Source of the DNA: Spirochaetota bacterium
GTDB lineage: Bacteria > Spirochaetota > UBA4802 > UBA5550
NCBI GenBank assembly: GCA_963663865.1
Contig: OY760686.1
Location: 1,984,001 to 2,048,000 of the forward strand
Length of the DNA stretch: 64,000 nucleotides
Direction of reading: 5' to 3'
The notes beneath the pieces were generated by a model, which had not been told where the DNA came from, made no database searches, and saw nothing but the letters and a program-made list of their open reading frames with translations. Below are positions 1 to 64,000 of the stretch, piece after piece (the stretch's first letter is position 1; every line of letters starts with the position of its first letter). Both the position numbers and the translations under genes were made by a program.

Positions 1-491
1 ATTTGGCCTGAAGCAATAACCTCAAAGGCATCAACTACATTATCCTTTCTTTTCGACCTTTTAATAAATAAAGATCGTTTGATAATAAAATCATTTACTA
101 TTTTTTTGTTACAATCATAAAATGCTGGAGATATTGAGCAAATGGAATTTCCATTTTCAAGCTCTTTATATAATCCAATCATTTTATTAATATAATTATT
201 AGGATAAATTGTATCTTGATCGGATAATAAAATATAGTTACACCTGTTATCTAATGCCGCTTTTATACCAATATTTTGAGCTAAAGCTATCCCCATGTTT
301 TTTTTTAGAGAAATAATTTCAATTTTAGCTGGATTAATATTTTTATATTCTTTATAGAATTTTGTGTTGATTTCTTCATGTGGCGTGTTGTCAACTACAA
401 AAATTTTGTTTATTTGAGATTCTAAACTTTCAATGGTTCTAATGATTTGCTTAAAATCGGGTTTATAAGTAACTATGACTGCATTTACCAT
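1..491 (-). CDS. GT2-family glycosyltransferase (rhamnosyltransferase-like), runs off the window edge
   Basis: Not in the ORF track. Manual translation from ATG at 491 gives MVNAVIVTYKPD...FVVDNT...NMGIALAQNIGI...YILLSDQDT, typical GT2 N-terminus with a DxD motif. Confidence 0.85.
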   Translation of the reverse strand, partial: MVNAVIVTYKPDFKQIIRTIESLESQINKIFVVDNTPHEEINTKFYKEYKNINPAKIEIISLKKNMGIALAQNIGIKAALDNRCNYILLSDQDTIYPNNYINKMIGLYKELENGNSICSISPAFYDCNKKIVNDFIIKRSLFIKRSKRKDNVVDAFEVIASGQ

Positions 492-510
492 TATGATGAT
501 TTATTACCTG

Positions 511-1521
511 TTAAATATTTAATAACTTCTGAATAAATAAATAGTTGTATAACATACCCAATGAATAAAAAATTATAATTGATGTTACTATTATTTTTTG
601 TTTAAAAATACGAATCATAGAAGGAAGTAATACTATAAGAACAACACCAATAAACTCAGATATTCTAAAGGCAAGAATCGGAAAAAATGAAAAGGAATAA
701 AATACAAAAATCATAATACTAAGCAATTTAACTTGAATGATGTACTTGGAAATATAATAAATATTAAACACAAGTATAATATTTATGGCAATTAAGCTTA
801 TATAATAAATATTTAACAAATTTATTTCACTCATATCTCCGTACTGTAAAACTTGATAATAAAGCTTCACTTTACCACCAATACCTTCTGGTATTATATT
901 TAAAAATTTTAGAAAAAAATATTCAATAAAGTTTATCTTAGCTAAAAGGATTCCCAAAAATGGCAAGAAAACATAAAATAAACGATTTATTTTTTTTGGA
1001 TTCAAACAATACAAAGGAACCATTACTAATGAAGAATAATGGAATAAAGTTGCGAGCAAAACCTTGAAGAAATAATTTTTATAATTCCTATTTACAATGT
1101 TTGGTAAAGATAATAAAAAAATTCCTGCTGCAACTCCAGCTCGAATTTGCGTCATTTCATGAAGAATGAAATATAATGACATGTATATTATTAAGCTTAA
1201 GTACGGGAATTCAGATATTTTTTTAATAGTATAAAATTTAATAATTACACCTAAAAATGCAAATATAAAAAATACTCCCCTTACTTGATCAAAAAAAATG
1301 TATTTCGAAATTATTGCAATTAAAATAAAAAATGGTTCTTTATCAATTAAACTTAGAGGATTAGAATAATCCAAATTTATAATTATATTATAGTACTGTA
1401 TTGAATCACGATCAAAACCGACATTTCTAAGTCCAGCTATTAAAACAATAAAAATAATAATCAAACAACCAATAATTGTTTCAAACAAAAAAGGTCTATT
1501 TTTAATATTTAGTTTGTTCAT
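511..1521 (-). CDS. EpsG-family putative polysaccharide polymerase (Wzy-like)
   Basis: Multi-TM protein with GLR..GFD..Y, EP.F, QIRAGVA and FHYSS motifs typical of the EpsG family; lies in a polysaccharide locus. Confidence 0.8.
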   Translation of the reverse strand: MNKLNIKNRPFLFETIIGCLIIIFIVLIAGLRNVGFDRDSIQYYNIIINLDYSNPLSLIDKEPFFILIAIISKYIFFDQVRGVFFIFAFLGVIIKFYTIKKISEFPYLSLIIYMSLYFILHEMTQIRAGVAAGIFLLSLPNIVNRNYKNYFFKVLLATLFHYSSLVMVPLYCLNPKKINRLFYVFLPFLGILLAKINFIEYFFLKFLNIIPEGIGGKVKLYYQVLQYGDMSEINLLNIYYISLIAINIILVFNIYYISKYIIQVKLLSIMIFVFYSFSFFPILAFRISEFIGVVLIVLLPSMIRIFKQKIIVTSIIIFYSLGMLYNYLFIQKLLNI

Positions 1522-1606
1522 TCGACTATTATTTATTTAGAAGTACTAATCTTTATGATTTGTTTGTTGATTATTTATAAACATGTATAATTGTTTATAA
1601 ATAAAT

Positions 1607-2686
1607 TTATCTTATCCAATCTAGTATTTTATATAATTCAACATTCTTTATAAGATCTTCAGCTAATATTTTATTTTTAGCGCTTTTATCTGGGGTTAGA
1701 CATACTTCATCATCATATATATCAATTCTTTCATATTGTTGTTCATAAAAATCACCAATATATGGTGATAATACTATAGGCTTTAAACCATAATATAAAT
1801 ACTCAATCATCTTTGTCGGACAGGCAACTTTATTTAGTATATGATCGTCCCTTACAATAAAACCATAGTGAGCTATTGAATAATACTTGAAAAGTTGTTC
1901 TGGTGGAACACTTTCAACTACAATTCTTGATTGTTTTATTTTTTTGTTTTTTATAATATTCTTTACTGTAATTATATCATTACTCAAAACAATAAAAACA
2001 ATTTTTTTGTTGTCATGTCGTTCAACATAATCGACAATTTTTTCAAAGTTCTGCCATTTTTGCAAATTACCAGCATACAGCAATATAACTTGTTCCTCTA
2101 AAATATGCATATCTTTTCTAATCGAACTAATATTAATATTATTTTGTGTTAATAAATTTTGAGGTATTATTGGATAAATTATATTGTTTTTTTTATTTAC
2201 ATTTATATATTTTCTTTCATAGTAATATTTCATTTGTTTATTGACATAAATTAAAGCGTAAGCTGCAGAAAAACACTTTTTTTCGATTATCTTCATCATC
2301 AGACTTTTTATTTTCAGACCCATGAACTCCAGTTCCTCTGGTACAGCTCCATGTATATCAAGTATAATTTTATTTCTTTTTAAATTATGAAAATATAAAC
2401 ATCTCATATTATATATTGAATGAACATATATCGAACTTGTTTTCTTTAATATTTTATTAATAAAAAATAGCGAAAAGAATATATTTGCTTTTATTACAGT
2501 CACATCGTTGTTAATGTTTTGTTGCTTTATTCTAATATTTTTGGTAAATGATAATTCTAAATATATTCTTTTTTTATCGTTTAGTATATTATCAATTTTG
2601 TAGATTCTCTGAAGCATACCATCTTTAATATTTTCTTCTGTTGGAAACGGTGAAAGTATTAACATTGGTGAATCATTATTCTTCAT
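1607..2686 (-). CDS. GT-B fold glycosyltransferase (GT4-like)
   Basis: DIHGAVPEE, LLYAGNLQKWQN and ACPTKMIEYL motifs. Confidence 0.75.
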   Translation of the reverse strand: MKNNDSPMLILSPFPTEENIKDGMLQRIYKIDNILNDKKRIYLELSFTKNIRIKQQNINNDVTVIKANIFFSLFFINKILKKTSSIYVHSIYNMRCLYFHNLKRNKIILDIHGAVPEELEFMGLKIKSLMMKIIEKKCFSAAYALIYVNKQMKYYYERKYINVNKKNNIIYPIIPQNLLTQNNINISSIRKDMHILEEQVILLYAGNLQKWQNFEKIVDYVERHDNKKIVFIVLSNDIITVKNIIKNKKIKQSRIVVESVPPEQLFKYYSIAHYGFIVRDDHILNKVACPTKMIEYLYYGLKPIVLSPYIGDFYEQQYERIDIYDDEVCLTPDKSAKNKILAEDLIKNVELYKILDWIR

Positions 2687-2701
2687 TACAGTGCCTATTC
2701 T

Positions 2702-4087
2702 TTAATTTGTTTTCGATTTTTTATTTGTTAGAATTCTAAAGACAATAACAGCTTGTAACAATAAATGCACAATATATGCAAACAAATTAGCTAATGCTAA
2801 TCCTTTAGCCCCTTTATCAATGTATTTATAAGTTGTAATGAACAAAACAATCGCCCATTGCATGTTTAATGCAGCTCCCCACCACATTTTATTCATACTA
2901 GCAATTGCCTGACCCAAAAGACTTACAGATGAATTTATTAAAGTGGAAATAACAATAATTATTAATACAATTTTTCCCTCAAGAAAATCTTTTCCGTACG
3001 ATTCCATAATAAAGCCTGACAATGGAATAATAGTTAGTGTAATAACAGTCGAAATAATAAAATTTAAAAAAAGATTTATACTAAGAACTTTTTTGAACTT
3101 ATATAGACTTTTTTCTGAGTACAAATTTGATAAAATTGGCAATATCATCGAACCTAGTATTGCGGGAATAAAAAGAATGGCACTTCTCCATTGATTAGCT
3201 GCATTTATCAATGCCATTTCAGAGTATCCATTTGGCATTTTTACCAACATTGAATAGCATATCCAATTTACTGGGGCGACCAAAACTGAACTTAATGTAG
3301 CAGGAATACTAAATTTCCAAATAATTGATATTTGATCGAAACAATGCTTATAATTTTTCTTGATGGAATTTTGATCTAAAACATTTTTTATGGCTAATGA
3401 ATTTAGGGATATATTAACAATAGAGTTAATAATTGTACCAACTACTGCCCCCTCTAGATGGAAAAAAAAGCCACCTATTGTCAAAGCCGGCAATGATACT
3501 AACGCTGAAATAACGTTAATTTGTGCAATTTTTTTAAAACTTTCAAAACCCGATAAAATACCAATTTGAATACCGACAATTGCATTTGCAAACAACAACA
3601 AAGAACTAATTTTTAAAGTATTAGATAATTCTGACGCTGACAAACTACTTGTTGCAATTTCATTAGAAAATATAAATAAAACTAATGAGATTAAAAAGGC
3701 TGATGATATTGCTATAACATCTGATAAAGCTACAATTTTCCCAACTTTAACTTTATCAATATTTCTATATTCGGAGATATATTTTGTTGCTGTCATCCCC
3801 AATCCAAAACCAGCAAAGACTCCAAACATCCCTACAGTACTTTGTATCATACCAAATTGACCGTAAGTTGTCTTACCAAGTAATCTAGCAATAATAATGG
3901 ATGTTAATAAGACAAATCCTTTTGAAACAACTGCTCCTAATAAAGACCAAAATGACCCATGAAAAACACGATATGCTAGTGGACTGCTTCTGATTTTTTT
4001 TTCCCAGATATTTATAGCTGGGGAAGGAATGATTGTTTTTATTTTTCTCTTTATATATTTATTCATTAAAACATAAACTAACAACAT
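2702..4087 (-). CDS. wzx: O-unit flippase Wzx
   Basis: About 12 TM helices with IIARLLG..YG and GLG.TATKYISEY; TAATG overlap with the wecB stop. Confidence 0.85.
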   Translation of the reverse strand: MLLVYVLMNKYIKRKIKTIIPSPAINIWEKKIRSSPLAYRVFHGSFWSLLGAVVSKGFVLLTSIIIARLLGKTTYGQFGMIQSTVGMFGVFAGFGLGMTATKYISEYRNIDKVKVGKIVALSDVIAISSAFLISLVLFIFSNEIATSSLSASELSNTLKISSLLLFANAIVGIQIGILSGFESFKKIAQINVISALVSLPALTIGGFFFHLEGAVVGTIINSIVNISLNSLAIKNVLDQNSIKKNYKHCFDQISIIWKFSIPATLSSVLVAPVNWICYSMLVKMPNGYSEMALINAANQWRSAILFIPAILGSMILPILSNLYSEKSLYKFKKVLSINLFLNFIISTVITLTIIPLSGFIMESYGKDFLEGKIVLIIIVISTLINSSVSLLGQAIASMNKMWWGAALNMQWAIVLFITTYKYIDKGAKGLALANLFAYIVHLLLQAVIVFRILTNKKSKTN

Positions 4088-5208
4088 TAAAATTGCAATT
4101 CACGAAAGATCTTCACAATATTTTTGCTTGTTTCTCCATCACCATAAGGATTTACTGCATTAGCCATTTTTATATATTCATCATTTTCGTTTAACAGCAA
4201 ATTCGCTGTATTAACTATTTTATTCTTGTCTGTTCCAACCAGAATGGCAGTTCCAGCCTCCACCCCCTCCTGTCTCTCAGTAACATCTCGCATGACAAGG
4301 ACGGGCTTACCTAGTGACGGAGCTTCTTCCTGAATTCCACCCGAGTCTGTGAGTACCATATATGATTTGCTCATCAGCCATATCAAGTATGGATAGTCAA
4401 GCGGACTTACAAGATGTACTCTTTCAACATTTTTCAATATTCTGTTTACCGGTTCTCTCACATTAGGGTTTAAGTGAACTGGATAAACAATTTGAACATC
4501 TTTATTTCGCTCAACAATCTCAGTAATTGCATTACAAATATTTTCAAAAGCATCTCCAAAACTTTCTCGCCTATGACCAGTAACTAATATTATTTTTTTA
4601 TTACAATCAAGAAAATCAAAACGTTTAAAATACTCTTCTTCGCCTTGTTTTTTTATCAAACTCAAACCGAGATATAGAGCGTCTATAACAGTATTGCCAA
4701 CATTATAAATGTTTTTGAAAATACCCTCCGATTTTAAATTTTCAACTGCTCGACTGGTTGGTGCAAAGTGGTAGTCTGTTATATGTGCTGTAAGTTTTCT
4801 ATTTCCTTCTTCTGGAAAAGGTGAATATAAATCTCCACTTCTAAGACCTGCTTCAAGATGAGCAATTTTTACTTTTTTATAAAAAGCTGCCAGAGCACCT
4901 GCTAAAACTGTAGTTGTATCACCTTGCACAAAAACCAAGTCAGGTTTACATTCTTCAATAACACTTTCTAAACCTTTTAGTACGTTAGCCGTAACATCAA
5001 AAAGTGACTGACCAGGTTTCATCACGTTTAGATCGTAATCTGGAATTATTTGAAAAAAGGACAAAACCTGATCGAGCATTTCCCGATGCTGGGCTGTTAC
5101 ACAGATAATTATTTCAAAATAATCATTATTTTTTTTAAATTCTTTAACAAGGGGCGCCATTTTAATAGCTTCAGGACGAGTTCCAAATATAAATAGGATT
5201 TTTTTCAT
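4087..5208 (-). CDS. wecB: UDP-N-acetylglucosamine 2-epimerase (non-hydrolysing)
   Basis: GTRPEAIKMAP, VQGDTTT, HLEAGLRS, TDSGGIQEEAP and NPYGDG motifs. Confidence 0.97.
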   Translation of the reverse strand: MKKILFIFGTRPEAIKMAPLVKEFKKNNDYFEIIICVTAQHREMLDQVLSFFQIIPDYDLNVMKPGQSLFDVTANVLKGLESVIEECKPDLVFVQGDTTTVLAGALAAFYKKVKIAHLEAGLRSGDLYSPFPEEGNRKLTAHITDYHFAPTSRAVENLKSEGIFKNIYNVGNTVIDALYLGLSLIKKQGEEEYFKRFDFLDCNKKIILVTGHRRESFGDAFENICNAITEIVERNKDVQIVYPVHLNPNVREPVNRILKNVERVHLVSPLDYPYLIWLMSKSYMVLTDSGGIQEEAPSLGKPVLVMRDVTERQEGVEAGTAILVGTDKNKIVNTANLLLNENDEYIKMANAVNPYGDGETSKNIVKIFRELQF

Positions 5209-5227
5209 TATTTAACCTTAGATAAAT

Positions 5228-5884
5228 TCAAATTTTGTCGAGATTTTCAAAAACATACATTATTTGTTTAGGCTGTCGAAGTATTTTTTTGCCAATAAAT
5301 GGGCGAATTATATTTTTAATTAATATTTGCTTAATATATGTTAAACCGTAATAGGACCATCCATGGCATGAATACACCACGACTTGACTCTTATTAAGCT
5401 TTGGAAAAGAAGTCATTGTATATGTATTGATATGTTCAGAATTATATTGCAGGTTTTCACGATAAGGTACGATGACAATTAGTTGCTTACACTTCTTCAA
5501 TAATGATTCGGCAATAACTTGATCATTAGACAAGTGTTCAAAAACATTTGAAGCTATAATAATATCTACAGAAGGAACATCTGCGCATTCCCCTTGATAG
5601 AATTCTGCAATTTCTCCATATTTTTCCCTGCACATATCTACTGCAGAAGAAGAAATATCCATCCCTTTCAAAGAAGCTAAAGGAAAAGCATTATGATAAC
5701 AAGGAATGCTATCGCCAAGGGCACATCCAAAATCCATAATTGTTCCTGTGAAATCTTTACTAATAGGCAAATATTTTATATATCCAAGTGCAAACGATTT
5801 AGTTTGATAGCGTCCTTTCTTGTTTTCCCAATCACCAGAGCTGAATCTGTTATCCCAGTAATCTTTTGTATTAACATTACTCAT
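5228..5884 (-). CDS. Class I SAM-dependent methyltransferase, probably modifying the polysaccharide
   Basis: YWDNRF, IMDFGCALG (motif I), GMDIS and SNVFEHL. Start moved to ATG 5884, which has a purine-rich RBS. Confidence 0.8.
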   Translation of the reverse strand: MSNVNTKDYWDNRFSSGDWENKKGRYQTKSFALGYIKYLPISKDFTGTIMDFGCALGDSIPCYHNAFPLASLKGMDISSSAVDMCREKYGEIAEFYQGECADVPSVDIIIASNVFEHLSNDQVIAESLLKKCKQLIVIVPYRENLQYNSEHINTYTMTSFPKLNKSQVVVYSCHGWSYYGLTYIKQILIKNIIRPFIGKKILRQPKQIMYVFENLDKI

Positions 5885-6148
5885 CAAATATACCCTCTCC
5901 ATCTTCCATCTTTTCTTGCAACACACATCTCTGTTAGTAATCCAAATTGCCGCGTAGTTTTACAAACATCACATACTTCTTCAATATCAGAAGAGTGAAA
6001 GATCAGCTAATTATTTTTTAAATATCCATACGAAGAATTTAAGAGAATATAAGCTGATTGTGTGACTAAACTTCTTTCTAAAATGCTTCTATAACAATCT
6101 ATTTTTATTCTTTTGAAATATTTTTTATTCAATTACTCTTATTATTCT

Positions 6149-6450
6149 TCACATCCTCACCCCGGTTCTCAAAGCTTCCTTAACGACCAGTCTTGAATCG
6201 GCTTCAGCGTCAGGTGTTACAACCATATCAATCTTCTGGTCGCCTATGGCAAACTGAATTTTTGTAATAGCCTTTACTATACGGGATTCTGCTTCGATAC
6301 CGCTGTATGGCGCTTTCACAAGCAGATCAATGTCGCCGCCGTTTTTTGTGTCATCAACTCGTAAACCGAAAAGATAAAGCTCAACATCGCTACCAAACTG
6401 CGATAAAACAATCTCTTTAGTTTTAGTTTTTGAAAATCAGTCAGGCGCAT
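6149..6450 (-). pseudogene. Frameshifted minimal nucleotidyltransferase (MNT/MntA-like) pseudogene
   Basis: ATG at 6450 reads MRLTDFQK, then a frame change gives KEIVLSQFGSDVELYLFGLRVDDTKNGGDIDLLV...GDQKIDMV...EALRTGVRM*. The span is 302 bp (not a multiple of 3) and the GS motif reads GL. Confidence 0.8.
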
Positions 6451-6623
6451 TTCTTACCTTTAAAGACTCATCCCAACAATATTAGAATGATAAACTCTTA
6501 GATTATTTTTTCTACATCAATATTACCGGCAATTTTTTCAGCAATACGCCCGGCTTCTCTGTTCACTTCTGGAATCATTTATCAACCTCATATAACGAAA
6601 TGACCAAAAGAGTCACACTCCGC

Positions 6624-8138
6624 CTACTTCGCTATCAGCCCAAAAAGTCCGCCCCTCTTCCGGTTCCTTCTTACATTAAGCTCACGCATCTTTTTCGCTG
6701 CTGTACTTATGGATATTATCGATCCTGTGTTTCTCTTCACCTCGGCGCTGACTGACTTGAGGTACATGGAGAGAACCCTTCTCCTTATAAAGCCGGCATT
6801 TGTGAAGTGGCACCAGAAACCGTACTGATACTTTCCCTGTCTGCTTGTAAGGTAAAGCACCTCGCCTTTGAGGTTCACTGTCTTTTTCCCTCCAAGCCTG
6901 AGCTTAAGCTGGAGGCTATCGCCCTCCTGTACAGGCACATTGGTGAAAAACTGTAATCCATCAGGCGAAATTTCCTGCAGACCGCCTTTGATGTGAAGCT
7001 TGCGGTCATTGAGGGTCCTGAATTCGACGGCCACTCCCCGCGGATAGTACCTCACAGTCTGCTCCCACCATCTGATTCTGGGATCAATAATGGCCGCCAA
7101 ACGCTCAGTCCTGTCCTCCATCACTGAGAGCCAGTAGAGAAAATGCACCTGAACAACGAGCACCGTTAAAAGAAGCATTGACCTGCTGTAAAAGCCTCCA
7201 TGCCAGTACAGGGCACCAAAGCTTCCAAACAATATAGCGATCGGGAAAACCGTGGCAAGTATCATAGTGTTCGAATAACCGGCTTCGAGCAGCTTGTGGT
7301 GTATGTGGTTTCTGTCGGCCTCAAATATCGGCCTCTTCATCTGAAGCCTTCTTATTATTACCCTTCCAACGTCAATAAAGGGGAACAGGAATATCATCAC
7401 TGGAACTATAATGGTCCGCGATCCCGCGTCTGAACCGCTTGTCAGCGGAATAATCACAGAGACAATGTAGCCAATCGAATAAGCGCCCGCGTCACCGAGG
7501 AATATCCTTGCGGGAGGCCTGTTGAAAACGAAAAATCCCAGTATGCTTCCCAGCAGTATTAAGGATGATGTCATCAGAAATGGATTGCCGCTCATGGCGC
7601 CGACAACAGCAAAAAACACAAGGCCGATCATTGTGAGCCCGGATGAGAGCCCGTCAAGACCGTCAATCAGGTTTACCGCGTTCATGAACGCGAGTATCCA
7701 TATGACCGTAACTGCGATATCAATTACCTCAGAGACTCCCTGTATGGAACTGATATAGTGGCCCGCGTGTATTCTAAGGCCTGAGGATACTGCAAGTGCT
7801 GCCGCAAGAATCTGAACGGCAAGCTTATAGCGTGCCCTTATGGGCTTAACGTCGTCAACAAGTCCCATGGCGAAGACCGTGAGGAGTCCCGCGGCAAGCA
7901 GAGGCAGTGACACGTTGAAGCTGTAATACCTGCCGAGGGTGAACGTTCCAACCGTGACGAAAGCGGTAATAACGCCCACACCTCCGAGACGGCCTATCTT
8001 GCCGGTGTGTATCTTTCTCTCATCGGGGTTGTCATAGAGAGACATAACCTCACAGAGCCTGATCATCAGATAGACTATCGCTGAAGAGAGAGCGAAAGCT
8101 GAAGTAAAGATTAAAGCATTAGTTAGAATAGTATCCAT
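6624..8138 (-). CDS. wecA: Undecaprenyl-phosphate HexNAc-1-phosphate transferase (WecA/TagO, MraY-like) with C-terminal PilZ-like domain
   Basis: RKIH..RLGG, GLVDD, NAVNLIDGLDGL, IFLGDAGA and ADRNHIHH motifs. The C-terminal extension has RYYPR and EISPDG. Confidence 0.88.
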   Translation of the reverse strand: MDTILTNALIFTSAFALSSAIVYLMIRLCEVMSLYDNPDERKIHTGKIGRLGGVGVITAFVTVGTFTLGRYYSFNVSLPLLAAGLLTVFAMGLVDDVKPIRARYKLAVQILAAALAVSSGLRIHAGHYISSIQGVSEVIDIAVTVIWILAFMNAVNLIDGLDGLSSGLTMIGLVFFAVVGAMSGNPFLMTSSLILLGSILGFFVFNRPPARIFLGDAGAYSIGYIVSVIIPLTSGSDAGSRTIIVPVMIFLFPFIDVGRVIIRRLQMKRPIFEADRNHIHHKLLEAGYSNTMILATVFPIAILFGSFGALYWHGGFYSRSMLLLTVLVVQVHFLYWLSVMEDRTERLAAIIDPRIRWWEQTVRYYPRGVAVEFRTLNDRKLHIKGGLQEISPDGLQFFTNVPVQEGDSLQLKLRLGGKKTVNLKGEVLYLTSRQGKYQYGFWCHFTNAGFIRRRVLSMYLKSVSAEVKRNTGSIISISTAAKKMRELNVRRNRKRGGLFGLIAK

Positions 8139-8139
8139 T

Positions 8140-9333
8140 TCAGAATCTCCTCAATGCGTTACGCTGTTTAGCCGCTTCCATCCACTCCATGAAAAACACA
8201 ATGAAGACTGATATAAACAACCCCGCGAACATCGCCACAACAGCCATCATTGCCCTTTTGGGACTCACCTTCTTGTCCGGCACAATAGCCGGGTCAATCA
8301 CCTCAACATATATCTCCGCCTTCGCTTCATCGAGCTTTGCCTTCTCGTAGAGCTTGACAATGGTCTCGTACACAGCCTGCGATACCTTGACGCCGGCCAT
8401 AAGACCAGTGTACTCAACCATTTTATCAGGAGCGTTCCCGAGAGACGGGAGGGCCCCCGTTTCCTTTCCGCTTCCTTCTATCGAACTAAGGTTTTTATTA
8501 ATCTCCTTTAGCTGTTTTTTCATAGCTAGAAGCCTCGGATTGTCAGGCGACAGAGCCGATTCAAGCCCCTGGACCTGCATTTCAAGCGACATCTTCTGGC
8601 TCATTAGAGCTCCATAAAGCGTCATTGTTCCTTTTGCCTGAACCTCCGGGTCAAGGAGTTTGCTTTTTTTCTGGAAAGCCGCAAGGCTCTTTGTCTCTCC
8701 CCTGAAGCGCTTCTTTTCAGCAATAAGCTGGTTTTCGTAAAACAGCCTGTTTTTCTTTTCGATTGTCAGGGCCTTCTCTTCCAGAAAGTTCTGAAGAACC
8801 TCGGTATACCTGTTTACAACAGCAGCTGCCAACTCCGGGCTTTCCCATTTGAATCCAAGAGTTATCACTTTTGTCTTCTTGTCATACTCTGCCGAAAAGA
8901 GCTCATCGAATTCCTCTATTGTGTACTGTATCCTGTCCCTCTTTTTTGGGATATCGTCCACGATTATCTTATCAAGCTCGAACTCCCTGACAATCTGTTC
9001 CTTGACCGTCCTGCTTTTCGCCAGAACCATTATCTTGTCGGTCTGGTCCTTGGCGCCGCCCATGTCAAGTCCGGCAAGCGCCGCCATACCCGCCAAATCT
9101 CCCAGCCCTCCTCCAGATGATGATGAAACAGGAAGCAGTGTGACCTCTGCCAGATACTTATTGCTTATGAACAGCGATATAACTATCGTTATTACCACTA
9201 CCGAAGCGGTGAAAATTGAGACAAACTTCTTCCTGGACCATATCGTGTTCCAGAGTTCGAGAAGGTCTATCTCGTCATCGCCGCTTACCGACTGCGAATA
9301 TATCTCTGTATTTTTTTTATTCATATTTGCCAT
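8140..9333 (-). CDS. Polysaccharide co-polymerase / chain-length determinant (Wzz/GumC-like, no kinase domain)
   Basis: DEIDLLEL..IW N-terminus, two TM helices, coiled-coil periplasmic region, VIDPA.VP.K..SPKR motif. Confidence 0.88.
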   Translation of the reverse strand: MANMNKKNTEIYSQSVSGDDEIDLLELWNTIWSRKKFVSIFTASVVVITIVISLFISNKYLAEVTLLPVSSSSGGGLGDLAGMAALAGLDMGGAKDQTDKIMVLAKSRTVKEQIVREFELDKIIVDDIPKKRDRIQYTIEEFDELFSAEYDKKTKVITLGFKWESPELAAAVVNRYTEVLQNFLEEKALTIEKKNRLFYENQLIAEKKRFRGETKSLAAFQKKSKLLDPEVQAKGTMTLYGALMSQKMSLEMQVQGLESALSPDNPRLLAMKKQLKEINKNLSSIEGSGKETGALPSLGNAPDKMVEYTGLMAGVKVSQAVYETIVKLYEKAKLDEAKAEIYVEVIDPAIVPDKKVSPKRAMMAVVAMFAGLFISVFIVFFMEWMEAAKQRNALRRF

Positions 9334-9352
9334 TTTCTACCTGATCCCGACC

Positions 9353-12169
9353 TTAAAGGCTCAAAGCCATAACCAGGGTTGATACAGACTGGAATATAAT
9401 CTGCGTAATGTCCCTGAACATAGGCCTCCACATAACCGGTATATTTATCTCAAAAGGAACTACAACCGCGTCGCCTTCTTCAAGCTCGAGATCGTCCAGG
9501 TCCCTGAAGAAGTTCTCATAGCTGTCACGTGATATAATCTTTCCGTTAGCCTTGATGACATATATATTGTCAAGATCAGAATTCTTGGCGGGCCCTCCGA
9601 CATCATCAAGATAATCTTCAACCGTCTTGTTCTGGACATGCGGCATGGATATCTGGTTGTAAACATTTCCGAGCACGAGCACATAGTTCGGCTTTGCCGG
9701 AACGAAGATATAGTCGTCCTGCACAAGCTCAATATTGTCGTCACTGCTCTTAAGGCTGTCTATTGTTGCCGGTATGTCAAGCGCCAGCCTTCCCAGAGCC
9801 ATCTTTGACTTTTTCTTTATCAGGGCGAGCATTTGCTGCTGTTGCCTCATTACAATAGTTATCGCGGACTTTTCCTCGTCCGACCCTCCCGCAGCTGCAA
9901 GGCCCGAAGAGCTCTTATTGACGTACTCCTCCATGGCGACCATGGATATGTTTATCTGGTTCATCTGAAGACGCTGCGCGTTTCTTCTGGTAAAAATTAG
10001 GCCCCTCGGGTAAGCTGTGTCCGTGTAGCCTCCGGCAGCTTCAATAATGTCAGAGAGCTTCATCCCCGGCTTATACTCATAGACACCCGGCTTGTTAACC
10101 TCACCTATAAGAGTTATAGTCTTGTTCTTTTCGTTGGACTCGGTCTTGCGTATTACAATTTTATCGCCCGGCCGGAGCTTTAGGTTGGCTTTTTCGTCTC
10201 CCCTGACAAGAAGGTCATGCAGGTATACAGTCCTTCTTGTCGTATCCTTTTCCTTTTTACCGAGTTTCATAATCTTCATTTTTTCAGATTCGGTAAGCTT
10301 AACGTTAGGATCAGCTTTCTGCTCATCACGCTTAAACAGGCCCTTTAACTCAGGATTGCTTTTGAGAAACAAATCAATATTTTCATCAGAGGCCTTTTCA
10401 GCATCGACCTCCTTTTCATCTTCTTTAAAAAGCTCATCTGCCGGCTCAATGTCTTTGACCTCAGCCGGATCGATTTCGCCTGTTTTCAGCTCTTTTGAGT
10501 AAATCTCAGCTTTTAAAATTGACGCAGATCCTTTGAGACGGACCTGTTTGAGCGCGTCTAACATCTTAATCCCTTCAAAGTAAGGGACAAGTTTTGACTC
10601 TTCAACCTGCCCTGAAACATGCATGGGCTCTTCAAGCCATCTAGGGTAGAAAGTAATCTGGTCTCTTTTCTCCAGAACGATGTCGGATTTACCGTTTAAT
10701 ATATTCTCAGGAGCAAAGGAGATCACAGTCGTTGTATGCTTTCTCCTTACGTCGCCAATTCTTGCATCCGTGTCAGGCAGCAGCTGGGCCTTCTTCATTA
10801 CTTCGCTGAGCTTAAGCCCCTCTTTCCAGGAGTACTTGCCGGGATACCTTATATGCCCGGCGACTTCGATTTCGTTTTCAATTACGGAGTTTATCTGCTC
10901 TACTCCGATAAAATCGCCATCATCCATCACCTTTTGGAGAAACTCAGTTTTGTCCAACGAGCCCTCATATATATAGACTTTATCGTTTTCATATCGATAG
11001 TGTTTAATTCCCGGATTATAAGCTGAAAAAGAAGCACCTCCAGCGTAGTCGATTGCGCTTTGCACGGTATCACCATTCGAGATTTCGTAAATAGCGGGTC
11101 TCTTTACATCACCCGTGACTGCGGCAGTCTTTCCTATCTCATTGACAAGAACGCTGTCTCCCTCCCTTACTGTCACATCTGCCGGTTTTCCTGAAACAAG
11201 GAAGTCATAGAGATCGACTCTGATTTTCTTCTGCTTTCCGGATTCCATACGGGTAATTTCAATATTTCTGAGGCTGCCATTCTTCGCGACTCCGCCTGCC
11301 TGGACAAGTACATCAATAATCGAGTATGTTCCGAGTGACTGAACCACACCCGGTTTTTCAACAAACCCTGACACGTAAACGGGAAACTGTCTGAGCTGAC
11401 CCAGCGTGAGAGCTATCTCAAAACGCTTGTATTTTTTTGCGAGTGAGTTGTGAACGATCTTCTTTATTTTGTTTATTTCAAGGCCCCAGACATAGAAAAC
11501 ACCGAGGTTAGGTACAAAAATCTTCCCGTCCCTGTCTACTGTTATAGAATAGAAGCCGTTAAGCCCGAGAATATCAACCGGATCACCCCAGAAGTACAGA
11601 AAAAGGGTGTCACCGGGTCCGACAGCGTATTTGTCGCCTACAGGGAGAAAGTTTTCAGCTGACCTGACTTTGAAAAAATCGTAGCCAAATTGACGAAGCT
11701 TTTTGTCTTCTTTGATCATGTACTCGTCTTCTTCTTCGATCTTTTCAGCTGCCCTTTTTTCAGGCAATCTGCTATTATATACTTTCTCTATTGATGAAAG
11801 CGGCTCTTTTGAATATAACCTGTATAGTTCGTCATCTGTCAGCAGTGACTTTTGATCTTTTGCCTGCGAACTGCTTTTATCAGTTGAGGGACGTGTATTT
11901 ATTATTGAATCAGCCTTCGACGGCGTTTTACGCTGATTAAAAAGATTGGTTTGAGAGCCGTCGCTGCTGTAGTGAACACCGCTTCCTTGAAGCAGCAGCT
12001 CCTGCTGCGACATCACCTGCGCCCCGGCTCCGCTGCCGATGAGAATGGCAAAAGCTGTAAGCATCAGATACGCTGTCAGCTTGAACTTAGTCAGGCCTGT
12101 TTTTAGAAACCGTTTGAGAGAATTCATCATTAAAGTTATTCCATTTATTAAATGCTTAGTATTTATCAA
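9353..12169 (-). CDS. Polysaccharide export protein with multiple SLBB domains (Wza/KpsD-like)
   Basis: FGYDFF, Y.VGPGD..., VDRDGKIFVP.LG and repeated G.V.KPG.Y SLBB motifs. The exact start is uncertain. Confidence 0.88.
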   Translation of the reverse strand: MINTKHLINGITLMMNSLKRFLKTGLTKFKLTAYLMLTAFAILIGSGAGAQVMSQQELLLQGSGVHYSSDGSQTNLFNQRKTPSKADSIINTRPSTDKSSSQAKDQKSLLTDDELYRLYSKEPLSSIEKVYNSRLPEKRAAEKIEEEDEYMIKEDKKLRQFGYDFFKVRSAENFLPVGDKYAVGPGDTLFLYFWGDPVDILGLNGFYSITVDRDGKIFVPNLGVFYVWGLEINKIKKIVHNSLAKKYKRFEIALTLGQLRQFPVYVSGFVEKPGVVQSLGTYSIIDVLVQAGGVAKNGSLRNIEITRMESGKQKKIRVDLYDFLVSGKPADVTVREGDSVLVNEIGKTAAVTGDVKRPAIYEISNGDTVQSAIDYAGGASFSAYNPGIKHYRYENDKVYIYEGSLDKTEFLQKVMDDGDFIGVEQINSVIENEIEVAGHIRYPGKYSWKEGLKLSEVMKKAQLLPDTDARIGDVRRKHTTTVISFAPENILNGKSDIVLEKRDQITFYPRWLEEPMHVSGQVEESKLVPYFEGIKMLDALKQVRLKGSASILKAEIYSKELKTGEIDPAEVKDIEPADELFKEDEKEVDAEKASDENIDLFLKSNPELKGLFKRDEQKADPNVKLTESEKMKIMKLGKKEKDTTRRTVYLHDLLVRGDEKANLKLRPGDKIVIRKTESNEKNKTITLIGEVNKPGVYEYKPGMKLSDIIEAAGGYTDTAYPRGLIFTRRNAQRLQMNQINISMVAMEEYVNKSSSGLAAAGGSDEEKSAITIVMRQQQQMLALIKKKSKMALGRLALDIPATIDSLKSSDDNIELVQDDYIFVPAKPNYVLVLGNVYNQISMPHVQNKTVEDYLDDVGGPAKNSDLDNIYVIKANGKIISRDSYENFFRDLDDLELEEGDAVVVPFEINIPVMWRPMFRDITQIIFQSVSTLVMALSL

Positions 12170-12854
12170 TTACAAGCTGTTAAGACTTCAGGCATTGGGC
12201 CGTAAACATTTAGCGCCTGAATAATTTTGACAAAGACTGTTTTGAACAGTCTCCAGTGATGGGAGGAACTTTTCCAAATCCCATCTTAGTAATGTGTTTT
12301 TTGGCATGAAAAAGTGACACATAAAATTTAAAAAAGACGAATTTTTTTCAAAATCGCTTTTCCAGCACAAAACTTCCAATCAATCTTCACCATCCTCCCG
12401 CCTGCTTTCTCAATCCGCGGCGAGGTTTAACACGACCAGCACAGTTAACCATTGGTACGACAAGCATGCTGTATTCAAGAGTTTTTTTCAAAAAACAATT
12501 ACATTTATATGTATGTATTTGAGAAAAACAGCCGTACTTTTTTTTACAAACCCCAATTTATGTCAACACATATTTCGATAATACAAAATAAATTAAACAC
12601 ATTCAAATCACCGCCTGATATCAAAGAGCGCGAACCCTGCAAAAACTTCACACCATTCGCCTGGGACAAAGCCTTAACCAGGTTGATATATTGCAATCAT
12701 AAATTATAAACCGCAATAAGTCAATGCAGGATAGGCTTATTTCCTATTCTTTTTCGTATTACTTATTGACCTTATCAAAAAATGAAATAAAATTGCGTTG
12801 ATAAAGGTGTGATACTTTAAGGCTGTGTGATATCCAGTGTAATTCGGAGGCAGC

Positions 12855-13361
12855 ATGAGAACAGCGATCCCTTTGAGTCTCAGGAAAACCGATATCCTTA
12901 TTTTAATTTTCTTCTTCATCAACATTCTTTTCATTACTTATATCGTGGATTTGGAACAGCTTGTTATCGACGACCCGTCGAGTTTTGACTATCCCGTCTG
13001 GCCGCTCCCCTTCATGGTGGATATTGTCCATTGGTGGGGCAACAACTTCGACCCGGTGCTGATTGCCAGACCTGCGTGGTGGCGCGCTACCATATGGATA
13101 GACTCGCTCTTCTTCGGGCCGTTCTACATCTTCGCCATTTACGCCTTCATCAAAGGCAGGGAGTGGATAAGACTTCCGGCAATAATCTACTCATCTGTCC
13201 TTGTTACGAATGTCGTCATCATCCTCTTCGAGGAGATGAGGGGTATCCACAGTACGCCGAGTCCATTGCCGGTCCTTCTGGCAAATCTTCCCTGGCTGGT
13301 TTTTCCAGCTCTCATAATATTCAGAATGAGGAACGAACATCCATTCACAACGCAACTGTAA
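12855..13361 (+). CDS. EXPERA (EBP/TMEM97-like) four-TM membrane protein
   Basis: FD-P-L..P.W, WIDSLFFGPFY..AIYAF, IIYSS and NLPWLVFP pattern; GGAGG RBS. Confidence 0.7.
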   Translation: MRTAIPLSLRKTDILILIFFFINILFITYIVDLEQLVIDDPSSFDYPVWPLPFMVDIVHWWGNNFDPVLIARPAWWRATIWIDSLFFGPFYIFAIYAFIKGREWIRLPAIIYSSVLVTNVVIILFEEMRGIHSTPSPLPVLLANLPWLVFPALIIFRMRNEHPFTTQL

Positions 13362-13488
13362 GGAGGGCTTTTTTACAGCTCTCCGGGCAATACACTTGAC
13401 ATTGTGAGCCTGTTCTTTTCCTGTTCTATGAGAATGAACTTAATTTGTCTATAATGAATAATAACTTTATCCGGAGGCAAGGAATACC

Positions 13489-14076
13489 ATGTTAAGAAAA
13501 TCTTTTGCAGTAAGCTTCGCAGCCGCGGCGGCTTTAATGCTTTCTTCATGCGGATACAACACGATGCAGCAGCAGGAAGAGAATGTCTTCAGCGCGTGGG
13601 CCGACCTGGAGTCAACGCTTCAGCGAAGAGCCGACCTTATTCCCAATCTGGTAAACACGGTAAAGGGTTACGCCGCTCACGAGAAGGAAACGCTCACACA
13701 GGTAATCAAGGCAAGGTCGCAGGCAACGGGGGTTAAACTCAGCGCAAAGGACCTCAGCAATCCGCAGGCCCTGCAAAACTTTCAGAAGGCCCAGGACTCT
13801 CTGTCAGGCGCCCTCTCACGCCTCATGGTTGTAGTTGAAAAATATCCCGATTTGAAGGCCGACAGGCATTTCTCCGACCTTATGAACCAGCTTGAAGGAA
13901 CAGAGAACAGAATCAACGTAGCAAGAATGCGCTACAACGAGGCCGTTAAAACATTCAACTTCTCTATAAGAAAGTTTCCATACAACCTTACAAACAACAT
14001 CATGCTGAATCTCGAAAGAAAGGAATACTTCAAGGCAGAAGAAAAGGCCAAAGAGGTTCCGGAAGTCAAGTTTTAA
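13489..14076 (+). CDS. lemA: LemA family lipoprotein
   Basis: LSSCGYN lipobox, [25 protein letters not shown] and [14 protein letters not shown]. Confidence 0.95.
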
Positions 14077-14081
14077 TTCAG

Positions 14082-14111
14082 GCGGGCGCGGTTCATCCCG
14101 CGTTTGCTTTT
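14082..14111 (+). terminator. GC-rich hairpin plus T-run after lemA (possible intra-operon terminator or stabiliser)
   Basis: gcgggcgcgg-ttcatc-ccgcgtttgc-tttt, a stem with G-U pairs. Confidence 0.45.
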
Positions 14112-14126
14112 CAGGAGGCAGAAAAG

Positions 14127-14999
14127 ATGAGATTTCTTCAAGCCGTGACTACCCTCATGGCGTTAATTATTCCTATCACCCTGTCCGCGAAGGAGGTTGA
14201 GCTTCCGGAACTCAAGGCCCGCGTGAACGACTACGCTCAGATTCTCACCGAAAGCCAGGAAGCCGCTCTGGAGCAGAAGTTAGCGGCTTTTGAAAAGTCC
14301 GACTCAACACAGATCGCTCTGCTGACCATTAAATCGCTTGAGGGAGGCTCGCTTGAGCTCTTTTCAATCAAGCTGGCCGAAAAGTGGAAGATTGGGCACA
14401 GTGGACGCGACAACGGCGTTATAATCATTGTATCAGAAAAAGACCGCGCGATCAGAATTGAGGTGGGCTACGGGCTTGAAGGAAAGCTTACTGACGCGGT
14501 ATCGGGCCGTATAATCAGAGAGGTAATGTACCCGGCCTTCAGGTCAGGCGACTACTACTCGGGCATAGAGGGAGCGGTCACAGCGATAATCGACGTCACG
14601 AGGGGTGAATTCAGCGCTTCCGGATTCAACCCCGCCCCCCCTGAAAAAAGCAAAGCGGGTGGTACCGTTCTGGTCTTTCTGCTGGTAATGAGTGTTCTCG
14701 CTATAGCTTCTGTTAAACCGCTCAAACGTGCCATAACCGGCGCTGTTGCGGCACCGCTCATCGCCTGGATGGCATTCCCCGGCGCTCTGTGGATGCTTCT
14801 TCTGCTTCCGGCGGGCATACTTCTTGGCCTGTTGCTGCCTCCTCTTCTGAAGATAATCTTCCTGGCATGGGTGGCCAACATGGCAGCCGGTTCATCGTCA
14901 CGAGGCGGCGGCGGATTTGGCGGCGGAAGCTTCGGAGGCGGAGGTTTCAGCGGCGGCGGTGGAGGATTCGGCGGCGGCGGTGCTTCCGGCAGGTGGTAA
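14127..14999 (+). CDS. TPM-domain (YgcG-like) membrane protein with Gly-rich tail
   Basis: VNDYAQIL, W.IG..GRDNGV, RIEVGYGLEG.LTD and C-terminal GGGGFGGGGASGRW. Confidence 0.92.
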   Translation: MRFLQAVTTLMALIIPITLSAKEVELPELKARVNDYAQILTESQEAALEQKLAAFEKSDSTQIALLTIKSLEGGSLELFSIKLAEKWKIGHSGRDNGVIIIVSEKDRAIRIEVGYGLEGKLTDAVSGRIIREVMYPAFRSGDYYSGIEGAVTAIIDVTRGEFSASGFNPAPPEKSKAGGTVLVFLLVMSVLAIASVKPLKRAITGAVAAPLIAWMAFPGALWMLLLLPAGILLGLLLPPLLKIIFLAWVANMAAGSSSRGGGGFGGGSFGGGGFSGGGGGFGGGGASGRW

Positions 15000-15032
15000 T
15001 ATCCCCCCCAAATTGAATACCGAGGTGAAATC

Positions 15033-15668
15033 ATGAAAGACCTTACGAAAAAGTTTTTAAGCGAACAGGACAAAAAACGGATCATAGATACCGTTAAAGA
15101 TATTGAAAAGACAACTTCAGGCGAAATTGTACCGATGATTGTATCAAGAAGCCACGCCTACAACGCGCCGAGACTTCTGGGAACATTACTGAGCTCACTG
15201 GCAATTGCCCTCGCAGCGGCTTTCATTCTAAAGAATTACACAATATGGCTCTTCGTGCCGGCCTTTGCGGTATCTCTTTTTGCCGTCTGGGGCCTCAGCG
15301 GAGTCTGCGACCCCTTTCACCGCTTCTTTATTCCCGATGAGGTTATAGAAAGCGAGGTCAGCGACGCGGCAATGAGGGCGTTCTATGAAAGCGGGCTGTA
15401 CAGGACCAGAGCTGAAACAGGAGTTCTTCTCTTTATTTCAATCTTTGAGAGACGGGTTTACGTCCTCGCTGACAGGGGCATTAACGAGAGGGTTGACAGG
15501 CAGGCCTGGGAAAAAGCGGCTTCCATAATAACTGATGGCATTAAACATGGCAGCCAGGTTGACGCGATCTGCGAAGCGGTAAAATATGCCGGCGCCCTTT
15601 TAGCAGAGCAGTTCCCGCCCGGAGACGATAATCCAGATGAGCTCAGGAATTTCATTAGCGGGAAGTAG
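15033..15668 (+). CDS. TPM-domain membrane protein (second partner of LemA)
   Basis: EKTTSGEIV, T...TGVLLFIS..ERRV.VLADRGI and NPDEL motifs. Confidence 0.88.
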   Translation: MKDLTKKFLSEQDKKRIIDTVKDIEKTTSGEIVPMIVSRSHAYNAPRLLGTLLSSLAIALAAAFILKNYTIWLFVPAFAVSLFAVWGLSGVCDPFHRFFIPDEVIESEVSDAAMRAFYESGLYRTRAETGVLLFISIFERRVYVLADRGINERVDRQAWEKAASIITDGIKHGSQVDAICEAVKYAGALLAEQFPPGDDNPDELRNFISGK

Positions 15669-15732
15669 CATTCCGGTTGGGGGCTTTACCCGCAAGACGA
15701 AAAACCCGGTAACTATTAAGAGTAATAATACA

Positions 15733-16713
15733 ATGACAGACACCACAGCGCAGGAAACAGAAAAGAAACTCAAGCTCTACAGCGACCTGGGAAGGTTCTT
15801 TGATTCTGACGGCAGCTTCAGGGAAGGCATTTTCAGGGAACTTTTTGCCGGCAACATCGGGAGGCTAAGAGGCATGCATGCTTCTGAAGCCGACGCCGAC
15901 TTGAGAACAGCCAAATCGATTTCCGAATACATCGCGGTAATTCTCGACTATCTGGAGGTAAAAAAGCTCCCGGATGCGGCAGTCACTCTTTTCAAGGCCG
16001 CGCGCGACGAGGCAGCTGCCGCCGGCATCGCTGACATCTCGATACAGGGCCGGCACACATCCTTTCTGCTTTCAGCCTCCCGTAATGAACCTAAAAAAAG
16101 CGAAAAGAACAGGCCCGTCGACGAAAAGATTAAGATGATATACGACGCCGCTCTGAATGTGTTCGAAGATGAAGGCTTCCGCAAGGCCACCATGGACAAG
16201 ATCGCCCAATCAGCCGGAATCGGAAAGGCATCTGTCTACCGTATATTCAAGAACAAGGAGGAGCTTCTCGACAAGCTTCTGCAGCAGGAATTTGATATCA
16301 TTGTCAGGGGCATTAACAAGATCAATTCCAGCAACACCGAAGTCACCGAGCAGATAAGCGAGATGATCCGTTACTGGATTGGCTATGTTTCACACAACCA
16401 CACAGTCTATCAGCTAATACAGACAGAATCAAATTCCGAAGGCATTCACAACAAGGTGCTGTTTTACCACCATCTAACTTCCAACCTCCCGATGTTCAAG
16501 GAGCGTATTGTCTCACAGAACCTTCAAAACCGCCTGAAGACCATAAACTTCTACACTGTTTTCTACGGCATCCTGGGCTATATTGACGGGGTAATAATCA
16601 AGTGGATGAGAAGCGGCCGTGACTACAATCTCTCCGACGAGATTCCCGAGATAATAGATGTCCTCTTCTCCGGCTTTGTCGAATACAGCGAAATCCCCAA
16701 TCTGAGGTTATAA
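15733..16713 (+). CDS. TetR/AcrR regulator with ~125-aa N-terminal extension
   Basis: IYDAALNVF..EGF.KATMDKIA..AGIGKASVY.IFKNKEELL HTH lies in mid-protein. Confidence 0.8.
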   Translation: MTDTTAQETEKKLKLYSDLGRFFDSDGSFREGIFRELFAGNIGRLRGMHASEADADLRTAKSISEYIAVILDYLEVKKLPDAAVTLFKAARDEAAAAGIADISIQGRHTSFLLSASRNEPKKSEKNRPVDEKIKMIYDAALNVFEDEGFRKATMDKIAQSAGIGKASVYRIFKNKEELLDKLLQQEFDIIVRGINKINSSNTEVTEQISEMIRYWIGYVSHNHTVYQLIQTESNSEGIHNKVLFYHHLTSNLPMFKERIVSQNLQNRLKTINFYTVFYGILGYIDGVIIKWMRSGRDYNLSDEIPEIIDVLFSGFVEYSEIPNLRL

Positions 16714-16719
16714 ACAGAA

Positions 16720-18120
16720 ATGCTTAAATTCCCGGTGAGGTTATTCCTCTTCATTCTGATACCTGTAATACCCCTTATTATATTCAGCTCATCTTTTCCT
16801 GAGGGCTCTGAAGGCGGCCCTCTTTTTCTGCAGGTGCACTATACGAGTCCGCTGAGCGGTGTAAGTTCAGAGCAGCTAAGCGCGCTTCTTTCCGGAAAAC
16901 CCCTTGATACGGCGGCTCCTTCAGTCACGGGTACGTTTGAGGTCTTCGCCGACAGCGCTGTGGCGGACGGGCTCATAGAGCAATATCCTCAGCTCAAAGC
17001 AAAGCGCGCGGACTTCAGCTCCAGCTCTCTTTCATCTCTTCGCAACTTTATAGGCATCTCCGATTCACGAGGGCTTCAGCCCTGCTTCAAAGTACTTCCG
17101 GTTGACGGCGTTCTTCCCTGGACGGCGGTGGATGATGCCGCCCGTAATGAGTCTGCCTACCCCTTCACAGCCGGCTTTGCAAGGCAGTGGGACAGCTCCG
17201 GGCACGTCAGCGTTGTGCAGACCGGCGTAACCGCCATGACTAGGGCTTTTATTCCTGCGGTAAAGCGCTCCGGCGATGTTCTTTCGCCAGTTCGTGAAAC
17301 ATGGGAGATAACCTCGTCGGCGGATATAGCCATGACCTCAAACGAGGTTTCCTTTGACGACAAATGCACCTATCCGTTCAAGGACAGAATGAGCTTCTGC
17401 TCTCCGAAGGAGTACTACCGAATTTTACAAAAGTCAGGCTTCGACGTAATTGAACTTACCGGCAACCACAACAACGACTATGGAACCGGCAACAGCATCA
17501 AAACCCTGGACATGTATGAAAAGGACGGAATAGTCTGTTTCGGCGGCGGCAGGAATACCGATGAAGCAGAACGGATAAGATACGTCGACGTAAAGGGAAC
17601 ACGCTTCGCGTTCACAGGCTTCAACCAGTGGGGGCCGCCTCAGGCATGGGCGGGCAATGATTCTCCGGGAGCGGCCCGGCTCACCCGTGAAAAGTTTTTC
17701 GCAGCGGTCAAAGAGGCTGCGGCCAAAGCGGACATTGTATTTGTGTCAGTGCAGTGGGGTAACGAAAACAGCCCTGTTCCACACCCCATTCAGACGGAGT
17801 ATTTCAGAAAGGCCGCTGAGATGGGGGCCCATATCCTTGTGTCTTCGTCGGCGCACAGACCAATGGGAATTGAGTTCCACGCCGGAAGGTTTATATCATA
17901 CGGCCTGGGAAACTTCCTTTTCGACCAGATGCAGACAGTCAATCACAGACGGGGTCTCATCGCGAGGCACCATTTCTACCGCAAGAGGCACATACAGACT
18001 GAACTTATACCCTACCTCATTCACAGCCACTCCCGGCCGGTTCTTCAAAAGGGTGCTGACGCCGGTGCCACGATGAGCGATGTTTTCAGATACAGTCTGG
18101 GCGAGACCTTCGGGAAATAG
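16720..18120 (+). CDS. Exported CapA/PGA_cap-family metallophosphoesterase
   Basis: Signal peptide; SNE, TGNHNNDYG, SVQWG.E, AH.P and YGLGNFLFDQ motifs. Confidence 0.8.
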   Translation: MLKFPVRLFLFILIPVIPLIIFSSSFPEGSEGGPLFLQVHYTSPLSGVSSEQLSALLSGKPLDTAAPSVTGTFEVFADSAVADGLIEQYPQLKAKRADFSSSSLSSLRNFIGISDSRGLQPCFKVLPVDGVLPWTAVDDAARNESAYPFTAGFARQWDSSGHVSVVQTGVTAMTRAFIPAVKRSGDVLSPVRETWEITSSADIAMTSNEVSFDDKCTYPFKDRMSFCSPKEYYRILQKSGFDVIELTGNHNNDYGTGNSIKTLDMYEKDGIVCFGGGRNTDEAERIRYVDVKGTRFAFTGFNQWGPPQAWAGNDSPGAARLTREKFFAAVKEAAAKADIVFVSVQWGNENSPVPHPIQTEYFRKAAEMGAHILVSSSAHRPMGIEFHAGRFISYGLGNFLFDQMQTVNHRRGLIARHHFYRKRHIQTELIPYLIHSHSRPVLQKGADAGATMSDVFRYSLGETFGK

Positions 18121-18125
18121 AACGT

Positions 18126-19271
18126 TCATGCGTAACTTCCGGCAGCGTCCATAATTTCAATAGCGAAGCTGTGTATGCTGCTGACACGGTCTTTTTCGAC
18201 CCTGAATCCTATGGCACCCTCGTGTCCGCCGCCGTTATCTATGTCAAGCTTCTCAAGTATTCTTCTCAAGTCAAACACCTTGTAGTTCATGCTGCGCCTG
18301 ATTCTGAACTGTATGAGCCCGGTTGTCTCATCGGGGTCATAATAAGCGATGAGCCCGAGGCGTCCGCTTTTTTCCGCGAGGTCGTCAGCAAGCCCTCTCG
18401 CTACCGATACTACCGTATCGCTTCCGAATCGCCTAAAAATCTCGTTGGAGATATCTCTGTCAACTATAACGTAGGAAAAGAGACCATGCTTTCTTTCGTC
18501 CCTGCGCATCATCTCAGCGCACATGCTTTCTTCAGATGACAGCTTCTGTATCTCCGAAAACACCTCGGACATGTCAGAGAGGTTTGTCTTCTTTGTGGTC
18601 TCCATCCCCAGTATGCGGTTGTACATCTCGCTGAATATGCTGTAGTATATCCTTTCACGCCGTGATTTCAGAAAGCTTCCCATTTTTGAATCGCCGATAA
18701 TCCCTGTAAGTACCGCAAGAACGAAATTCCTTGTGAAGGGATTGATTCCGCCGGCGGCGTACCACGGCGAACTTTTCATCTTGAGAGCGAGGTATCCGAC
18801 AAGCTCGCTGGCCGACGATGCCTCTGTTACAAGGCTCAGCTCCGGATCTCCGATGTATTCGCTGTCCGCTCCGATATGGTGATCAATCTCGACTTTCACA
18901 ACGGATTCATCATTTAAGATAAGGTCAATCTCTGGAATTGTGTCAAGCATTGAGCCCTTTGGTGTGTCGCAGATGATGACAGCATCAATGTCATCCGGGA
19001 TTGCTGCGGAAGAGCTCACTATCGCTATTCCATTGTAGCGGCTGATGCTGACGAGGTATTCGAAATGCTCGTGTATGGCATGGCTCTGAAAAATGACAGC
19101 CGGCCTGTCTATCTTTGAGAGCAGTATTCCCGCCGCGACTGTCGAAGAGATGCAGTCCTCGTCCGGGCTCTTATGGCCGAGTATCAGAAAACTTTTCCTG
19201 GTATTGAATACGTCTATTATAGCCGAGGATATCGCCCTTTTCTGCATGATTGTCGGTATTGGTCTCTTCAC
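18126..19271 (-). CDS. DHH/DHHA1 phosphoesterase (NrnA/Pde2-like)
   Basis: GH.SPDEDC, ICD, IDHH, GIIGDS and GGGH..AIG motifs; GTG start with a GGGGAG RBS. Confidence 0.88.
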   Translation of the reverse strand: MKRPIPTIMQKRAISSAIIDVFNTRKSFLILGHKSPDEDCISSTVAAGILLSKIDRPAVIFQSHAIHEHFEYLVSISRYNGIAIVSSSAAIPDDIDAVIICDTPKGSMLDTIPEIDLILNDESVVKVEIDHHIGADSEYIGDPELSLVTEASSASELVGYLALKMKSSPWYAAGGINPFTRNFVLAVLTGIIGDSKMGSFLKSRRERIYYSIFSEMYNRILGMETTKKTNLSDMSEVFSEIQKLSSEESMCAEMMRRDERKHGLFSYVIVDRDISNEIFRRFGSDTVVSVARGLADDLAEKSGRLGLIAYYDPDETTGLIQFRIRRSMNYKVFDLRRILEKLDIDNGGGHEGAIGFRVEKDRVSSIHSFAIEIMDAAGSYA

Positions 19272-19296
19272 AGCGCTCCCCCGTAAAGGATGTTTT

Positions 19297-20268
19297 CTAA
19301 ACTCTGTAAACCCTGTTCTTGCCGCTGTTCTTTGCGTGGTACAGTGCGGTGTCGGCCTGCTTCATTAACGCGGCCGGATTGTCAGCGCTGTCAGGAAACA
19401 TGGCTATGCCCTGACTCAACGTTATGCTAAGGCCGCTCATCCCTGTAATCGGGGCAAGATCTATATCCTCTATCGTTCTGGTGCCCGTTTCCGCTACTCT
19501 CTCAGCATCACTGCCGCCTGTATCGGGCATTATAACACAGAACTCATCGCCACCGTATCTTATAAAGATATCTTTTTCACGGAGAACAGCGCTGTATTTT
19601 TCGACGAAAAGCCTGATAATGCCGTCCACAACCTCAGGCGGGCATGCCTCGGATATCTCCCTGAAGTTATCTATGTCCATCATGATAAGAGCAAGCTTTT
19701 TTCCTGAAGCGGACGCGGTCCTTATGCTGTCAGGCAGGGCTTCATCAAAATGTCTTCTGTTGTAGATGCCGGTCAAGTCATCGCGATACGCGCGCCTGCC
19801 CGCTCTTTCACCCCAGTTGATCATCTCGGCAAGGAATGAACTCTTCTCTTCGAGTCGCTCTGTAATGGTGTTCAGCATATTCAACATGAGAATACCGGCC
19901 GCCTTCGGGTGCTGATCGATGAATGACTTAAAGGATTCCCTGCTCACGGCAAGAAGGACGCTGTCTGCTTCGGAGACACAGCCGGCAGACCTTGGCTTGT
20001 TCTCAAACACTGCCATCTCGCCGAAAAAATCACCTTTCACGTAGGACCCCAGCGGCCTCTCGCCGGTTCCCGCGGCAGAAGAGCTTGATATTACACGTCC
20101 CTCAATAACCACATAGAGCTCATCGCCGGCCTCCCCTTCGCTGAAGATAAGCGTACCCTCAGAAACGGTCATGGGCCTGGCCAACGAGACGAAGACGTCA
20201 AGATCGTCAGCCGTGAAATGCCTGAAGAGACTGAGCTGCGTCAGCGTATTTCTGATCTGCTCATTCAT
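19297..20268 (-). CDS. cNMP-binding + GGDEF protein (GGDEF and DID intact, N..GH segment degenerate)
   Basis: FGEMAVFENKPRSA cNMP cassette; DDLTG, DIDNFREISE, REKD I-site and RYGGDEF. Start placed at ATG 20268. Confidence 0.9.
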   Translation of the reverse strand: MNEQIRNTLTQLSLFRHFTADDLDVFVSLARPMTVSEGTLIFSEGEAGDELYVVIEGRVISSSSAAGTGERPLGSYVKGDFFGEMAVFENKPRSAGCVSEADSVLLAVSRESFKSFIDQHPKAAGILMLNMLNTITERLEEKSSFLAEMINWGERAGRRAYRDDLTGIYNRRHFDEALPDSIRTASASGKKLALIMMDIDNFREISEACPPEVVDGIIRLFVEKYSAVLREKDIFIRYGGDEFCVIMPDTGGSDAERVAETGTRTIEDIDLAPITGMSGLSITLSQGIAMFPDSADNPAALMKQADTALYHAKNSGKNRVYRV

Positions 20269-21271
20269 ATTGAATAAATTCCGTGATATAATCGGTGTGG
20301 ATCCTTGCTCCTCCAGCCTTTCTTGCGGCATGCATAAGCTCATGGGCTTTTTTTATGAAACCGTTTTCGTCAACACTCTTTCCTGAAAAAGCGGATATAC
20401 CCATGCTCACCCTCATATTAAAACGCTCTCCGCCAAGAATGTCAGATATGTCCATGTTGTACAACATGCGGGCGATATCCTCCGCGTTTCCCAGGGCCTC
20501 TTCAAGCGCCACGGCGGGCATTATAACCGTGAACTCATCTCCTCTGTAACGGGCGGCGGTAAAACCGGGCGAAATCTTTTCACCAAGCAAACGCGCTATT
20601 CTGATGAGCGCGGCATCGCCCGCGTCGTGTCCGAAACTGTCGTTTACGTATTTAAAATCGTCGGGCTTTATCATCAGTACGGACACAGGAAGCGGCAGGG
20701 TGTGAGGCGCAGCGGCTACCTCGCTCTCAAGGTAAGTCCTGTTTAGAAGGCCGGTCAGCCTGTCGGTATAGAGCTTGCCTCTGAGCTCGTTAAGCCAGGG
20801 CGTCCTTTCAGCGATAAGGCCGTTGACGTCTCTTATGCGGCCGTCGAGTATCGATATGAAGTGGTAGAGTATCTCGGCGCATATTCCAGGATGCCGGTCA
20901 GAAATCTCCTCCAGAGTGACATCATCCCCCGGAAAATAGAGAAGAGACGTGTCTCTGACGGCCATGGCGCTCACCGAATGCCTGGAATCTCTAAAAAGAG
21001 AAAGCTCGCCAAAGCTCTCGCCTTTAATAAAGCCGGCAACATCGGCATGATCTTCGCCCTCGCCGCGCGAGAGGACAACCTCGCCGTCTTCTATAATATA
21101 CATAGAGGAGCTTCTTCCGCCTTCGCGGAAAAGGAGCTCGCCGGCCGGCAGGCGCCTCCTGGCCGTGTACTTTGCAACTATAGCAAGCTCTTCCGGGCCG
21201 AGGTTGGCAAAAAGCGGCAACGAGCCAAGAATGGACGCGATGTCCTCACTGCTGTTGTTCTGTGTTTTCAT
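20261..21271 (-). CDS. cNMP-binding + degenerate GGDEF (RGDEF) protein
   Basis: FGELSLF cNMP fold; DRLTG, KPDDFKYVNDSFGHDAGD and RYRGDEF. Confidence 0.88.
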   Translation of the reverse strand: MKTQNNSSEDIASILGSLPLFANLGPEELAIVAKYTARRRLPAGELLFREGGRSSSMYIIEDGEVVLSRGEGEDHADVAGFIKGESFGELSLFRDSRHSVSAMAVRDTSLLYFPGDDVTLEEISDRHPGICAEILYHFISILDGRIRDVNGLIAERTPWLNELRGKLYTDRLTGLLNRTYLESEVAAAPHTLPLPVSVLMIKPDDFKYVNDSFGHDAGDAALIRIARLLGEKISPGFTAARYRGDEFTVIMPAVALEEALGNAEDIARMLYNMDISDILGGERFNMRVSMGISAFSGKSVDENGFIKKAHELMHAARKAGGARIHTDYITEFIQYE

Positions 21272-22586
21272 TCACCATCGATACCGGCTGCCCCGTCGCC
21301 TCAAGAACGCTGTGCCAGAAGGGCGATATCGGATTTAAAAGCTTTCTCTGCGATATTGCCATCTCAATCGGGATGTGTATGTACATGTTGTTGAACTGAC
21401 CGATTACGCAGTCGGTTTTACCGGCCATTCCGGCATGCAGGGCGTACTGCCCAAGCAGCGCGCAGTAAACAGCGTCGTTCGGGACGGCTCTGGAGCTGCG
21501 TATGATGTAGCTCGGATCGATATACTTCAGATTTACAGGGTTCCCCCTGGCGCTGAAGTAGCTCCTTATTTTGTCTCTCAGATATATTCCGATATCGCCC
21601 AGAATAACGTTGCCTGATGCGTCCTTTACTGGGACTCCATTCTCGTCGACAAGATGTTCCTGCCCGGCGCCCTCGGCTACGCAGATTACAGCGTGGCCTC
21701 TGTGCATCATTCTTCTCTCGAGATGGGCTAAAAAGCCGTTTTCTCCTTCCATGTCAAACTTCACTTCTGGAACGAGTACAAAGTTGACATCGTTAAGAGC
21801 GAGAGCAGCGTTAGCCGCAATGAATCCTGAGTGACGGCCCATGAGCTTGACAAGACCTATACCGTTAGGAGCCCCCTTTGCCTCGACATGCGCGGCGTAT
21901 ATGGAATCGGCCGCCTTTGAAAAGGCCGTTTCGAATCCGAAGGACCTCTGTATATAGCTGATATCGTTGTCTATTGTTTTCGGTATTCCGATGACGGACA
22001 GGTTCAGTCCCTTTTTCTGTGCGAGCTCTGATATTTTGTGAGCGCCTCTCAGAGTGCCGTCTCCTCCGATTGTAAAGAGGACATTGATCTTCAGATTCTC
22101 AAGGGTGTTGACCAGAATATCCATGTTTTCCGTACCGCCCCGTGAAGAGCCGAGAATGGTTCCCCCGTTGAGGTGAATCTCGTCAACGAGATGCGGTGTA
22201 AGCTCAATAGGATGATATCCCATTGAAGGATTGAGTCCGTTATAGCCGAAGCGTATTCCCAGGATTGAATGCACTCCGTATCGGTAATAGGCTGACATGA
22301 CTATTGAACGGATAACATCGTTCAATCCGGGGCAAAGGCCGCCGCAGGTAACAATGGCGCATCTGGTCTCCGACGGCTTGAAGTGGAGATGTTGCCTCGG
22401 CCCGGCAAGCTCGAAGGTAAGATCATTTTTAGAACTTTTTTTAACAGGGGCAGCGTCCATGTGCTTAAATATGTCGTAACGCATTCTGGTGCTCTCAGGC
22501 ACATAGAACGAGTCCTGCATCGGCATTTTCATTACGTCCGTTGCCCTGAATGCGCATTTGCCGATAGTCTTTATGTTAAAATCCAT
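21246..22586 (-). CDS. pfkA: ATP-dependent 6-phosphofructokinase (long, group X-like)
   Basis: TCGGLCPGLN, GGTILGSSRG, GGDGT, PKTIDND and MGR motifs. The GGDG Gly suggests ATP rather than PPi. Confidence 0.92.
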   Translation of the reverse strand: MDFNIKTIGKCAFRATDVMKMPMQDSFYVPESTRMRYDIFKHMDAAPVKKSSKNDLTFELAGPRQHLHFKPSETRCAIVTCGGLCPGLNDVIRSIVMSAYYRYGVHSILGIRFGYNGLNPSMGYHPIELTPHLVDEIHLNGGTILGSSRGGTENMDILVNTLENLKINVLFTIGGDGTLRGAHKISELAQKKGLNLSVIGIPKTIDNDISYIQRSFGFETAFSKAADSIYAAHVEAKGAPNGIGLVKLMGRHSGFIAANAALALNDVNFVLVPEVKFDMEGENGFLAHLERRMMHRGHAVICVAEGAGQEHLVDENGVPVKDASGNVILGDIGIYLRDKIRSYFSARGNPVNLKYIDPSYIIRSSRAVPNDAVYCALLGQYALHAGMAGKTDCVIGQFNNMYIHIPIEMAISQRKLLNPISPFWHSVLEATGQPVSMVNENTEQQQ

Positions 22587-22681
22587 TTTTCACCTCATTT
22601 TGTCCGCTTTCCGATTCTACTTCTCTTGCTTATTATTAATGCAAATAAGATTTCTTATAATCACAATAAACCCGGCTTTAG

Positions 22682-24079
22682 TCAAGTTAAATGTTCCACA
22701 ACTCTCATTGATTTCCAGGCGCCATGACGGAACCTTAGCAAAAAGATAACACCCACTATGGCTATGTAAAGGGAGGCAGACAGCCAGGCGGCCATAAGTC
22801 CCAGACCAAACACGGAAATAATCAGATATGAAGGGAGCACAAGAACACCGAGCGAGGTCAGCGTCATAACATACATAACAAAACGTGTGTCCCCGGCGCC
22901 CTTGACGGCTGAACCGAATATTACATTCATTGTGTCAAAGATGCAGTAAAAGGCAACAAATCGCATCAGTATGAGCGTTAAGTCAAAAATTTCATCAAAA
23001 ACAGCACCTTCTGTATTAAGGGAAAAAGGCATTATGAAGAGCTCCGGCACAAAAACAAACAACAGAGCCACTACAGACATATAGAAGAAAGCTATATGAA
23101 AACCCGAATAGGCGGCATATTCAGCTATATCGGCCCTGTTACGGCCGATATTACGCCCCACGAGTATGGATATCGCCATCCCGAGGCCGATCATCGGCAT
23201 GAATGAGAGATTGCTGATGTTGTAGGCGATATTCGTCGCCGCAAGATTGACTGTGCCCAGCTTCCCGATAAGGATGAGAAAAAGCGAAAACCCTGAGACC
23301 TCGAGAAAAAACTGGATACCGCTTGGCAAACCGTACTTGATAAGCCTCGAAAAAAGCTCGTAGTTAAACCTCCAGCCTCCGGCTGTATTGTACTTCCTGC
23401 GGTATTCTCTGCTTAGAAATATAGCGTAATAGATAATGATATTCAGCAGAGAGGAGATTACAGTCGATATTCCCGCGCCTGCAATACCCATGGGCTCAAA
23501 CCCCAGATGGCCGAATATCAGAACATAGTTCATGAGGATGTTGGCGCCGGTGATGAGTATGTTTACCCACATCACAATCCATACCTTCCCTATGCTCGAA
23601 TAGAAACTCGACAGCGCGCTTGAGGCTACAACCGGAAATGTCCCAACGGCAAGTATCTGAAAGTACAGAACCTCCTGCTCCCTGATAGCCTGTTCATGCC
23701 CTATAAAGTCAAAGATGTAAGGCGCGAGAGGTATTGAGAGCATTACGAGTACGGCTGAAAACGCGGCGATGTAGATTCCCTGCCAGAGCGATGGACCTGT
23801 CATGGAGTAGCGTTCAGCGCCGAAGTACTGCGACACGAAGGTCCCCACATATGTCGCCGTGCCCATAAAAAGGCAAATCAGTGTGAAGTTGAGTATTCCC
23901 GAAGGCACCGAGGCAGCAATAGCCTCGGGTGAATACCATGTCAGAAACATCCGGTCAATAAACTGCTGAACTGACCAGCTGCCTGTGGAAATAATAAGAG
24001 GAAAAGCAAGCAGCAGAATCTCCCTGTAACCGCACTCAGCCGACCATCTTCTGGAAATATATCTATTCAGTTTCTTCAT
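22682..24079 (-). CDS. MATE family efflux transporter
   Basis: LAFP..., FIDRMF, VSQYFGA, VGRNIG and GAGDT; 12 TM helices. Confidence 0.9.
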   Translation of the reverse strand: MKKLNRYISRRWSAECGYREILLLAFPLIISTGSWSVQQFIDRMFLTWYSPEAIAASVPSGILNFTLICLFMGTATYVGTFVSQYFGAERYSMTGPSLWQGIYIAAFSAVLVMLSIPLAPYIFDFIGHEQAIREQEVLYFQILAVGTFPVVASSALSSFYSSIGKVWIVMWVNILITGANILMNYVLIFGHLGFEPMGIAGAGISTVISSLLNIIIYYAIFLSREYRRKYNTAGGWRFNYELFSRLIKYGLPSGIQFFLEVSGFSLFLILIGKLGTVNLAATNIAYNISNLSFMPMIGLGMAISILVGRNIGRNRADIAEYAAYSGFHIAFFYMSVVALLFVFVPELFIMPFSLNTEGAVFDEIFDLTLILMRFVAFYCIFDTMNVIFGSAVKGAGDTRFVMYVMTLTSLGVLVLPSYLIISVFGLGLMAAWLSASLYIAIVGVIFLLRFRHGAWKSMRVVEHLT

Positions 24080-24214
24080 TAATTCCGCATTTAATATTGA
24101 ATTTTCACGTTAAAAACATCATAATCCATGTTCATCCTGAAACAGTGACATAAATAGTCAAGCAATAATGAATTGACAGTGAACCGCGTTTGAAACAAAT
24201 GACTTTTATGCACG

Positions 24215-24230
24215 GACTTATCGTTAAGTC
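24215..24230. promoter_or_regulatory. Palindrome GACTTA-N4-TAAGTC, candidate operator
   Basis: Perfect inverted repeat in the divergent MATE/EIIA intergenic region, downstream of a TTGACA hexamer. Confidence 0.35.
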
Positions 24231-24295
24231 TATGCCAGTGTTCTTTATACAGCAATTGACGGCCTCAACCGCCGCCGAATCGGAAGGTAATTTCA

Positions 24296-24970
24296 ATGGA
24301 CTTGAAGATTCAGGAAGTAGCGGGTCTACTCAGCGCGCCTGAAAAAACTATTAAGCGCTGGATAAAAAAAGAAGGGATGCCTGCGTACAGAATCAAGAAG
24401 CAGCTGTATTTCAACAGATCTGAGGCTGCGGAATGGCTTCTTGAGAACAACAAGGCTGTCCAGGCTGACATTGAGAAGCTCTTTGCCGCTGAAAAGCCGG
24501 TTTCAATACATGACCTTGTGATAAGAGGTGGGATATTCCGCAACATAGGCGGCAACAGCCCTTCAACGGTTATAGACCACCTTGTCCGGGAAATCAACAT
24601 CCCCGGAGAAACCTCAAGAGAAGAGATACGAAAAACGCTCCTTCAACGCGAAGAGATGATGTCCACTGCTGTAGGAAACGGCATCGCAATTCCTCACCCC
24701 CGCAATCCGGTAATATCAAACATAGGCGATGAGGCAGTATCAATCGCTTTCCTGGCAGAACCTGCCGACTTTCACGCCCTCGACGGGAAGCCTGTCCACA
24801 CACTGTTTGCGGTTATATCATCCAACGCAAGACGGCACCTGGAAATCTTAGCCAGGCTGTCATATCTGTGCCGCAGGCCTGATTTTATAGCATCTCTTGA
24901 GGAAAGACATGGCGACTCGGCCCTCCTAAAAAGCATCGAACTAATTGAAAAGGAAATGGTTTCAGCGTAA
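24296..24970 (+). CDS. Excisionase-type HTH fused to PTS EIIA (Fru/Ntr type)
   Basis: EVA.LL...EKTI.RW...MPAY HTH; RE..MSTAVGNGIAIPHPR phospho-His motif; HLEILA.LS. Confidence 0.9.
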   Translation: MDLKIQEVAGLLSAPEKTIKRWIKKEGMPAYRIKKQLYFNRSEAAEWLLENNKAVQADIEKLFAAEKPVSIHDLVIRGGIFRNIGGNSPSTVIDHLVREINIPGETSREEIRKTLLQREEMMSTAVGNGIAIPHPRNPVISNIGDEAVSIAFLAEPADFHALDGKPVHTLFAVISSNARRHLEILARLSYLCRRPDFIASLEERHGDSALLKSIELIEKEMVSA

Positions 24971-26946
24971 TGTTATGGATTATTACCGGGGCCGGAGTTC
25001 TCCTCGCCGGCGGACTCGTTTCGTCGATTCTGAAAGAGAGGTTCAGGGCCTTATTTTCAGCTTTATCATCGGTTGCCGCCGGCGGCTTTCTCTTTTACTC
25101 GTCCATTTCTATTCTCGTCAATGGAGGCAGCGATTCAGCGTCTCTCAATTTGGGGCCAGGTTCGCCAGAAATAATTCTCAGGGCGGATTCAATTTCCGCG
25201 TTTTTCATATTCATCATAGCTTCAATAACAATACTGGCTGCGTTCTACTCGACCGGCTACATGAAGCAGTATCTCGGCAAGGGGCGTTCGACCTCCTCAC
25301 AGAGCTTTAACCTCTGTCTGCTTTCAGCCTCAATGATTATGGTTGTAATATCCTATTCGGTTGTACCCTTTTTAATTGCCTGGGAGCTGATGTCGCTGAG
25401 TTCTTTCTTTCTCGTCTACTTCAACTGTCATGAGAAGCGGGCTGTAAGCGTTTCACTCTACTATCTAATAGCGATGCATTTCGCCTTTGTGTTCCTCCTG
25501 TTTGCTTTCGTTTACATATCAGACAAAACACGCAGCACTGACTTCGGGTCGTTTGCCTCTGTTCTTTCCGGAGACCCTGTTTCACAGTCAGTCTTCTTCG
25601 TTCTAATAATCGCTGGTTTCGGTACGAAGGCCGGCCTTTTTCCGTTTCACTCATGGCTCCCCGGCGCCCATCCGGAAGCTCCTTCACATGTTTCCGCTCT
25701 GATGTCAGGCGTCATGATTAAAACCGGTCTTTACGGAATTATAAGGTTCACACTTATCACAGGCAAAACTCTGCCGGAAATATCCCTTGTCGTAATCATT
25801 GCCGGTGCGGTAAGCGCTGTCTACGGAATCGTTCAGGCTGTTACTCGCACCGAGATAAAATCTTCACTCGCCTATTCTACTATTGAAAACGCGGGAATCG
25901 CCGCTGTCGGACTCGGAACCGGAATGGCAGGCCTCTCTTTCGGGAACCCTGTTCTGGTCGCCCTTGGATTTTCCGGATGCCTCTTTCATATTCTGAATCA
26001 CTCTTTTTTCAAGACCATCCTCTTCTTCGGCGCGGGCTCGGTTATCACATTTTCCGGGCTATCAGACTCAAACAGGCTCGGCGGGCTACAGAAGGCAATG
26101 CCGGCGACAGCATTTCTTTTCTTTTTAGGCTCAATGTCAATCTCCGCGCTGCCTCCCTTCAGCGGCTTTACGGGTGAGTTTATAATATACCGCGCCCTTA
26201 TTGAGGCTCTGACCTCCGGAAGCGGAGTTGAGGCCGCGACAGTCATGTCTGTAATCGCGCTGCTCGCATTCGTCGGAGCCGCATCGCTGCTCTGCTTCAC
26301 AAGGCTCTTCTCGGGCATCTTCCTCGGCAGATGCAGGTCTGCCATTAAGGGCACGGTTCAGGGTTCCGTACAGATGACGGCGGCTTCGCTGGCCGCGGCG
26401 GTTTATATCCCCCTCTCAATTATTTTCAGCACGCAGATATTTGCAATAGTCTCCCGTACGGCAGCCGAAATTGCCCCTTCTCTGATCAGTGCACCGATGC
26501 CGGAGGGCCCTGTATCGGTGTTGAATGTCACCAGGGCTGCGGGTGCGGCGCTTCTGATATTCGGAATCATCTACATGGCCAAAAGGCTTTTGCTGGCTGG
26601 CAAAAAAAGTTCACTTCACGGCACATGGGCATGCGGCTATGAAGGGGCAGGCCCGTCAGTACAGTACACACCGAGTTCATTCCAAAAGCCTTTTCTCAAG
26701 ATTTTCAGCAGAATGACCACGAAGAAAACAGAGGCATCGGGCCCGTCAGGGCTTTTCCCCGCCGGGTCATCCTATAACGAAGTTTACTCAGACCCGGTTG
26801 ACAGCCGGCTCATCACCCCCGCAGTAAGGGGCATCTGGAGCTTTCTTTCACGCTTCACATGGATTCAGAACGGAAGCATGAGACAGTACATACTCTACGG
26901 GCTGATTTATCTAGCCTCAGTGATTATCTGGATGATGGCGGTATAA
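24970..26946 (+). CDS. hyfB: Ehr/Hyf antiporter-like membrane subunit B
   Basis: FLIAWELMSLSS, GFGTKAG.FP.H.WLP.AHPEAPS.VSALMSG, LAYSTIEN, NHS.FK..LF and TWACGY. Confidence 0.88.
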   Translation: MLWIITGAGVLLAGGLVSSILKERFRALFSALSSVAAGGFLFYSSISILVNGGSDSASLNLGPGSPEIILRADSISAFFIFIIASITILAAFYSTGYMKQYLGKGRSTSSQSFNLCLLSASMIMVVISYSVVPFLIAWELMSLSSFFLVYFNCHEKRAVSVSLYYLIAMHFAFVFLLFAFVYISDKTRSTDFGSFASVLSGDPVSQSVFFVLIIAGFGTKAGLFPFHSWLPGAHPEAPSHVSALMSGVMIKTGLYGIIRFTLITGKTLPEISLVVIIAGAVSAVYGIVQAVTRTEIKSSLAYSTIENAGIAAVGLGTGMAGLSFGNPVLVALGFSGCLFHILNHSFFKTILFFGAGSVITFSGLSDSNRLGGLQKAMPATAFLFFLGSMSISALPPFSGFTGEFIIYRALIEALTSGSGVEAATVMSVIALLAFVGAASLLCFTRLFSGIFLGRCRSAIKGTVQGSVQMTAASLAAAVYIPLSIIFSTQIFAIVSRTAAEIAPSLISAPMPEGPVSVLNVTRAAGAALLIFGIIYMAKRLLLAGKKSSLHGTWACGYEGAGPSVQYTPSSFQKPFLKIFSRMTTKKTEASGPSGLFPAGSSYNEVYSDPVDSRLITPAVRGIWSFLSRFTWIQNGSMRQYILYGLIYLASVIIWMMAV

Positions 26947-26948
26947 TC

Positions 26949-27869
26949 ATGAAATACACTATCTACAATCTCATAATCCTTTTTATAATGCCCTTTCTCT
27001 TCGCGGGTATCATAAATCGGACAAAATCATTCTGGTCCGGCAGAGAGGGCCGATCTGCTTTCCAGTGTCTGTTCGACTTCATTAAACTTCTGCGAAAGGG
27101 ACAGGTGATAAGCAGCAGTTCCGGCCTGTTGTACAGAACAGCCCCCTCCTTCGCCCTCGGCTTTACAATAGCAGCCGGGCTTGCGGCTCCGGGTTTAGCA
27201 GGGGAAAGCATCTACCCTTTCGAAGGCGACTTTATACTCTTCGGCTATCTGCTTTCAGCGGGCAAATTTGTGTCAATTCTGGGAGCCATGGACAGCGGTT
27301 CGCCGTTTCAGGGCATGGGAAGCAGCAGGGAAGCCTCTTTCTCGGCCTTCACCGAACCGGCGCTTTTTCTGATTCTGTCAACCCTCGCGCTCATATCGGG
27401 GCTGAGTGACTTCAGTAGCATTCTCTCGTTTACCGTCGACTCGCGGCCGATAATGGCGATTGCTGCAGCCGTCTCTTCAGCGGTGTTCTTCATTTTGCTT
27501 CTTGCTGAAGGGTCAAGGGTGCCTGTAGACGACCCGGATACACACCTGGAACTCACCATGATTCACGAGGCGATGATTCTCGACTATTCTGGCCCTGACC
27601 TGGCCTTTGCCCACTATACCGCCTGGATGAAGATGACGATATTCGCTTCAATAATATCGTGCCTCGTTATTCCGCAGCAGCTGTCTTTCATCCAGGGAGC
27701 TGCACTCCACACTGCGGCAATATGTCTTATTGCCGCGGCTGCCGGCACAGTCGAATCGGCCGTTGCCAGAATCAGGATGTCGCATGTACCGCAGTTTCTT
27801 CTAATAGGTTCAGCCCTCTCGGTGATACTCGCCGCGGCCGTGCTGGTTTCAACTGGAGGCAGACTATGA
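26949..27869 (+). CDS. hyfC: Ehr/Hyf NuoH-like membrane subunit
   Basis: D..KLLRKG, MDSGSPF.GMGSSRE, E.SRVPVDDP.THLELTMIHEAM and ES..AR. Start placed at ATG 26949. Confidence 0.88.
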   Translation: MKYTIYNLIILFIMPFLFAGIINRTKSFWSGREGRSAFQCLFDFIKLLRKGQVISSSSGLLYRTAPSFALGFTIAAGLAAPGLAGESIYPFEGDFILFGYLLSAGKFVSILGAMDSGSPFQGMGSSREASFSAFTEPALFLILSTLALISGLSDFSSILSFTVDSRPIMAIAAAVSSAVFFILLLAEGSRVPVDDPDTHLELTMIHEAMILDYSGPDLAFAHYTAWMKMTIFASIISCLVIPQQLSFIQGAALHTAAICLIAAAAGTVESAVARIRMSHVPQFLLIGSALSVILAAAVLVSTGGRL

Positions 27870-28501
27870 GCAGCCTGTTTGTAATTCTTTTCGGGATAAC
27901 CATTCTTTATATGTCCGTATCGACACGCCTTGAGAGCTATGTCAAGGCTCTGGTGTTCCAGGGCATTATTCTCTTCGCTATCGTTATCTGGGGATCCGGG
28001 CATCTCGCGGCTGGAAGCCTCATATTCCTTGTAATAGAGACCATCGGAGTCAAGACCATTGCCATCCCGTCCTTTCTGATTTACATCATTAGAAGAAATG
28101 ATATATTCCGCGAGATTGAGCCCACGGTGACAAGCGTATCGTCATTGATCATAGCATCGGTTTTACTCGCAGGCGGCTTTTATATTTCCTCTTATTCGAG
28201 GGGATTCAACGGAGCCGTCATACCTTTGTATTTCGGAATGTCAGCTTCGATAATCGCATTTGCATTATTTGTAATCATATCCAGAAAGAAAATCATTACC
28301 CACGTTATCGGTTACGCACTGCTTGAAAACGGCATTTTCATGCTGTCGCTTTCTATAGCGCATGAAATGCCGTTTATCGTAGGAATGGGAGTGCTTCTTG
28401 ATGTCTTTATCGCTGTTTATCTGCTCGGCTTCTTCGTGAATAAGGTAAAAAACATGTACCCGGATGTTAACGCCGATTCTTTAACAAATCTCAAGGATTA
28501 A
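27866..28501 (+). CDS. hyfE: Ehr/Hyf membrane subunit E
   Basis: QG, K...IP..L, GY..LENGI and LLDV motifs; ATGA overlap with hyfC. Confidence 0.85.
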   Translation: MSSLFVILFGITILYMSVSTRLESYVKALVFQGIILFAIVIWGSGHLAAGSLIFLVIETIGVKTIAIPSFLIYIIRRNDIFREIEPTVTSVSSLIIASVLLAGGFYISSYSRGFNGAVIPLYFGMSASIIAFALFVIISRKKIITHVIGYALLENGIFMLSLSIAHEMPFIVGMGVLLDVFIAVYLLGFFVNKVKNMYPDVNADSLTNLKD

Positions 28502-28505
28502 TCTA

Positions 28506-29909
28506 ATGCTCATCTTGACTGTTCTGCTTCCTGCTTTTCTCGCGGCGCTGTTATTTCTTTTCAGATCGCCCCGGTTGAACAGAGCCGTTATCATTCTTTT
28601 TTCATTCGCGTTTCTGCTGCTTGCAGTTTTCTTTTTCTTCATGCCTCCGGCATCGTTGACTGACTATTTTGCAGCCGGAAAGAAGGAGCTTTTCTTTTTT
28701 GCCGTGCAGTCCGCTGTTTTCGCGGCAGTTTCATTACCCGCATCTGACTACCTTAGAAGACGCGCCGCGGTGAGATTGCCTAACACCCTCTACTGCGTTA
28801 ACATTCTGCTCTTCAACGCGTCTTTAAACGGCGTCATTTTCGCCAATCACCTCGGCCTGATGTGGGTCTTCATTGAAGCTACCACTCTCTCAAGCGCATA
28901 CCTGATCTACTTCGGAGCGACATCCACCTCGCTTGAGGCTGTATGGAAATACCTTTTTATATGTTCAATCGGTATCGCGTTCGCTTTTACTGGAATTATC
29001 CTGCTATCAGTCGGCACAGGATCGGAGGGGAGGCTTTTCTTCAGCGATCTTGCCTCAGCAGCGGGTTCCATAGAACCTTTCTGGCTCAAGCTTTCCTTTG
29101 CTTTTCTTCTTGCCGGGTTCGGCACCAAGGCCGCCCTTGCGCCGATGCATTCCTGGCTGCCTGACGCCTACTCTGAATCTCCTTCGACAGTCACGGCTCT
29201 GCTCGCCGGAACCCATCTCAACGTCTCAATACTCGCTATCATGAGGATATTCGCATTGACTGGCTCAACAGACGCTGGAAGTCCTGCCTCTGACATCCTG
29301 ATGTTTACCGGTTTCCTATCGGTATTCATCGCGGCAGTCTACATCGTAAAGGTTAACAACTTCAAACGAATGCTGTCTTACTCTTCGCTTGAAAACATGG
29401 GGATAATAGCCATCGCGGCAAGCCTCGGCGCTGGAGGAACTGCTCCTGCTCTTCTTCATCTTGGAGCACATTCGCTTATTAAAACATTCCTTTTCCTGAC
29501 CGCAGGTTCGATAATCAGACGTTACGGCACAAAGGAGATATCCTCAGTAAGCGGCCTCATGGCCACTGACAGGCTGACGGCCTGGCTATGGATAGGCGGC
29601 TTTATACTGATTTGCGGCATACCTCCCTCTCCGCTTTTTTTCAGCGAGTATCTCATCCTCAGGGAAATGATATCTTCAGGCCTTTATATTCAGTCTGCCC
29701 TTCTCTTCCTGATGATGACATTCATTATGGCCGGCATGGGCAGGGCGGTGCTGGGAATGACAGGCGGCAAAAGCTCAGATAATTGTCTCGATATAAAAAT
29801 AGGGAAAATCAACACTTTCCCTCAGACCGGACTGCTTATACTCTGCGCGGCAGCCGGAATTTCAGCTCCGGCCTGGATTTCCTTTTTTTCAAAAGCAATG
29901 AACATGTGA
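28506..29909 (+). CDS. hyfF: Ehr/Hyf antiporter-like membrane subunit F
   Basis: WVFIEATTL, EA.WKYLFICS.GIA.A, GTKA.LAPMHSWLPDA.SE.P and KRMLSYSS.E.MG. Confidence 0.88.
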   Translation: MLILTVLLPAFLAALLFLFRSPRLNRAVIILFSFAFLLLAVFFFFMPPASLTDYFAAGKKELFFFAVQSAVFAAVSLPASDYLRRRAAVRLPNTLYCVNILLFNASLNGVIFANHLGLMWVFIEATTLSSAYLIYFGATSTSLEAVWKYLFICSIGIAFAFTGIILLSVGTGSEGRLFFSDLASAAGSIEPFWLKLSFAFLLAGFGTKAALAPMHSWLPDAYSESPSTVTALLAGTHLNVSILAIMRIFALTGSTDAGSPASDILMFTGFLSVFIAAVYIVKVNNFKRMLSYSSLENMGIIAIAASLGAGGTAPALLHLGAHSLIKTFLFLTAGSIIRRYGTKEISSVSGLMATDRLTAWLWIGGFILICGIPPSPLFFSEYLILREMISSGLYIQSALLFLMMTFIMAGMGRAVLGMTGGKSSDNCLDIKIGKINTFPQTGLLILCAAAGISAPAWISFFSKAMNM

Positions 29910-29919
29910 GATATCTGTT

Positions 29920-31395
29920 ATGAAATGGGTTGAAACAAAAAACTGTAAAGCTGTAGCAATATCGCAAATACCTATGCTCAGTTTCAATGAATTCATTGAG
30001 GCTAATCTGTCCTCGGCCGGTTCGGGACTCAGGCCGCTTAGCCTTATCCCCCTTAAAACCGGGAAAGGTTGGATAATATATTCCGTGATGGCAGACGACT
30101 CTTCTCAGTCAATTAGAGTAAATTCAGCCTCAGCCGGCCCTTCATTAAGCTACGAATCGATGACAGCTGTCTGCCCCTCATTCCATGTTTTTGAAAGAAT
30201 ACTGTATGAAGAAACCGGAATAGAACCACTCGGGCATCCCTGGCTCAAACCGCTCAGACGCTTGAACGGCCCGGCTGTGAACTACCCCTTTTATTCGATG
30301 AAAGACAGCCAGCTGCACGAGGTAGCCGTCGGGCCTATTCACGCGGGTGTTATTGAACCGGGCCACTTCAGATTCATCTGCAGCGGGGAAGATGTGCTTC
30401 ACCTTGAAATAATGCTCGGATATCAGCACAGGGGCATTGAAGAGCTCATGCTGTCAGCAAAACCTCACGCGAGAAACATAATTGCTGAATCCATTTCGGG
30501 AGACAGCGTCACAGGTCACGCCTGCGCCTGGTCTCAGCTTGTCGAATCGCTTGCTGATATCAGCCTCCCGCGCGAAGTACATTCTATCAGGTCAATAGCG
30601 CTTGAGATGGAAAGAGCGGGTATTCATCTTGGAGACCTCTCAGCCGTCGCGGGAGATATCGCCTATCTGCAGGGAGCCGGAGTTTACGGAGCAAGAAGAA
30701 CGCTTGTTATAAACTCTCTGCTTTCCTTCACTGGAAGCCGTTTCGGCCGCGGCCTTGTCAGACCCGGAGGCGTCAGGTTCGGCATCTCGAACCGGATTGC
30801 AGCAAACATCAAAACGCTCTTCCCGGAAATCAAAGAGACCATCGAGAAGATGTCCGAGACAATGTTCAACAGCTCTACCGTCCTTTCAAGGCTTGACAAT
30901 ACAGGCGTTCTAACCAGGCAGCAGGCTGCATCTATCGGGATGGTAGGTCCCGCTGCAAGGGCTTCAGGCCTTTCGATTGATGTGAGGTCCACTCACCCAT
31001 GGGGAGCCTACAGGTACAACCCGGTCCACCCGCACACCATGCCGACAGGCGACGTTTTCGCCAGGGCGTACATACGATATGTGGAATTTATCCAGTCAAT
31101 TGATTATGTCCTGCGAGAACTCGACATGGTCAGAGGCTACCCTGTACCGGAGTGCATGCCGGCTGAACACCTGATGCCGGACGCCCTCTCAGTCTCTCTC
31201 GTGGAGGGATGGCGCGGAGAAATCGTACACTGCGCGGTAACAGGACCTGCCGGAGAGCTGATAAAATACTCGGTTAAAGACCCGTCAGTGAATAACTGGT
31301 ATGGACTCGCGCTCGCTGTTCGAGGCAATGGCATCTCTGATTTCCCGCTCATCAACAAGAGCTTTAACCTGTCATATTCAGGAAATGACCTGTAA
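29920..31395 (+). CDS. hyfG: Ehr large subunit (NuoC-NuoD/HyfG-like) lacking NiFe-binding cysteines
   Basis: VGPIHAGVIEPGHFRF, GYQHRGIE, EGWRGE and KDPS. L1 reads ESISGDS and L2 reads SFNLSYSGNDL, so neither CxxC is present. Confidence 0.88.
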   Translation: MKWVETKNCKAVAISQIPMLSFNEFIEANLSSAGSGLRPLSLIPLKTGKGWIIYSVMADDSSQSIRVNSASAGPSLSYESMTAVCPSFHVFERILYEETGIEPLGHPWLKPLRRLNGPAVNYPFYSMKDSQLHEVAVGPIHAGVIEPGHFRFICSGEDVLHLEIMLGYQHRGIEELMLSAKPHARNIIAESISGDSVTGHACAWSQLVESLADISLPREVHSIRSIALEMERAGIHLGDLSAVAGDIAYLQGAGVYGARRTLVINSLLSFTGSRFGRGLVRPGGVRFGISNRIAANIKTLFPEIKETIEKMSETMFNSSTVLSRLDNTGVLTRQQAASIGMVGPAARASGLSIDVRSTHPWGAYRYNPVHPHTMPTGDVFARAYIRYVEFIQSIDYVLRELDMVRGYPVPECMPAEHLMPDALSVSLVEGWRGEIVHCAVTGPAGELIKYSVKDPSVNNWYGLALAVRGNGISDFPLINKSFNLSYSGNDL

Positions 31396-31407
31396 GGAGC
31401 CTCCACC

Positions 31408-32163
31408 ATGATAAACATTATAAAAACAAGAGTACTGCAGAAATACCAGGCGATTCGCGACATCAGAAAGGCAGAAATAGGCCCTGCATTCCGAGGCTTT
31501 CCCGGCCTTGATGCTAAACTCTGCTCATTATGTGGCAAATGCGCGGAAGCCTGTCCGACAAAGGCTGTAAACATAAAGCCCCTCTCGATCGACATGGGAC
31601 GCTGCGTTTTCTGCGGGGAGTGCGAATCGGCATGCGAGACCGGCTCCATTTCATTCACTAACCGGCACAGGCTCAGCTCAACCAGCAAGGAAAGGCTTGT
31701 TGTCCAATCCGGAGACAATCCTGAAGATTACAGCGCTGCAGCTGTAGTAGTAAAAAAAGAAATCAAATCCATGTTCGGCCGCTCCTTTAAGCTGAGGCAG
31801 GTTTCCGCCGGCGGCTGCGGCGGCTGTGAATGGGAGCTCAATGCCTGCAACAACGTTAACTTTGATATGTGCCGCTTTGGATTTGAATTCACAGCTTCGC
31901 CAAGACATGCAGACGCGATCGTAATTACCGGCCCGGTGACAGCAAATATGGCCGAAGCGCTGATAGAAGCAAGGGAATCAATGCCTGAGCCCTGCCTCGT
32001 CGTTGCCGCGGGGACATGCTCCATAAGCGGTGGGATATTCGCTGATTCAGTCAAGGTTGATCAATCCCCCGTAGAGAGGCTTTCGCCGGATCTGTACATT
32101 CCAGGTTGCCCTGTTCACCCCCTGACTGTAATCAATGGAATTCTGGATCTCCTGGGCAGATAA
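31408..32163 (+). CDS. hyfI: Ehr small subunit: 2x[4Fe-4S] ferredoxin domain fused to a NuoB/HyfI domain
   Basis: CxxCxxCxxxCP and CxxCxxCxxxC, followed by GGCGGCE, SPRHAD, GTC..SGG and IPGCP. Confidence 0.88.
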   Translation: MINIIKTRVLQKYQAIRDIRKAEIGPAFRGFPGLDAKLCSLCGKCAEACPTKAVNIKPLSIDMGRCVFCGECESACETGSISFTNRHRLSSTSKERLVVQSGDNPEDYSAAAVVVKKEIKSMFGRSFKLRQVSAGGCGGCEWELNACNNVNFDMCRFGFEFTASPRHADAIVITGPVTANMAEALIEARESMPEPCLVVAAGTCSISGGIFADSVKVDQSPVERLSPDLYIPGCPVHPLTVINGILDLLGR

Positions 32164-32380
32164 CTGAACATCTGTACTAATTGTATATTTTTTTGCAACC
32201 CTTAGTCTTTTCATAGTGTCATAAGATGTGGAAAATGCAGGTCATATTTTTTCACATCCCTGCTCTTTGTGTACAGTTTTACAGCTCAATTTTTTATGTC
32301 AGCACGTGTTTATAGTTTTCTTGACTTTTTATTGAGCTGCACAGACTCTAACATGTCAATACAACTCAAGGAAAGGTACA

Positions 32381-32971
32381 ATGTCTGAACAAAAGAAATA
32401 CATTGAGACAGTCTGGCATGGCCGCGGAGGCCAGGGCGCGATAACCGCCAGTCAGCTCATTGCCGACAGCGCCTATCATGAAGGATTCAAGGGAGTAACA
32501 ACCGCCCCTTCCTTCGGCGCCGAGAGAAGAGGCGCCCCGGTTATGGCGTTTTTACGTCTCGCTGAAAATCCAATAAGGGTCTTTTCTCAGATTGACGAGC
32601 CGGACATAGTCGTTGTGCTTGACCCGACTCTTCTTCCGGTAATCAGGCTTGAGGAACATCTAAAAGAAGAAACAACGGTCATCGTAAACACTACACATTC
32701 GCCGGAACAAATCGGCCTTGGAAAGTTCAAAAAGGTAGGGACAGCTGACATAACAGCCATCGCCCTTCAAAACTCACTTGCAATCGCGGGTTCAGCCATA
32801 CTCAATACCCCAATTTTGGGGGCCTTTTCAAAGACAACCGGGCTCGTGGGGCTTGAGTCAATCGAGGCGGCAATCATATCACGATTTGGCGAAAAGCGCG
32901 GCCGCTTAAACGTAAAGGCTGCTGAAGAGGCTTATAACAGCACGACAATTCACAACAGGAGTAATGACTAA
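32381..32971 (+). CDS. porC: Pyruvate/2-oxoacid:ferredoxin oxidoreductase gamma subunit
   Basis: HGRGGQGA.TA and PSFGAERRGAPV motifs. Confidence 0.92.
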   Translation: MSEQKKYIETVWHGRGGQGAITASQLIADSAYHEGFKGVTTAPSFGAERRGAPVMAFLRLAENPIRVFSQIDEPDIVVVLDPTLLPVIRLEEHLKEETTVIVNTTHSPEQIGLGKFKKVGTADITAIALQNSLAIAGSAILNTPILGAFSKTTGLVGLESIEAAIISRFGEKRGRLNVKAAEEAYNSTTIHNRSND

Positions 32972-33273
32972 TGGGAACCAGAAAATGCGGAGATATAGCC
33001 GCTTCATCAAAACCGGCAAAGGGCGAAGCCGGCCGTACAGGCGACTGGAGAGTGAAGTATCCCGTCATTGATACCGCGGTCTGCACTCCTTCAAAAACGG
33101 GCAAACCCTCATGCTTCATCTGCTGGATGTACTGTCCCGATGCGGTAATCACGCGGACAATCCCACCGACGATAGATCTGGAATACTGCAAGGGCTGCGG
33201 AATATGCGCTGAAGAATGCCCGACAAATGCTATTAAGATGATAACTGAAGGCGCGGAGGATGGAGAGAAATAA
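32971..33273 (+). CDS. porD: 2-oxoacid:ferredoxin oxidoreductase delta subunit
   Basis: TGDWR..P, C..CW.YCPD and YCKGCGICAEECP. Confidence 0.92.
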   Translation: MGTRKCGDIAASSKPAKGEAGRTGDWRVKYPVIDTAVCTPSKTGKPSCFICWMYCPDAVITRTIPPTIDLEYCKGCGICAEECPTNAIKMITEGAEDGEK

Positions 33274-34518
33274 ATGAAGAATCAAAACCTTTCAATTGAA
33301 AACAATACAGCAATCATGACTGCAAACCAGGCTGCCGCCTTCGGCGCGATGCTTTCGGGAGTACAGGTCGTGTCGGCCTATCCAATTACACCGCAGTCTC
33401 CAGTCGTTGAAAAGCTGATGGACTTCGTCTCAAAGGGAGAGATGAAGGCTGAGTTCGTAACCGTTGAAAGCGAGCACAGCGCTATAACTGTCTGTATTTC
33501 CGCAAGCGCCGTAGGAGCAAGGGTCTTCACTGCAAGCTGCGCCAACGGCCTTGCTTTGATGCACGAAATGCTTCACTGGGCGGCAGGCACAAGGCTGCCT
33601 ATAGTAATGGCGATACCAAACAGAGGAATGTCCGCACCGTGGACCATACTGAACGACCAGCAGGACAGTATATCGCAGCGTGACACCGGATGGATGCAGT
33701 TCTACTGCAGGAACTCACAGGAAGTTCTGGACACTATCATTATGGCCTACCGCATAGCCGAAGAGGTAAAGGTTCCAGTCATGGTCTGTTATGACGGTTA
33801 CCTTCTATCCCACACAATGATGCCTGTCACTCTTCCGGCAACATCAGACGTCAAAGCCTTTCTGCCGGACTATGTGCCGCACACCATACTCGATCCTTCC
33901 GATCCAAGGAACATCAACCCGGTAACCCTCGCTGAACCGAGAGCGGATTCTGAAGGAACCAGTTCACACGGTTATTACGAATTCAGATACCTCCTTCAGG
34001 AAGCACAGCTTAAAGCTCTTGAAACCGGGAAAAAGGTTTTTGGCGATTTCGCCTCTTCGTTCGGAAGAGAATACAGTATTGTAGACAGCTATCTGTGCGA
34101 AGACGCGGACATAGTGGCTGTAGGTCTTGGCAGCATTGCAAGCGAGGCTATGGACGCGGCTGATATGCTGAGAAATGAAGGCATTAAGGCCGGCGTAATG
34201 CATATCAGAATGTACAGGCCCTTCCCCACGGAGCTTCTCGCCGAAGAGATTGCAAAATCCGGATGCAAGGGAGCTGTCGTCCTTGAGAAGAGCCTGAGCT
34301 ATGGCTACGAGGGCGCTCTGAGCAGCGACGTTAAGGCAGCGCTTTTCGACAGCGGTTCAGACGTTTTTGTTCACTCATACATGATGAGCCTTGGAGGCCG
34401 CGATGTTAAGGCAAAGGATATAGCCTCGGCCTTAAAAAAAAGCCTTCCATACATTGGATGTCCGGCGTCAGAAAGACGCAAGCCAATGGAGTGGATAAAC
34501 TGCCGCATAGATGACTGA
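33274..34518 (+). CDS. porA: 2-oxoacid:ferredoxin oxidoreductase alpha subunit
   Basis: AYPITPQS, VESEHSA, GL.LMHE and RDTGW. Confidence 0.92.
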   Translation: MKNQNLSIENNTAIMTANQAAAFGAMLSGVQVVSAYPITPQSPVVEKLMDFVSKGEMKAEFVTVESEHSAITVCISASAVGARVFTASCANGLALMHEMLHWAAGTRLPIVMAIPNRGMSAPWTILNDQQDSISQRDTGWMQFYCRNSQEVLDTIIMAYRIAEEVKVPVMVCYDGYLLSHTMMPVTLPATSDVKAFLPDYVPHTILDPSDPRNINPVTLAEPRADSEGTSSHGYYEFRYLLQEAQLKALETGKKVFGDFASSFGREYSIVDSYLCEDADIVAVGLGSIASEAMDAADMLRNEGIKAGVMHIRMYRPFPTELLAEEIAKSGCKGAVVLEKSLSYGYEGALSSDVKAALFDSGSDVFVHSYMMSLGGRDVKAKDIASALKKSLPYIGCPASERRKPMEWINCRIDD

Positions 34519-35443
34519 AATGGACAGGAAGAATGATATGACTGAAAAAACAACACCGCTAACTATAACAGATAGAGAATATGCGCTTCCGGGAAACAGG
34601 GCATGTACCGGCTGCGGACTGGCGCTCTCATACAGGCACGGACTCAAGGGGCTTGGTGAAAAAACCATACTTACCGTTCCGGCCTGCTGCCTTACTGTTC
34701 TCCAGGGAATGTATCCGATATCTTCCATGACAGTGCCCTGCCTGAATACCGCATTCGAAACAACCGCTGCTTCTGCAGCCGGCATAAGGGCCGGTCTTGA
34801 CGCACTCGGCAAAAAAGATGTAACCGTCGTGGGATGGGCCGGTGACGGCGGCACCGCCGACATTGGAATTCAGGCGCTTTCAGGTGCCGCGGAGCGTAAT
34901 ACAGACATAATATATGTCTGCTATGATAACGAAGCCTACATGAACACCGGAACTCAAAAATCGGGAAGCACCCCTTTTGGAGCGAGAACATCAACAACTG
35001 TTGACGGAAAAATTGGGCACAAGAAGGATATGCCCCGCATCATGGCCGCGCATGATATTCCATACATCGCTACGGTATCTCCGTCATATCCAATGCAGCT
35101 ACACGATATTTTCAAAAAGGCCGTCGATATTAAAGGCACCCGCTACATCCATATTCTCGTTCCCTGCCCTCCGGGCTGGGGATACTCGCCTGAGCTGACC
35201 GTCAAAATGGGCAAAATGGCTGTTGAATGCGGAATGTTCGACCTTTACGAAATAGAAAACGGTAATTTCTCATTTTACGGCCCTTCAAAGCGCATTGCGG
35301 AAAAGGGCGGCAGAAAACCAGTGGACGAATATCTGAAACTGCAATCAAGGTTTTCCGGAATAACCGATGATACCATTTCTGAACTACAGCATTGGGTTGA
35401 CAGAAAATGGGATTCGTACCGCGAGATGGGATGCTCAAAATGA
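34511..35443 (+). CDS. porB: 2-oxoacid:ferredoxin oxidoreductase beta subunit (TPP-binding)
   Basis: ACTGCG, GDGGTADIG.QALSG, DNEAYMNTG.Q.S and PCPPGW. Confidence 0.92.
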   Translation: MTEMDRKNDMTEKTTPLTITDREYALPGNRACTGCGLALSYRHGLKGLGEKTILTVPACCLTVLQGMYPISSMTVPCLNTAFETTAASAAGIRAGLDALGKKDVTVVGWAGDGGTADIGIQALSGAAERNTDIIYVCYDNEAYMNTGTQKSGSTPFGARTSTTVDGKIGHKKDMPRIMAAHDIPYIATVSPSYPMQLHDIFKKAVDIKGTRYIHILVPCPPGWGYSPELTVKMGKMAVECGMFDLYEIENGNFSFYGPSKRIAEKGGRKPVDEYLKLQSRFSGITDDTISELQHWVDRKWDSYREMGCSK

Positions 35444-36381
35444 AGAAAATATTCGGTATAACACTTTCTCTGCTTTTAGCAGCCGCGGCTGCTGAAGCGG
35501 AGAATGTGTATCATCGCCAGAAACTGATTCAGGACAGCGCTGTTCAGAAGCAAAAGGATTCTGACGCTCAGATCCGCGACGAGCTCAGAAAAAAGATGAA
35601 AAAGTTCATCTCCGGTATTAACGGTAAAATATCCGACACGGGCACTAAAATAACAGATCCGGTCAATCCTGATGACGCTACCGATATAAACGATAACGAT
35701 CACCGACACTCCTCCGAAGTCATAGTCCCGGTATATGCATTTTCCAGTACAGACAGCCTGAATCTCAGATCTGAGTCAAACAGCAGTTCCACAATAGTTG
35801 GAAAACTTAAATTCGCCGAAAAAGTTATGGTAACAGGGAAGACCGACGACACTCAGAAAATATCAGGCAAAACCGCCCCATGGCTTCTTGTACGCAAAGA
35901 TGACGGCAGTGAAGGCTGGGCATTCGGCGGTTTTTTGCAGAGCACACTCCCGCAAAAAAGCGGCGGCGATGAGGAGTCTATCGGTGGAAGTCAGCTTCTC
36001 AAGATACCAGTGGAAGGCAGAATATCAAGCAGATACGGCACAAGGGTTCACCCGGTTACTAAGAGAAAAAACAGCTTTCACAAGGGCATTGATATTGCTG
36101 CTCCGTCAGGAACCCCTGTTTCAGCGGCCGCTCAGGGGCTTGTAGTAAAAGCCGAGTACAACAGAAACGGCTACGGCAATCTTGTTGTTATTCAGCACGC
36201 CAATGAACTTGCAACGTATTACGGGCATCTTTCAAAAATACTTGTAAAGAAGGGCCAGCGAGTCAGCAGGTCACAGCTAGTAGGCAAAGTCGGAGCAACA
36301 GGCGTCGCGACAGGCCCGCATCTTCATTTCGAAGTAAGGAGAGGCGGGAACCCGGTCGACCCCGATGAGTTCATCCGCTGA
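35440..36381 (+). CDS. Exported SH3b + M23 peptidoglycan endopeptidase
   Basis: Signal peptide; LNLRS...GWAFGGFL SH3b; HKGID, YGHL and TGPHLHFE; ATGA overlap with porB. Confidence 0.9.
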   Translation: MKKIFGITLSLLLAAAAAEAENVYHRQKLIQDSAVQKQKDSDAQIRDELRKKMKKFISGINGKISDTGTKITDPVNPDDATDINDNDHRHSSEVIVPVYAFSSTDSLNLRSESNSSSTIVGKLKFAEKVMVTGKTDDTQKISGKTAPWLLVRKDDGSEGWAFGGFLQSTLPQKSGGDEESIGGSQLLKIPVEGRISSRYGTRVHPVTKRKNSFHKGIDIAAPSGTPVSAAAQGLVVKAEYNRNGYGNLVVIQHANELATYYGHLSKILVKKGQRVSRSQLVGKVGATGVATGPHLHFEVRRGGNPVDPDEFIR

Positions 36382-36450
36382 TCACTGACCAAATAAAACA
36401 ATGCTGCTTAATTAAAACTTGATTTTTACGGTACAGTTTTGAATATATAC

Positions 36451-36474
36451 AGGATGCCTCAGGGCATCCTTTTG
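36451..36474 (+). other. Perfect 8-bp hairpin upstream of parA
   Basis: aggatgcc-tcag-ggcatcct followed by ttt. It could be a terminator of por/M23 or a 5' UTR structure. Confidence 0.4.
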
Positions 36475-36496
36475 CATTAAAACTTCCGGGGGGAAA

Positions 36497-37249
36497 ATGC
36501 GGGTAATTGCAATCTCAAATAATAAAGGCGGTGTTGGAAAAACAACCAGCACTGTAAACATAGCAGCGTCTCTTCAGAAGTTCGACCGGAAGGTTTTAGT
36601 TATAGATATTGACCATCAGGCGCAGACAACTTACCACTTCGGAATAAATCCTAAGGAAATCGAACACAGCATCTTCGAAGTTCTTAAGGGTGAGCTATCC
36701 TTCGAGGACATTTTAATCGACAGAAAGGGAATTCACATACTGCCCGCGCGGCCCGACCTTAAGGATCTCGATTTTCTCCCGTTTCCGGCAAAGGAGTTTC
36801 TCCTGAAAGAAGCGATGGAAAAGATCAAGGATTATGACTATGTACTGATAGACTGCCCTCCTTCGCTCGGCATTCTGACTCTAAACGCGCTTACCTTTGC
36901 AACTGAGATTTTTGTTCCCCTGCAGCTGCAATTTCTTCCGTTTCACGGCATGTACAACCTCTTCGAAGGGGTTCAGATGGTAAAGAAAAGACTCAATAAG
37001 GACATTGAGATTACCGGAATAATCGGAACTATGTACAATTCGAGTAAAAGCATAAACAAGGAAGTTATTCTGGAAACTGAATCAAGGCTGCCGGGCAAGC
37101 TGTTTAAAACCATAATCAGAGAGAACGTTTCCCTGCAGGAGGCGCCAAGCTGGGGACAGACTATTTTTGAATACCGTCCGGACAGCAACGGCGCAACAGA
37201 CTACATGAATCTCACAAAGGAGATAATTGAACTTGAAGGGGCTGTTTAA
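36497..37249 (+). CDS. parA: ParA/Soj family ATPase (no adjacent parB)
   Basis: [22 protein letters not shown] and IRENV.L.EAPS.G motifs. Confidence 0.9.
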
Positions 37250-37695
37250 TTATCACTGCTTTTAAAATGAATCAGCGCTCTCAGTCCGAGCATATATGAA
37301 TAAGCCCCGAATCCTGAAATCTGCCCTATGCAGACAGGCGCTATCATGGATTTGCTTCTGAACTCCTCCCGCGAGTGCACATTGGAAAGATGGACCTCAA
37401 CCGCGGTAATCCTTACAGCAGAAATAGCATCGCGTATGGCGATTGAGGTGTGGGTGTAAGCCCCGGGATTTATCAACAAGCCGTCTGCTCCCCTGTTCGC
37501 ATGGATAAAATCAATTAAATCACCCTCAGAATTGCTCTGATAAAAGACTATGTCAATCCCCTCCTTGGCGGCGATCTCCATAAGTTCATCGTTTATGGAA
37601 TTTAAATCCCTGCTGCCGTAAACCGATGGTTCCCTCTCTCCAAGCAGGTTCAAGTTTGGCCCGTTTACAACAGCTATTCTTATTTTCCTTCTCAA
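37246..37695 (-). CDS. aroQ: Type II 3-dehydroquinate dehydratase
   Basis: [23 protein letters not shown] and EVHLSN..REEFR. The probable TTG start at 37695 has an AGGTG RBS. Confidence 0.95.
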
Positions 37696-37696
37696 T

Positions 37697-40558
37697 CTAA
37701 TCACCTTTTTTATTCTCTTCGTCAATTCCGGAAGCGCTTGAAAAGCTGTTGAAACCGTAGTGTTCCAGCAGATTCAAAGCCTGGACATTGTAGAATCGCG
37801 CCCTCGGGCCGTAAGCCACATCATTGAGAAGGCGCTCAGACTCTTTCTTCTTATCGTCATCATAATAAAGGATTGCAAGCTGAATTTTTGCCCTGTATGA
37901 GTACTCAGAGTCAGCGTCTAATTCTATAATGTCATTGAAGTACTTCTCAGCCTGCGCTCTGTTTCTGTTTACGAGAAGGCTGATTACTCCGAGATAATAT
38001 CCTGCTTCTACCGCGTGAGCGCTTTCGGCCCTGAACGCGATAATGAAGTAGCGGTATGCGGTAGAGTATCTTCCGTTTTGATACTGCATTTTACCATTCA
38101 TAAAGGCAATATAATAGCTGCTGTCCTCATATCGCTTCATGTAGCCGGCAAAAAGCCTGAAATTCCTGAAATCATTTACTGAATAGTAATATTCAATGCT
38201 GGCCTTTACGGCATCTTCGCCAAATTCTGTTTTCAGGATGCTGTTTATATCTTTACCGGTAATTTCAATCGCCGCCGCAGGTTCGGAAACCTTAAAATAA
38301 GACACAACCAGCAGTGCATTTTTGGATGGTCTTACTGAAGGCGATTTGACATCCTTGAGCTTTTCAATAGCTTCTCTGAATCTGTTTCTTGAAATAAGCA
38401 CCCTTGCAAACTCAAGGCGGGAGTGATCAGCGTACTCAGCACCGGGATATCTAACCGTAATTTCTGAATATATGGAAAGAGCTTCATCCGAGTTTCCCTT
38501 TTTCAGGTAGTATGAAGCGACCGCGAACATGGCCTTTGAATAGAGCTCAGGATCATCTAAAAAGCCCTGTATCAGCCTTTCTGCTGTCTGTATATCGCCG
38601 ACTTCCGCGGATGATAATGCGAACATAAACTGAAGGTTTTTATCCTCCCCGCCATTATTGATAATAGAAAACTGATTGTACGCCTCTTCGTACCTTTCCA
38701 GTTTGTAATATGATTCGGCTGTCATCCTTATCGCGGACTTCCACTGAGCCTCATCCATTGGAGGTTTTTTTTCGGGCCGATCCATCTCAGAAGCCAGCTC
38801 TTCATAACGCTTTAACTCAAACAGAGCGGTCAGCCTTCTATAAAATGCCCGGCCCCTCATACTGCTTTCATTCCCTGAGAGATAACGCTTATAGTAATCT
38901 TCGGCCCTGGCATATTTTCTTGCAGCCATTGCCTCTTCCGCGTATCGGTAGTAAATGAGATATGCCGGACGTGTCCCGGAATAACTCTTTAGTATTAAAT
39001 CAACGTATTTTTGAGCCTTAATTCCCTTATCCATCAAGGCAAGGGCGTATGAATAAATTGTGTTTTCCGTTCCTTTTTCGCCGGAGTGATACCTGATTAT
39101 GTAGTCAACAGCATCGCCTGCCCTTTTCAGGTCTCCGCTTCTTATATAGGATTCAGCCAGCATAGCTCTGGCCTGGAATTCTCTCTGAATATCTTTTTCT
39201 TTCAGATAAGCGGTAAATGTGGAAGCGGCAGAGCTGTACTCTCCTTTCTTGAAAGAAGCGATTCCAAGATAATACTCCGACTCGACATTGTATGGGGAAA
39301 AAGGATTATCAGTCTTAATCTTACGAAATACATCAACCGCGCTGTCGTGATCGCCCCTTTCGAGATGAATTCGACCGATTAAAAATGAGACTTCATCATA
39401 CCTCTTGTCAAAAGGAAACTTTTCCCTGAACGTCTTTAAAACGCCTTCTGCCTCAACCAGCCTTCCGGCTTCAATATACGCCCTTCCGAGAAGAAGAAGA
39501 AGACCGCTGTCTTCTGCCGCTGCCGCGTTCCCCTCTAAAATATCAATCGCCTTTTTGGGGCCGCTTTCGATATAGATTGCAGCGAGCTGTCTCAGGGCAG
39601 TAAGAACGAGTTCACTGTCCCCTGCCTGAGACCTGACTTCCTCAAGAAGCTCAATCCCTCTGCCGGATGAATCCTTTTCCTCCATGTAAAGCATCGCGAG
39701 GCGGTACAGACCGTGATAGTACCATCTGGATGTTTTTTCCCCCTGAACAAATGCCTCAAGAAGGGTTCGGGCATTTCTCATCTGCCCGGACTCTATCAGG
39801 GAAAGCGCCTTGAAGTAATTGACCTCGTTAAAAGCAGGATCACGGGCAATATTCCGCGATATTCCGTTAAGAAGTATCAGCGCTCTCGCGTGGTTACCCG
39901 TCTGCTGGTGTATCCTCGCCGCTGCGATTCTTGCCCTTGCCGAGGTATTCTGACTGACCGTAGACGTAAGAACCGGATTTATCCTCTCAAGGGCCTTCTC
40001 GTATTCCTTGCCGGAAAGAAGAAGCTCTGATATTCTGACAACCCGCATCGCGTTACGTTCTCTGTCAGTAGACTTTTTTATAGCCTCTTCGAGTTCAATT
40101 ACCGCTTCATCATATCTCTTCTGGTCGGAATATATCGCAGCTATTCTATCATGGGCGGATGATGACCTTTCTGAGTCAGAGGACCTGGATATGTATCTTC
40201 TAAACTCTTCAATTGACTTTATATATTCGTTCTGATAATAGTAAGCCTCTGCTATCCAGTACCTTGACTCAATACAGAGATCAGCTGTTCTACATTTGTT
40301 CAGATAGCTGCTGAATTCATATATTGAGGAACGATAATTCTTCTGTTCATAGATTGATCTCGCGAAATAGAACCAGGCCCGGTCGGCAAACTCGTCATCA
40401 TTAAGATCAAGCACACGGCGGAACAAAAGCTCAGATGAGCCGAAATTACCCGACCTGAACGCTTCCATACCCTGCTCAAAAAGCGCTCTCCCTCCGTTTG
40501 AGGAGTAAAGCGCCGCGCTGCAGCAAAATATGATTATTGTTATTACAATTTTCTTCAT
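37697..40558 (-). CDS. Large exported tetratricopeptide-repeat protein
   Basis: Signal peptide plus many helical repeats of the type A.Y..G.Y..A...F......P. Confidence 0.8.
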
Positions 40559-40604
40559 TGTTTTCTAAAGGTTATGTATTTAAGATATGACAGCATCGTG
40601 AGGC

Positions 40605-41834
40605 TCAAAGTCTCCTGAGATATCTTCGCAGATAATCAACAGCCGTGACAGCGCTCCTCTCCCTTACTCTGTCTCTGCTCCCGGAAAACAGCCTCTGAAA
40701 TGTCTCAGCCTTTCCGTCCGCGTGAAAACCGAACCACACTGTTCCAACAGGCTTATCCTGAGTGCCTCCGCCCGGGCCCGCAATCCCCGTTACAGACAGA
40801 GCTATATCTGCACCAAAAACAGACCTTGCTCTTACAGCCATTGCTTCCGCCGTTTCACTGCTAACCGCACCGCAAGATTCAACGGTGCCCGCGGGTACTC
40901 CCAGGACCTCAATCTTTGAGGCATTTGAGTACGTTACCGCGCCTCCATTGAAAACAGCTGAGGCGCCGGGAATATCGGTAATTCTGCTTGAAATAAGCCC
41001 CCCGGTACAGGACTCAGCCACTGAAAGCTGTAAACCGTGCCTGCGAAGTAAATTAACGGCTTCCATCTGAGGACTTTCTGACTCCCGTAGAAGCATGTCA
41101 ATGCCGAAATTAGCAGAGGCTTCATCGTAAATAGATTCAGAGTCAATATCAGATCCCTTTTGCGATAGAAAAGAAAGTGTACAGACCCCTGATTCAGCCG
41201 TTATCCCCCATATTATATCATCAGAAACCGATTTCATAGCAACGATTTTATTATCAATTTCTCGCTCGGTAAGTCCGCACAGACGAAGCTCGAGTGCTTT
41301 TCTACGCTTCAGACCATATTTCTCTTCAAGATAGGGAATAAGCCTCCGCTTCAGCATGGCCTCCATCTCGTGAGGAACCCCGGGCATCGCCGCGAAAATC
41401 TTTCCGTTTCTTTCAATCAAGAATCCAGGCGCCATACCCGCGTCGTTTTTCAGTACATATGAGCCGGCGGGCACATCCGCCATTCTGTTCCCCTCAACAT
41501 CAGGCTCCCTGCCGACAGAGACCAGGAACCTTCTGAGGGACTCAAGGGCGCCTTCGTCGGTGACGATACCGGTTTGAAAAATCTCTGCCGCGGTCACCAC
41601 TGTTCTGTCGTCCTCTGTCGGCCCGAGGCCTCCGGTCATAATGACCGTATCATATTTATCAAGTGCCTCTCTTATTGTCCTTTCAAGATCGCCCGGATTG
41701 TCGCTGACCGTAACATGATCTCTGACCCTGAAATCAGTAGCATACAGTTCCCTGCTGATAACTGAGCTGTTTGTGTCGGTTTTCCGGCCGCTAATAAGCT
41801 CGCTTCCCGACGAAATAACCCTCACCGATCTCAT
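40605..41834 (-). CDS. cinA: CinA (MoCF-like domain + NMN deamidase)
   Basis: G.EL..G..DTN, GGLGPT.DD.T, PGVP.EM, AESCTGG and TGIAGP.G. Confidence 0.93.
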   Translation of the reverse strand: MRSVRVISSGSELISGRKTDTNSSVISRELYATDFRVRDHVTVSDNPGDLERTIREALDKYDTVIMTGGLGPTEDDRTVVTAAEIFQTGIVTDEGALESLRRFLVSVGREPDVEGNRMADVPAGSYVLKNDAGMAPGFLIERNGKIFAAMPGVPHEMEAMLKRRLIPYLEEKYGLKRRKALELRLCGLTEREIDNKIVAMKSVSDDIIWGITAESGVCTLSFLSQKGSDIDSESIYDEASANFGIDMLLRESESPQMEAVNLLRRHGLQLSVAESCTGGLISSRITDIPGASAVFNGGAVTYSNASKIEVLGVPAGTVESCGAVSSETAEAMAVRARSVFGADIALSVTGIAGPGGGTQDKPVGTVWFGFHADGKAETFQRLFSGSRDRVRERSAVTAVDYLRRYLRRL

Positions 41835-43508
41835 CTACATGCTCTCAGGCGCCGATACACCAAGCATTGTAAGGCCGTTTTTGAGGACAGTCCTGACCGC
41901 GGCAGCAGCGGCGAAGTTGGAATTGCGGACATCCTCCTCATCGGCAAGAATCCTGTGTTCAGTATAAAAGCGGTGAAACGCCTGCGCCAGCTTCATTAGA
42001 AAGGCCGGAAGCCGGTGCGGTTCCATTGCTGCTGCAGCGTCAATTATTTCTTCAGGATATTTGACAAGAAGCTTCATCAGGGCGGCCGCCTCGGGATTGT
42101 CGAGTACTGTATTGGATATATTTCCAGTATCGTACTCTACGCCCCTCTTTTCCGCCTCCCTGAAAATTGAGCAGATTCTCGCGTGAGCGTATTGCAGATA
42201 GAATACCGGATTTTCACTGCTCTGTTTCTTCGCCAGAGAGAGATCAAAGTCAAGGTGACTGTCCATTGACCTCATAACGAAAAAGTAACGGGCGGCATCG
42301 ACGCCGATTTCTTCGATTAGCTCTCTCATTGTGGAAAATCTTCCGAGGCGTTTTGACATCTTTACCGCCTCTCCATCCATTACGAGATTTACCTGCTGAG
42401 CAATCAGGACTTTGAAGCCGTCTTCGCGGCAGCCCATAGCAGCCATGGCTCCGGAGAGCCTTGCGATGTAGCCGTGATGGTCAGGCCCCCATATATCAAT
42501 AATGGTGTCGTAACCTCTTCCAAGCTTGTCTCTGTGATAGGCAATATCTGCCAGCAGATAGGTCGGCCTTCCGTCATCGCGCACTACAACACGGTCCTTG
42601 TCGTCTCCATAGTCTGTTGATTTAAAAAGCTTCTTGCCTTCCTCATCGAAAATGTGCCCTCGTCCGTCAAGCAGAGTGTAGGTATCCATAACGGCTCCGC
42701 TGTCGTGAAGAGTGTGCTCCATGAACCACCTCGAGAATTCAACATGAAAATCAGTAAGGTCCTTCTTTTGACCCGCCACATTGTATTTGACCGCGTAATC
42801 GGCGCAGAACCTGATTCTCTGTTCTTCACCGCTAATCTGCTCGAACTGGTCCCATACAAGTTCAATAAGGTTTGCTGCAATGTCCTTAACGTAATCTCCG
42901 TGATAACCGTCCTCGGGGAAGTCCACTTTCTCTCCGCGCTGCTCCATAACTCTCGCAAGAACCGACCTTCCGAGAAGTGTGACCTGATTTCCGAAGTCAT
43001 TCACGTAGAATTCACGGTCAACGCTGTGCCCGGCAGCTTCAAGAAGATTCGCGAGAGTATCGCCAATCGCGGCAGCTCTCGCGGATACGACATTCATCGG
43101 CCCTGTAGGATTTGCTGATACGAACTCAATATTGTATTTTTGTGTATTTGCGGATTTTGATCTGCCATAATCAGTTGCTTCTTTTATTACAGTTTTGAGC
43201 GTCTCGCACATAAATGCGTTTGAAATGAATATGTTAATAAATCCCGGTTTTACCACCTCAACAGACTCGACAATACCGATTTTTTCTATATAGGGCTTAA
43301 TTATTCCAGCTATCTCAACCGGGGCTTTTTTAACGGCCTTTGCCGATTCCAGGGCAACCGGAGTCGAATAATCTCCAAATCTGGCTTCTCTCGGATATTC
43401 TATCTTCACCTCTGGGTATTCCGCCTCCGGAAGCAGCCCTGCCCTGACGGCCTCTTCAATGGATCCGGCTATTGCTCCGGCAAGCATTTCTTTAACGGTT
43501 ACAGTCAA
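41835..43508 (-). CDS. argS: Arginine--tRNA ligase
   Basis: FGDYS, EFVSANPTGP, DIAYH, WGPDHHGY, KMSKR and NPVFYLQYAHARI. The probable TTG start at 43508 has an AGGAG RBS. Confidence 0.96.
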   Translation of the reverse strand: MTVTVKEMLAGAIAGSIEEAVRAGLLPEAEYPEVKIEYPREARFGDYSTPVALESAKAVKKAPVEIAGIIKPYIEKIGIVESVEVVKPGFINIFISNAFMCETLKTVIKEATDYGRSKSANTQKYNIEFVSANPTGPMNVVSARAAAIGDTLANLLEAAGHSVDREFYVNDFGNQVTLLGRSVLARVMEQRGEKVDFPEDGYHGDYVKDIAANLIELVWDQFEQISGEEQRIRFCADYAVKYNVAGQKKDLTDFHVEFSRWFMEHTLHDSGAVMDTYTLLDGRGHIFDEEGKKLFKSTDYGDDKDRVVVRDDGRPTYLLADIAYHRDKLGRGYDTIIDIWGPDHHGYIARLSGAMAAMGCREDGFKVLIAQQVNLVMDGEAVKMSKRLGRFSTMRELIEEIGVDAARYFFVMRSMDSHLDFDLSLAKKQSSENPVFYLQYAHARICSIFREAEKRGVEYDTGNISNTVLDNPEAAALMKLLVKYPEEIIDAAAAMEPHRLPAFLMKLAQAFHRFYTEHRILADEEDVRNSNFAAAAAVRTVLKNGLTMLGVSAPESM

Positions 43509-43690
43509 TTTATTACTCCTTAAAACATCATTAAATCTCATGGCTTTCATCATAAAAACTGAACCGGGTCGGGTATTTGTCAACAATATATTCTGAAAGC
43601 AGCGTTAAGGCGTCATTGAAATAAAAAATGATGGACTTGTTTTATACGGAGCTGTTAGAATATTCTGAAATAATTATCTGTGAGGCTGCC

Positions 43691-45691
43691 ATGAACTTCT
43701 TCAGGTTCGACAGAAACAGAGTTGTAGGGATGATTCTTACTCTATCTGTTTTTCTTATTATCTATATCCTTTACTCAGGCACTACCCTGTTTGACATTGT
43801 TGAGCGGGGCGCCCTGGACTTCAGGTTCTTCCTGAGAGATCCCGGCGAAAAATCGGTGAAGGTTGATGAAGGCATCAGAAGAACACGAGTCAACCCCAGA
43901 GTCAGGGAAGACATCATCATTCTCGGAATCGACGAAGATACCATTCGTGACTTTTCAGATAACGGGATACAATGGCCTTTCCCATGGGATATCCACACGA
44001 AGTTCATTAACTTCGTCAACTCGGGTAACCCCTCGGCCATATTCTTCGACATAACATTTCTCGATCATAAAAAAGGCGAAAGGGAACTCGCAAAGGCCAT
44101 ATCAGATTCCGGAAAGGTTTTTATTGACTATCCTTTTGAAAACATTGAAGCTGATACAAAATATCAGGATATTGACCAGAGGATAGAGCTTCTGAAACGT
44201 GTCCGCTTTAAGGCCTCTCAGGACGCGGACTATCCCGATATGGTTGAAGAGGCAGTGCCTCCTACACCGGAACTGATGAAAGCCGCCAGGGGTGTCGGCT
44301 TCGCGAATGTTTTTCCTGACCCCTTTGATAACATAAACAGGCAGATGCCGCTCGTAATGAAATTCAAAGGGCATTATTATCCGAATGTCGACCTGCTGAT
44401 AGCCATGCACCACTTCGAAGTTGAGATTGAAGACGTAGAGGTAGTACCAGGCAAGCATATACTGCTGAAAAACGCCAATCCCGAACGAATCGTTCGCCCT
44501 GATGGAACAAACACAGTAACGATTCCGATAGACAAACGCGGCTTTATGGATATCAACTATGTCGGCGGAGCAGGTAGCTTTCGCAGCTATCCTTACGGCT
44601 ACTATGTTAACGACGGAACAATGCAAGGCAACACCTCTCTCGAAAACAGAATTGTTCTTGTAGCGGCTTACTCTGTTACAGGCATAGCAACTGACCTGCA
44701 CAAATCCCCTTACGGAACAACATTCGGAATTGAGCATCATGCAAATGCTCTTAATACGATTTTGAATCAGGATTTCCTGCGCAAACTCAGCGACAGAAGC
44801 AATATACTCATCATGTTTTTCATAGCCCTTATTCTCGGATTTCTGCTTACCAGAATTACCATTATTAAGGGAACTCTCTTCAGTTTCTTCCTTATTCTAT
44901 CATATCTTGGCGTTTCCTTCTATCTTTTTGATTCAAAAAGCGTAGTGATAGCGATGTTTACTCCGCCAGTACAGATGGTTTTTTCATTCATCTTCATTAT
45001 CACATACAGAGTTTTGACGGAACAGAAAGAAAAGAGGTATATACGTCAGACTTTCTCAAAATTTGTCTCTAAATCTGTCGTTGACGAGCTTTTGAAATAT
45101 CCGGAAAAGCTCAAACTCGGTGGAGAGAAAAAAATACTTACAGTCCTATTTTCAGACATAAGGGGATTTACCACTCTTTCAGAAAAGCTCACGCCGGAAG
45201 AACTGGTCGAACACCTCAATCAGTATCTGCAGGCGATGACAGATCTTGTATTCAAATATAACGGGACACTCGACAAATATGTGGGCGATGAGATTATGGC
45301 TTTCTGGGGAGCTCCCGTCGAACTTGAAAATCATGCACTTGAAGCCTGCAAATCAGCCCTTGAACAGATTGAGGTTCTTAAAATGATGAACGAAAGCTGG
45401 AAATCAATGGGAAAGCCGGGTCTGGAGATTGGAATTGGAATCAACAGCGGGGATATGGTTGTGGGAAACATGGGCTCATCTTCAAGAATGGATTATACGT
45501 TGATGGGAGACAATGTAAATCTGGGCGCGAGGCTTGAGGGGACAAACAAGATTTACGGCACCAGTATAATAATAAGCGAGGCAACATACCTGCTGGTGAA
45601 AGACCATGTTGTCGTCAGAGAGTTAGACCTTATAAGGGTAAAGGGTAAAGAGCATCCGGTAGTAATTTACGAGCTCATTGAATTAAAATAA
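43691..45691 (+). CDS. CHASE2-domain membrane class III adenylate cyclase
   Basis: I.ILGIDE..WP.P CHASE2 and 3 TM helices; FSDIRGFT, DKYVGDEIMA and DYT..GDNVNLGARLE. Lys/Asp specificity residues indicate ATP. Confidence 0.92.
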   Translation: MNFFRFDRNRVVGMILTLSVFLIIYILYSGTTLFDIVERGALDFRFFLRDPGEKSVKVDEGIRRTRVNPRVREDIIILGIDEDTIRDFSDNGIQWPFPWDIHTKFINFVNSGNPSAIFFDITFLDHKKGERELAKAISDSGKVFIDYPFENIEADTKYQDIDQRIELLKRVRFKASQDADYPDMVEEAVPPTPELMKAARGVGFANVFPDPFDNINRQMPLVMKFKGHYYPNVDLLIAMHHFEVEIEDVEVVPGKHILLKNANPERIVRPDGTNTVTIPIDKRGFMDINYVGGAGSFRSYPYGYYVNDGTMQGNTSLENRIVLVAAYSVTGIATDLHKSPYGTTFGIEHHANALNTILNQDFLRKLSDRSNILIMFFIALILGFLLTRITIIKGTLFSFFLILSYLGVSFYLFDSKSVVIAMFTPPVQMVFSFIFIITYRVLTEQKEKRYIRQTFSKFVSKSVVDELLKYPEKLKLGGEKKILTVLFSDIRGFTTLSEKLTPEELVEHLNQYLQAMTDLVFKYNGTLDKYVGDEIMAFWGAPVELENHALEACKSALEQIEVLKMMNESWKSMGKPGLEIGIGINSGDMVVGNMGSSSRMDYTLMGDNVNLGARLEGTNKIYGTSIIISEATYLLVKDHVVVRELDLIRVKGKEHPVVIYELIELK

Positions 45692-47971
45692 AGCGTACTC
45701 TTTATCACTCTTCCCGTTCTTCCTGGAGATAACCGGTTTCAGGAAGCTGCCTTTAACAAGAACGGGAAGAGTCCACAATTTTCCGGCTTCATCGCGTGCT
45801 GCGATATTTATCTGGGAGTTGAGCCCTGAATGGTAAGTGTACCTTCCGTATCCGCTTACGTCTACATCACCCGAAATGGACGGCCCGTTTACAGACACAG
45901 TATCGCCCATCTGCTTCAGGCTTAAAGAAAGATGTCTGCAGGCAGTGTTTTTGAAAATACCCACCGGGAATTCTTCGTCTTCAGCGAGCTGCTGAAAAGC
46001 AAGCTGTACCGGAGTGGCAGAAAAGCTTCCATCCCTGACATTTAGATTGATTGATGCGGTAGTATTTTCAACAAACTGAGCCAGACGATACGCGTTTAGA
46101 GAAAAATCAAAATCCAAATCCATTGTTCCGTTCAGCGAGTATCCCGTTGCAGCCTGCCGGGAAAACTCTCCAATATCCATCCCCTTCACACCGCCCCTGA
46201 CTGACCACGACGGATAATTTGAGTTCGCATAAGCGCTTGCTTCAAGGTAATATTCACCGTTAAAGCCAGAGGCCGAAAATTCCCTGAGACTGAAAACGCC
46301 TTTTTCAAGCCTGAGCTCAGCGCTTATGCCGCTCAGAGATGCGCCGCCGGCAACATTCATCCTCTTTAAGTCAACATTAGCACTTATGTCATTATATATA
46401 AAATAATTCGATACCGTTTTTTTTAGAAAAGGCGTATCGTCATAACCCCTGTCCCTGTAATAATGCGATAGTTTAAACATCCTATCATAGGATGCCGCGG
46501 TTGCGCCAGCAATAAAAGGCAGACTAATATTGTCCCCCTTAACCTCAACAGAAGTAACTGATTTAAGCGGTTTTAATGAATTGATTTTAGATTCAAGCAG
46601 TATTGTCAGATCGGCTTTATCCGAATGGATTTCGGCGCTGGCCATCAAAATATCATCAGCTGACCTCAGCGAAAAATTAGATGATCTGAGCAGTTCGCGT
46701 TTCTTTCCATTTGTATACTCAACTGCCTTTACTTTTTTTGCATCTGCTCTAAAATTGGATTTTATAATTTTCCCCTCAGCTAAATCGCATTCAAAGCCGC
46801 CGGAAAACTCCATGCCGCCGGAAAAAGTAATGTTCGGGAACGGCGTAAAGACCTGTGAAATCTCAGAAAGATCAATGCCTTTCGCTGATTCGACCTTAAC
46901 GGCAAGAGCTGCCACATCGGGAAAGCCGCCTACTTTTGCTGAAAAGCTTAAACTGTTCACATCGTCGTATGCCTTAAGTTTATGAATAACGATTACTTTT
47001 TTTTCTGAATCTATTTCCAGGTTGATTTCAGTGTTAATATTTGCGTTAGATATCATCCTGTGATGCGGGTCATCTTCGGAAAAGATATTCCAGTTTCCCG
47101 TCCTCAGTCCCCCGTCAATTTTATATTTACCCTGTTTTCCACTGGCTGAAATATCAGCGTTGAGGCCCCCGGTCAGCTTGATTCCTCTTCCGCTCTTTTC
47201 CCTGAAATACTCGTTGGCGTATGACACATCTACACTCTGACAGGAAAATTCAACGGAGGAGGCCACCCCATCTTTCCTGAATTGAAAACTACCTCTTGAG
47301 GAAAAGTATCCATCGGTAATTTCGGAGGTTTCGCAGGGTGCCGTTTTCCCTGCGACGCTGTACTCAATTTTTGATTTCCTATATTCAAAATCACCATTTA
47401 TATCGTGTATTTTAATCTCTCGCCTGCTGTCACGGAAGAATTCCGTATATAAAAGCCTGGTCTCCTCAAATCGAACGTAAAAACCTTTTTCAAGCTGTTT
47501 TTTCACAATCTCAATGTTCCGCCCGAGCGAAAAGAGCCGGCCTAATGCTTCGACATGGTTTTTGCCGTATGGCTTAACGAGATTAACCTCAGCGTTGCTG
47601 AAAACGACCCCTTTCAGTCTTATTCTGTTCCGAATGAGAGATAAAAGAGACAGTTCGAATTCAGCCTTTTCGGCATATACAAACTTGATGTTATCATTAA
47701 AGTCGCTTGAATTTGAAATTGATAGATTGACAGCAACTATATTCATGGAGGAATCAACGCTTAATTTGTCAAAGCTGACGGCCCTACCCAGATTATCGCG
47801 AATAATTCCGCTTACTGCACTTTCAATTCTTTCACTGCCAATGAAAAAAGTGACTGCCCGTCCTGCAAAGATGTAATACAGGAGAAAAATGCCTAAAATA
47901 GACGCAATAATACCAATCAGAAATCCGGTTAGCCTATCGGGTCTTAATTTAATACCTGTCATATTAACCAT
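45683..47971 (-). CDS. AsmA-like membrane-anchored beta-rich periplasmic protein
   Basis: N-terminal TM, LGRAV.F..L, L.LLSLI...I.L and C-terminal LPV.V.G...P. The start is uncertain. Confidence 0.6.
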   Translation of the reverse strand: MVNMTGIKLRPDRLTGFLIGIIASILGIFLLYYIFAGRAVTFFIGSERIESAVSGIIRDNLGRAVSFDKLSVDSSMNIVAVNLSISNSSDFNDNIKFVYAEKAEFELSLLSLIRNRIRLKGVVFSNAEVNLVKPYGKNHVEALGRLFSLGRNIEIVKKQLEKGFYVRFEETRLLYTEFFRDSRREIKIHDINGDFEYRKSKIEYSVAGKTAPCETSEITDGYFSSRGSFQFRKDGVASSVEFSCQSVDVSYANEYFREKSGRGIKLTGGLNADISASGKQGKYKIDGGLRTGNWNIFSEDDPHHRMISNANINTEINLEIDSEKKVIVIHKLKAYDDVNSLSFSAKVGGFPDVAALAVKVESAKGIDLSEISQVFTPFPNITFSGGMEFSGGFECDLAEGKIIKSNFRADAKKVKAVEYTNGKKRELLRSSNFSLRSADDILMASAEIHSDKADLTILLESKINSLKPLKSVTSVEVKGDNISLPFIAGATAASYDRMFKLSHYYRDRGYDDTPFLKKTVSNYFIYNDISANVDLKRMNVAGGASLSGISAELRLEKGVFSLREFSASGFNGEYYLEASAYANSNYPSWSVRGGVKGMDIGEFSRQAATGYSLNGTMDLDFDFSLNAYRLAQFVENTTASINLNVRDGSFSATPVQLAFQQLAEDEEFPVGIFKNTACRHLSLSLKQMGDTVSVNGPSISGDVDVSGYGRYTYHSGLNSQINIAARDEAGKLWTLPVLVKGSFLKPVISRKNGKSDKEYALF

Positions 47972-48301
47972 ATTCAGAAATTTGAGGATACCTGTTAAAG
48001 CGGAATGATGAAACAAACCGCGCTATCAGGAATTAAATAAAATCAATATCAACAGATTTAACTGGACTTAACAGGTCGTCAAGAATATTTAATCAATTGT
48101 TTATCTTTAAAAAAACACCATCAGCTTACGATTAATCTTGACATGATAACCTTCAGAACAAAGCTAACGAATATAGAGTGGCTGCAGTCATCACAGGCGA
48201 CGCGGTGCATATTCCGATTGCGCTAATAAAATGCTGGATTTTTAATATTTTTATGTTACAAAACTGGTTCTGGAAACTCTAACTTAATCTGAGAGAACAT
48301 T

Positions 48302-48628
48302 ATGGGAAACAGGCTTTACGTTCAGAAACTTCTGGAAATGTCCGAGCAGTATCAGCCGGATTTATCCAGAAATCTAAACAGAGAACTTGAGTATACCCCT
48401 TTCGAGGGAATACCCCAGAAACACCCTCATGATTCAGGTCTACTAATCCTTATTGACGACAGCAAAAGGGACGCGAAACACTTTTATCAGCTTCAACTTG
48501 AATCCATAGGAAAAATTGAAGATCTTGGAAGCATTTCCAATTCGAAGGGTGAAAATCTTGTAAGAATTAGAGTCTGGGTTAAAAAAGGTACTACCGCCAT
48601 ACGCTCAGAGACGTTTACCGTAAGTTGA
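48302..48628 (+). CDS. Small hypothetical protein
   Basis: Clean ORF with a conserved-looking F.G.P.KHP.D...RVWVKKG pattern; no function recognised. Confidence 0.6.
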   Translation: MGNRLYVQKLLEMSEQYQPDLSRNLNRELEYTPFEGIPQKHPHDSGLLILIDDSKRDAKHFYQLQLESIGKIEDLGSISNSKGENLVRIRVWVKKGTTAIRSETFTVS

Positions 48629-48682
48629 TATTTCCATAAACATTAAACATTTTGCTGCGAAATTAAATTCTGGATTAAAATA

Positions 48683-49372
48683 ATGGATTCTCTTATAACA
48701 ACCCTGTACAGCTCTGCGGATTATCTTCACCTGATCGCCTTTTCGCTCCTCTTTCTGGCAGGTTTTAATCTGCCAATTTCTGAAGATATAGTCATGATTG
48801 TTTCCGGCTCAATAGTGGCAACAGTAATCCCTGAAAGGTTGTTTATCGTTTTCGCCAGCTGCTACCTTGGAGCTCTCTCCAGCGATATTGTATCCTACAT
48901 GCTGGGGCGCTATCCGATATCAGCTGTAATCGGCAGCCATACGATTCAAAAGCATCCGATTTTAGGAAGACTCATATCGCTGAAAAGAATTGATAAAGTG
49001 GCAATGTTCTTCAAAAGATACGGCGGCAAGACCCTTTTCTTTGGAAGATTTATCCCCTTTGGCGTCAGAAATGTTCTGTTTATGACTTCAGGGATAATCA
49101 AGCTCAGATTTCTGAAGTTCCTGCTAATAGATGCAGCTGCTCTGGTTATCTCATCCTCTGTTATGTTTTCATTAGGACATGCTTTCGGGGAAAACTATCA
49201 GGAGCTTTTCCCCTATATCGATAAATATAAATTCTACTTTCTGGCCGCACTTATTATAGCTTTGACATCAATAACAGTCCATCATTTCAAAAAAAAACGC
49301 AATCAATGTCAGCTGCATGGAATTGCCGGCAAAACGATAGTGCCTGAACCAGGCTCTGGTTCAGGCGAATAA
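48683..49372 (+). CDS. dedA: DedA family membrane protein
   Basis: LP.SED, GA..SD..Y.LGR and F..YG..LF.GRFIP.GVR motifs. Confidence 0.88.
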   Translation: MDSLITTLYSSADYLHLIAFSLLFLAGFNLPISEDIVMIVSGSIVATVIPERLFIVFASCYLGALSSDIVSYMLGRYPISAVIGSHTIQKHPILGRLISLKRIDKVAMFFKRYGGKTLFFGRFIPFGVRNVLFMTSGIIKLRFLKFLLIDAAALVISSSVMFSLGHAFGENYQELFPYIDKYKFYFLAALIIALTSITVHHFKKKRNQCQLHGIAGKTIVPEPGSGSGE

Positions 49373-49439
49373 ATAATTTACTTGACTGCTGAAATGACGG
49401 TTATTAAGAAATCTTTTTATGTTATTTTAAATTGTGCTT

Positions 49440-49467
49440 TTGAACATAATAATCCCCCGGGTATAAT
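49440..49467 (+). promoter_or_regulatory. Candidate sigma70 promoter of the gsp operon
   Basis: TTGAAC-N16-TATAAT, followed by GGAG upstream of gspC. Confidence 0.4.
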
Positions 49468-49486
49468 AACGGAGTAATTCCTCTCA

Positions 49487-50350
49487 ATGCAAAAAATGAA
49501 GTATCAACTGATTAATATATCATCTGTATTGATATTTTCGTTCATAGCCGCTACAACTATAAACCAGATCATAGCCTTCAACCTTACCCCGGGCTATGCG
49601 GCCCTGTCGAAAACCCGTCCTCAACGCCGCCCTCCGTCGCAGGTTGAAAGGCCGGCTGAGATGGTAAGCAGTATTCTTGACTCCGGTTTTTTTATGGTGG
49701 GTGAGCCTATTGCTGTAGAGGAAAACAATGAACCCGCGGTTTCTGCTGAGGCATCACAGCTCACGCTGATGGGAACAATCACCGGTCCGGCTTCCATAGC
49801 CCGCGCCTTAATAAAAAAGAACGGTGAAAAAGAGCCCTCTGTTTTCGCTGTCAGGTGGATCAGTTCAGAGATTAACAATAATGTTTACGGTTATAAGCTC
49901 ATCTGGATCGGAGACACAAAGGTGACTCTTGACAATAACGGGGCCCGTTTTGTTCTCGACATGAACGCGAAGGAGGAACCGCCAGCTGCAAGAAGAGGTT
50001 CTTCAACTCCTACCGGAGCCTCATCCGTGAACAAGAGCATCAGCCGGGCGGAGATACGCCAGAAGGTCATGAACAATGTTGATGAGGCCATGAAAGGGCT
50101 CGTGGCAGGTCCCTACAGGAAAAACAATAAAATCGAAGGCTATATTCTCAGAAAAGTATCGCCAGACAACATTCTGTACACACTCGGCGCGAGAAGCGGC
50201 GACGTGGTCAAAAGGATTAACGGAAAAGAACTGAACAGCACCGCAAAGCTGTATCAAATGTGGCAGGCTCTGCCTAACGAATCCAAGATAACTGTGGATC
50301 TTGAAAGACGCGGCAAGCTGATAACCTACGATCTCAATATAACCGAGTAA
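49487..50350 (+). CDS. gspC: T2SS protein C with PDZ domain
   Basis: N-terminal TM, L.GT HR domain, LG.RSGDVVKRING PDZ; first gene of the gsp operon. Confidence 0.85.
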   Translation: MQKMKYQLINISSVLIFSFIAATTINQIIAFNLTPGYAALSKTRPQRRPPSQVERPAEMVSSILDSGFFMVGEPIAVEENNEPAVSAEASQLTLMGTITGPASIARALIKKNGEKEPSVFAVRWISSEINNNVYGYKLIWIGDTKVTLDNNGARFVLDMNAKEEPPAARRGSSTPTGASSVNKSISRAEIRQKVMNNVDEAMKGLVAGPYRKNNKIEGYILRKVSPDNILYTLGARSGDVVKRINGKELNSTAKLYQMWQALPNESKITVDLERRGKLITYDLNITE

Positions 50351-50377
50351 ACACTCAACAGCATTAAGGATAATAAC

Positions 50378-52144
50378 ATGACTAAAAAGACCAGACGTTC
50401 TATTATTTCAATAACAGTAATATTTCTTTTTTCAACGTTATTGGCCTTTAATTTCAACTCCACCTCAGCGTGGGGGCAGGCTAAAAAAGAGAAGGAGAAG
50501 ATGTTCGCCCTCAACTTCAAAGACGTTGAAATAAGCGAATTCCTTACTACTATGAGTCAGCTCATAGGAAAAAACATTATCATCGATGACAAGATAAAAG
50601 GGAAAATAACGATTGTTTCAGCAAAAAAAATCCCTGTTTCACAGGCCTATGAGGTCATGAAGTCAATTCTCGATGTCAAAAATCTCGCTGTAGTTGAAAC
50701 CAATAATCTCATCAAAATACTGCCGATTAGAGAGGCAACACAGAAAAATGTTCAGGTCATCGTTGACGGAAAGGCAAAGGATATCCCGTCGGTAACTGAC
50801 GCAACAATAACATACATGCACGAATTAAAACATGCCAGCGCCTCTGAAATACTGTCAGCTTTAAAATCTCTGAAGTCATCATCCACCGATATAATAGTTT
50901 ATGACCCTCTCAACACACTGATCTTTAGCGGAGTAGCATCTGAAATACACGGCCTGGTTAAGATAGCAACCAGCCTTGATAAGGTAATCAAAGAAGAAGA
51001 AGACAGCACCGGCATCACCCCGAGAGGTTTCATCCACGTTATCAATCTTGAGAATGCCGACGCAGTTCAGCTCGCGGAAGTTCTCTCAAGGGTTCCCTTC
51101 TCCGAAACCGCTAAAATAGAAACTGCTCCCATGAGCTCCGCGGCCGCACCGAAGGTTAATCCTTCAAGGAAAGCAAGCCGTGTGACACAGACACAGGCAG
51201 CATCAGGAGCAAAGGCCTCAAAACTTTCGATTATCGCTAATAAAGACACCAACTCGCTGATTATTACCGCTTCCCCGGATGAGTTCAAGGAAATACGCAG
51301 AGTTATCAGCCAGCTTGACACTGTCAGGGAACAAGTTCTTATTGAGGCGCTGATTGTCGAGGTTTCAGCAGAAAACAGCTGGTCTTTCGGTATAAACTGG
51401 ATGCTCGGCGGTCAATCCGGCACCAACATGTACGGCGGTTCTTCAATAAACAGCGCCATTGATGCTTCGAGCTTCGGCTCCACAATAAATGGAAAGACTG
51501 TAGCGATGCCGCTTGCCTCCGGTTTCCAGCTCGGCTACATGCCGGATACATCCGTTTTGAGTTTTATTCTCGTCAACGCATCAGCGTCGGACCAGAACTA
51601 CAATGTGCTTTCAACCCCGCAGATCCTGACAATTGACAACTCTGAAGCTGAGCTGAACGTGGGTGAAGAGATAGCATACGCATCAAACAGCAGAATAAGC
51701 GACAGCGGTACTACTTTTTACACATACGAATATAAATCTGTCGGTATAAAACTCAAAATAACACCGCATATCACAAACAAGACAAAGATTACCCTTGACC
51801 TCTATCAGGAGATCAATTCCATCATTGGAACAACAAGCGAGTCATCCACATCACCGCCGAATCTGGGGAAACGCGACCTCAAAACCAAAGTTTCGGTTGA
51901 AGATGGAAAAACAATCGTTGTGGGCGGACTTATTCAAAACAAGAAGGTAACCTCTGAGGCAAAAGTGCCGGTCCTCGGCGACATTCCGCTCCTCGGATGG
52001 CTCTTCAAACAGAAGACAACAGAGTACCAGAAGTCGAACCTGCTGGTATTCATAACGCCTCATATAGTAACTCAGCCGGACAAGCTTGACGCGCTCACGA
52101 GACAGAAGCAGGAGTCTCAGAGACGTCTGGATTCAGCGAGATAA
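50378..52144 (+). CDS. gspD: T2SS secretin D
   Basis: LNFKDVEI, TNSLII, QVLIEALIVEV, LSTPQILT.DN.EA and KVPVLGDIPLLGWLF. Confidence 0.95.
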   Translation: MTKKTRRSIISITVIFLFSTLLAFNFNSTSAWGQAKKEKEKMFALNFKDVEISEFLTTMSQLIGKNIIIDDKIKGKITIVSAKKIPVSQAYEVMKSILDVKNLAVVETNNLIKILPIREATQKNVQVIVDGKAKDIPSVTDATITYMHELKHASASEILSALKSLKSSSTDIIVYDPLNTLIFSGVASEIHGLVKIATSLDKVIKEEEDSTGITPRGFIHVINLENADAVQLAEVLSRVPFSETAKIETAPMSSAAAPKVNPSRKASRVTQTQAASGAKASKLSIIANKDTNSLIITASPDEFKEIRRVISQLDTVREQVLIEALIVEVSAENSWSFGINWMLGGQSGTNMYGGSSINSAIDASSFGSTINGKTVAMPLASGFQLGYMPDTSVLSFILVNASASDQNYNVLSTPQILTIDNSEAELNVGEEIAYASNSRISDSGTTFYTYEYKSVGIKLKITPHITNKTKITLDLYQEINSIIGTTSESSTSPPNLGKRDLKTKVSVEDGKTIVVGGLIQNKKVTSEAKVPVLGDIPLLGWLFKQKTTEYQKSNLLVFITPHIVTQPDKLDALTRQKQESQRRLDSAR

Positions 52145-52149
52145 GAGAT

Positions 52150-53847
52150 TTGAATATGCCGACAAACAGCAACATAGAAACAGTACTGGTACAGCAGAAG
52201 GTAATAACACAGGACCAACTGCAGGAGATTCTGCTGTCAAAAAATCCCAACCAGAAAACCTCAGAGGTTCTTCTAAGAAAAGGCCTTATCACCGAGAAGA
52301 ACCTCGTAGAGGCTATGGCAGTCCATTACGGTATGGATCACTCTTTCCATCTCGAATTCAGCGACAATGAAGGGCTTTTTTCATCCATACCTACCAGCTT
52401 TCTTCTCAAAAACAGGCTTGTCCCTTACAAGGTCAAAAAAAATAATGTCTATGTTGCACTGTCTGATCCTCTAAACATACAGCCTCTTGACGACCTTCAA
52501 ATGCTGTTACCTGATCACAATCTCATTCCGGTTCTGACTACAGGGGAAGAGATACAGAGAGTTGTTCATACCAACTATGAATCTTTAAAGTCAGAAACCA
52601 CCAATGATGTCATAGAAGACCTTGAAGAGTCGGAGTTCGAGATTCTTTCTTCTCAGATGTCTGAAACAACAGACATAATGGACATGGCCAATGACGCTCC
52701 GATTATCAGGCTGGTTAACACAATTATAAAGCAGGCAGTAAATGACAGAGCGAGTGATATTCATATAGAGCCCTATGAAAAAGACCTGGCTGTTCGTTTT
52801 CGTATTGACGGAATTCTGTATCAGTTATTTTCGCCGCCCAAGAAATACCAGAGCGCTATAATCTCCCGTATAAAAATAATGTCCAATCTGAACATCGCTG
52901 AAAACAGGCTCCCTCAGGATGGAAGGATTCAGCTGAAAATTGGCGGCAAGGACATCGATATAAGGGTATCAATCTTCCCAACTCATTACGGCGAACGTGT
53001 TGTAATGAGGCTTCTGAACAAAACTGACATGTCATTTGACCTTGATTCAATAGGATTCAGTCCTGAAAACCTCAAGACTTTCAACTCACTCATACAGAAG
53101 AGCCATGGAATAATACTTGTAACAGGTCCCACAGGAAGCGGTAAAAGTACCACTCTGTACAGCGTGCTTGTCAGGCTAAACTCCAGGGATGTAAACATAC
53201 TCACCGTGGAAGATCCTATTGAATATCAGCTGCACGGTATCGGGCAGATGCAGGTAAAACCCAAGATAGACCTTACCTTCGCCAGCGGACTCCGCTCCAT
53301 ACTAAGGCAGGACCCGGATATCGTTATGATTGGAGAGATCCGTGACGTTGAAACAGCACAGATAGCTGTTCAGGCATCTCTGACCGGCCACAGGGTGTTC
53401 TCAACCCTTCACACAAATGACGCCGCGAGCGGCATTACACGATTGATTGACATGGGTATTGAGCCTTTTCTGATCGCTTCGTCAGTTAACGCATTCCTTG
53501 CACAGAGGCTTGTAAGAAGGATATGTCCACACTGCATTGAGTCATATAAGCCTTCCCCTAAACTCCTTTCCGAGCTAAACCTTAAGCCCGGATCACTTAA
53601 AAATGGCAAACTTTACCGGGGTAAAGGCTGCGATCACTGTCTCGGAACAGGATTCACTGGAAGAACGGGAATCTATGAGCTTCTTCCGGTAACACAGGAG
53701 ATTAGAAAACTAATACTTCAGCACGCGGATGCGGCTTCTATCAAGGACAGGGCTGTTCAGGAAGGTATGAAGACTCTGTTGATGGACGGGCTTGACAAGG
53801 CAATTAACGGCCATACAACAGTTGAAGAGGTGCTCAGGGTAAGCTGA
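52150..53847 (+). CDS. gspE: T2SS ATPase E
   Basis: ASDIHIEP, RLPQDGR, GPTGSGKSTT, LRQDPD..GEIRD and the tetracysteine motif. Confidence 0.96.
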   Translation: MNMPTNSNIETVLVQQKVITQDQLQEILLSKNPNQKTSEVLLRKGLITEKNLVEAMAVHYGMDHSFHLEFSDNEGLFSSIPTSFLLKNRLVPYKVKKNNVYVALSDPLNIQPLDDLQMLLPDHNLIPVLTTGEEIQRVVHTNYESLKSETTNDVIEDLEESEFEILSSQMSETTDIMDMANDAPIIRLVNTIIKQAVNDRASDIHIEPYEKDLAVRFRIDGILYQLFSPPKKYQSAIISRIKIMSNLNIAENRLPQDGRIQLKIGGKDIDIRVSIFPTHYGERVVMRLLNKTDMSFDLDSIGFSPENLKTFNSLIQKSHGIILVTGPTGSGKSTTLYSVLVRLNSRDVNILTVEDPIEYQLHGIGQMQVKPKIDLTFASGLRSILRQDPDIVMIGEIRDVETAQIAVQASLTGHRVFSTLHTNDAASGITRLIDMGIEPFLIASSVNAFLAQRLVRRICPHCIESYKPSPKLLSELNLKPGSLKNGKLYRGKGCDHCLGTGFTGRTGIYELLPVTQEIRKLILQHADAASIKDRAVQEGMKTLLMDGLDKAINGHTTVEEVLRVS

Positions 53848-55094
53848 TGATCTACATATTCGAAGCATTGAACAGCAAGGGCGAAACTGTTACAGATACA
53901 GTTGACGCTTCCTCCGAAGGCACAGCGAGGACTAAGATACGCGGACTCGGCCTTTACCCGGTAAGCATAAGAAAGGAAGAGGTATCAACAAACGGGAAAT
54001 CTTCATCTTCCGTCGGTTTGAAAGGCATAGCAGCCAGGATAACCGATACGATCAGTGTGAAATTCAGTTCAAAACATGTCGGAATGTTTTCAAGACAGCT
54101 GGCTACCCTGCTCAAAGCCGGCATGCCGCTGCTTACGGCAATAACCGACATAATTGAACAGATTGAAAACAAGCACTTCAAAAGGGTTGCCTCAGATCTA
54201 AAGGACAAACTCGAAGAAGGTTCTACATTTTCAGCGGCCCTGTCGCGTCACAGAGGAATTTTTTCCGACATGTATATCAACATGGTGAGGGTTGGCGAAA
54301 ATCTCGGATCTCTTGACCATGTAATTGAACGTCTTGCCGAGATGGAAGAAAAGAACACAGCGTTAAAGGGGAAGGTGCAGTCAGCTCTATACTACCCTGC
54401 ATTCATGTTCGTCTTTGCAATAGCAGTTGTAACCTTTCTTCTTGTAAGTGTTATTCCAGCAATAGCAGAAATGTTCGCTGACCAAAAAAAAGACCTTCCC
54501 CTTCCGACTGAAATCATAATCGGACTGAGCAATTTTTTAGCAGACTACTGGTTCATTATACCGGTTGCCATATTCCTTATATACTACTACTTCAATAAAT
54601 ATAAAAAAACCGATCAGGGCAGAAGAAAAATTGATGAGCTCAAAATGCGCCTTCCCCTCGTAAAGAATCTTTATAAAAAGCTGGTTGTTTTAAGATTCAC
54701 GCAAAACCTTGGAATACTGCTTAACAACCGGGTTGACTTAATAAAGTCCTTCGAAATAGTACAAAAGATCGTAACGAACGTGATAATAGAAGAAAAGATT
54801 GTTGAGGCAACAAAAATGATCAAGGAAGGCTCACCAGTCTCGAGAGCTCTTTCCAAGTCTGACTTCCTCCCAAAGCTGGTTCTTGGAATGATTTCCGCGG
54901 GAGAAGCAAGTGACAATCTTGACAACATGCTTGTTAACATCGGAAAGGTTTACGAAACCGAGATTGACCAGACAGTAACAAGCCTTACCAGCCTCATTGA
55001 ACCTTTAATAATTATATTTATGGGCTTTATGATCGGTATGATTGTTCTGGCGGTAATGCTTCCAATGATGGAGATGAACCTTCTTGTACAATAA
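53847..55094 (+). CDS. gspF: T2SS inner membrane protein F
   Basis: FSRQLATLL.AG.PL, GE..G.L, AL.YP and LIEPLII. Confidence 0.95.
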   Translation: MIYIFEALNSKGETVTDTVDASSEGTARTKIRGLGLYPVSIRKEEVSTNGKSSSSVGLKGIAARITDTISVKFSSKHVGMFSRQLATLLKAGMPLLTAITDIIEQIENKHFKRVASDLKDKLEEGSTFSAALSRHRGIFSDMYINMVRVGENLGSLDHVIERLAEMEEKNTALKGKVQSALYYPAFMFVFAIAVVTFLLVSVIPAIAEMFADQKKDLPLPTEIIIGLSNFLADYWFIIPVAIFLIYYYFNKYKKTDQGRRKIDELKMRLPLVKNLYKKLVVLRFTQNLGILLNNRVDLIKSFEIVQKIVTNVIIEEKIVEATKMIKEGSPVSRALSKSDFLPKLVLGMISAGEASDNLDNMLVNIGKVYETEIDQTVTSLTSLIEPLIIIFMGFMIGMIVLAVMLPMMEMNLLVQ

Positions 55095-55173
55095 AAAAAA
55101 TGCTGTTACCCGCTCTTCATGCAAAAACATGACGGCGGTTCTCAATAATAATATAAATACAGGAGGATAGTAT

Positions 55174-55602
55174 ATGAAATCACAAATTATCAAAAAAGCC
55201 GGCAGAATATTCAAACACTTACGAAAAAATGACGGTATGACCCTTATTGAAATAATGATAGTAGTAGCCATCATCGGTATTCTATCGGCAATTGTCGGCC
55301 CCGCTCTTTTTAACAACATAAAAAAAGCGGATGTTACGAGCGCTAAAAATCAGATAAAAAACTTTGAAACAGCGCTTGAGATGTTCAATCTTGAAAACAA
55401 ATCGTATCCTACAACCGACGAAGGATTAAAAGCCCTTGTCGAGGGAGGATACATCAAAAAAATTCCCCAGGATCCCTGGAAACATGATTATGTCTACATA
55501 TCTCCCGGAGAAGAAGGCCGCGAATATGAAATAATAAGTCTCGGAGAAGACGGCAAGGACGGTGGTGAAGGTTTCGCTGCCGATATTAAAAGCTGGGAAT
55601 AG
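55174..55602 (+). CDS. gspG: T2SS major pseudopilin G
   Basis: G|MTLIEIMIV, YPTT.EGL.AL, DPW..Y.Y.SPG and S.G.DG..GGEG..ADI. Confidence 0.95.
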   Translation: MKSQIIKKAGRIFKHLRKNDGMTLIEIMIVVAIIGILSAIVGPALFNNIKKADVTSAKNQIKNFETALEMFNLENKSYPTTDEGLKALVEGGYIKKIPQDPWKHDYVYISPGEEGREYEIISLGEDGKDGGEGFAADIKSWE

Positions 55603-55629
55603 TCATCTTTCAGGCTGATAAGGCGGGGC

Positions 55630-56205
55630 ATGCTTACTTTGTTAAAAAAAAATGACGGTTTTACTCTGATAGAGATAATGGTTGTAATAGCACTTTTATC
55701 AATGCTGACAGCCGTCGCCCTGCCGAGAGCTACAAATTTTTTTAGATCGAATAAGGAATCCTTCGCCATAATGACTGGAGTTATGGCGAAAACCTTTGAC
55801 GATTCCTATTTAAAAAACCGTACTAACTACGTTGCTGTACACATGTTTCAGCCGGATCCGGGAGTAAAGGAAATCACTGACAAAGAAAAACGCGAGCTAT
55901 TTGACAAAAGCAATGGAATATCCGTATTGCTGCTACATAATGGAGAATTTGTTCCTAATGAACGCAAGATACTTTCTTTTAGAGATTTTCCTTCATCTTT
56001 TGTAATTGAAAGGGTTATCCTCCCGGGGGGCAAGACGATTGAAAGCGGGACTGCATTAATACCGTACTATCCAGATGGTTCATCATCAGATGCAATAGTA
56101 CATGTAACAGTCGATAATGAAAAGCGCTGGTCAATTCAAATCAACAAGTTTATGAAGGAACCGGCTGTAATAAAAGATCACATTACTTACAGTGAAGGGC
56201 CATGA
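55630..56205 (+). CDS. gspH: Minor pseudopilin H
   Basis: G|FTLIEIMVV prepilin motif; gene order. Confidence 0.8.
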   Translation: MLTLLKKNDGFTLIEIMVVIALLSMLTAVALPRATNFFRSNKESFAIMTGVMAKTFDDSYLKNRTNYVAVHMFQPDPGVKEITDKEKRELFDKSNGISVLLLHNGEFVPNERKILSFRDFPSSFVIERVILPGGKTIESGTALIPYYPDGSSSDAIVHVTVDNEKRWSIQINKFMKEPAVIKDHITYSEGP

Positions 56206-56597
56206 ACAATAATTGCGTGCTAAAGCATAATGTAAAAGGCTTCGCGCTCATTGAGGTTCTGATAGCAGCGGGTGTACTTTCAATTATTTTGCTGAGTATT
56301 TATTCAGGGATTTCAACCAGCATGAAAGTCATTTCAGGGGCGAGAAACAGAACTTACGCGGTAATAATTGCAAGAAGTGTTCTCAATGAGTTTCGTTATG
56401 ACAAGATGCGTGGCATGGACCTTAGCGAGGTACCTGCTGATGATTACCCTGGCTTCACCTATTCAAGGGTTACTGTGCGCTATGAAAACCCTCTTACCGG
56501 CGCTCTTCCTGCAAATAAGACAACCATTACTGTTACCTGGAAGGATAACACCCGGGATAAAAACTATACTCTTTCATATATTTATCCAACGTTCTAA
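56202..56597 (+). CDS. gspI: Minor pseudopilin I
   Basis: G|FALIEVLIA; size and gene order. Confidence 0.8.
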   Translation: MNNNCVLKHNVKGFALIEVLIAAGVLSIILLSIYSGISTSMKVISGARNRTYAVIIARSVLNEFRYDKMRGMDLSEVPADDYPGFTYSRVTVRYENPLTGALPANKTTITVTWKDNTRDKNYTLSYIYPTF

Positions 56598-57245
56598 ATG
56601 AAAAATTCACTGATAAAAAACAAATCCGGTTTTTCCCTTATTGAGGTACTCGTGGCAAGCGCGATCTCTTCAATGATACTACTGATGGTTTACACATCAT
56701 ACACAACCATCATTAAGACAATTTCCGGGATGAGCGGATATAGCGAATTCTATCAAAATGTAAATCTTACTCTTGCCCGAATCAATAAGGACATTTCAAA
56801 TATTTTCTACAGAACGGACAAAGACTATACGCCGCTTGTATCTACCGGGACAAATGAAAATCTCACATTCAGTTTTCTCACGGTCAATAAAAGAGATTAT
56901 AATATTCTGGGCAGCATTAAAAGTCAGAATCCGGCAACCGACATATCCGAAGTTCGCTACAGTCTGGCAAAAGACCCCGTAATAAGCGATCTGTATATCC
57001 TCACACGGACTGAAAATATTGATTATATCGAAAACCCGATGGAGGGCGGAGCTGAAAGCGTCGTTATAAACAACGTTATCAGTCTAAAGTTTGAATTTAG
57101 GACAGGAAACGACTGGGAGGACAGCTGGGATTCCAGAGAAACCAAACGTTATCCTTCAGAGATTAGAACAACACTCAGGCTCAGAGACTATAAGGGAAAC
57201 CCTGAAGAATTTAAGGTCATTTCATATATTGATATCAACGGTTAA
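56598..57245 (+). CDS. gspJ: Minor pseudopilin J
   Basis: G|FSLIEVLVA and C-terminal W.DSW...P..I motif. Confidence 0.82.
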   Translation: MKNSLIKNKSGFSLIEVLVASAISSMILLMVYTSYTTIIKTISGMSGYSEFYQNVNLTLARINKDISNIFYRTDKDYTPLVSTGTNENLTFSFLTVNKRDYNILGSIKSQNPATDISEVRYSLAKDPVISDLYILTRTENIDYIENPMEGGAESVVINNVISLKFEFRTGNDWEDSWDSRETKRYPSEIRTTLRLRDYKGNPEEFKVISYIDING

Positions 57246-57246
57246 A

Positions 57247-58458
57247 ATGAAGAAGATTAACTGTATAATAAACGCTATAATATCTGACTACAGAAAAAGA
57301 GCAGAGTCAATCAACCAGGAGGGCATTTTCAGCCGAAACAGCCCCAGAGGAGGCTATGTGCTCATCCTGGTTCTTATCATGACTACACTTCTTGTATCCC
57401 TGACAGGTGAATTCATAGTAGATTCACAAACAACTATATCATATATGAAGAAATTTGACTCAAAGGTCAAAGCCGAGTTTCTTTCCAAGTCAGGAATCCA
57501 CATTTCAAAATATATTCTCAAAGCTGACAAACAGGGAATAACGGGGATGGTAACCGGCAAGGATGTTGACAAGAAAATAGATTCGTACAAGGATTTGTGG
57601 GCAATGGACTTCCCGCCCCTGCCCTTCGATGACGGAACAATACAGATATCCATTTCTGATGAAAACGCAAAAATCAATCTCAACGCTTTCGCAAATGACT
57701 TCACCGAGCTTACCAGGTATTACTATATGGCTCAGATATTTTTCATAAGCATGGGCCTGTTGCCTGATTTTGCCGATCTGATTCACGACTGGGTTGATAT
57801 TGATAACACAAGAATGCCTTACGGAGCAGAAACTCCTGACACCTACTCGTCAAAAATCCCTCCATACTCTGCAAAAAACGGTGAAATGGACACGGTCGAT
57901 GAGATGCTGATGATTCACGGGATTACTCCGGAAATATATTACGGTCTGGGCCAGGGAAACACCGGTCTTGAAACCAAACTTGTAGATCACAACAGAGGTC
58001 AGGTTGAATTTAGCCTGGACATGGCCTCTCATAACAACGATACAGACAGCCCATCACGTGATGAAGAAAAAACACGACAGATCGGCAGGGAGAAAAGCCG
58101 CAGGTTGTCAGACTATTTCAGGGTCTATGGAGAACGGGACAATTTCCTTCATGATTATAACAAAATAAATATTAACACAGCATCTTACCGAGTAATATCA
58201 GCATTGACAGAAAATATGACAGATGCTACAGTGACAGAGATAATCAACAGGCGTCTTGCGGAACCATTTAAATCTGTTGATGAGATTCAGGATTTATTCA
58301 CCGACTCGGAAGAATTTGCCACCTTAAAAAAATATATTACTGTGAAATCCTACATTTTCAAAATTACATCAACAGCTACAGTGGATGATGTAACAGCGCA
58401 GATAACAGCATATTATAACCGCGACCAGGAGAGATTTCTCTACTGGAGTCAGGAGTAA
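57247..58458 (+). CDS. gspK: Minor pseudopilin K
   Basis: G|YVLILVL, I.DE.AKINLN, DWVD.D, GAE..Y and ININTA. Start placed at ATG 57247. Confidence 0.9.
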   Translation: MKKINCIINAIISDYRKRAESINQEGIFSRNSPRGGYVLILVLIMTTLLVSLTGEFIVDSQTTISYMKKFDSKVKAEFLSKSGIHISKYILKADKQGITGMVTGKDVDKKIDSYKDLWAMDFPPLPFDDGTIQISISDENAKINLNAFANDFTELTRYYYMAQIFFISMGLLPDFADLIHDWVDIDNTRMPYGAETPDTYSSKIPPYSAKNGEMDTVDEMLMIHGITPEIYYGLGQGNTGLETKLVDHNRGQVEFSLDMASHNNDTDSPSRDEEKTRQIGREKSRRLSDYFRVYGERDNFLHDYNKININTASYRVISALTENMTDATVTEIINRRLAEPFKSVDEIQDLFTDSEEFATLKKYITVKSYIFKITSTATVDDVTAQITAYYNRDQERFLYWSQE

Positions 58459-58474
58459 TCGGGGGTAGCAGGCA

Positions 58475-60079
58475 TTGTTTGAGAATATAGCAACAATCGA
58501 CATTGGAAGCAGCTCAGTTAAGCTCATTAAAATAAAGACAGGTTTAAAGAACTTCCAGATTAAATCGTTCTCCTTAGAAGAGATTGATCAAAACGAAACC
58601 GATCATGAAGCCGCGGTAAAAGCTGCACTCTCAAGACTTCTCGCAGAGGACGACCTTAAAGGGTGTACGATAATATGCGGTTTCCCATTGGAAAAAACTA
58701 TTATTCGAAATCTATCGTTCCCATTCGATGATATCGACAAAATCACAAAGGCAGTTCCATTTGAAGCAGAAGAGACTATTCCTTTCCCCCTTGATGAATT
58801 ATGTATGGACTTCCAGCCAATTGACAGTACCGGAACCGGCGAAGGTAAAATTATCCTTGCTGCCGCCCGCCGGGAAAGTGTCAGATCAACTATCAGCCTG
58901 CTTTCTGAATACTCACTTGCTCCTGAAGTCATAAGCCTTGAGAGCAATGCCCTTGCCGAGTGCTACAGGTATTACAATACAGTACAGGAAGAAACAGTAC
59001 TTCAGATTGACATGGGCTACTCGAAAACTATAGTCAATATTCTAAAAAATGGTTCGCTTCAGTTCACGAGGTCCATTTCATCCGGCTTGTATGATATTTA
59101 TGACAGAATAGCCACACTACTTGATACAGACATTGCTGGTGCTGTCAGTATTTTTAACACCCTCAGAATTGACCTATCAGCTCCAGATAATTCCTTAAAA
59201 GACGAGCTTTACAAAACAGTAAAAATCAAAAAAAATCAGGCAAAGAAAATAACTGAAGAGTGCGGTTTCTTCATAAAAAAACTCTCCGACCAGATTCTGC
59301 TGACCTTACAAGCCTATGACAGCCAGTCAACCTTTGAAAATTATTCAAGAATACTTATTTCAGGCGGCGGGGCAAACATTAACGGCATAGGGAGTTCCCT
59401 TGCCAGGCAACTTGGCGGAATAGTAGTATCCATGCCGATGCCGGAGGAATTCAGAGAGCACGACATGCAGCATCAGTTTACTGTTGCTTTCGGCCAGTTC
59501 CTGGCTTACTCGGACAGACGCAGACAAAAGATTAATTTCCTTAAGGAAGCGTTTACAGGTGAAAAAGGCAAAAAATCGAGAAAAGCCTATTATCTTTCAG
59601 GTTTTTTCCTGATTCTCACTTTAATTACCCTCTTAATAAATATAGTATCATCCATTATAATCACCTCAATATCAAACTCAGAAATTGATGAGACGATACA
59701 ATCTCAGTACAAAAAATTATTCAAGGTCAATTCAGCCGTTGAATCTCCACTGGATGAAGCAAGGAAAAAACTAAAGTCATCCCGGAAGGAAATTGAGACG
59801 ATATCCTCTTTAGTTCCGCTTGATGAACGGCTTATTTCAATAATTCACAAAATAACATCATCTCTAAAGAATGACGGGTCATTCGAAGTGACCAACATGG
59901 TGTATAACGAACGTATAATGAGAATTGACGGAAAGGTATCAAGTGCATCAATAATTGATCAAATGCGCAATCAGTTGCAGAAAGACCAGGCTTTTGAATC
60001 AGTTCAGGCGGATATCAAGTCGTCCGGCAAAACTGAGGTGATTTTTACACTTACCATTCAGCAAAAAAAGCGTAAATAA
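58475..60079 (+). CDS. gspL: T2SS protein L (PilM-like actin fold + PilN-like C-terminus)
   Basis: IDIGSSSVK, IDMG..KT, ISGGGA, INFL followed by a TM helix. Confidence 0.8.
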   Translation: MFENIATIDIGSSSVKLIKIKTGLKNFQIKSFSLEEIDQNETDHEAAVKAALSRLLAEDDLKGCTIICGFPLEKTIIRNLSFPFDDIDKITKAVPFEAEETIPFPLDELCMDFQPIDSTGTGEGKIILAAARRESVRSTISLLSEYSLAPEVISLESNALAECYRYYNTVQEETVLQIDMGYSKTIVNILKNGSLQFTRSISSGLYDIYDRIATLLDTDIAGAVSIFNTLRIDLSAPDNSLKDELYKTVKIKKNQAKKITEECGFFIKKLSDQILLTLQAYDSQSTFENYSRILISGGGANINGIGSSLARQLGGIVVSMPMPEEFREHDMQHQFTVAFGQFLAYSDRRRQKINFLKEAFTGEKGKKSRKAYYLSGFFLILTLITLLINIVSSIIITSISNSEIDETIQSQYKKLFKVNSAVESPLDEARKKLKSSRKEIETISSLVPLDERLISIIHKITSSLKNDGSFEVTNMVYNERIMRIDGKVSSASIIDQMRNQLQKDQAFESVQADIKSSGKTEVIFTLTIQQKKRK

Positions 60080-60094
60080 CGGCGGTTATCAGGC

Positions 60095-60610
60095 ATGTTA
60101 AATCTATCAAAACGTGAACTATTACTTTTAAAAGTCTTTGGTGCCCTTGCAGGCGCATTCGGTCTTTATTTTCTCATTATTTCGCCGGTGATTAATCTTA
60201 AAAGTAATATTGAAAACCAGTCAGAAAAAAATCGGGGGATGCTGGTTGAACTTCAATCAATTTACAATGAGTACACAGAAGTTCAAAGCACAAAAAAAAG
60301 ATATGAGCAGCTGTTAAAAAACAGCAAAAACATAGCGACATCAATTGAAAAAATTGCCTCCGATCTTAACATAAAAAACAACATGGCCCATAACCGTGAT
60401 AGCCAGTCCAAAGTGCAAAATAAATACACAAAGATTTCTTCTGATGTCAAGTTCGAAGGCATTGGTATGAAAGAAGCAATTGATTTTATTCACAAGATCG
60501 AATCATCTAACGCCCTTATCAATATCAGCTATCTGCGCATAAGCCAGGCTTTTAAAGAAAAAAGCACATATGATGTTACTCTAAAAATCGACACTTACAG
60601 AACAGAATAA
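60095..60610 (+). CDS. gspM: T2SS protein M
   Basis: LSKRE..LL followed by TM and coiled coil; gene order. Confidence 0.78.
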   Translation: MLNLSKRELLLLKVFGALAGAFGLYFLIISPVINLKSNIENQSEKNRGMLVELQSIYNEYTEVQSTKKRYEQLLKNSKNIATSIEKIASDLNIKNNMAHNRDSQSKVQNKYTKISSDVKFEGIGMKEAIDFIHKIESSNALINISYLRISQAFKEKSTYDVTLKIDTYRTE

Positions 60611-61572
60611 TGGACATATACAAAATGAATATCAAACTTATATTAAATAGAATTCTTCATGGATTAAAAAAAACCCCCATCATTCTCAAGGCAATTTGGA
60701 AAACACCTTATTTTAAAGTGTATCTGCTGCTCTCGTTTCTTTTCACTTTTGTTTTTGTACTTCTGACATTCCCTCTCGATGTTATTGTTAAAAACGCTAT
60801 TCACAGCTATGAATCAAAATCTGGTAATACAGTCAGCATTGGCGATATGTCTATAAACCTCTTTTCAGAGTCAGAGCTGGAAAACATATCCGTATCAATT
60901 AAGGGGAGTGACACTGTCTTCATCAAATCCGCTATAATAAATATCTCCATGAATCCTTTGACTCTTCTCATAGACAGGGAGATAAAAGGCGATATTGGAG
61001 TCAGCGGGATAAAGCATACCGGCGACAACATTAAAATCGAGGCAGCAATAAACAGCAACCTTGATATCAAACTCAATGAAAAGACCGGTTCAATTGAAAC
61101 AGGTAAGATTAAAATGATGATTAACAATCTATCTGTTAGCCTAAATGAATTTTCCGTCCCTGAAGGTCCACTAAGCGGCTTTCCGATTACCAGAATTATA
61201 AGAATATCATCAATCATTTCAGAAATGAATATTTCCAACAAACAGCTTACCCTTTCCGAGAGTAAGATATCCGGATCGGATCTTAAAGCAGTTGTAAGCG
61301 GAACGGTTGGTATTGGAAAGGTAAGCAACCGCCTTGATCTGAAATTAAAAGTTGATGCATCTTCAACGCTGCTGGACGATTTCCGCATGTTTATCACCAC
61401 CATGGTAGATGCAAACAATCAAATTCCAATTGAGATTAAAGGAACAACAAGCAGACCAAAAGTCATTACACCAATGAATAAAAAGGATGAGGATAAAACA
61501 TCCGACTCAAGACCGGTTTCAAAATCAAAATCTAGACCAACACCGCCCGAGCAGTCGACGATGTTCAGATAG
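60610..61572 (+). CDS. gspN: T2SS protein N
   Basis: TM-FP motif, beta-rich body and I.I.GT..RP C-terminus; gene order. Confidence 0.7.
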   Translation: MDIYKMNIKLILNRILHGLKKTPIILKAIWKTPYFKVYLLLSFLFTFVFVLLTFPLDVIVKNAIHSYESKSGNTVSIGDMSINLFSESELENISVSIKGSDTVFIKSAIINISMNPLTLLIDREIKGDIGVSGIKHTGDNIKIEAAINSNLDIKLNEKTGSIETGKIKMMINNLSVSLNEFSVPEGPLSGFPITRIIRISSIISEMNISNKQLTLSESKISGSDLKAVVSGTVGIGKVSNRLDLKLKVDASSTLLDDFRMFITTMVDANNQIPIEIKGTTSRPKVITPMNKKDEDKTSDSRPVSKSKSRPTPPEQSTMFR

Positions 61573-61586
61573 ATTTAAAAAATGCC

Positions 61587-63317
61587 ATGAAAATATATCT
61601 CGCTGTCAATTCAGGTTTTTGCATGGGAGTACGCAATGCCGTTCTTCGACTCGTTAAAGACCTGAATGACACAAAAACGCCTTCCGCCGTGTACGGCAAC
61701 TTGATTCACAATCCCCAGACTATAGAAGTACTAAAGGAGCGCGGGATTGAAACAATAAACAGCCTGAAAAACATTTCAGGGAAGAAGATTGCGATTAGAA
61801 CTCATGGCGTCCCTATTGACGAAACCCGTTATATTAAAAAACACTCAAGCACCCTTCTAAACCTTACCTGCCCCAGGGTGGCAAAAGTCCAATCGCTCAT
61901 AAAGCAGTATTCCAGAAAAGGATACTATGTTTTAATATGTGGCGACAAAGACCACGCTGAGGTTCTTGGTCTTATAAGCTTTGCAGAGAACGGGTACAGC
62001 GTTGTGTCAGGACCCGATGAAATAATCAATATCCCGGAAAACAGAAATATACTTCTGGTTTCTCAAACAACCTTCGACGGTCAGCTTTTTATTTCTATAT
62101 CAGAGAGAGCGAAGGAGCTTTTCCCCGGCCTTAAAATAATTAACACCATCTGCGATTCAACACGCCTTCGTCAAAATGATCTCATAGAGGCTTCTGCCAA
62201 AAACGTAAATACACTTGTAGTAATTGGAGGGCGTAATTCTGCAAATACAAGGCGTCTTTACGAAATCGGCAACTCATTGAATATGAAGGCCTTTCTTGTT
62301 GAGGAGGCGGGTGAACTGAGTGAAAGTGATTTTACGAGAGATGATATTGTCCTTGTAACAGCCGGTGCCTCCACTCCGGGCTGGATAATTAGAGACATAC
62401 TTGAAAGACTATATGAAATAAAGTCGCTTAAAAAATGCCGCATTTTCAGAATATTCCGGGCTATCACAAAAAACCTGTTCGAACTGAACATTGTTTCAGC
62501 CCTTTTTGCGTCAGCAATGACTTCCTTTTCACAAACGTATTCTAACACATCTACAAACCCGTATCTTGTTACAGTATCATTCGTTTACATATTGTCAATG
62601 TACTCAATTAACAACTATTTTGATTCTTTTTCGGTAAGATCATTCCCTTCAAGTCGAAATGCAAAGCATGGCTTTACGGGAACTGCACTGTTTGCGATTT
62701 CGATAATTCTGTGTGTTGCAGGGATATTTCCAGCTTATTCTGCCGGGATAGATATTATGTTCATATACCTGCTTCTTGTAACAACAGGGTTTATATATTT
62801 TTCCCCTGCTTTAAGCAGAACAGCAGCCAGAAAATTTCATCCTATTCTGAGAAAATTCTACAATTCAAAACAGATTGCCTGTATGGGGTGGGCCGCAGTT
62901 ACCGTGCTTTTCCCTTTTCTATGCTGCGAGGGAGAGGCCAAAAGCTTTCTTCCTCTTTTTCTGATAATACCAGCGGCTTCAGTAAGACATCTACTCTCAG
63001 ATATTTCTGACTATCAATCGGATATAATTTTCGGAAGAGAATCATTGCCGACATGGCTCGGCCTGCATAGAACATCAATTCTTATAAAAACCATTTTGAC
63101 CGCATCCTTTCTGATATATACGACAGGAACAGCAATTTATTCTGAACCCATCTACCTGATTCCATCTGCAGGCCTTCTCTATCAGCTTTATTTGCTTAAT
63201 GACTTTATGAAAAATTTAAGTCGGGTGAGAATCGACAGTCTGATAAGGATTGACCTTTCGTATCTTGTTTTTATCCTGTTATTTGCTGTAACCTTAGTTT
63301 TAAAATTGCTTCTATAA
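61587..63317 (+). CDS. ispH: IspH (HMBPP reductase) fused to a UbiA-like membrane prenyltransferase domain
   Basis: GFCMGV, IHNP, THG, TCP.V, HAEV, SQTT, TIC.ST and TAGASTP, followed by multi-TM region with NNYFD and DISDYQSD. Confidence 0.9.
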   Translation: MKIYLAVNSGFCMGVRNAVLRLVKDLNDTKTPSAVYGNLIHNPQTIEVLKERGIETINSLKNISGKKIAIRTHGVPIDETRYIKKHSSTLLNLTCPRVAKVQSLIKQYSRKGYYVLICGDKDHAEVLGLISFAENGYSVVSGPDEIINIPENRNILLVSQTTFDGQLFISISERAKELFPGLKIINTICDSTRLRQNDLIEASAKNVNTLVVIGGRNSANTRRLYEIGNSLNMKAFLVEEAGELSESDFTRDDIVLVTAGASTPGWIIRDILERLYEIKSLKKCRIFRIFRAITKNLFELNIVSALFASAMTSFSQTYSNTSTNPYLVTVSFVYILSMYSINNYFDSFSVRSFPSSRNAKHGFTGTALFAISIILCVAGIFPAYSAGIDIMFIYLLLVTTGFIYFSPALSRTAARKFHPILRKFYNSKQIACMGWAAVTVLFPFLCCEGEAKSFLPLFLIIPAASVRHLLSDISDYQSDIIFGRESLPTWLGLHRTSILIKTILTASFLIYTTGTAIYSEPIYLIPSAGLLYQLYLLNDFMKNLSRVRIDSLIRIDLSYLVFILLFAVTLVLKLLL

Positions 63318-63330
63318 CAGGGGTCACTTT

Positions 63331-64000
63331 ATGGATATAAATGCAAGAACAGAGCTCTACTGTATTTTTGGTAATCCCGTAGCTCACTCTCTTTCTCCGA
63401 TAATGCACAATACCGCTTTCAGAAACTTCAACATCAATTCAGTTTATATGGCATTCAAGCCTGAGAGTCTTGCTGGCGCCGCAGCAGCAATGAGAAGCCT
63501 CAATATAAAGGGTGCCAGCATAACTATTCCATTTAAGACTGACATTATATCCTTGATAGACAAAGTCCATCCTCTTGCGCTCCAGATAGGAGCCGTCAAT
63601 ACCCTTGTCAATAAGGATGGGCTTATTGAAGGTTACAATACCGACGGTATCGGAGCAGTTCTCGCGCTGGAGCACAGCGGTATATCTCTTGAAAACAGCA
63701 GGGTCATGATAATCGGCAATGGAGGCTCTGCAAGGGCAATCGCCTTTACAATCCTTGGGAAAAAAGCTGAAGTAATAATATGCGGTCGAAACCTTTCGCG
63801 GGTATCGGAACTCTCAAAAAGCCTCAAAGACACCGGATTTATTGCTGAAACAGTTATTATCGATAACATTACAAACGATATTATGAAAAGGGTTGATATT
63901 ATTATCAATACCACCCCGATCGGGATGAGTCCGCAAACTTCGCTGTCACCTCTCAACGCTGATTTTCTTTCAGATCATCATACTGTATTTGACATTATCT
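63331..64000 (+). CDS. aroE: Shikimate dehydrogenase, runs off the window edge
   Basis: Manual translation: FGNPVAHSLSP.MHN, TIPFK, GAVNT, GYNTDG.G, GNGGSAR and NTTPIGM. Confidence 0.95.
   Translation, partial: MDINARTELYCIFGNPVAHSLSPIMHNTAFRNFNINSVYMAFKPESLAGAAAAMRSLNIKGASITIPFKTDIISLIDKVHPLALQIGAVNTLVNKDGLIEGYNTDGIGAVLALEHSGISLENSRVMIIGNGGSARAIAFTILGKKAEVIICGRNLSRVSELSKSLKDTGFIAETVIIDNITNDIMKRVDIIINTTPIGMSPQTSLSPLNADFLSDHHTVFDII

Follow-up and report, generated by a model that had tools for sequence, protein, structure and literature searches.

A tandem pair of cNMP-linked GGDEF proteins, one with a degenerate metal site, and a neighboring DHH/DHHA1 enzyme in Spirochaetota: a candidate enzyme-pseudoenzyme heterodimer

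The window analyzed here is a stretch of 64,000 nucleotides from a Spirochaetota bacterium (contig OY760686.1 of assembly GCA_963663865.1, positions 1,984,001-2,048,000), and all coordinates below count from its first letter. The open-reading-frame list places the genes and features of interest on the minus strand as follows:

21246..22586, minus strand: ATP-dependent 6-phosphofructokinase, PFK (Pfam; 26-bp overlap with the start of B)
20261..21271, minus strand: gene B, 336 aa, cNMP_binding and degenerate GGDEF domains, a putative "KP-type" pseudo-cyclase (ORF, Pfam, PleD alignment, family signature)
20918..21160, minus strand: cNMP-binding domain of B, residues 38-118 (Pfam; phosphate-binding-cassette counts)
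20771..20902, minus strand: linker (signaling) helix of B, residues 124-167, predicted interface with A (complex prediction)
20309..20770, minus strand: GGDEF domain of B, residues 168-321, with RGDEF, without RxxD and with Gly at the PleD R446 position (Pfam, PleD and family alignments)
20651..20668, minus strand: residues 202-207 of B, K-P-D-D-F-K, Lys-Pro replacing the metal-site Asp-Ile of PleD (PleD and family alignments)
19297..20268, minus strand: gene A, 323 aa, cNMP_binding and GGDEF domains, catalytic residues intact (ORF, Pfam, PleD alignment)
19909..20169, minus strand: cNMP-binding domain of A, residues 34-120, canonical FGE...PRSA cassette (Pfam; cassette alignment)
19789..19908, minus strand: linker (signaling) helix of A, residues 121-160, predicted interface with B (complex prediction)
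19312..19791, minus strand: GGDEF domain of A, residues 160-319, RxxD I-site five residues before GGDEF (Pfam, PleD and family alignments)
19624..19677, minus strand: residues 198-215 of A, base and phosphate loop, which retains the metal Asp and the last Asp and carries Ser for Asn, Pro-Pro for Gly-His and Val for Gly (PleD and family alignments)
18126..19271, minus strand: putative DHH/DHHA1 phosphodiesterase, 381 aa, GTG start, of a divergent single-copy subfamily found mainly in spirochaetes (ORF, Pfam, motifs)

The stop codon of B overlaps the ATG of A by 8 bp, and a gap of 25 bp, within which lies a purine-rich stretch, separates the stop of A from the GTG start of the DHH gene; a recheck of the reading frames left these junctions and the coordinates as an earlier, sequence-only reading had given them. 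The longest possible frame of gene A extends to 20343, and the start at 20268 is backed by homologue alignments. The overlap between PFK and B, absent from that reading, places PFK probably on the same transcript as B; among the loci examined, PFK adjoins the B-A pair only in L002 and (PFK-like) in L061, and it is context outside the conserved module. The genome of the window also encodes eight EAL proteins and, besides the DHH gene of the locus, a canonical NrnA/DhhP-like gene.

Protein A scores 71.1 bits for cNMP_binding and 128.6 bits for GGDEF (cut-off 23.8). In HMMER alignments to PleD chains, on which all motif readings are based, it keeps the first (metal) Asp, GGDEF, the last Asp (D344), Lys442 and RxxD, and has Ser at the base-contact Asn (PleD N335), Pro-Pro at Gly-His, and at position 446 a Lys instead of Arg, as do 6/60 A-types. 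The earlier motif reading of A (K>R, N>S, D>E and GH>PP, with the Asp, GGDEF and RxxD retained) was reproduced exactly. By its GGDEF score, metal Asp, GGDEF, D344 and Lys442, A would be classed as an active diguanylate cyclase, with Ser in place of the expected base-contact Asn. Among the A-types of 60 aligned pairs, D327 and K442 are present in 60/60, GGDEF in 59-60/60 and R446 in 54/60, and the base pocket is looser: N335 in 55/60 (Ser, Gly or Asp in the other five, the window included), H340 in 16/60 and D344 in 48/60, with Asn in the remaining 12. Judging from these alignments, the A family keeps all catalytic residues while its base pocket varies. The Asn-to-Ser and Gly-His-to-Pro-Pro changes, which had been read as reciprocal to those of B, proved not to be conserved, the Asn being retained as counted above and the Gly in most. 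The nearest relative of window A has 39% identity in the collections searched (41% within alignment A2), and none closer than about 40% was found there.

Protein B scores 58.5 bits for cNMP_binding and 110.9 bits for GGDEF. It has Lys-Pro for Asp-Ile at the site that we take to be PleD D327/I328, reads RGDEF, has no RxxD, and keeps the Lys, Asn-Asp, Gly-His and Gly-Asp, all of which agrees with what had been noted before from the letters alone (Asp to Lys, RGDEF, no I-site, and K, ND, GH and GD kept). Gly at the phosphate-binding Arg446 position and Arg for Lys442 had escaped that reading. The D-x-L-T-G turn is retained by both A and B. In the B-types of the same set, K327, P328, D329, F331, K332, N335, D336, G339, H340, G343 and D344 each occur in 60/60, so that N335 and D344, which contact the guanine, are invariant together with the Gly-His loop; E371 is kept in 58/60, R446 has become Gly in 58/60, and the first GGDEF position varies (the four commonest residues being R37, M13, K3 and E3 of 60). 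The KPDxFK signature is carried by 50/50 database homologues of B, and among the best 147 representatives the KP-type GGDEF occurs in 57, only in cNMP-linked architecture; the carriers measure about 320-350 aa, except for fragments and for longer proteins of 503-681 aa that include two B-A fusions. An invariance of this kind is far beyond chance, and the B substitutions are conserved and not the product of random decay. With the metal Asp, GG[DE]EF and Arg446 all absent, B is probably not an active diguanylate cyclase; it appears to be a catalytically incompetent paralogue of A, whose Mg2+ and triphosphate ligands are lost (Lys-Pro for Asp-Ile, Gly for Arg446). The third GGDEF residue, Asn in about half of the family (position 370: N31/D29), may be counted among the lost ligands, and all guanine and ribose contacts appear to be under strict selection. 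In the cNMP cassette of B, the Gly is kept in 60/60 and the Glu in 58/60, and the Arg (R40/60) is displaced by a column in the protein of the window, so that cNMP binding by B is less certain than by A.

The B-A pair is ancient and spread over Spirochaetota. It occurs in tandem in 40/40 relatives searched and in 73/301 sampled genomes of the phylum, gene A lies directly downstream of 62/77 B genes (the window left out of the count), and, of 51 A genes whose flank is long enough, 23 are followed next by the DHH gene. No A adjoins ten B genes even though their flanks are long enough, and nine of these ten make up a separate clade. In the tree, A and B are two separate clades with parallel topologies, and both window proteins sit on long terminal branches. 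Fusions in a single reading frame were found for B-A (n = 13: 11/12 candidate loci plus L061 and L064) and for A-DHH (n = 14, several on complete chromosomes). The functional link of A, B and DHH that had been proposed from this one locus is borne out by the synteny, the fusions and the parallel divergence of the clades, and it is probable that A and B, often with an adjoining or fused DHH enzyme, act as one signaling unit. The predicted fold of one natural B-A fusion (pTM 0.45) gave no usable domain arrangement.

The DHH protein scores 43.5 bits for DHH (cut-off 28.1) and 25.7 bits for DHHA1, just below the cut-off of 25.9, and its fold match spans both domains. In an alignment of 24 sequences, H33, D37, D39, D102, D130, H131, H132 and G347-H350 are invariant and D194 is kept in at least 90%, so that the catalytic motifs DxD, D, DHH, D and GGGH are all present. 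Its nearest folds are TM1595, Borrelia DhhP, the GdpP catalytic domain and NrnA/Pde2, some of them with structures that contain a linear dinucleotide or a mononucleotide as ligand, and the best reading of the protein is that of a putative dinucleotide phosphodiesterase. The family is single-copy and present in 88/301 sampled Spirochaetota genomes; it is unlinked to the B-A pair in families f2, f5, f6, f7 and f21, and 25 genomes, one of just 1.1 Mb, encode it but lack the pair. A substrate for it must therefore be present even where A and B are absent, and the idea that it is a dedicated eraser for the pair does not hold.

Modeling of A with B, which had been proposed as a check, gave a complex prediction score of 0.75, as against 0.00 for the best of three controls; the mark is reached by 58/80 solved complexes and by 2/110 mismatched pairs. 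The model runs share at least 93% of their contacts, the partner pLDDT is at least 84, and the interface consists of the linker helices in parallel register. From this model we infer that A and B may form a heterodimer. The score is for A:B only, and it may merely reflect the likeness to solved cNMP/GGDEF dimers together with the paralogy of A and B. The B-A fusions are equally compatible with A-A' plus B-B' dimerization. DHH/DHHA1 enzymes are usually dimers, and A-DHH fusions would therefore favor A:A pairing.

The window contains a single copy of an ancient module found throughout Spirochaetota. The best explanation, which we put forward tentatively as having a little less than an even chance, is that A and B form an enzyme-pseudoenzyme heterodimer with one catalytic center, accompanied by a dinucleotide phosphodiesterase. 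A feasible model would be a cNMP-gated heterodimer with the C-terminal helices of the two cNMP domains as its predicted interface. B would hold a guanine nucleotide without metal and present its 3'-OH, which would attack Mg-GTP on A to yield pppGpG; this would then either be released or bind again in the opposite orientation and be cyclized to c-di-GMP, and the dinucleotide would be hydrolyzed by the DHH/DHHA1 enzyme that adjoins A here and is fused to it elsewhere. Gene order, conservation, fusions and residue states are what was observed; that B binds a nucleotide, the reaction steps and what the DHH enzyme cleaves are proposed in addition to these. According to portions of Hallberg 2019 (PMC6456294), recognition of the base falls to the Asn on the sugar face and to residue 344 on the Watson-Crick face, the third GGDEF residue holds Mg, and the Glu at the fourth deprotonates the 3'-OH of the GTP of the other subunit. 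The family-wide pattern resembles a division of labor, in which base and ribose contacts are all that B retains and the metal and triphosphate machinery is all that A keeps strictly.

The heterodimer has to be weighed against independent homodimers, a reading that is somewhat doubtful and yet a serious one. A2 would be an ordinary cNMP-activated diguanylate cyclase making c-di-GMP; B2, or B bound to A via the helices only, would tune A without catalysis of its own, either by sensing GTP or another guanine nucleotide or as a decoy; and the DHH enzyme would be a nearby housekeeping dinucleotidase clearing pGpG. The full catalytic set of A, the eight EAL proteins available for canonical turnover, the single-copy and frequently unlinked DHH gene, the clade of B genes without an adjoining A, and the precedents of GTP-sensing degenerate GGDEF domains (CC_3396 and FimX, in the portions of their descriptions available) all speak for it. 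However, a mere decoy would not need guanine contacts in 60/60 and the cross-subunit Glu in 58/60, the losses of B are limited to residues for the electrophile role, and the strict B-then-A order, the translational coupling and the B-A fusions imply a 1:1 stoichiometry. That the two are tandem paralogues without joint function, kept adjacent by history and with window A and/or B decaying, would fit the long terminal branches and nearest relatives only about 40% identical; it is highly improbable in view of the intact reading frames, the high domain scores, the invariant signature of B, and synteny and fusions across the phylum.

In its strong form, the sequence-only reading went further than the heterodimer favored here: an obligate A:B complex would make a non-canonical product, either released linear pppGpG/pGpG or mixed G-N via the altered pocket of A, that would itself be the signal, with the DHH enzyme as its eraser. 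Such a product is possible, and the reading as a whole is unlikely. Spelled out as an obligate asymmetric cyclase, in which a metal-free, strictly guanine-specific site of B would give the 3'-OH, the Mg site of A, with its relaxed base pocket, the attacked NTP, the product (pppGpG, pGpG or pppGpA) would be a cNMP-gated messenger and the DHH enzyme would remove it, it has similarly poor prospects. The relaxed base pocket of the A-types (D344 to Asn and N335 changed, as counted above) argues for it; in Hypr enzymes, purine specificity is determined by residue 344 (PMC6456294, in part), and pppGpG is a real intermediate released by some variants (PMC6005682, in part). The A-DHH fusions, and the ligands (linear dinucleotide or mononucleotide) present in some of the folds nearest to DHH, point the same way. 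On the other hand, the substitutions of window A are not conserved and lie on a long branch, the Ser that defines Hypr enzymes is absent from A and B, the DHH family also occurs in genomes without the pair, and we know of no receptor for such a linear or mixed product. Of that interpretation, the gene linkage, the predicted A:B complex and the conserved B substitutions stand, whereas the conserved A substitutions and the dedicated eraser have fallen away.

The textbook GGDEF cyclase is a symmetric homodimer. A pair of an active and a metal-site-dead member that spans the phylum would be new for the family on three counts: the dead partner has the better conserved nucleotide pocket, fusions go both ways (B-A and A-DHH), and both chains carry a cNMP input; no published description of such an A-B pair was found in the literature. 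Among GGDEF enzymes, the pair would correspond to the heterodimeric cyclases of class III, and it would allow a direct test of how a single-center GGDEF dimer handles pppGpG. All named database homologues bear the label diguanylate cyclase or GGDEF protein, and spirochaete censuses of c-di-GMP enzymes, oral Treponema (L071) included, therefore probably give too high a number of active cyclases. A divergent single-copy spirochaete DHH/DHHA1 enzyme would moreover be tied to c-di-GMP-type signaling.

Among known systems, A and B match the GGDEF domain of the PleD/WspR diguanylate cyclases end to end, with PleD as the best solved relative, and A shares with them the metal Asp, GGDEF, Lys442 and the RxxD inhibition site. 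Unlike these symmetric homodimers, the present pair joins an active and an inactive paralogue that are regularly inherited together; window A carries Ser at the base-contact Asn, and in B the metal Asp, the first Gly of GGDEF and Arg446 are missing. CC_3396/PdeA of Caulobacter and FimX of Pseudomonas are described, in the available text, as having a non-catalytic GGDEF domain that binds guanine nucleotide and regulates a partner catalytic domain; that domain sits in cis with EAL, whereas the partner of B is another GGDEF domain, and the Lys-Pro signature is confined to the B family among the best 147 representatives, with no mention of it found in the available text on CC_3396/FimX. In Hypr GGDEF enzymes (GacA, 3',3'-cGAMP), a base-pocket change alters the product and catalysis depends on cross-subunit residues, but these are homodimers defined in the relevant portions of PMC6456294 by Ser at PleD-344, where window A and B have Asp and 12/60 A-types Asn; by that definition, the Asp rules out a Hypr cGAMP synthase identity for A or B. 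With Bd1971 (Bdellovibrio, cNMP-EAL) and Lcd1 (Leptospira, GAF-GGDEF), A and B share the input of cAMP/cGMP to c-di-GMP turnover, and dimerization there goes through the helical linker of the cNMP domain; Bd1971 is, however, a phosphodiesterase and Lcd1 senses cAMP via GAF, and no characterized cNMP_binding-GGDEF cyclase was found in the available sections of the review concerned (PMC8846402).

The architecture of GdpP/YybT, as partly documented, is PAS, degenerate GGDEF and DHH/DHHA1; GGDEF followed by DHH/DHHA1 in one chain recurs in the 14 A-DHH fusions, and the GdpP catalytic domain is among the closest folds and sequence matches to the DHH enzyme. The separate genes in the window, a cNMP_binding sensor instead of PAS, and the catalytically intact GGDEF of the fused relatives exclude a GdpP/YybT identity. 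The fold (Foldseek E ~1e-17 to 1e-13) and catalytic motifs of the DHH enzyme are common to TM1595 (T. maritima), Borrelia DhhP, NrnA/Pde2 and Rv2837c; it shares only 14-20% identity with these stand-alone enzymes and has about 50 additional residues. In the class III cyclases (mammalian adenylyl cyclase C1/C2, soluble guanylyl cyclase), paralogous domains form one active site and one regulatory pseudo-site; they belong to a different domain family, and both subunits contribute to each of their sites, whereas every GGDEF domain binds a nucleotide of its own.

Four minus-strand genes of the window follow one another head to tail in the order PFK, B, A and DHH/DHHA1:

21246-22586, minus strand, ORF of a phosphofructokinase (PFK)
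20261-21271, minus strand, ORF of protein B, with the Pfam domains cNMP_binding and GGDEF
19297-20268, minus strand, ORF of protein A, with the Pfam domains cNMP_binding and GGDEF
18126-19271, minus strand, ORF of the DHH/DHHA1 protein, with Pfam DHH, and with DHHA1 just below threshold

The PFK gene overlaps the start of B by 26 bp, the stop of B overlaps the ATG of A by 8 bp, and between the stop of A and the GTG start of the DHH gene are 25 bp that include a purine-rich stretch; the latter two junctions had been described from the sequence alone, and the re-read coordinates agree with that description. NCBIfam returned only generic GGDEF and cyclase matches, far under any equivalog cut-off. 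A scan for promoters and terminators was uninformative, because its counts equalled those of shuffled sequence. A PFK gene is also located directly upstream of the pair at locus L002 (56-1456), and at locus L061 the B-A fusion is followed by a PFK-like gene (5453-6634); this adjacency may be a sporadic tie to glycolysis, possibly one that arose by chance.

Residue correspondences were taken from HMMER alignments of A and B with solved PleD chains, which reproduced the motifs reported for both proteins in the sequence-only reading. The PleD numbering is consistent with the alignment offsets and with published passages, one of which names R359/D362 and D344; the roles of D327, K442 and R446 are those ascribed to these residues in the literature. 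A retains the first, metal-binding Asp, the GGDEF motif, the last, base-reading Asp and Lys442, and has an RxxD exactly five residues N-terminal of GGDEF; it carries Ser at the base-contact Asn, Pro-Pro at Gly-His and Val at a Gly. In B, the metal Asp and its neighbor (PleD D327/I328) are replaced by Lys-Pro, the motif reads RGDEF and RxxD is absent, and Phe-Lys, Asn-Asp, Gly-His and Gly-Asp are retained. B also has Gly at the position of the phosphate-binding Arg446, a replacement that the earlier account did not include.

The asymmetry between an active and an inactive partner, as proposed for the window, holds throughout the family (60 paired A/B sequences). Among B-types, Lys327, Pro328, Asp329, Phe331, Lys332, Asn335, Asp336, Gly339, His340, Gly343 and Asp344 are each found in 60/60; in GGDEF itself, most B-types have another residue at the first Gly (the top four there are Arg in 37, Met in 13, Lys in 3 and Glu in 3), Asn (31) and Asp (29) share the third position, and Glu is kept at the fourth in 58/60; Arg446 has become Gly in 58/60. 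A-types keep Asp327 (60/60), GGDEF (59-60/60), Lys442 (60/60) and Arg446 (54/60); their base pocket is less strictly kept, with Asn335 in 55/60 (Ser in 3, Gly in 1, Asp in 1), Asp344 in 48 and His340 in 16 of the 60. Over an 18-residue loop, the frequency of the top residue averages 0.86 for B and 0.58 for A, so that the nucleotide pocket of the “dead” paralogue is the more conserved one. Judged from these columns, B is conserved and free of signs of decay, its losses being limited to metal and triphosphate ligands, and the oddities of A are local. The Ser and Pro-Pro of the window's A are not conserved among A-types, and this protein sits on a long terminal branch; a metagenome scan for closer relatives, which asked whether the Ser/Pro-Pro pocket is conserved, gave a best identity of 39%. 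Thus, of the reciprocal substitutions claimed for the two proteins, those of B are invariant in the key columns, whereas those of A are specific to its lineage. A separate observation is that Asp344, on the Watson-Crick face, is recurrently replaced by Asn in A-types (12/60; loci L004, L005, L026, L033, L039, L040, L048, L051, L055, L058, L075 and L078), at a position which determines the purine specificity of Hypr enzymes according to Hallberg et al. (2019; PMC6456294).

A search with protein B in 40 relatives found a B-like gene followed directly by an A-like gene in 40/40, many of them carrying two or three of these pairs. Scanning a single genome from each species yielded 68 full-length loci, all titled Spirochaetota and including Leptospirales, Spirochaetaceae, Marispirochaeta and Treponema (T. 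vincentii OMZ 806 among them); one duplicate locus was removed (L003 = L013), and a check revealed no other identical unit sequences. Outside the window, 62 of the 77 B-type units are followed directly downstream by an A-type on the same strand, 10 lack one although their flank reaches at least 1100 bp, and the flank is too short in 5. In a midpoint-rooted maximum-likelihood tree of 138 units, from which 5 fragments or outliers were excluded, the A-types separate from the B-types as two clades whose internal topologies are largely parallel, which suggests a single ancient duplication after which the two lines diverged together. Among 301 genomes sampled evenly from the phylum, 73 contained a full-length match (E <= 1e-45), mostly exactly two each. 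The B-types of L006, L011, L013, L015, L018, L022, L025, L030 and L076 form a monophyletic clade without an adjacent A; those of L013 and L018 combine a full GGDEF motif with Lys-Pro, and a DUF5698/DUF2179 protein, whose homology cluster covers five loci, is encoded directly upstream of the B-type in L018 and L022.

The Lys-Pro form of GGDEF is present in 50/50 database homologues of B and in 57 of 147 best representatives, which are of cNMP-GGDEF length, fragments, or 503-681 aa long (two being B-A fusions), and in 0/12 non-spirochaete loci from the one-genome-per-species scan; judging by these sequences, it appears confined to the B family. The recurring neighbors of the pair (ABC ATPases at 15 loci, histidine kinases at 9, MCPs at 5) belong to generic families and none holds a fixed position, so the survey of conserved neighbors provided no fourth component.

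Fusions connect all three proteins. B and A are joined in single ORFs of 660-683 aa in 11/12 candidate loci from relatives, in which a B-type N-terminal half (Lys-Pro, RGNEF) precedes an A-type C-terminal half (GGDEF); L061 and L064 are of like make-up, and two more representatives, of 650 and 681 aa, were found in a library of 1.84 billion proteins. A homologue of the window's DHH protein is encoded immediately downstream of A in 23 of the 51 A genes whose 3′ sequence extends for 1200 bp or more (28 when short flanks are included); together with the frequency of A downstream of B, this bears out the conservation of the triad across genomes. At 14 loci, several of them on complete chromosomes, A and DHH share one ORF of about 690-815 aa with no intervening stop, and at one of the 14, L066, the stop-to-stop frame extends to 1071 aa. 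The predicted fold of the L061 B-A fusion (13 sequences; mean pLDDT 80.2, pTM 0.45) is silent on the packing of the halves. The literature searched holds no account of the cNMP-GGDEF pair, of a Lys-Pro GGDEF or of a fusion of an active GGDEF to DHH, although supplementary domain censuses may list them.

In the account of Hallberg et al. (2019; PMC6456294), whose GacA residues were mapped by an offset of four to PleD N335, D344, E370 and E371, two residues read the base, the Asn on its sugar face and the one at position 344 on its Watson-Crick face, the third GGDEF residue holds Mg on the beta- and gamma-phosphate groups, and the Glu at the fourth position in one subunit removes the proton from the 3′-OH of the other subunit's GTP; a passage of PMC6005682 has the cyclase reaction proceed via a pppGpG intermediate. 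These published roles and the residues that B keeps suggest that B is equipped to hold a guanine nucleotide and to offer its 3′-OH. B would lack the means to activate the alpha-phosphate of its own nucleotide, which A keeps strictly. An A:B dimer would then have a single catalytic centre that could form one bond, giving pppGpG, and c-di-GMP would result only if this intermediate rebound the other way round. We therefore put forward, tentatively and with slightly less than even confidence, an enzyme-pseudoenzyme heterodimer with one catalytic centre that works with a dinucleotide phosphodiesterase.

Prediction of the A:B complex from custom 60-row alignments of A and B gave scores of 0.75, 0.75 and 0.77 (best of three controls, 0.00), above a pass mark met by 58/80 solved complexes and 2/110 mismatched pairs; at least 93% of contacts agree between runs, and partner pLDDT is at least 84. 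The predicted contact surface is formed by the helix that connects the cNMP domain to the GGDEF domain (A 121-160, B 124-167), the two helices lying in parallel register, and a helical linker mediates dimerization in cNMP-domain proteins according to part of a review (PMC8846402). Since A and B are paralogues and such domain dimers have been solved, the pass reflects likeness and not a preference for the heterodimer. It is possible, if somewhat doubtful, that A and B form separate homodimers and that B serves as a nucleotide sensor. The invariant residues of the linker helices differ (G153, R159 and T162 in A; N150 and Q166 in B), and the charges of the two helices showed no clear complementary pattern of hetero-specific pairs. 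A non-canonical product, as the sequence-only reading proposed, seems improbable to us; the pocket substitutions of the window's A are not conserved. The genome has a full canonical apparatus (29 GGDEF and 13 cNMP-binding matches, 8 EAL proteins and 5 class III cyclases), so that cNMP input and ordinary c-di-GMP turnover are both plausible. That the genes have no joint function is very hard to credit; the earlier interpretation stands in that the three genes are a real conserved unit, and falls in that the DHH enzyme is not exclusive to it.

One of the five class III nucleotidyl cyclases of the genome, a 687-aa CHASE2 protein encoded in the window (43628-45691, plus strand), is a possible source of the cNMP sensed by A and B. 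A low-GC (24-47%) exopolysaccharide cluster (1-12169, minus strand) encodes EpsG, flippase, UDP-GlcNAc 2-epimerase, methyltransferase, Wzz/GNVR and Poly_export/SLBB proteins; within it, at a distance of about 10 kb from the GGDEF pair, a glycosyltransferase of family 4 that carries a C-terminal PilZ domain (especially 6624-8138, minus strand) is likely a c-di-GMP-controlled initiating transferase. A 224-aa fusion of HTH_17 and PTS EIIA-2 (24296-24970, plus strand) has an unusual regulator architecture.

The catalytic motifs of the DHH protein are invariant or nearly so (24 homologues). Its AlphaFold model (pLDDT 84.8) is nearest to the folds of TM1595, Borrelia DhhP, the GdpP catalytic domain, NrnA/Pde2 and Rv2837c, at 14-20% identity, and its sequence matches solved structures weakly (1e-5). 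Atlas clusters of this subfamily are mostly labeled Spirochaetota; it is single-copy and occurs in 88 of the 301 sampled genomes, including 63 of the 73 with the pair, against about 21 expected by chance, an excess that kinship inflates. Read from coordinates, it adjoins the pair in only two families (f1, 15/16; f14, 9/11), and it is unlinked in f2, f5, f6, f7 and f21. Moreover, it occurs without the pair in 25 genomes, and the proposal of a dedicated eraser was accordingly abandoned. One of these genomes is complete and only 1.1 Mb in size (G133:C1:872838-873947, E 3e-110; no pair at E <= 1e-45), and there the enzyme must have a role independent of the pair. The window's genome encodes four DHH proteins, among which that of the operon has no paralogue; the fourth, of 386 aa (L187 714-1874; G000:C1 about 126713-127873), has no solved-structure match at E <= 0.001 and marginal similarity to the operon's protein. 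Orthology of the operon's protein to Borrelia DhhP/NrnA was rejected, because a separate 336-aa protein of the same genome matches those enzymes at 1e-31 to 1e-26, whereas the operon's protein matches DhhP at only 1e-5. The 336-aa protein is thus the canonical NrnA/DhhP-like enzyme of this genome, and the DHH protein of the operon is a different one.
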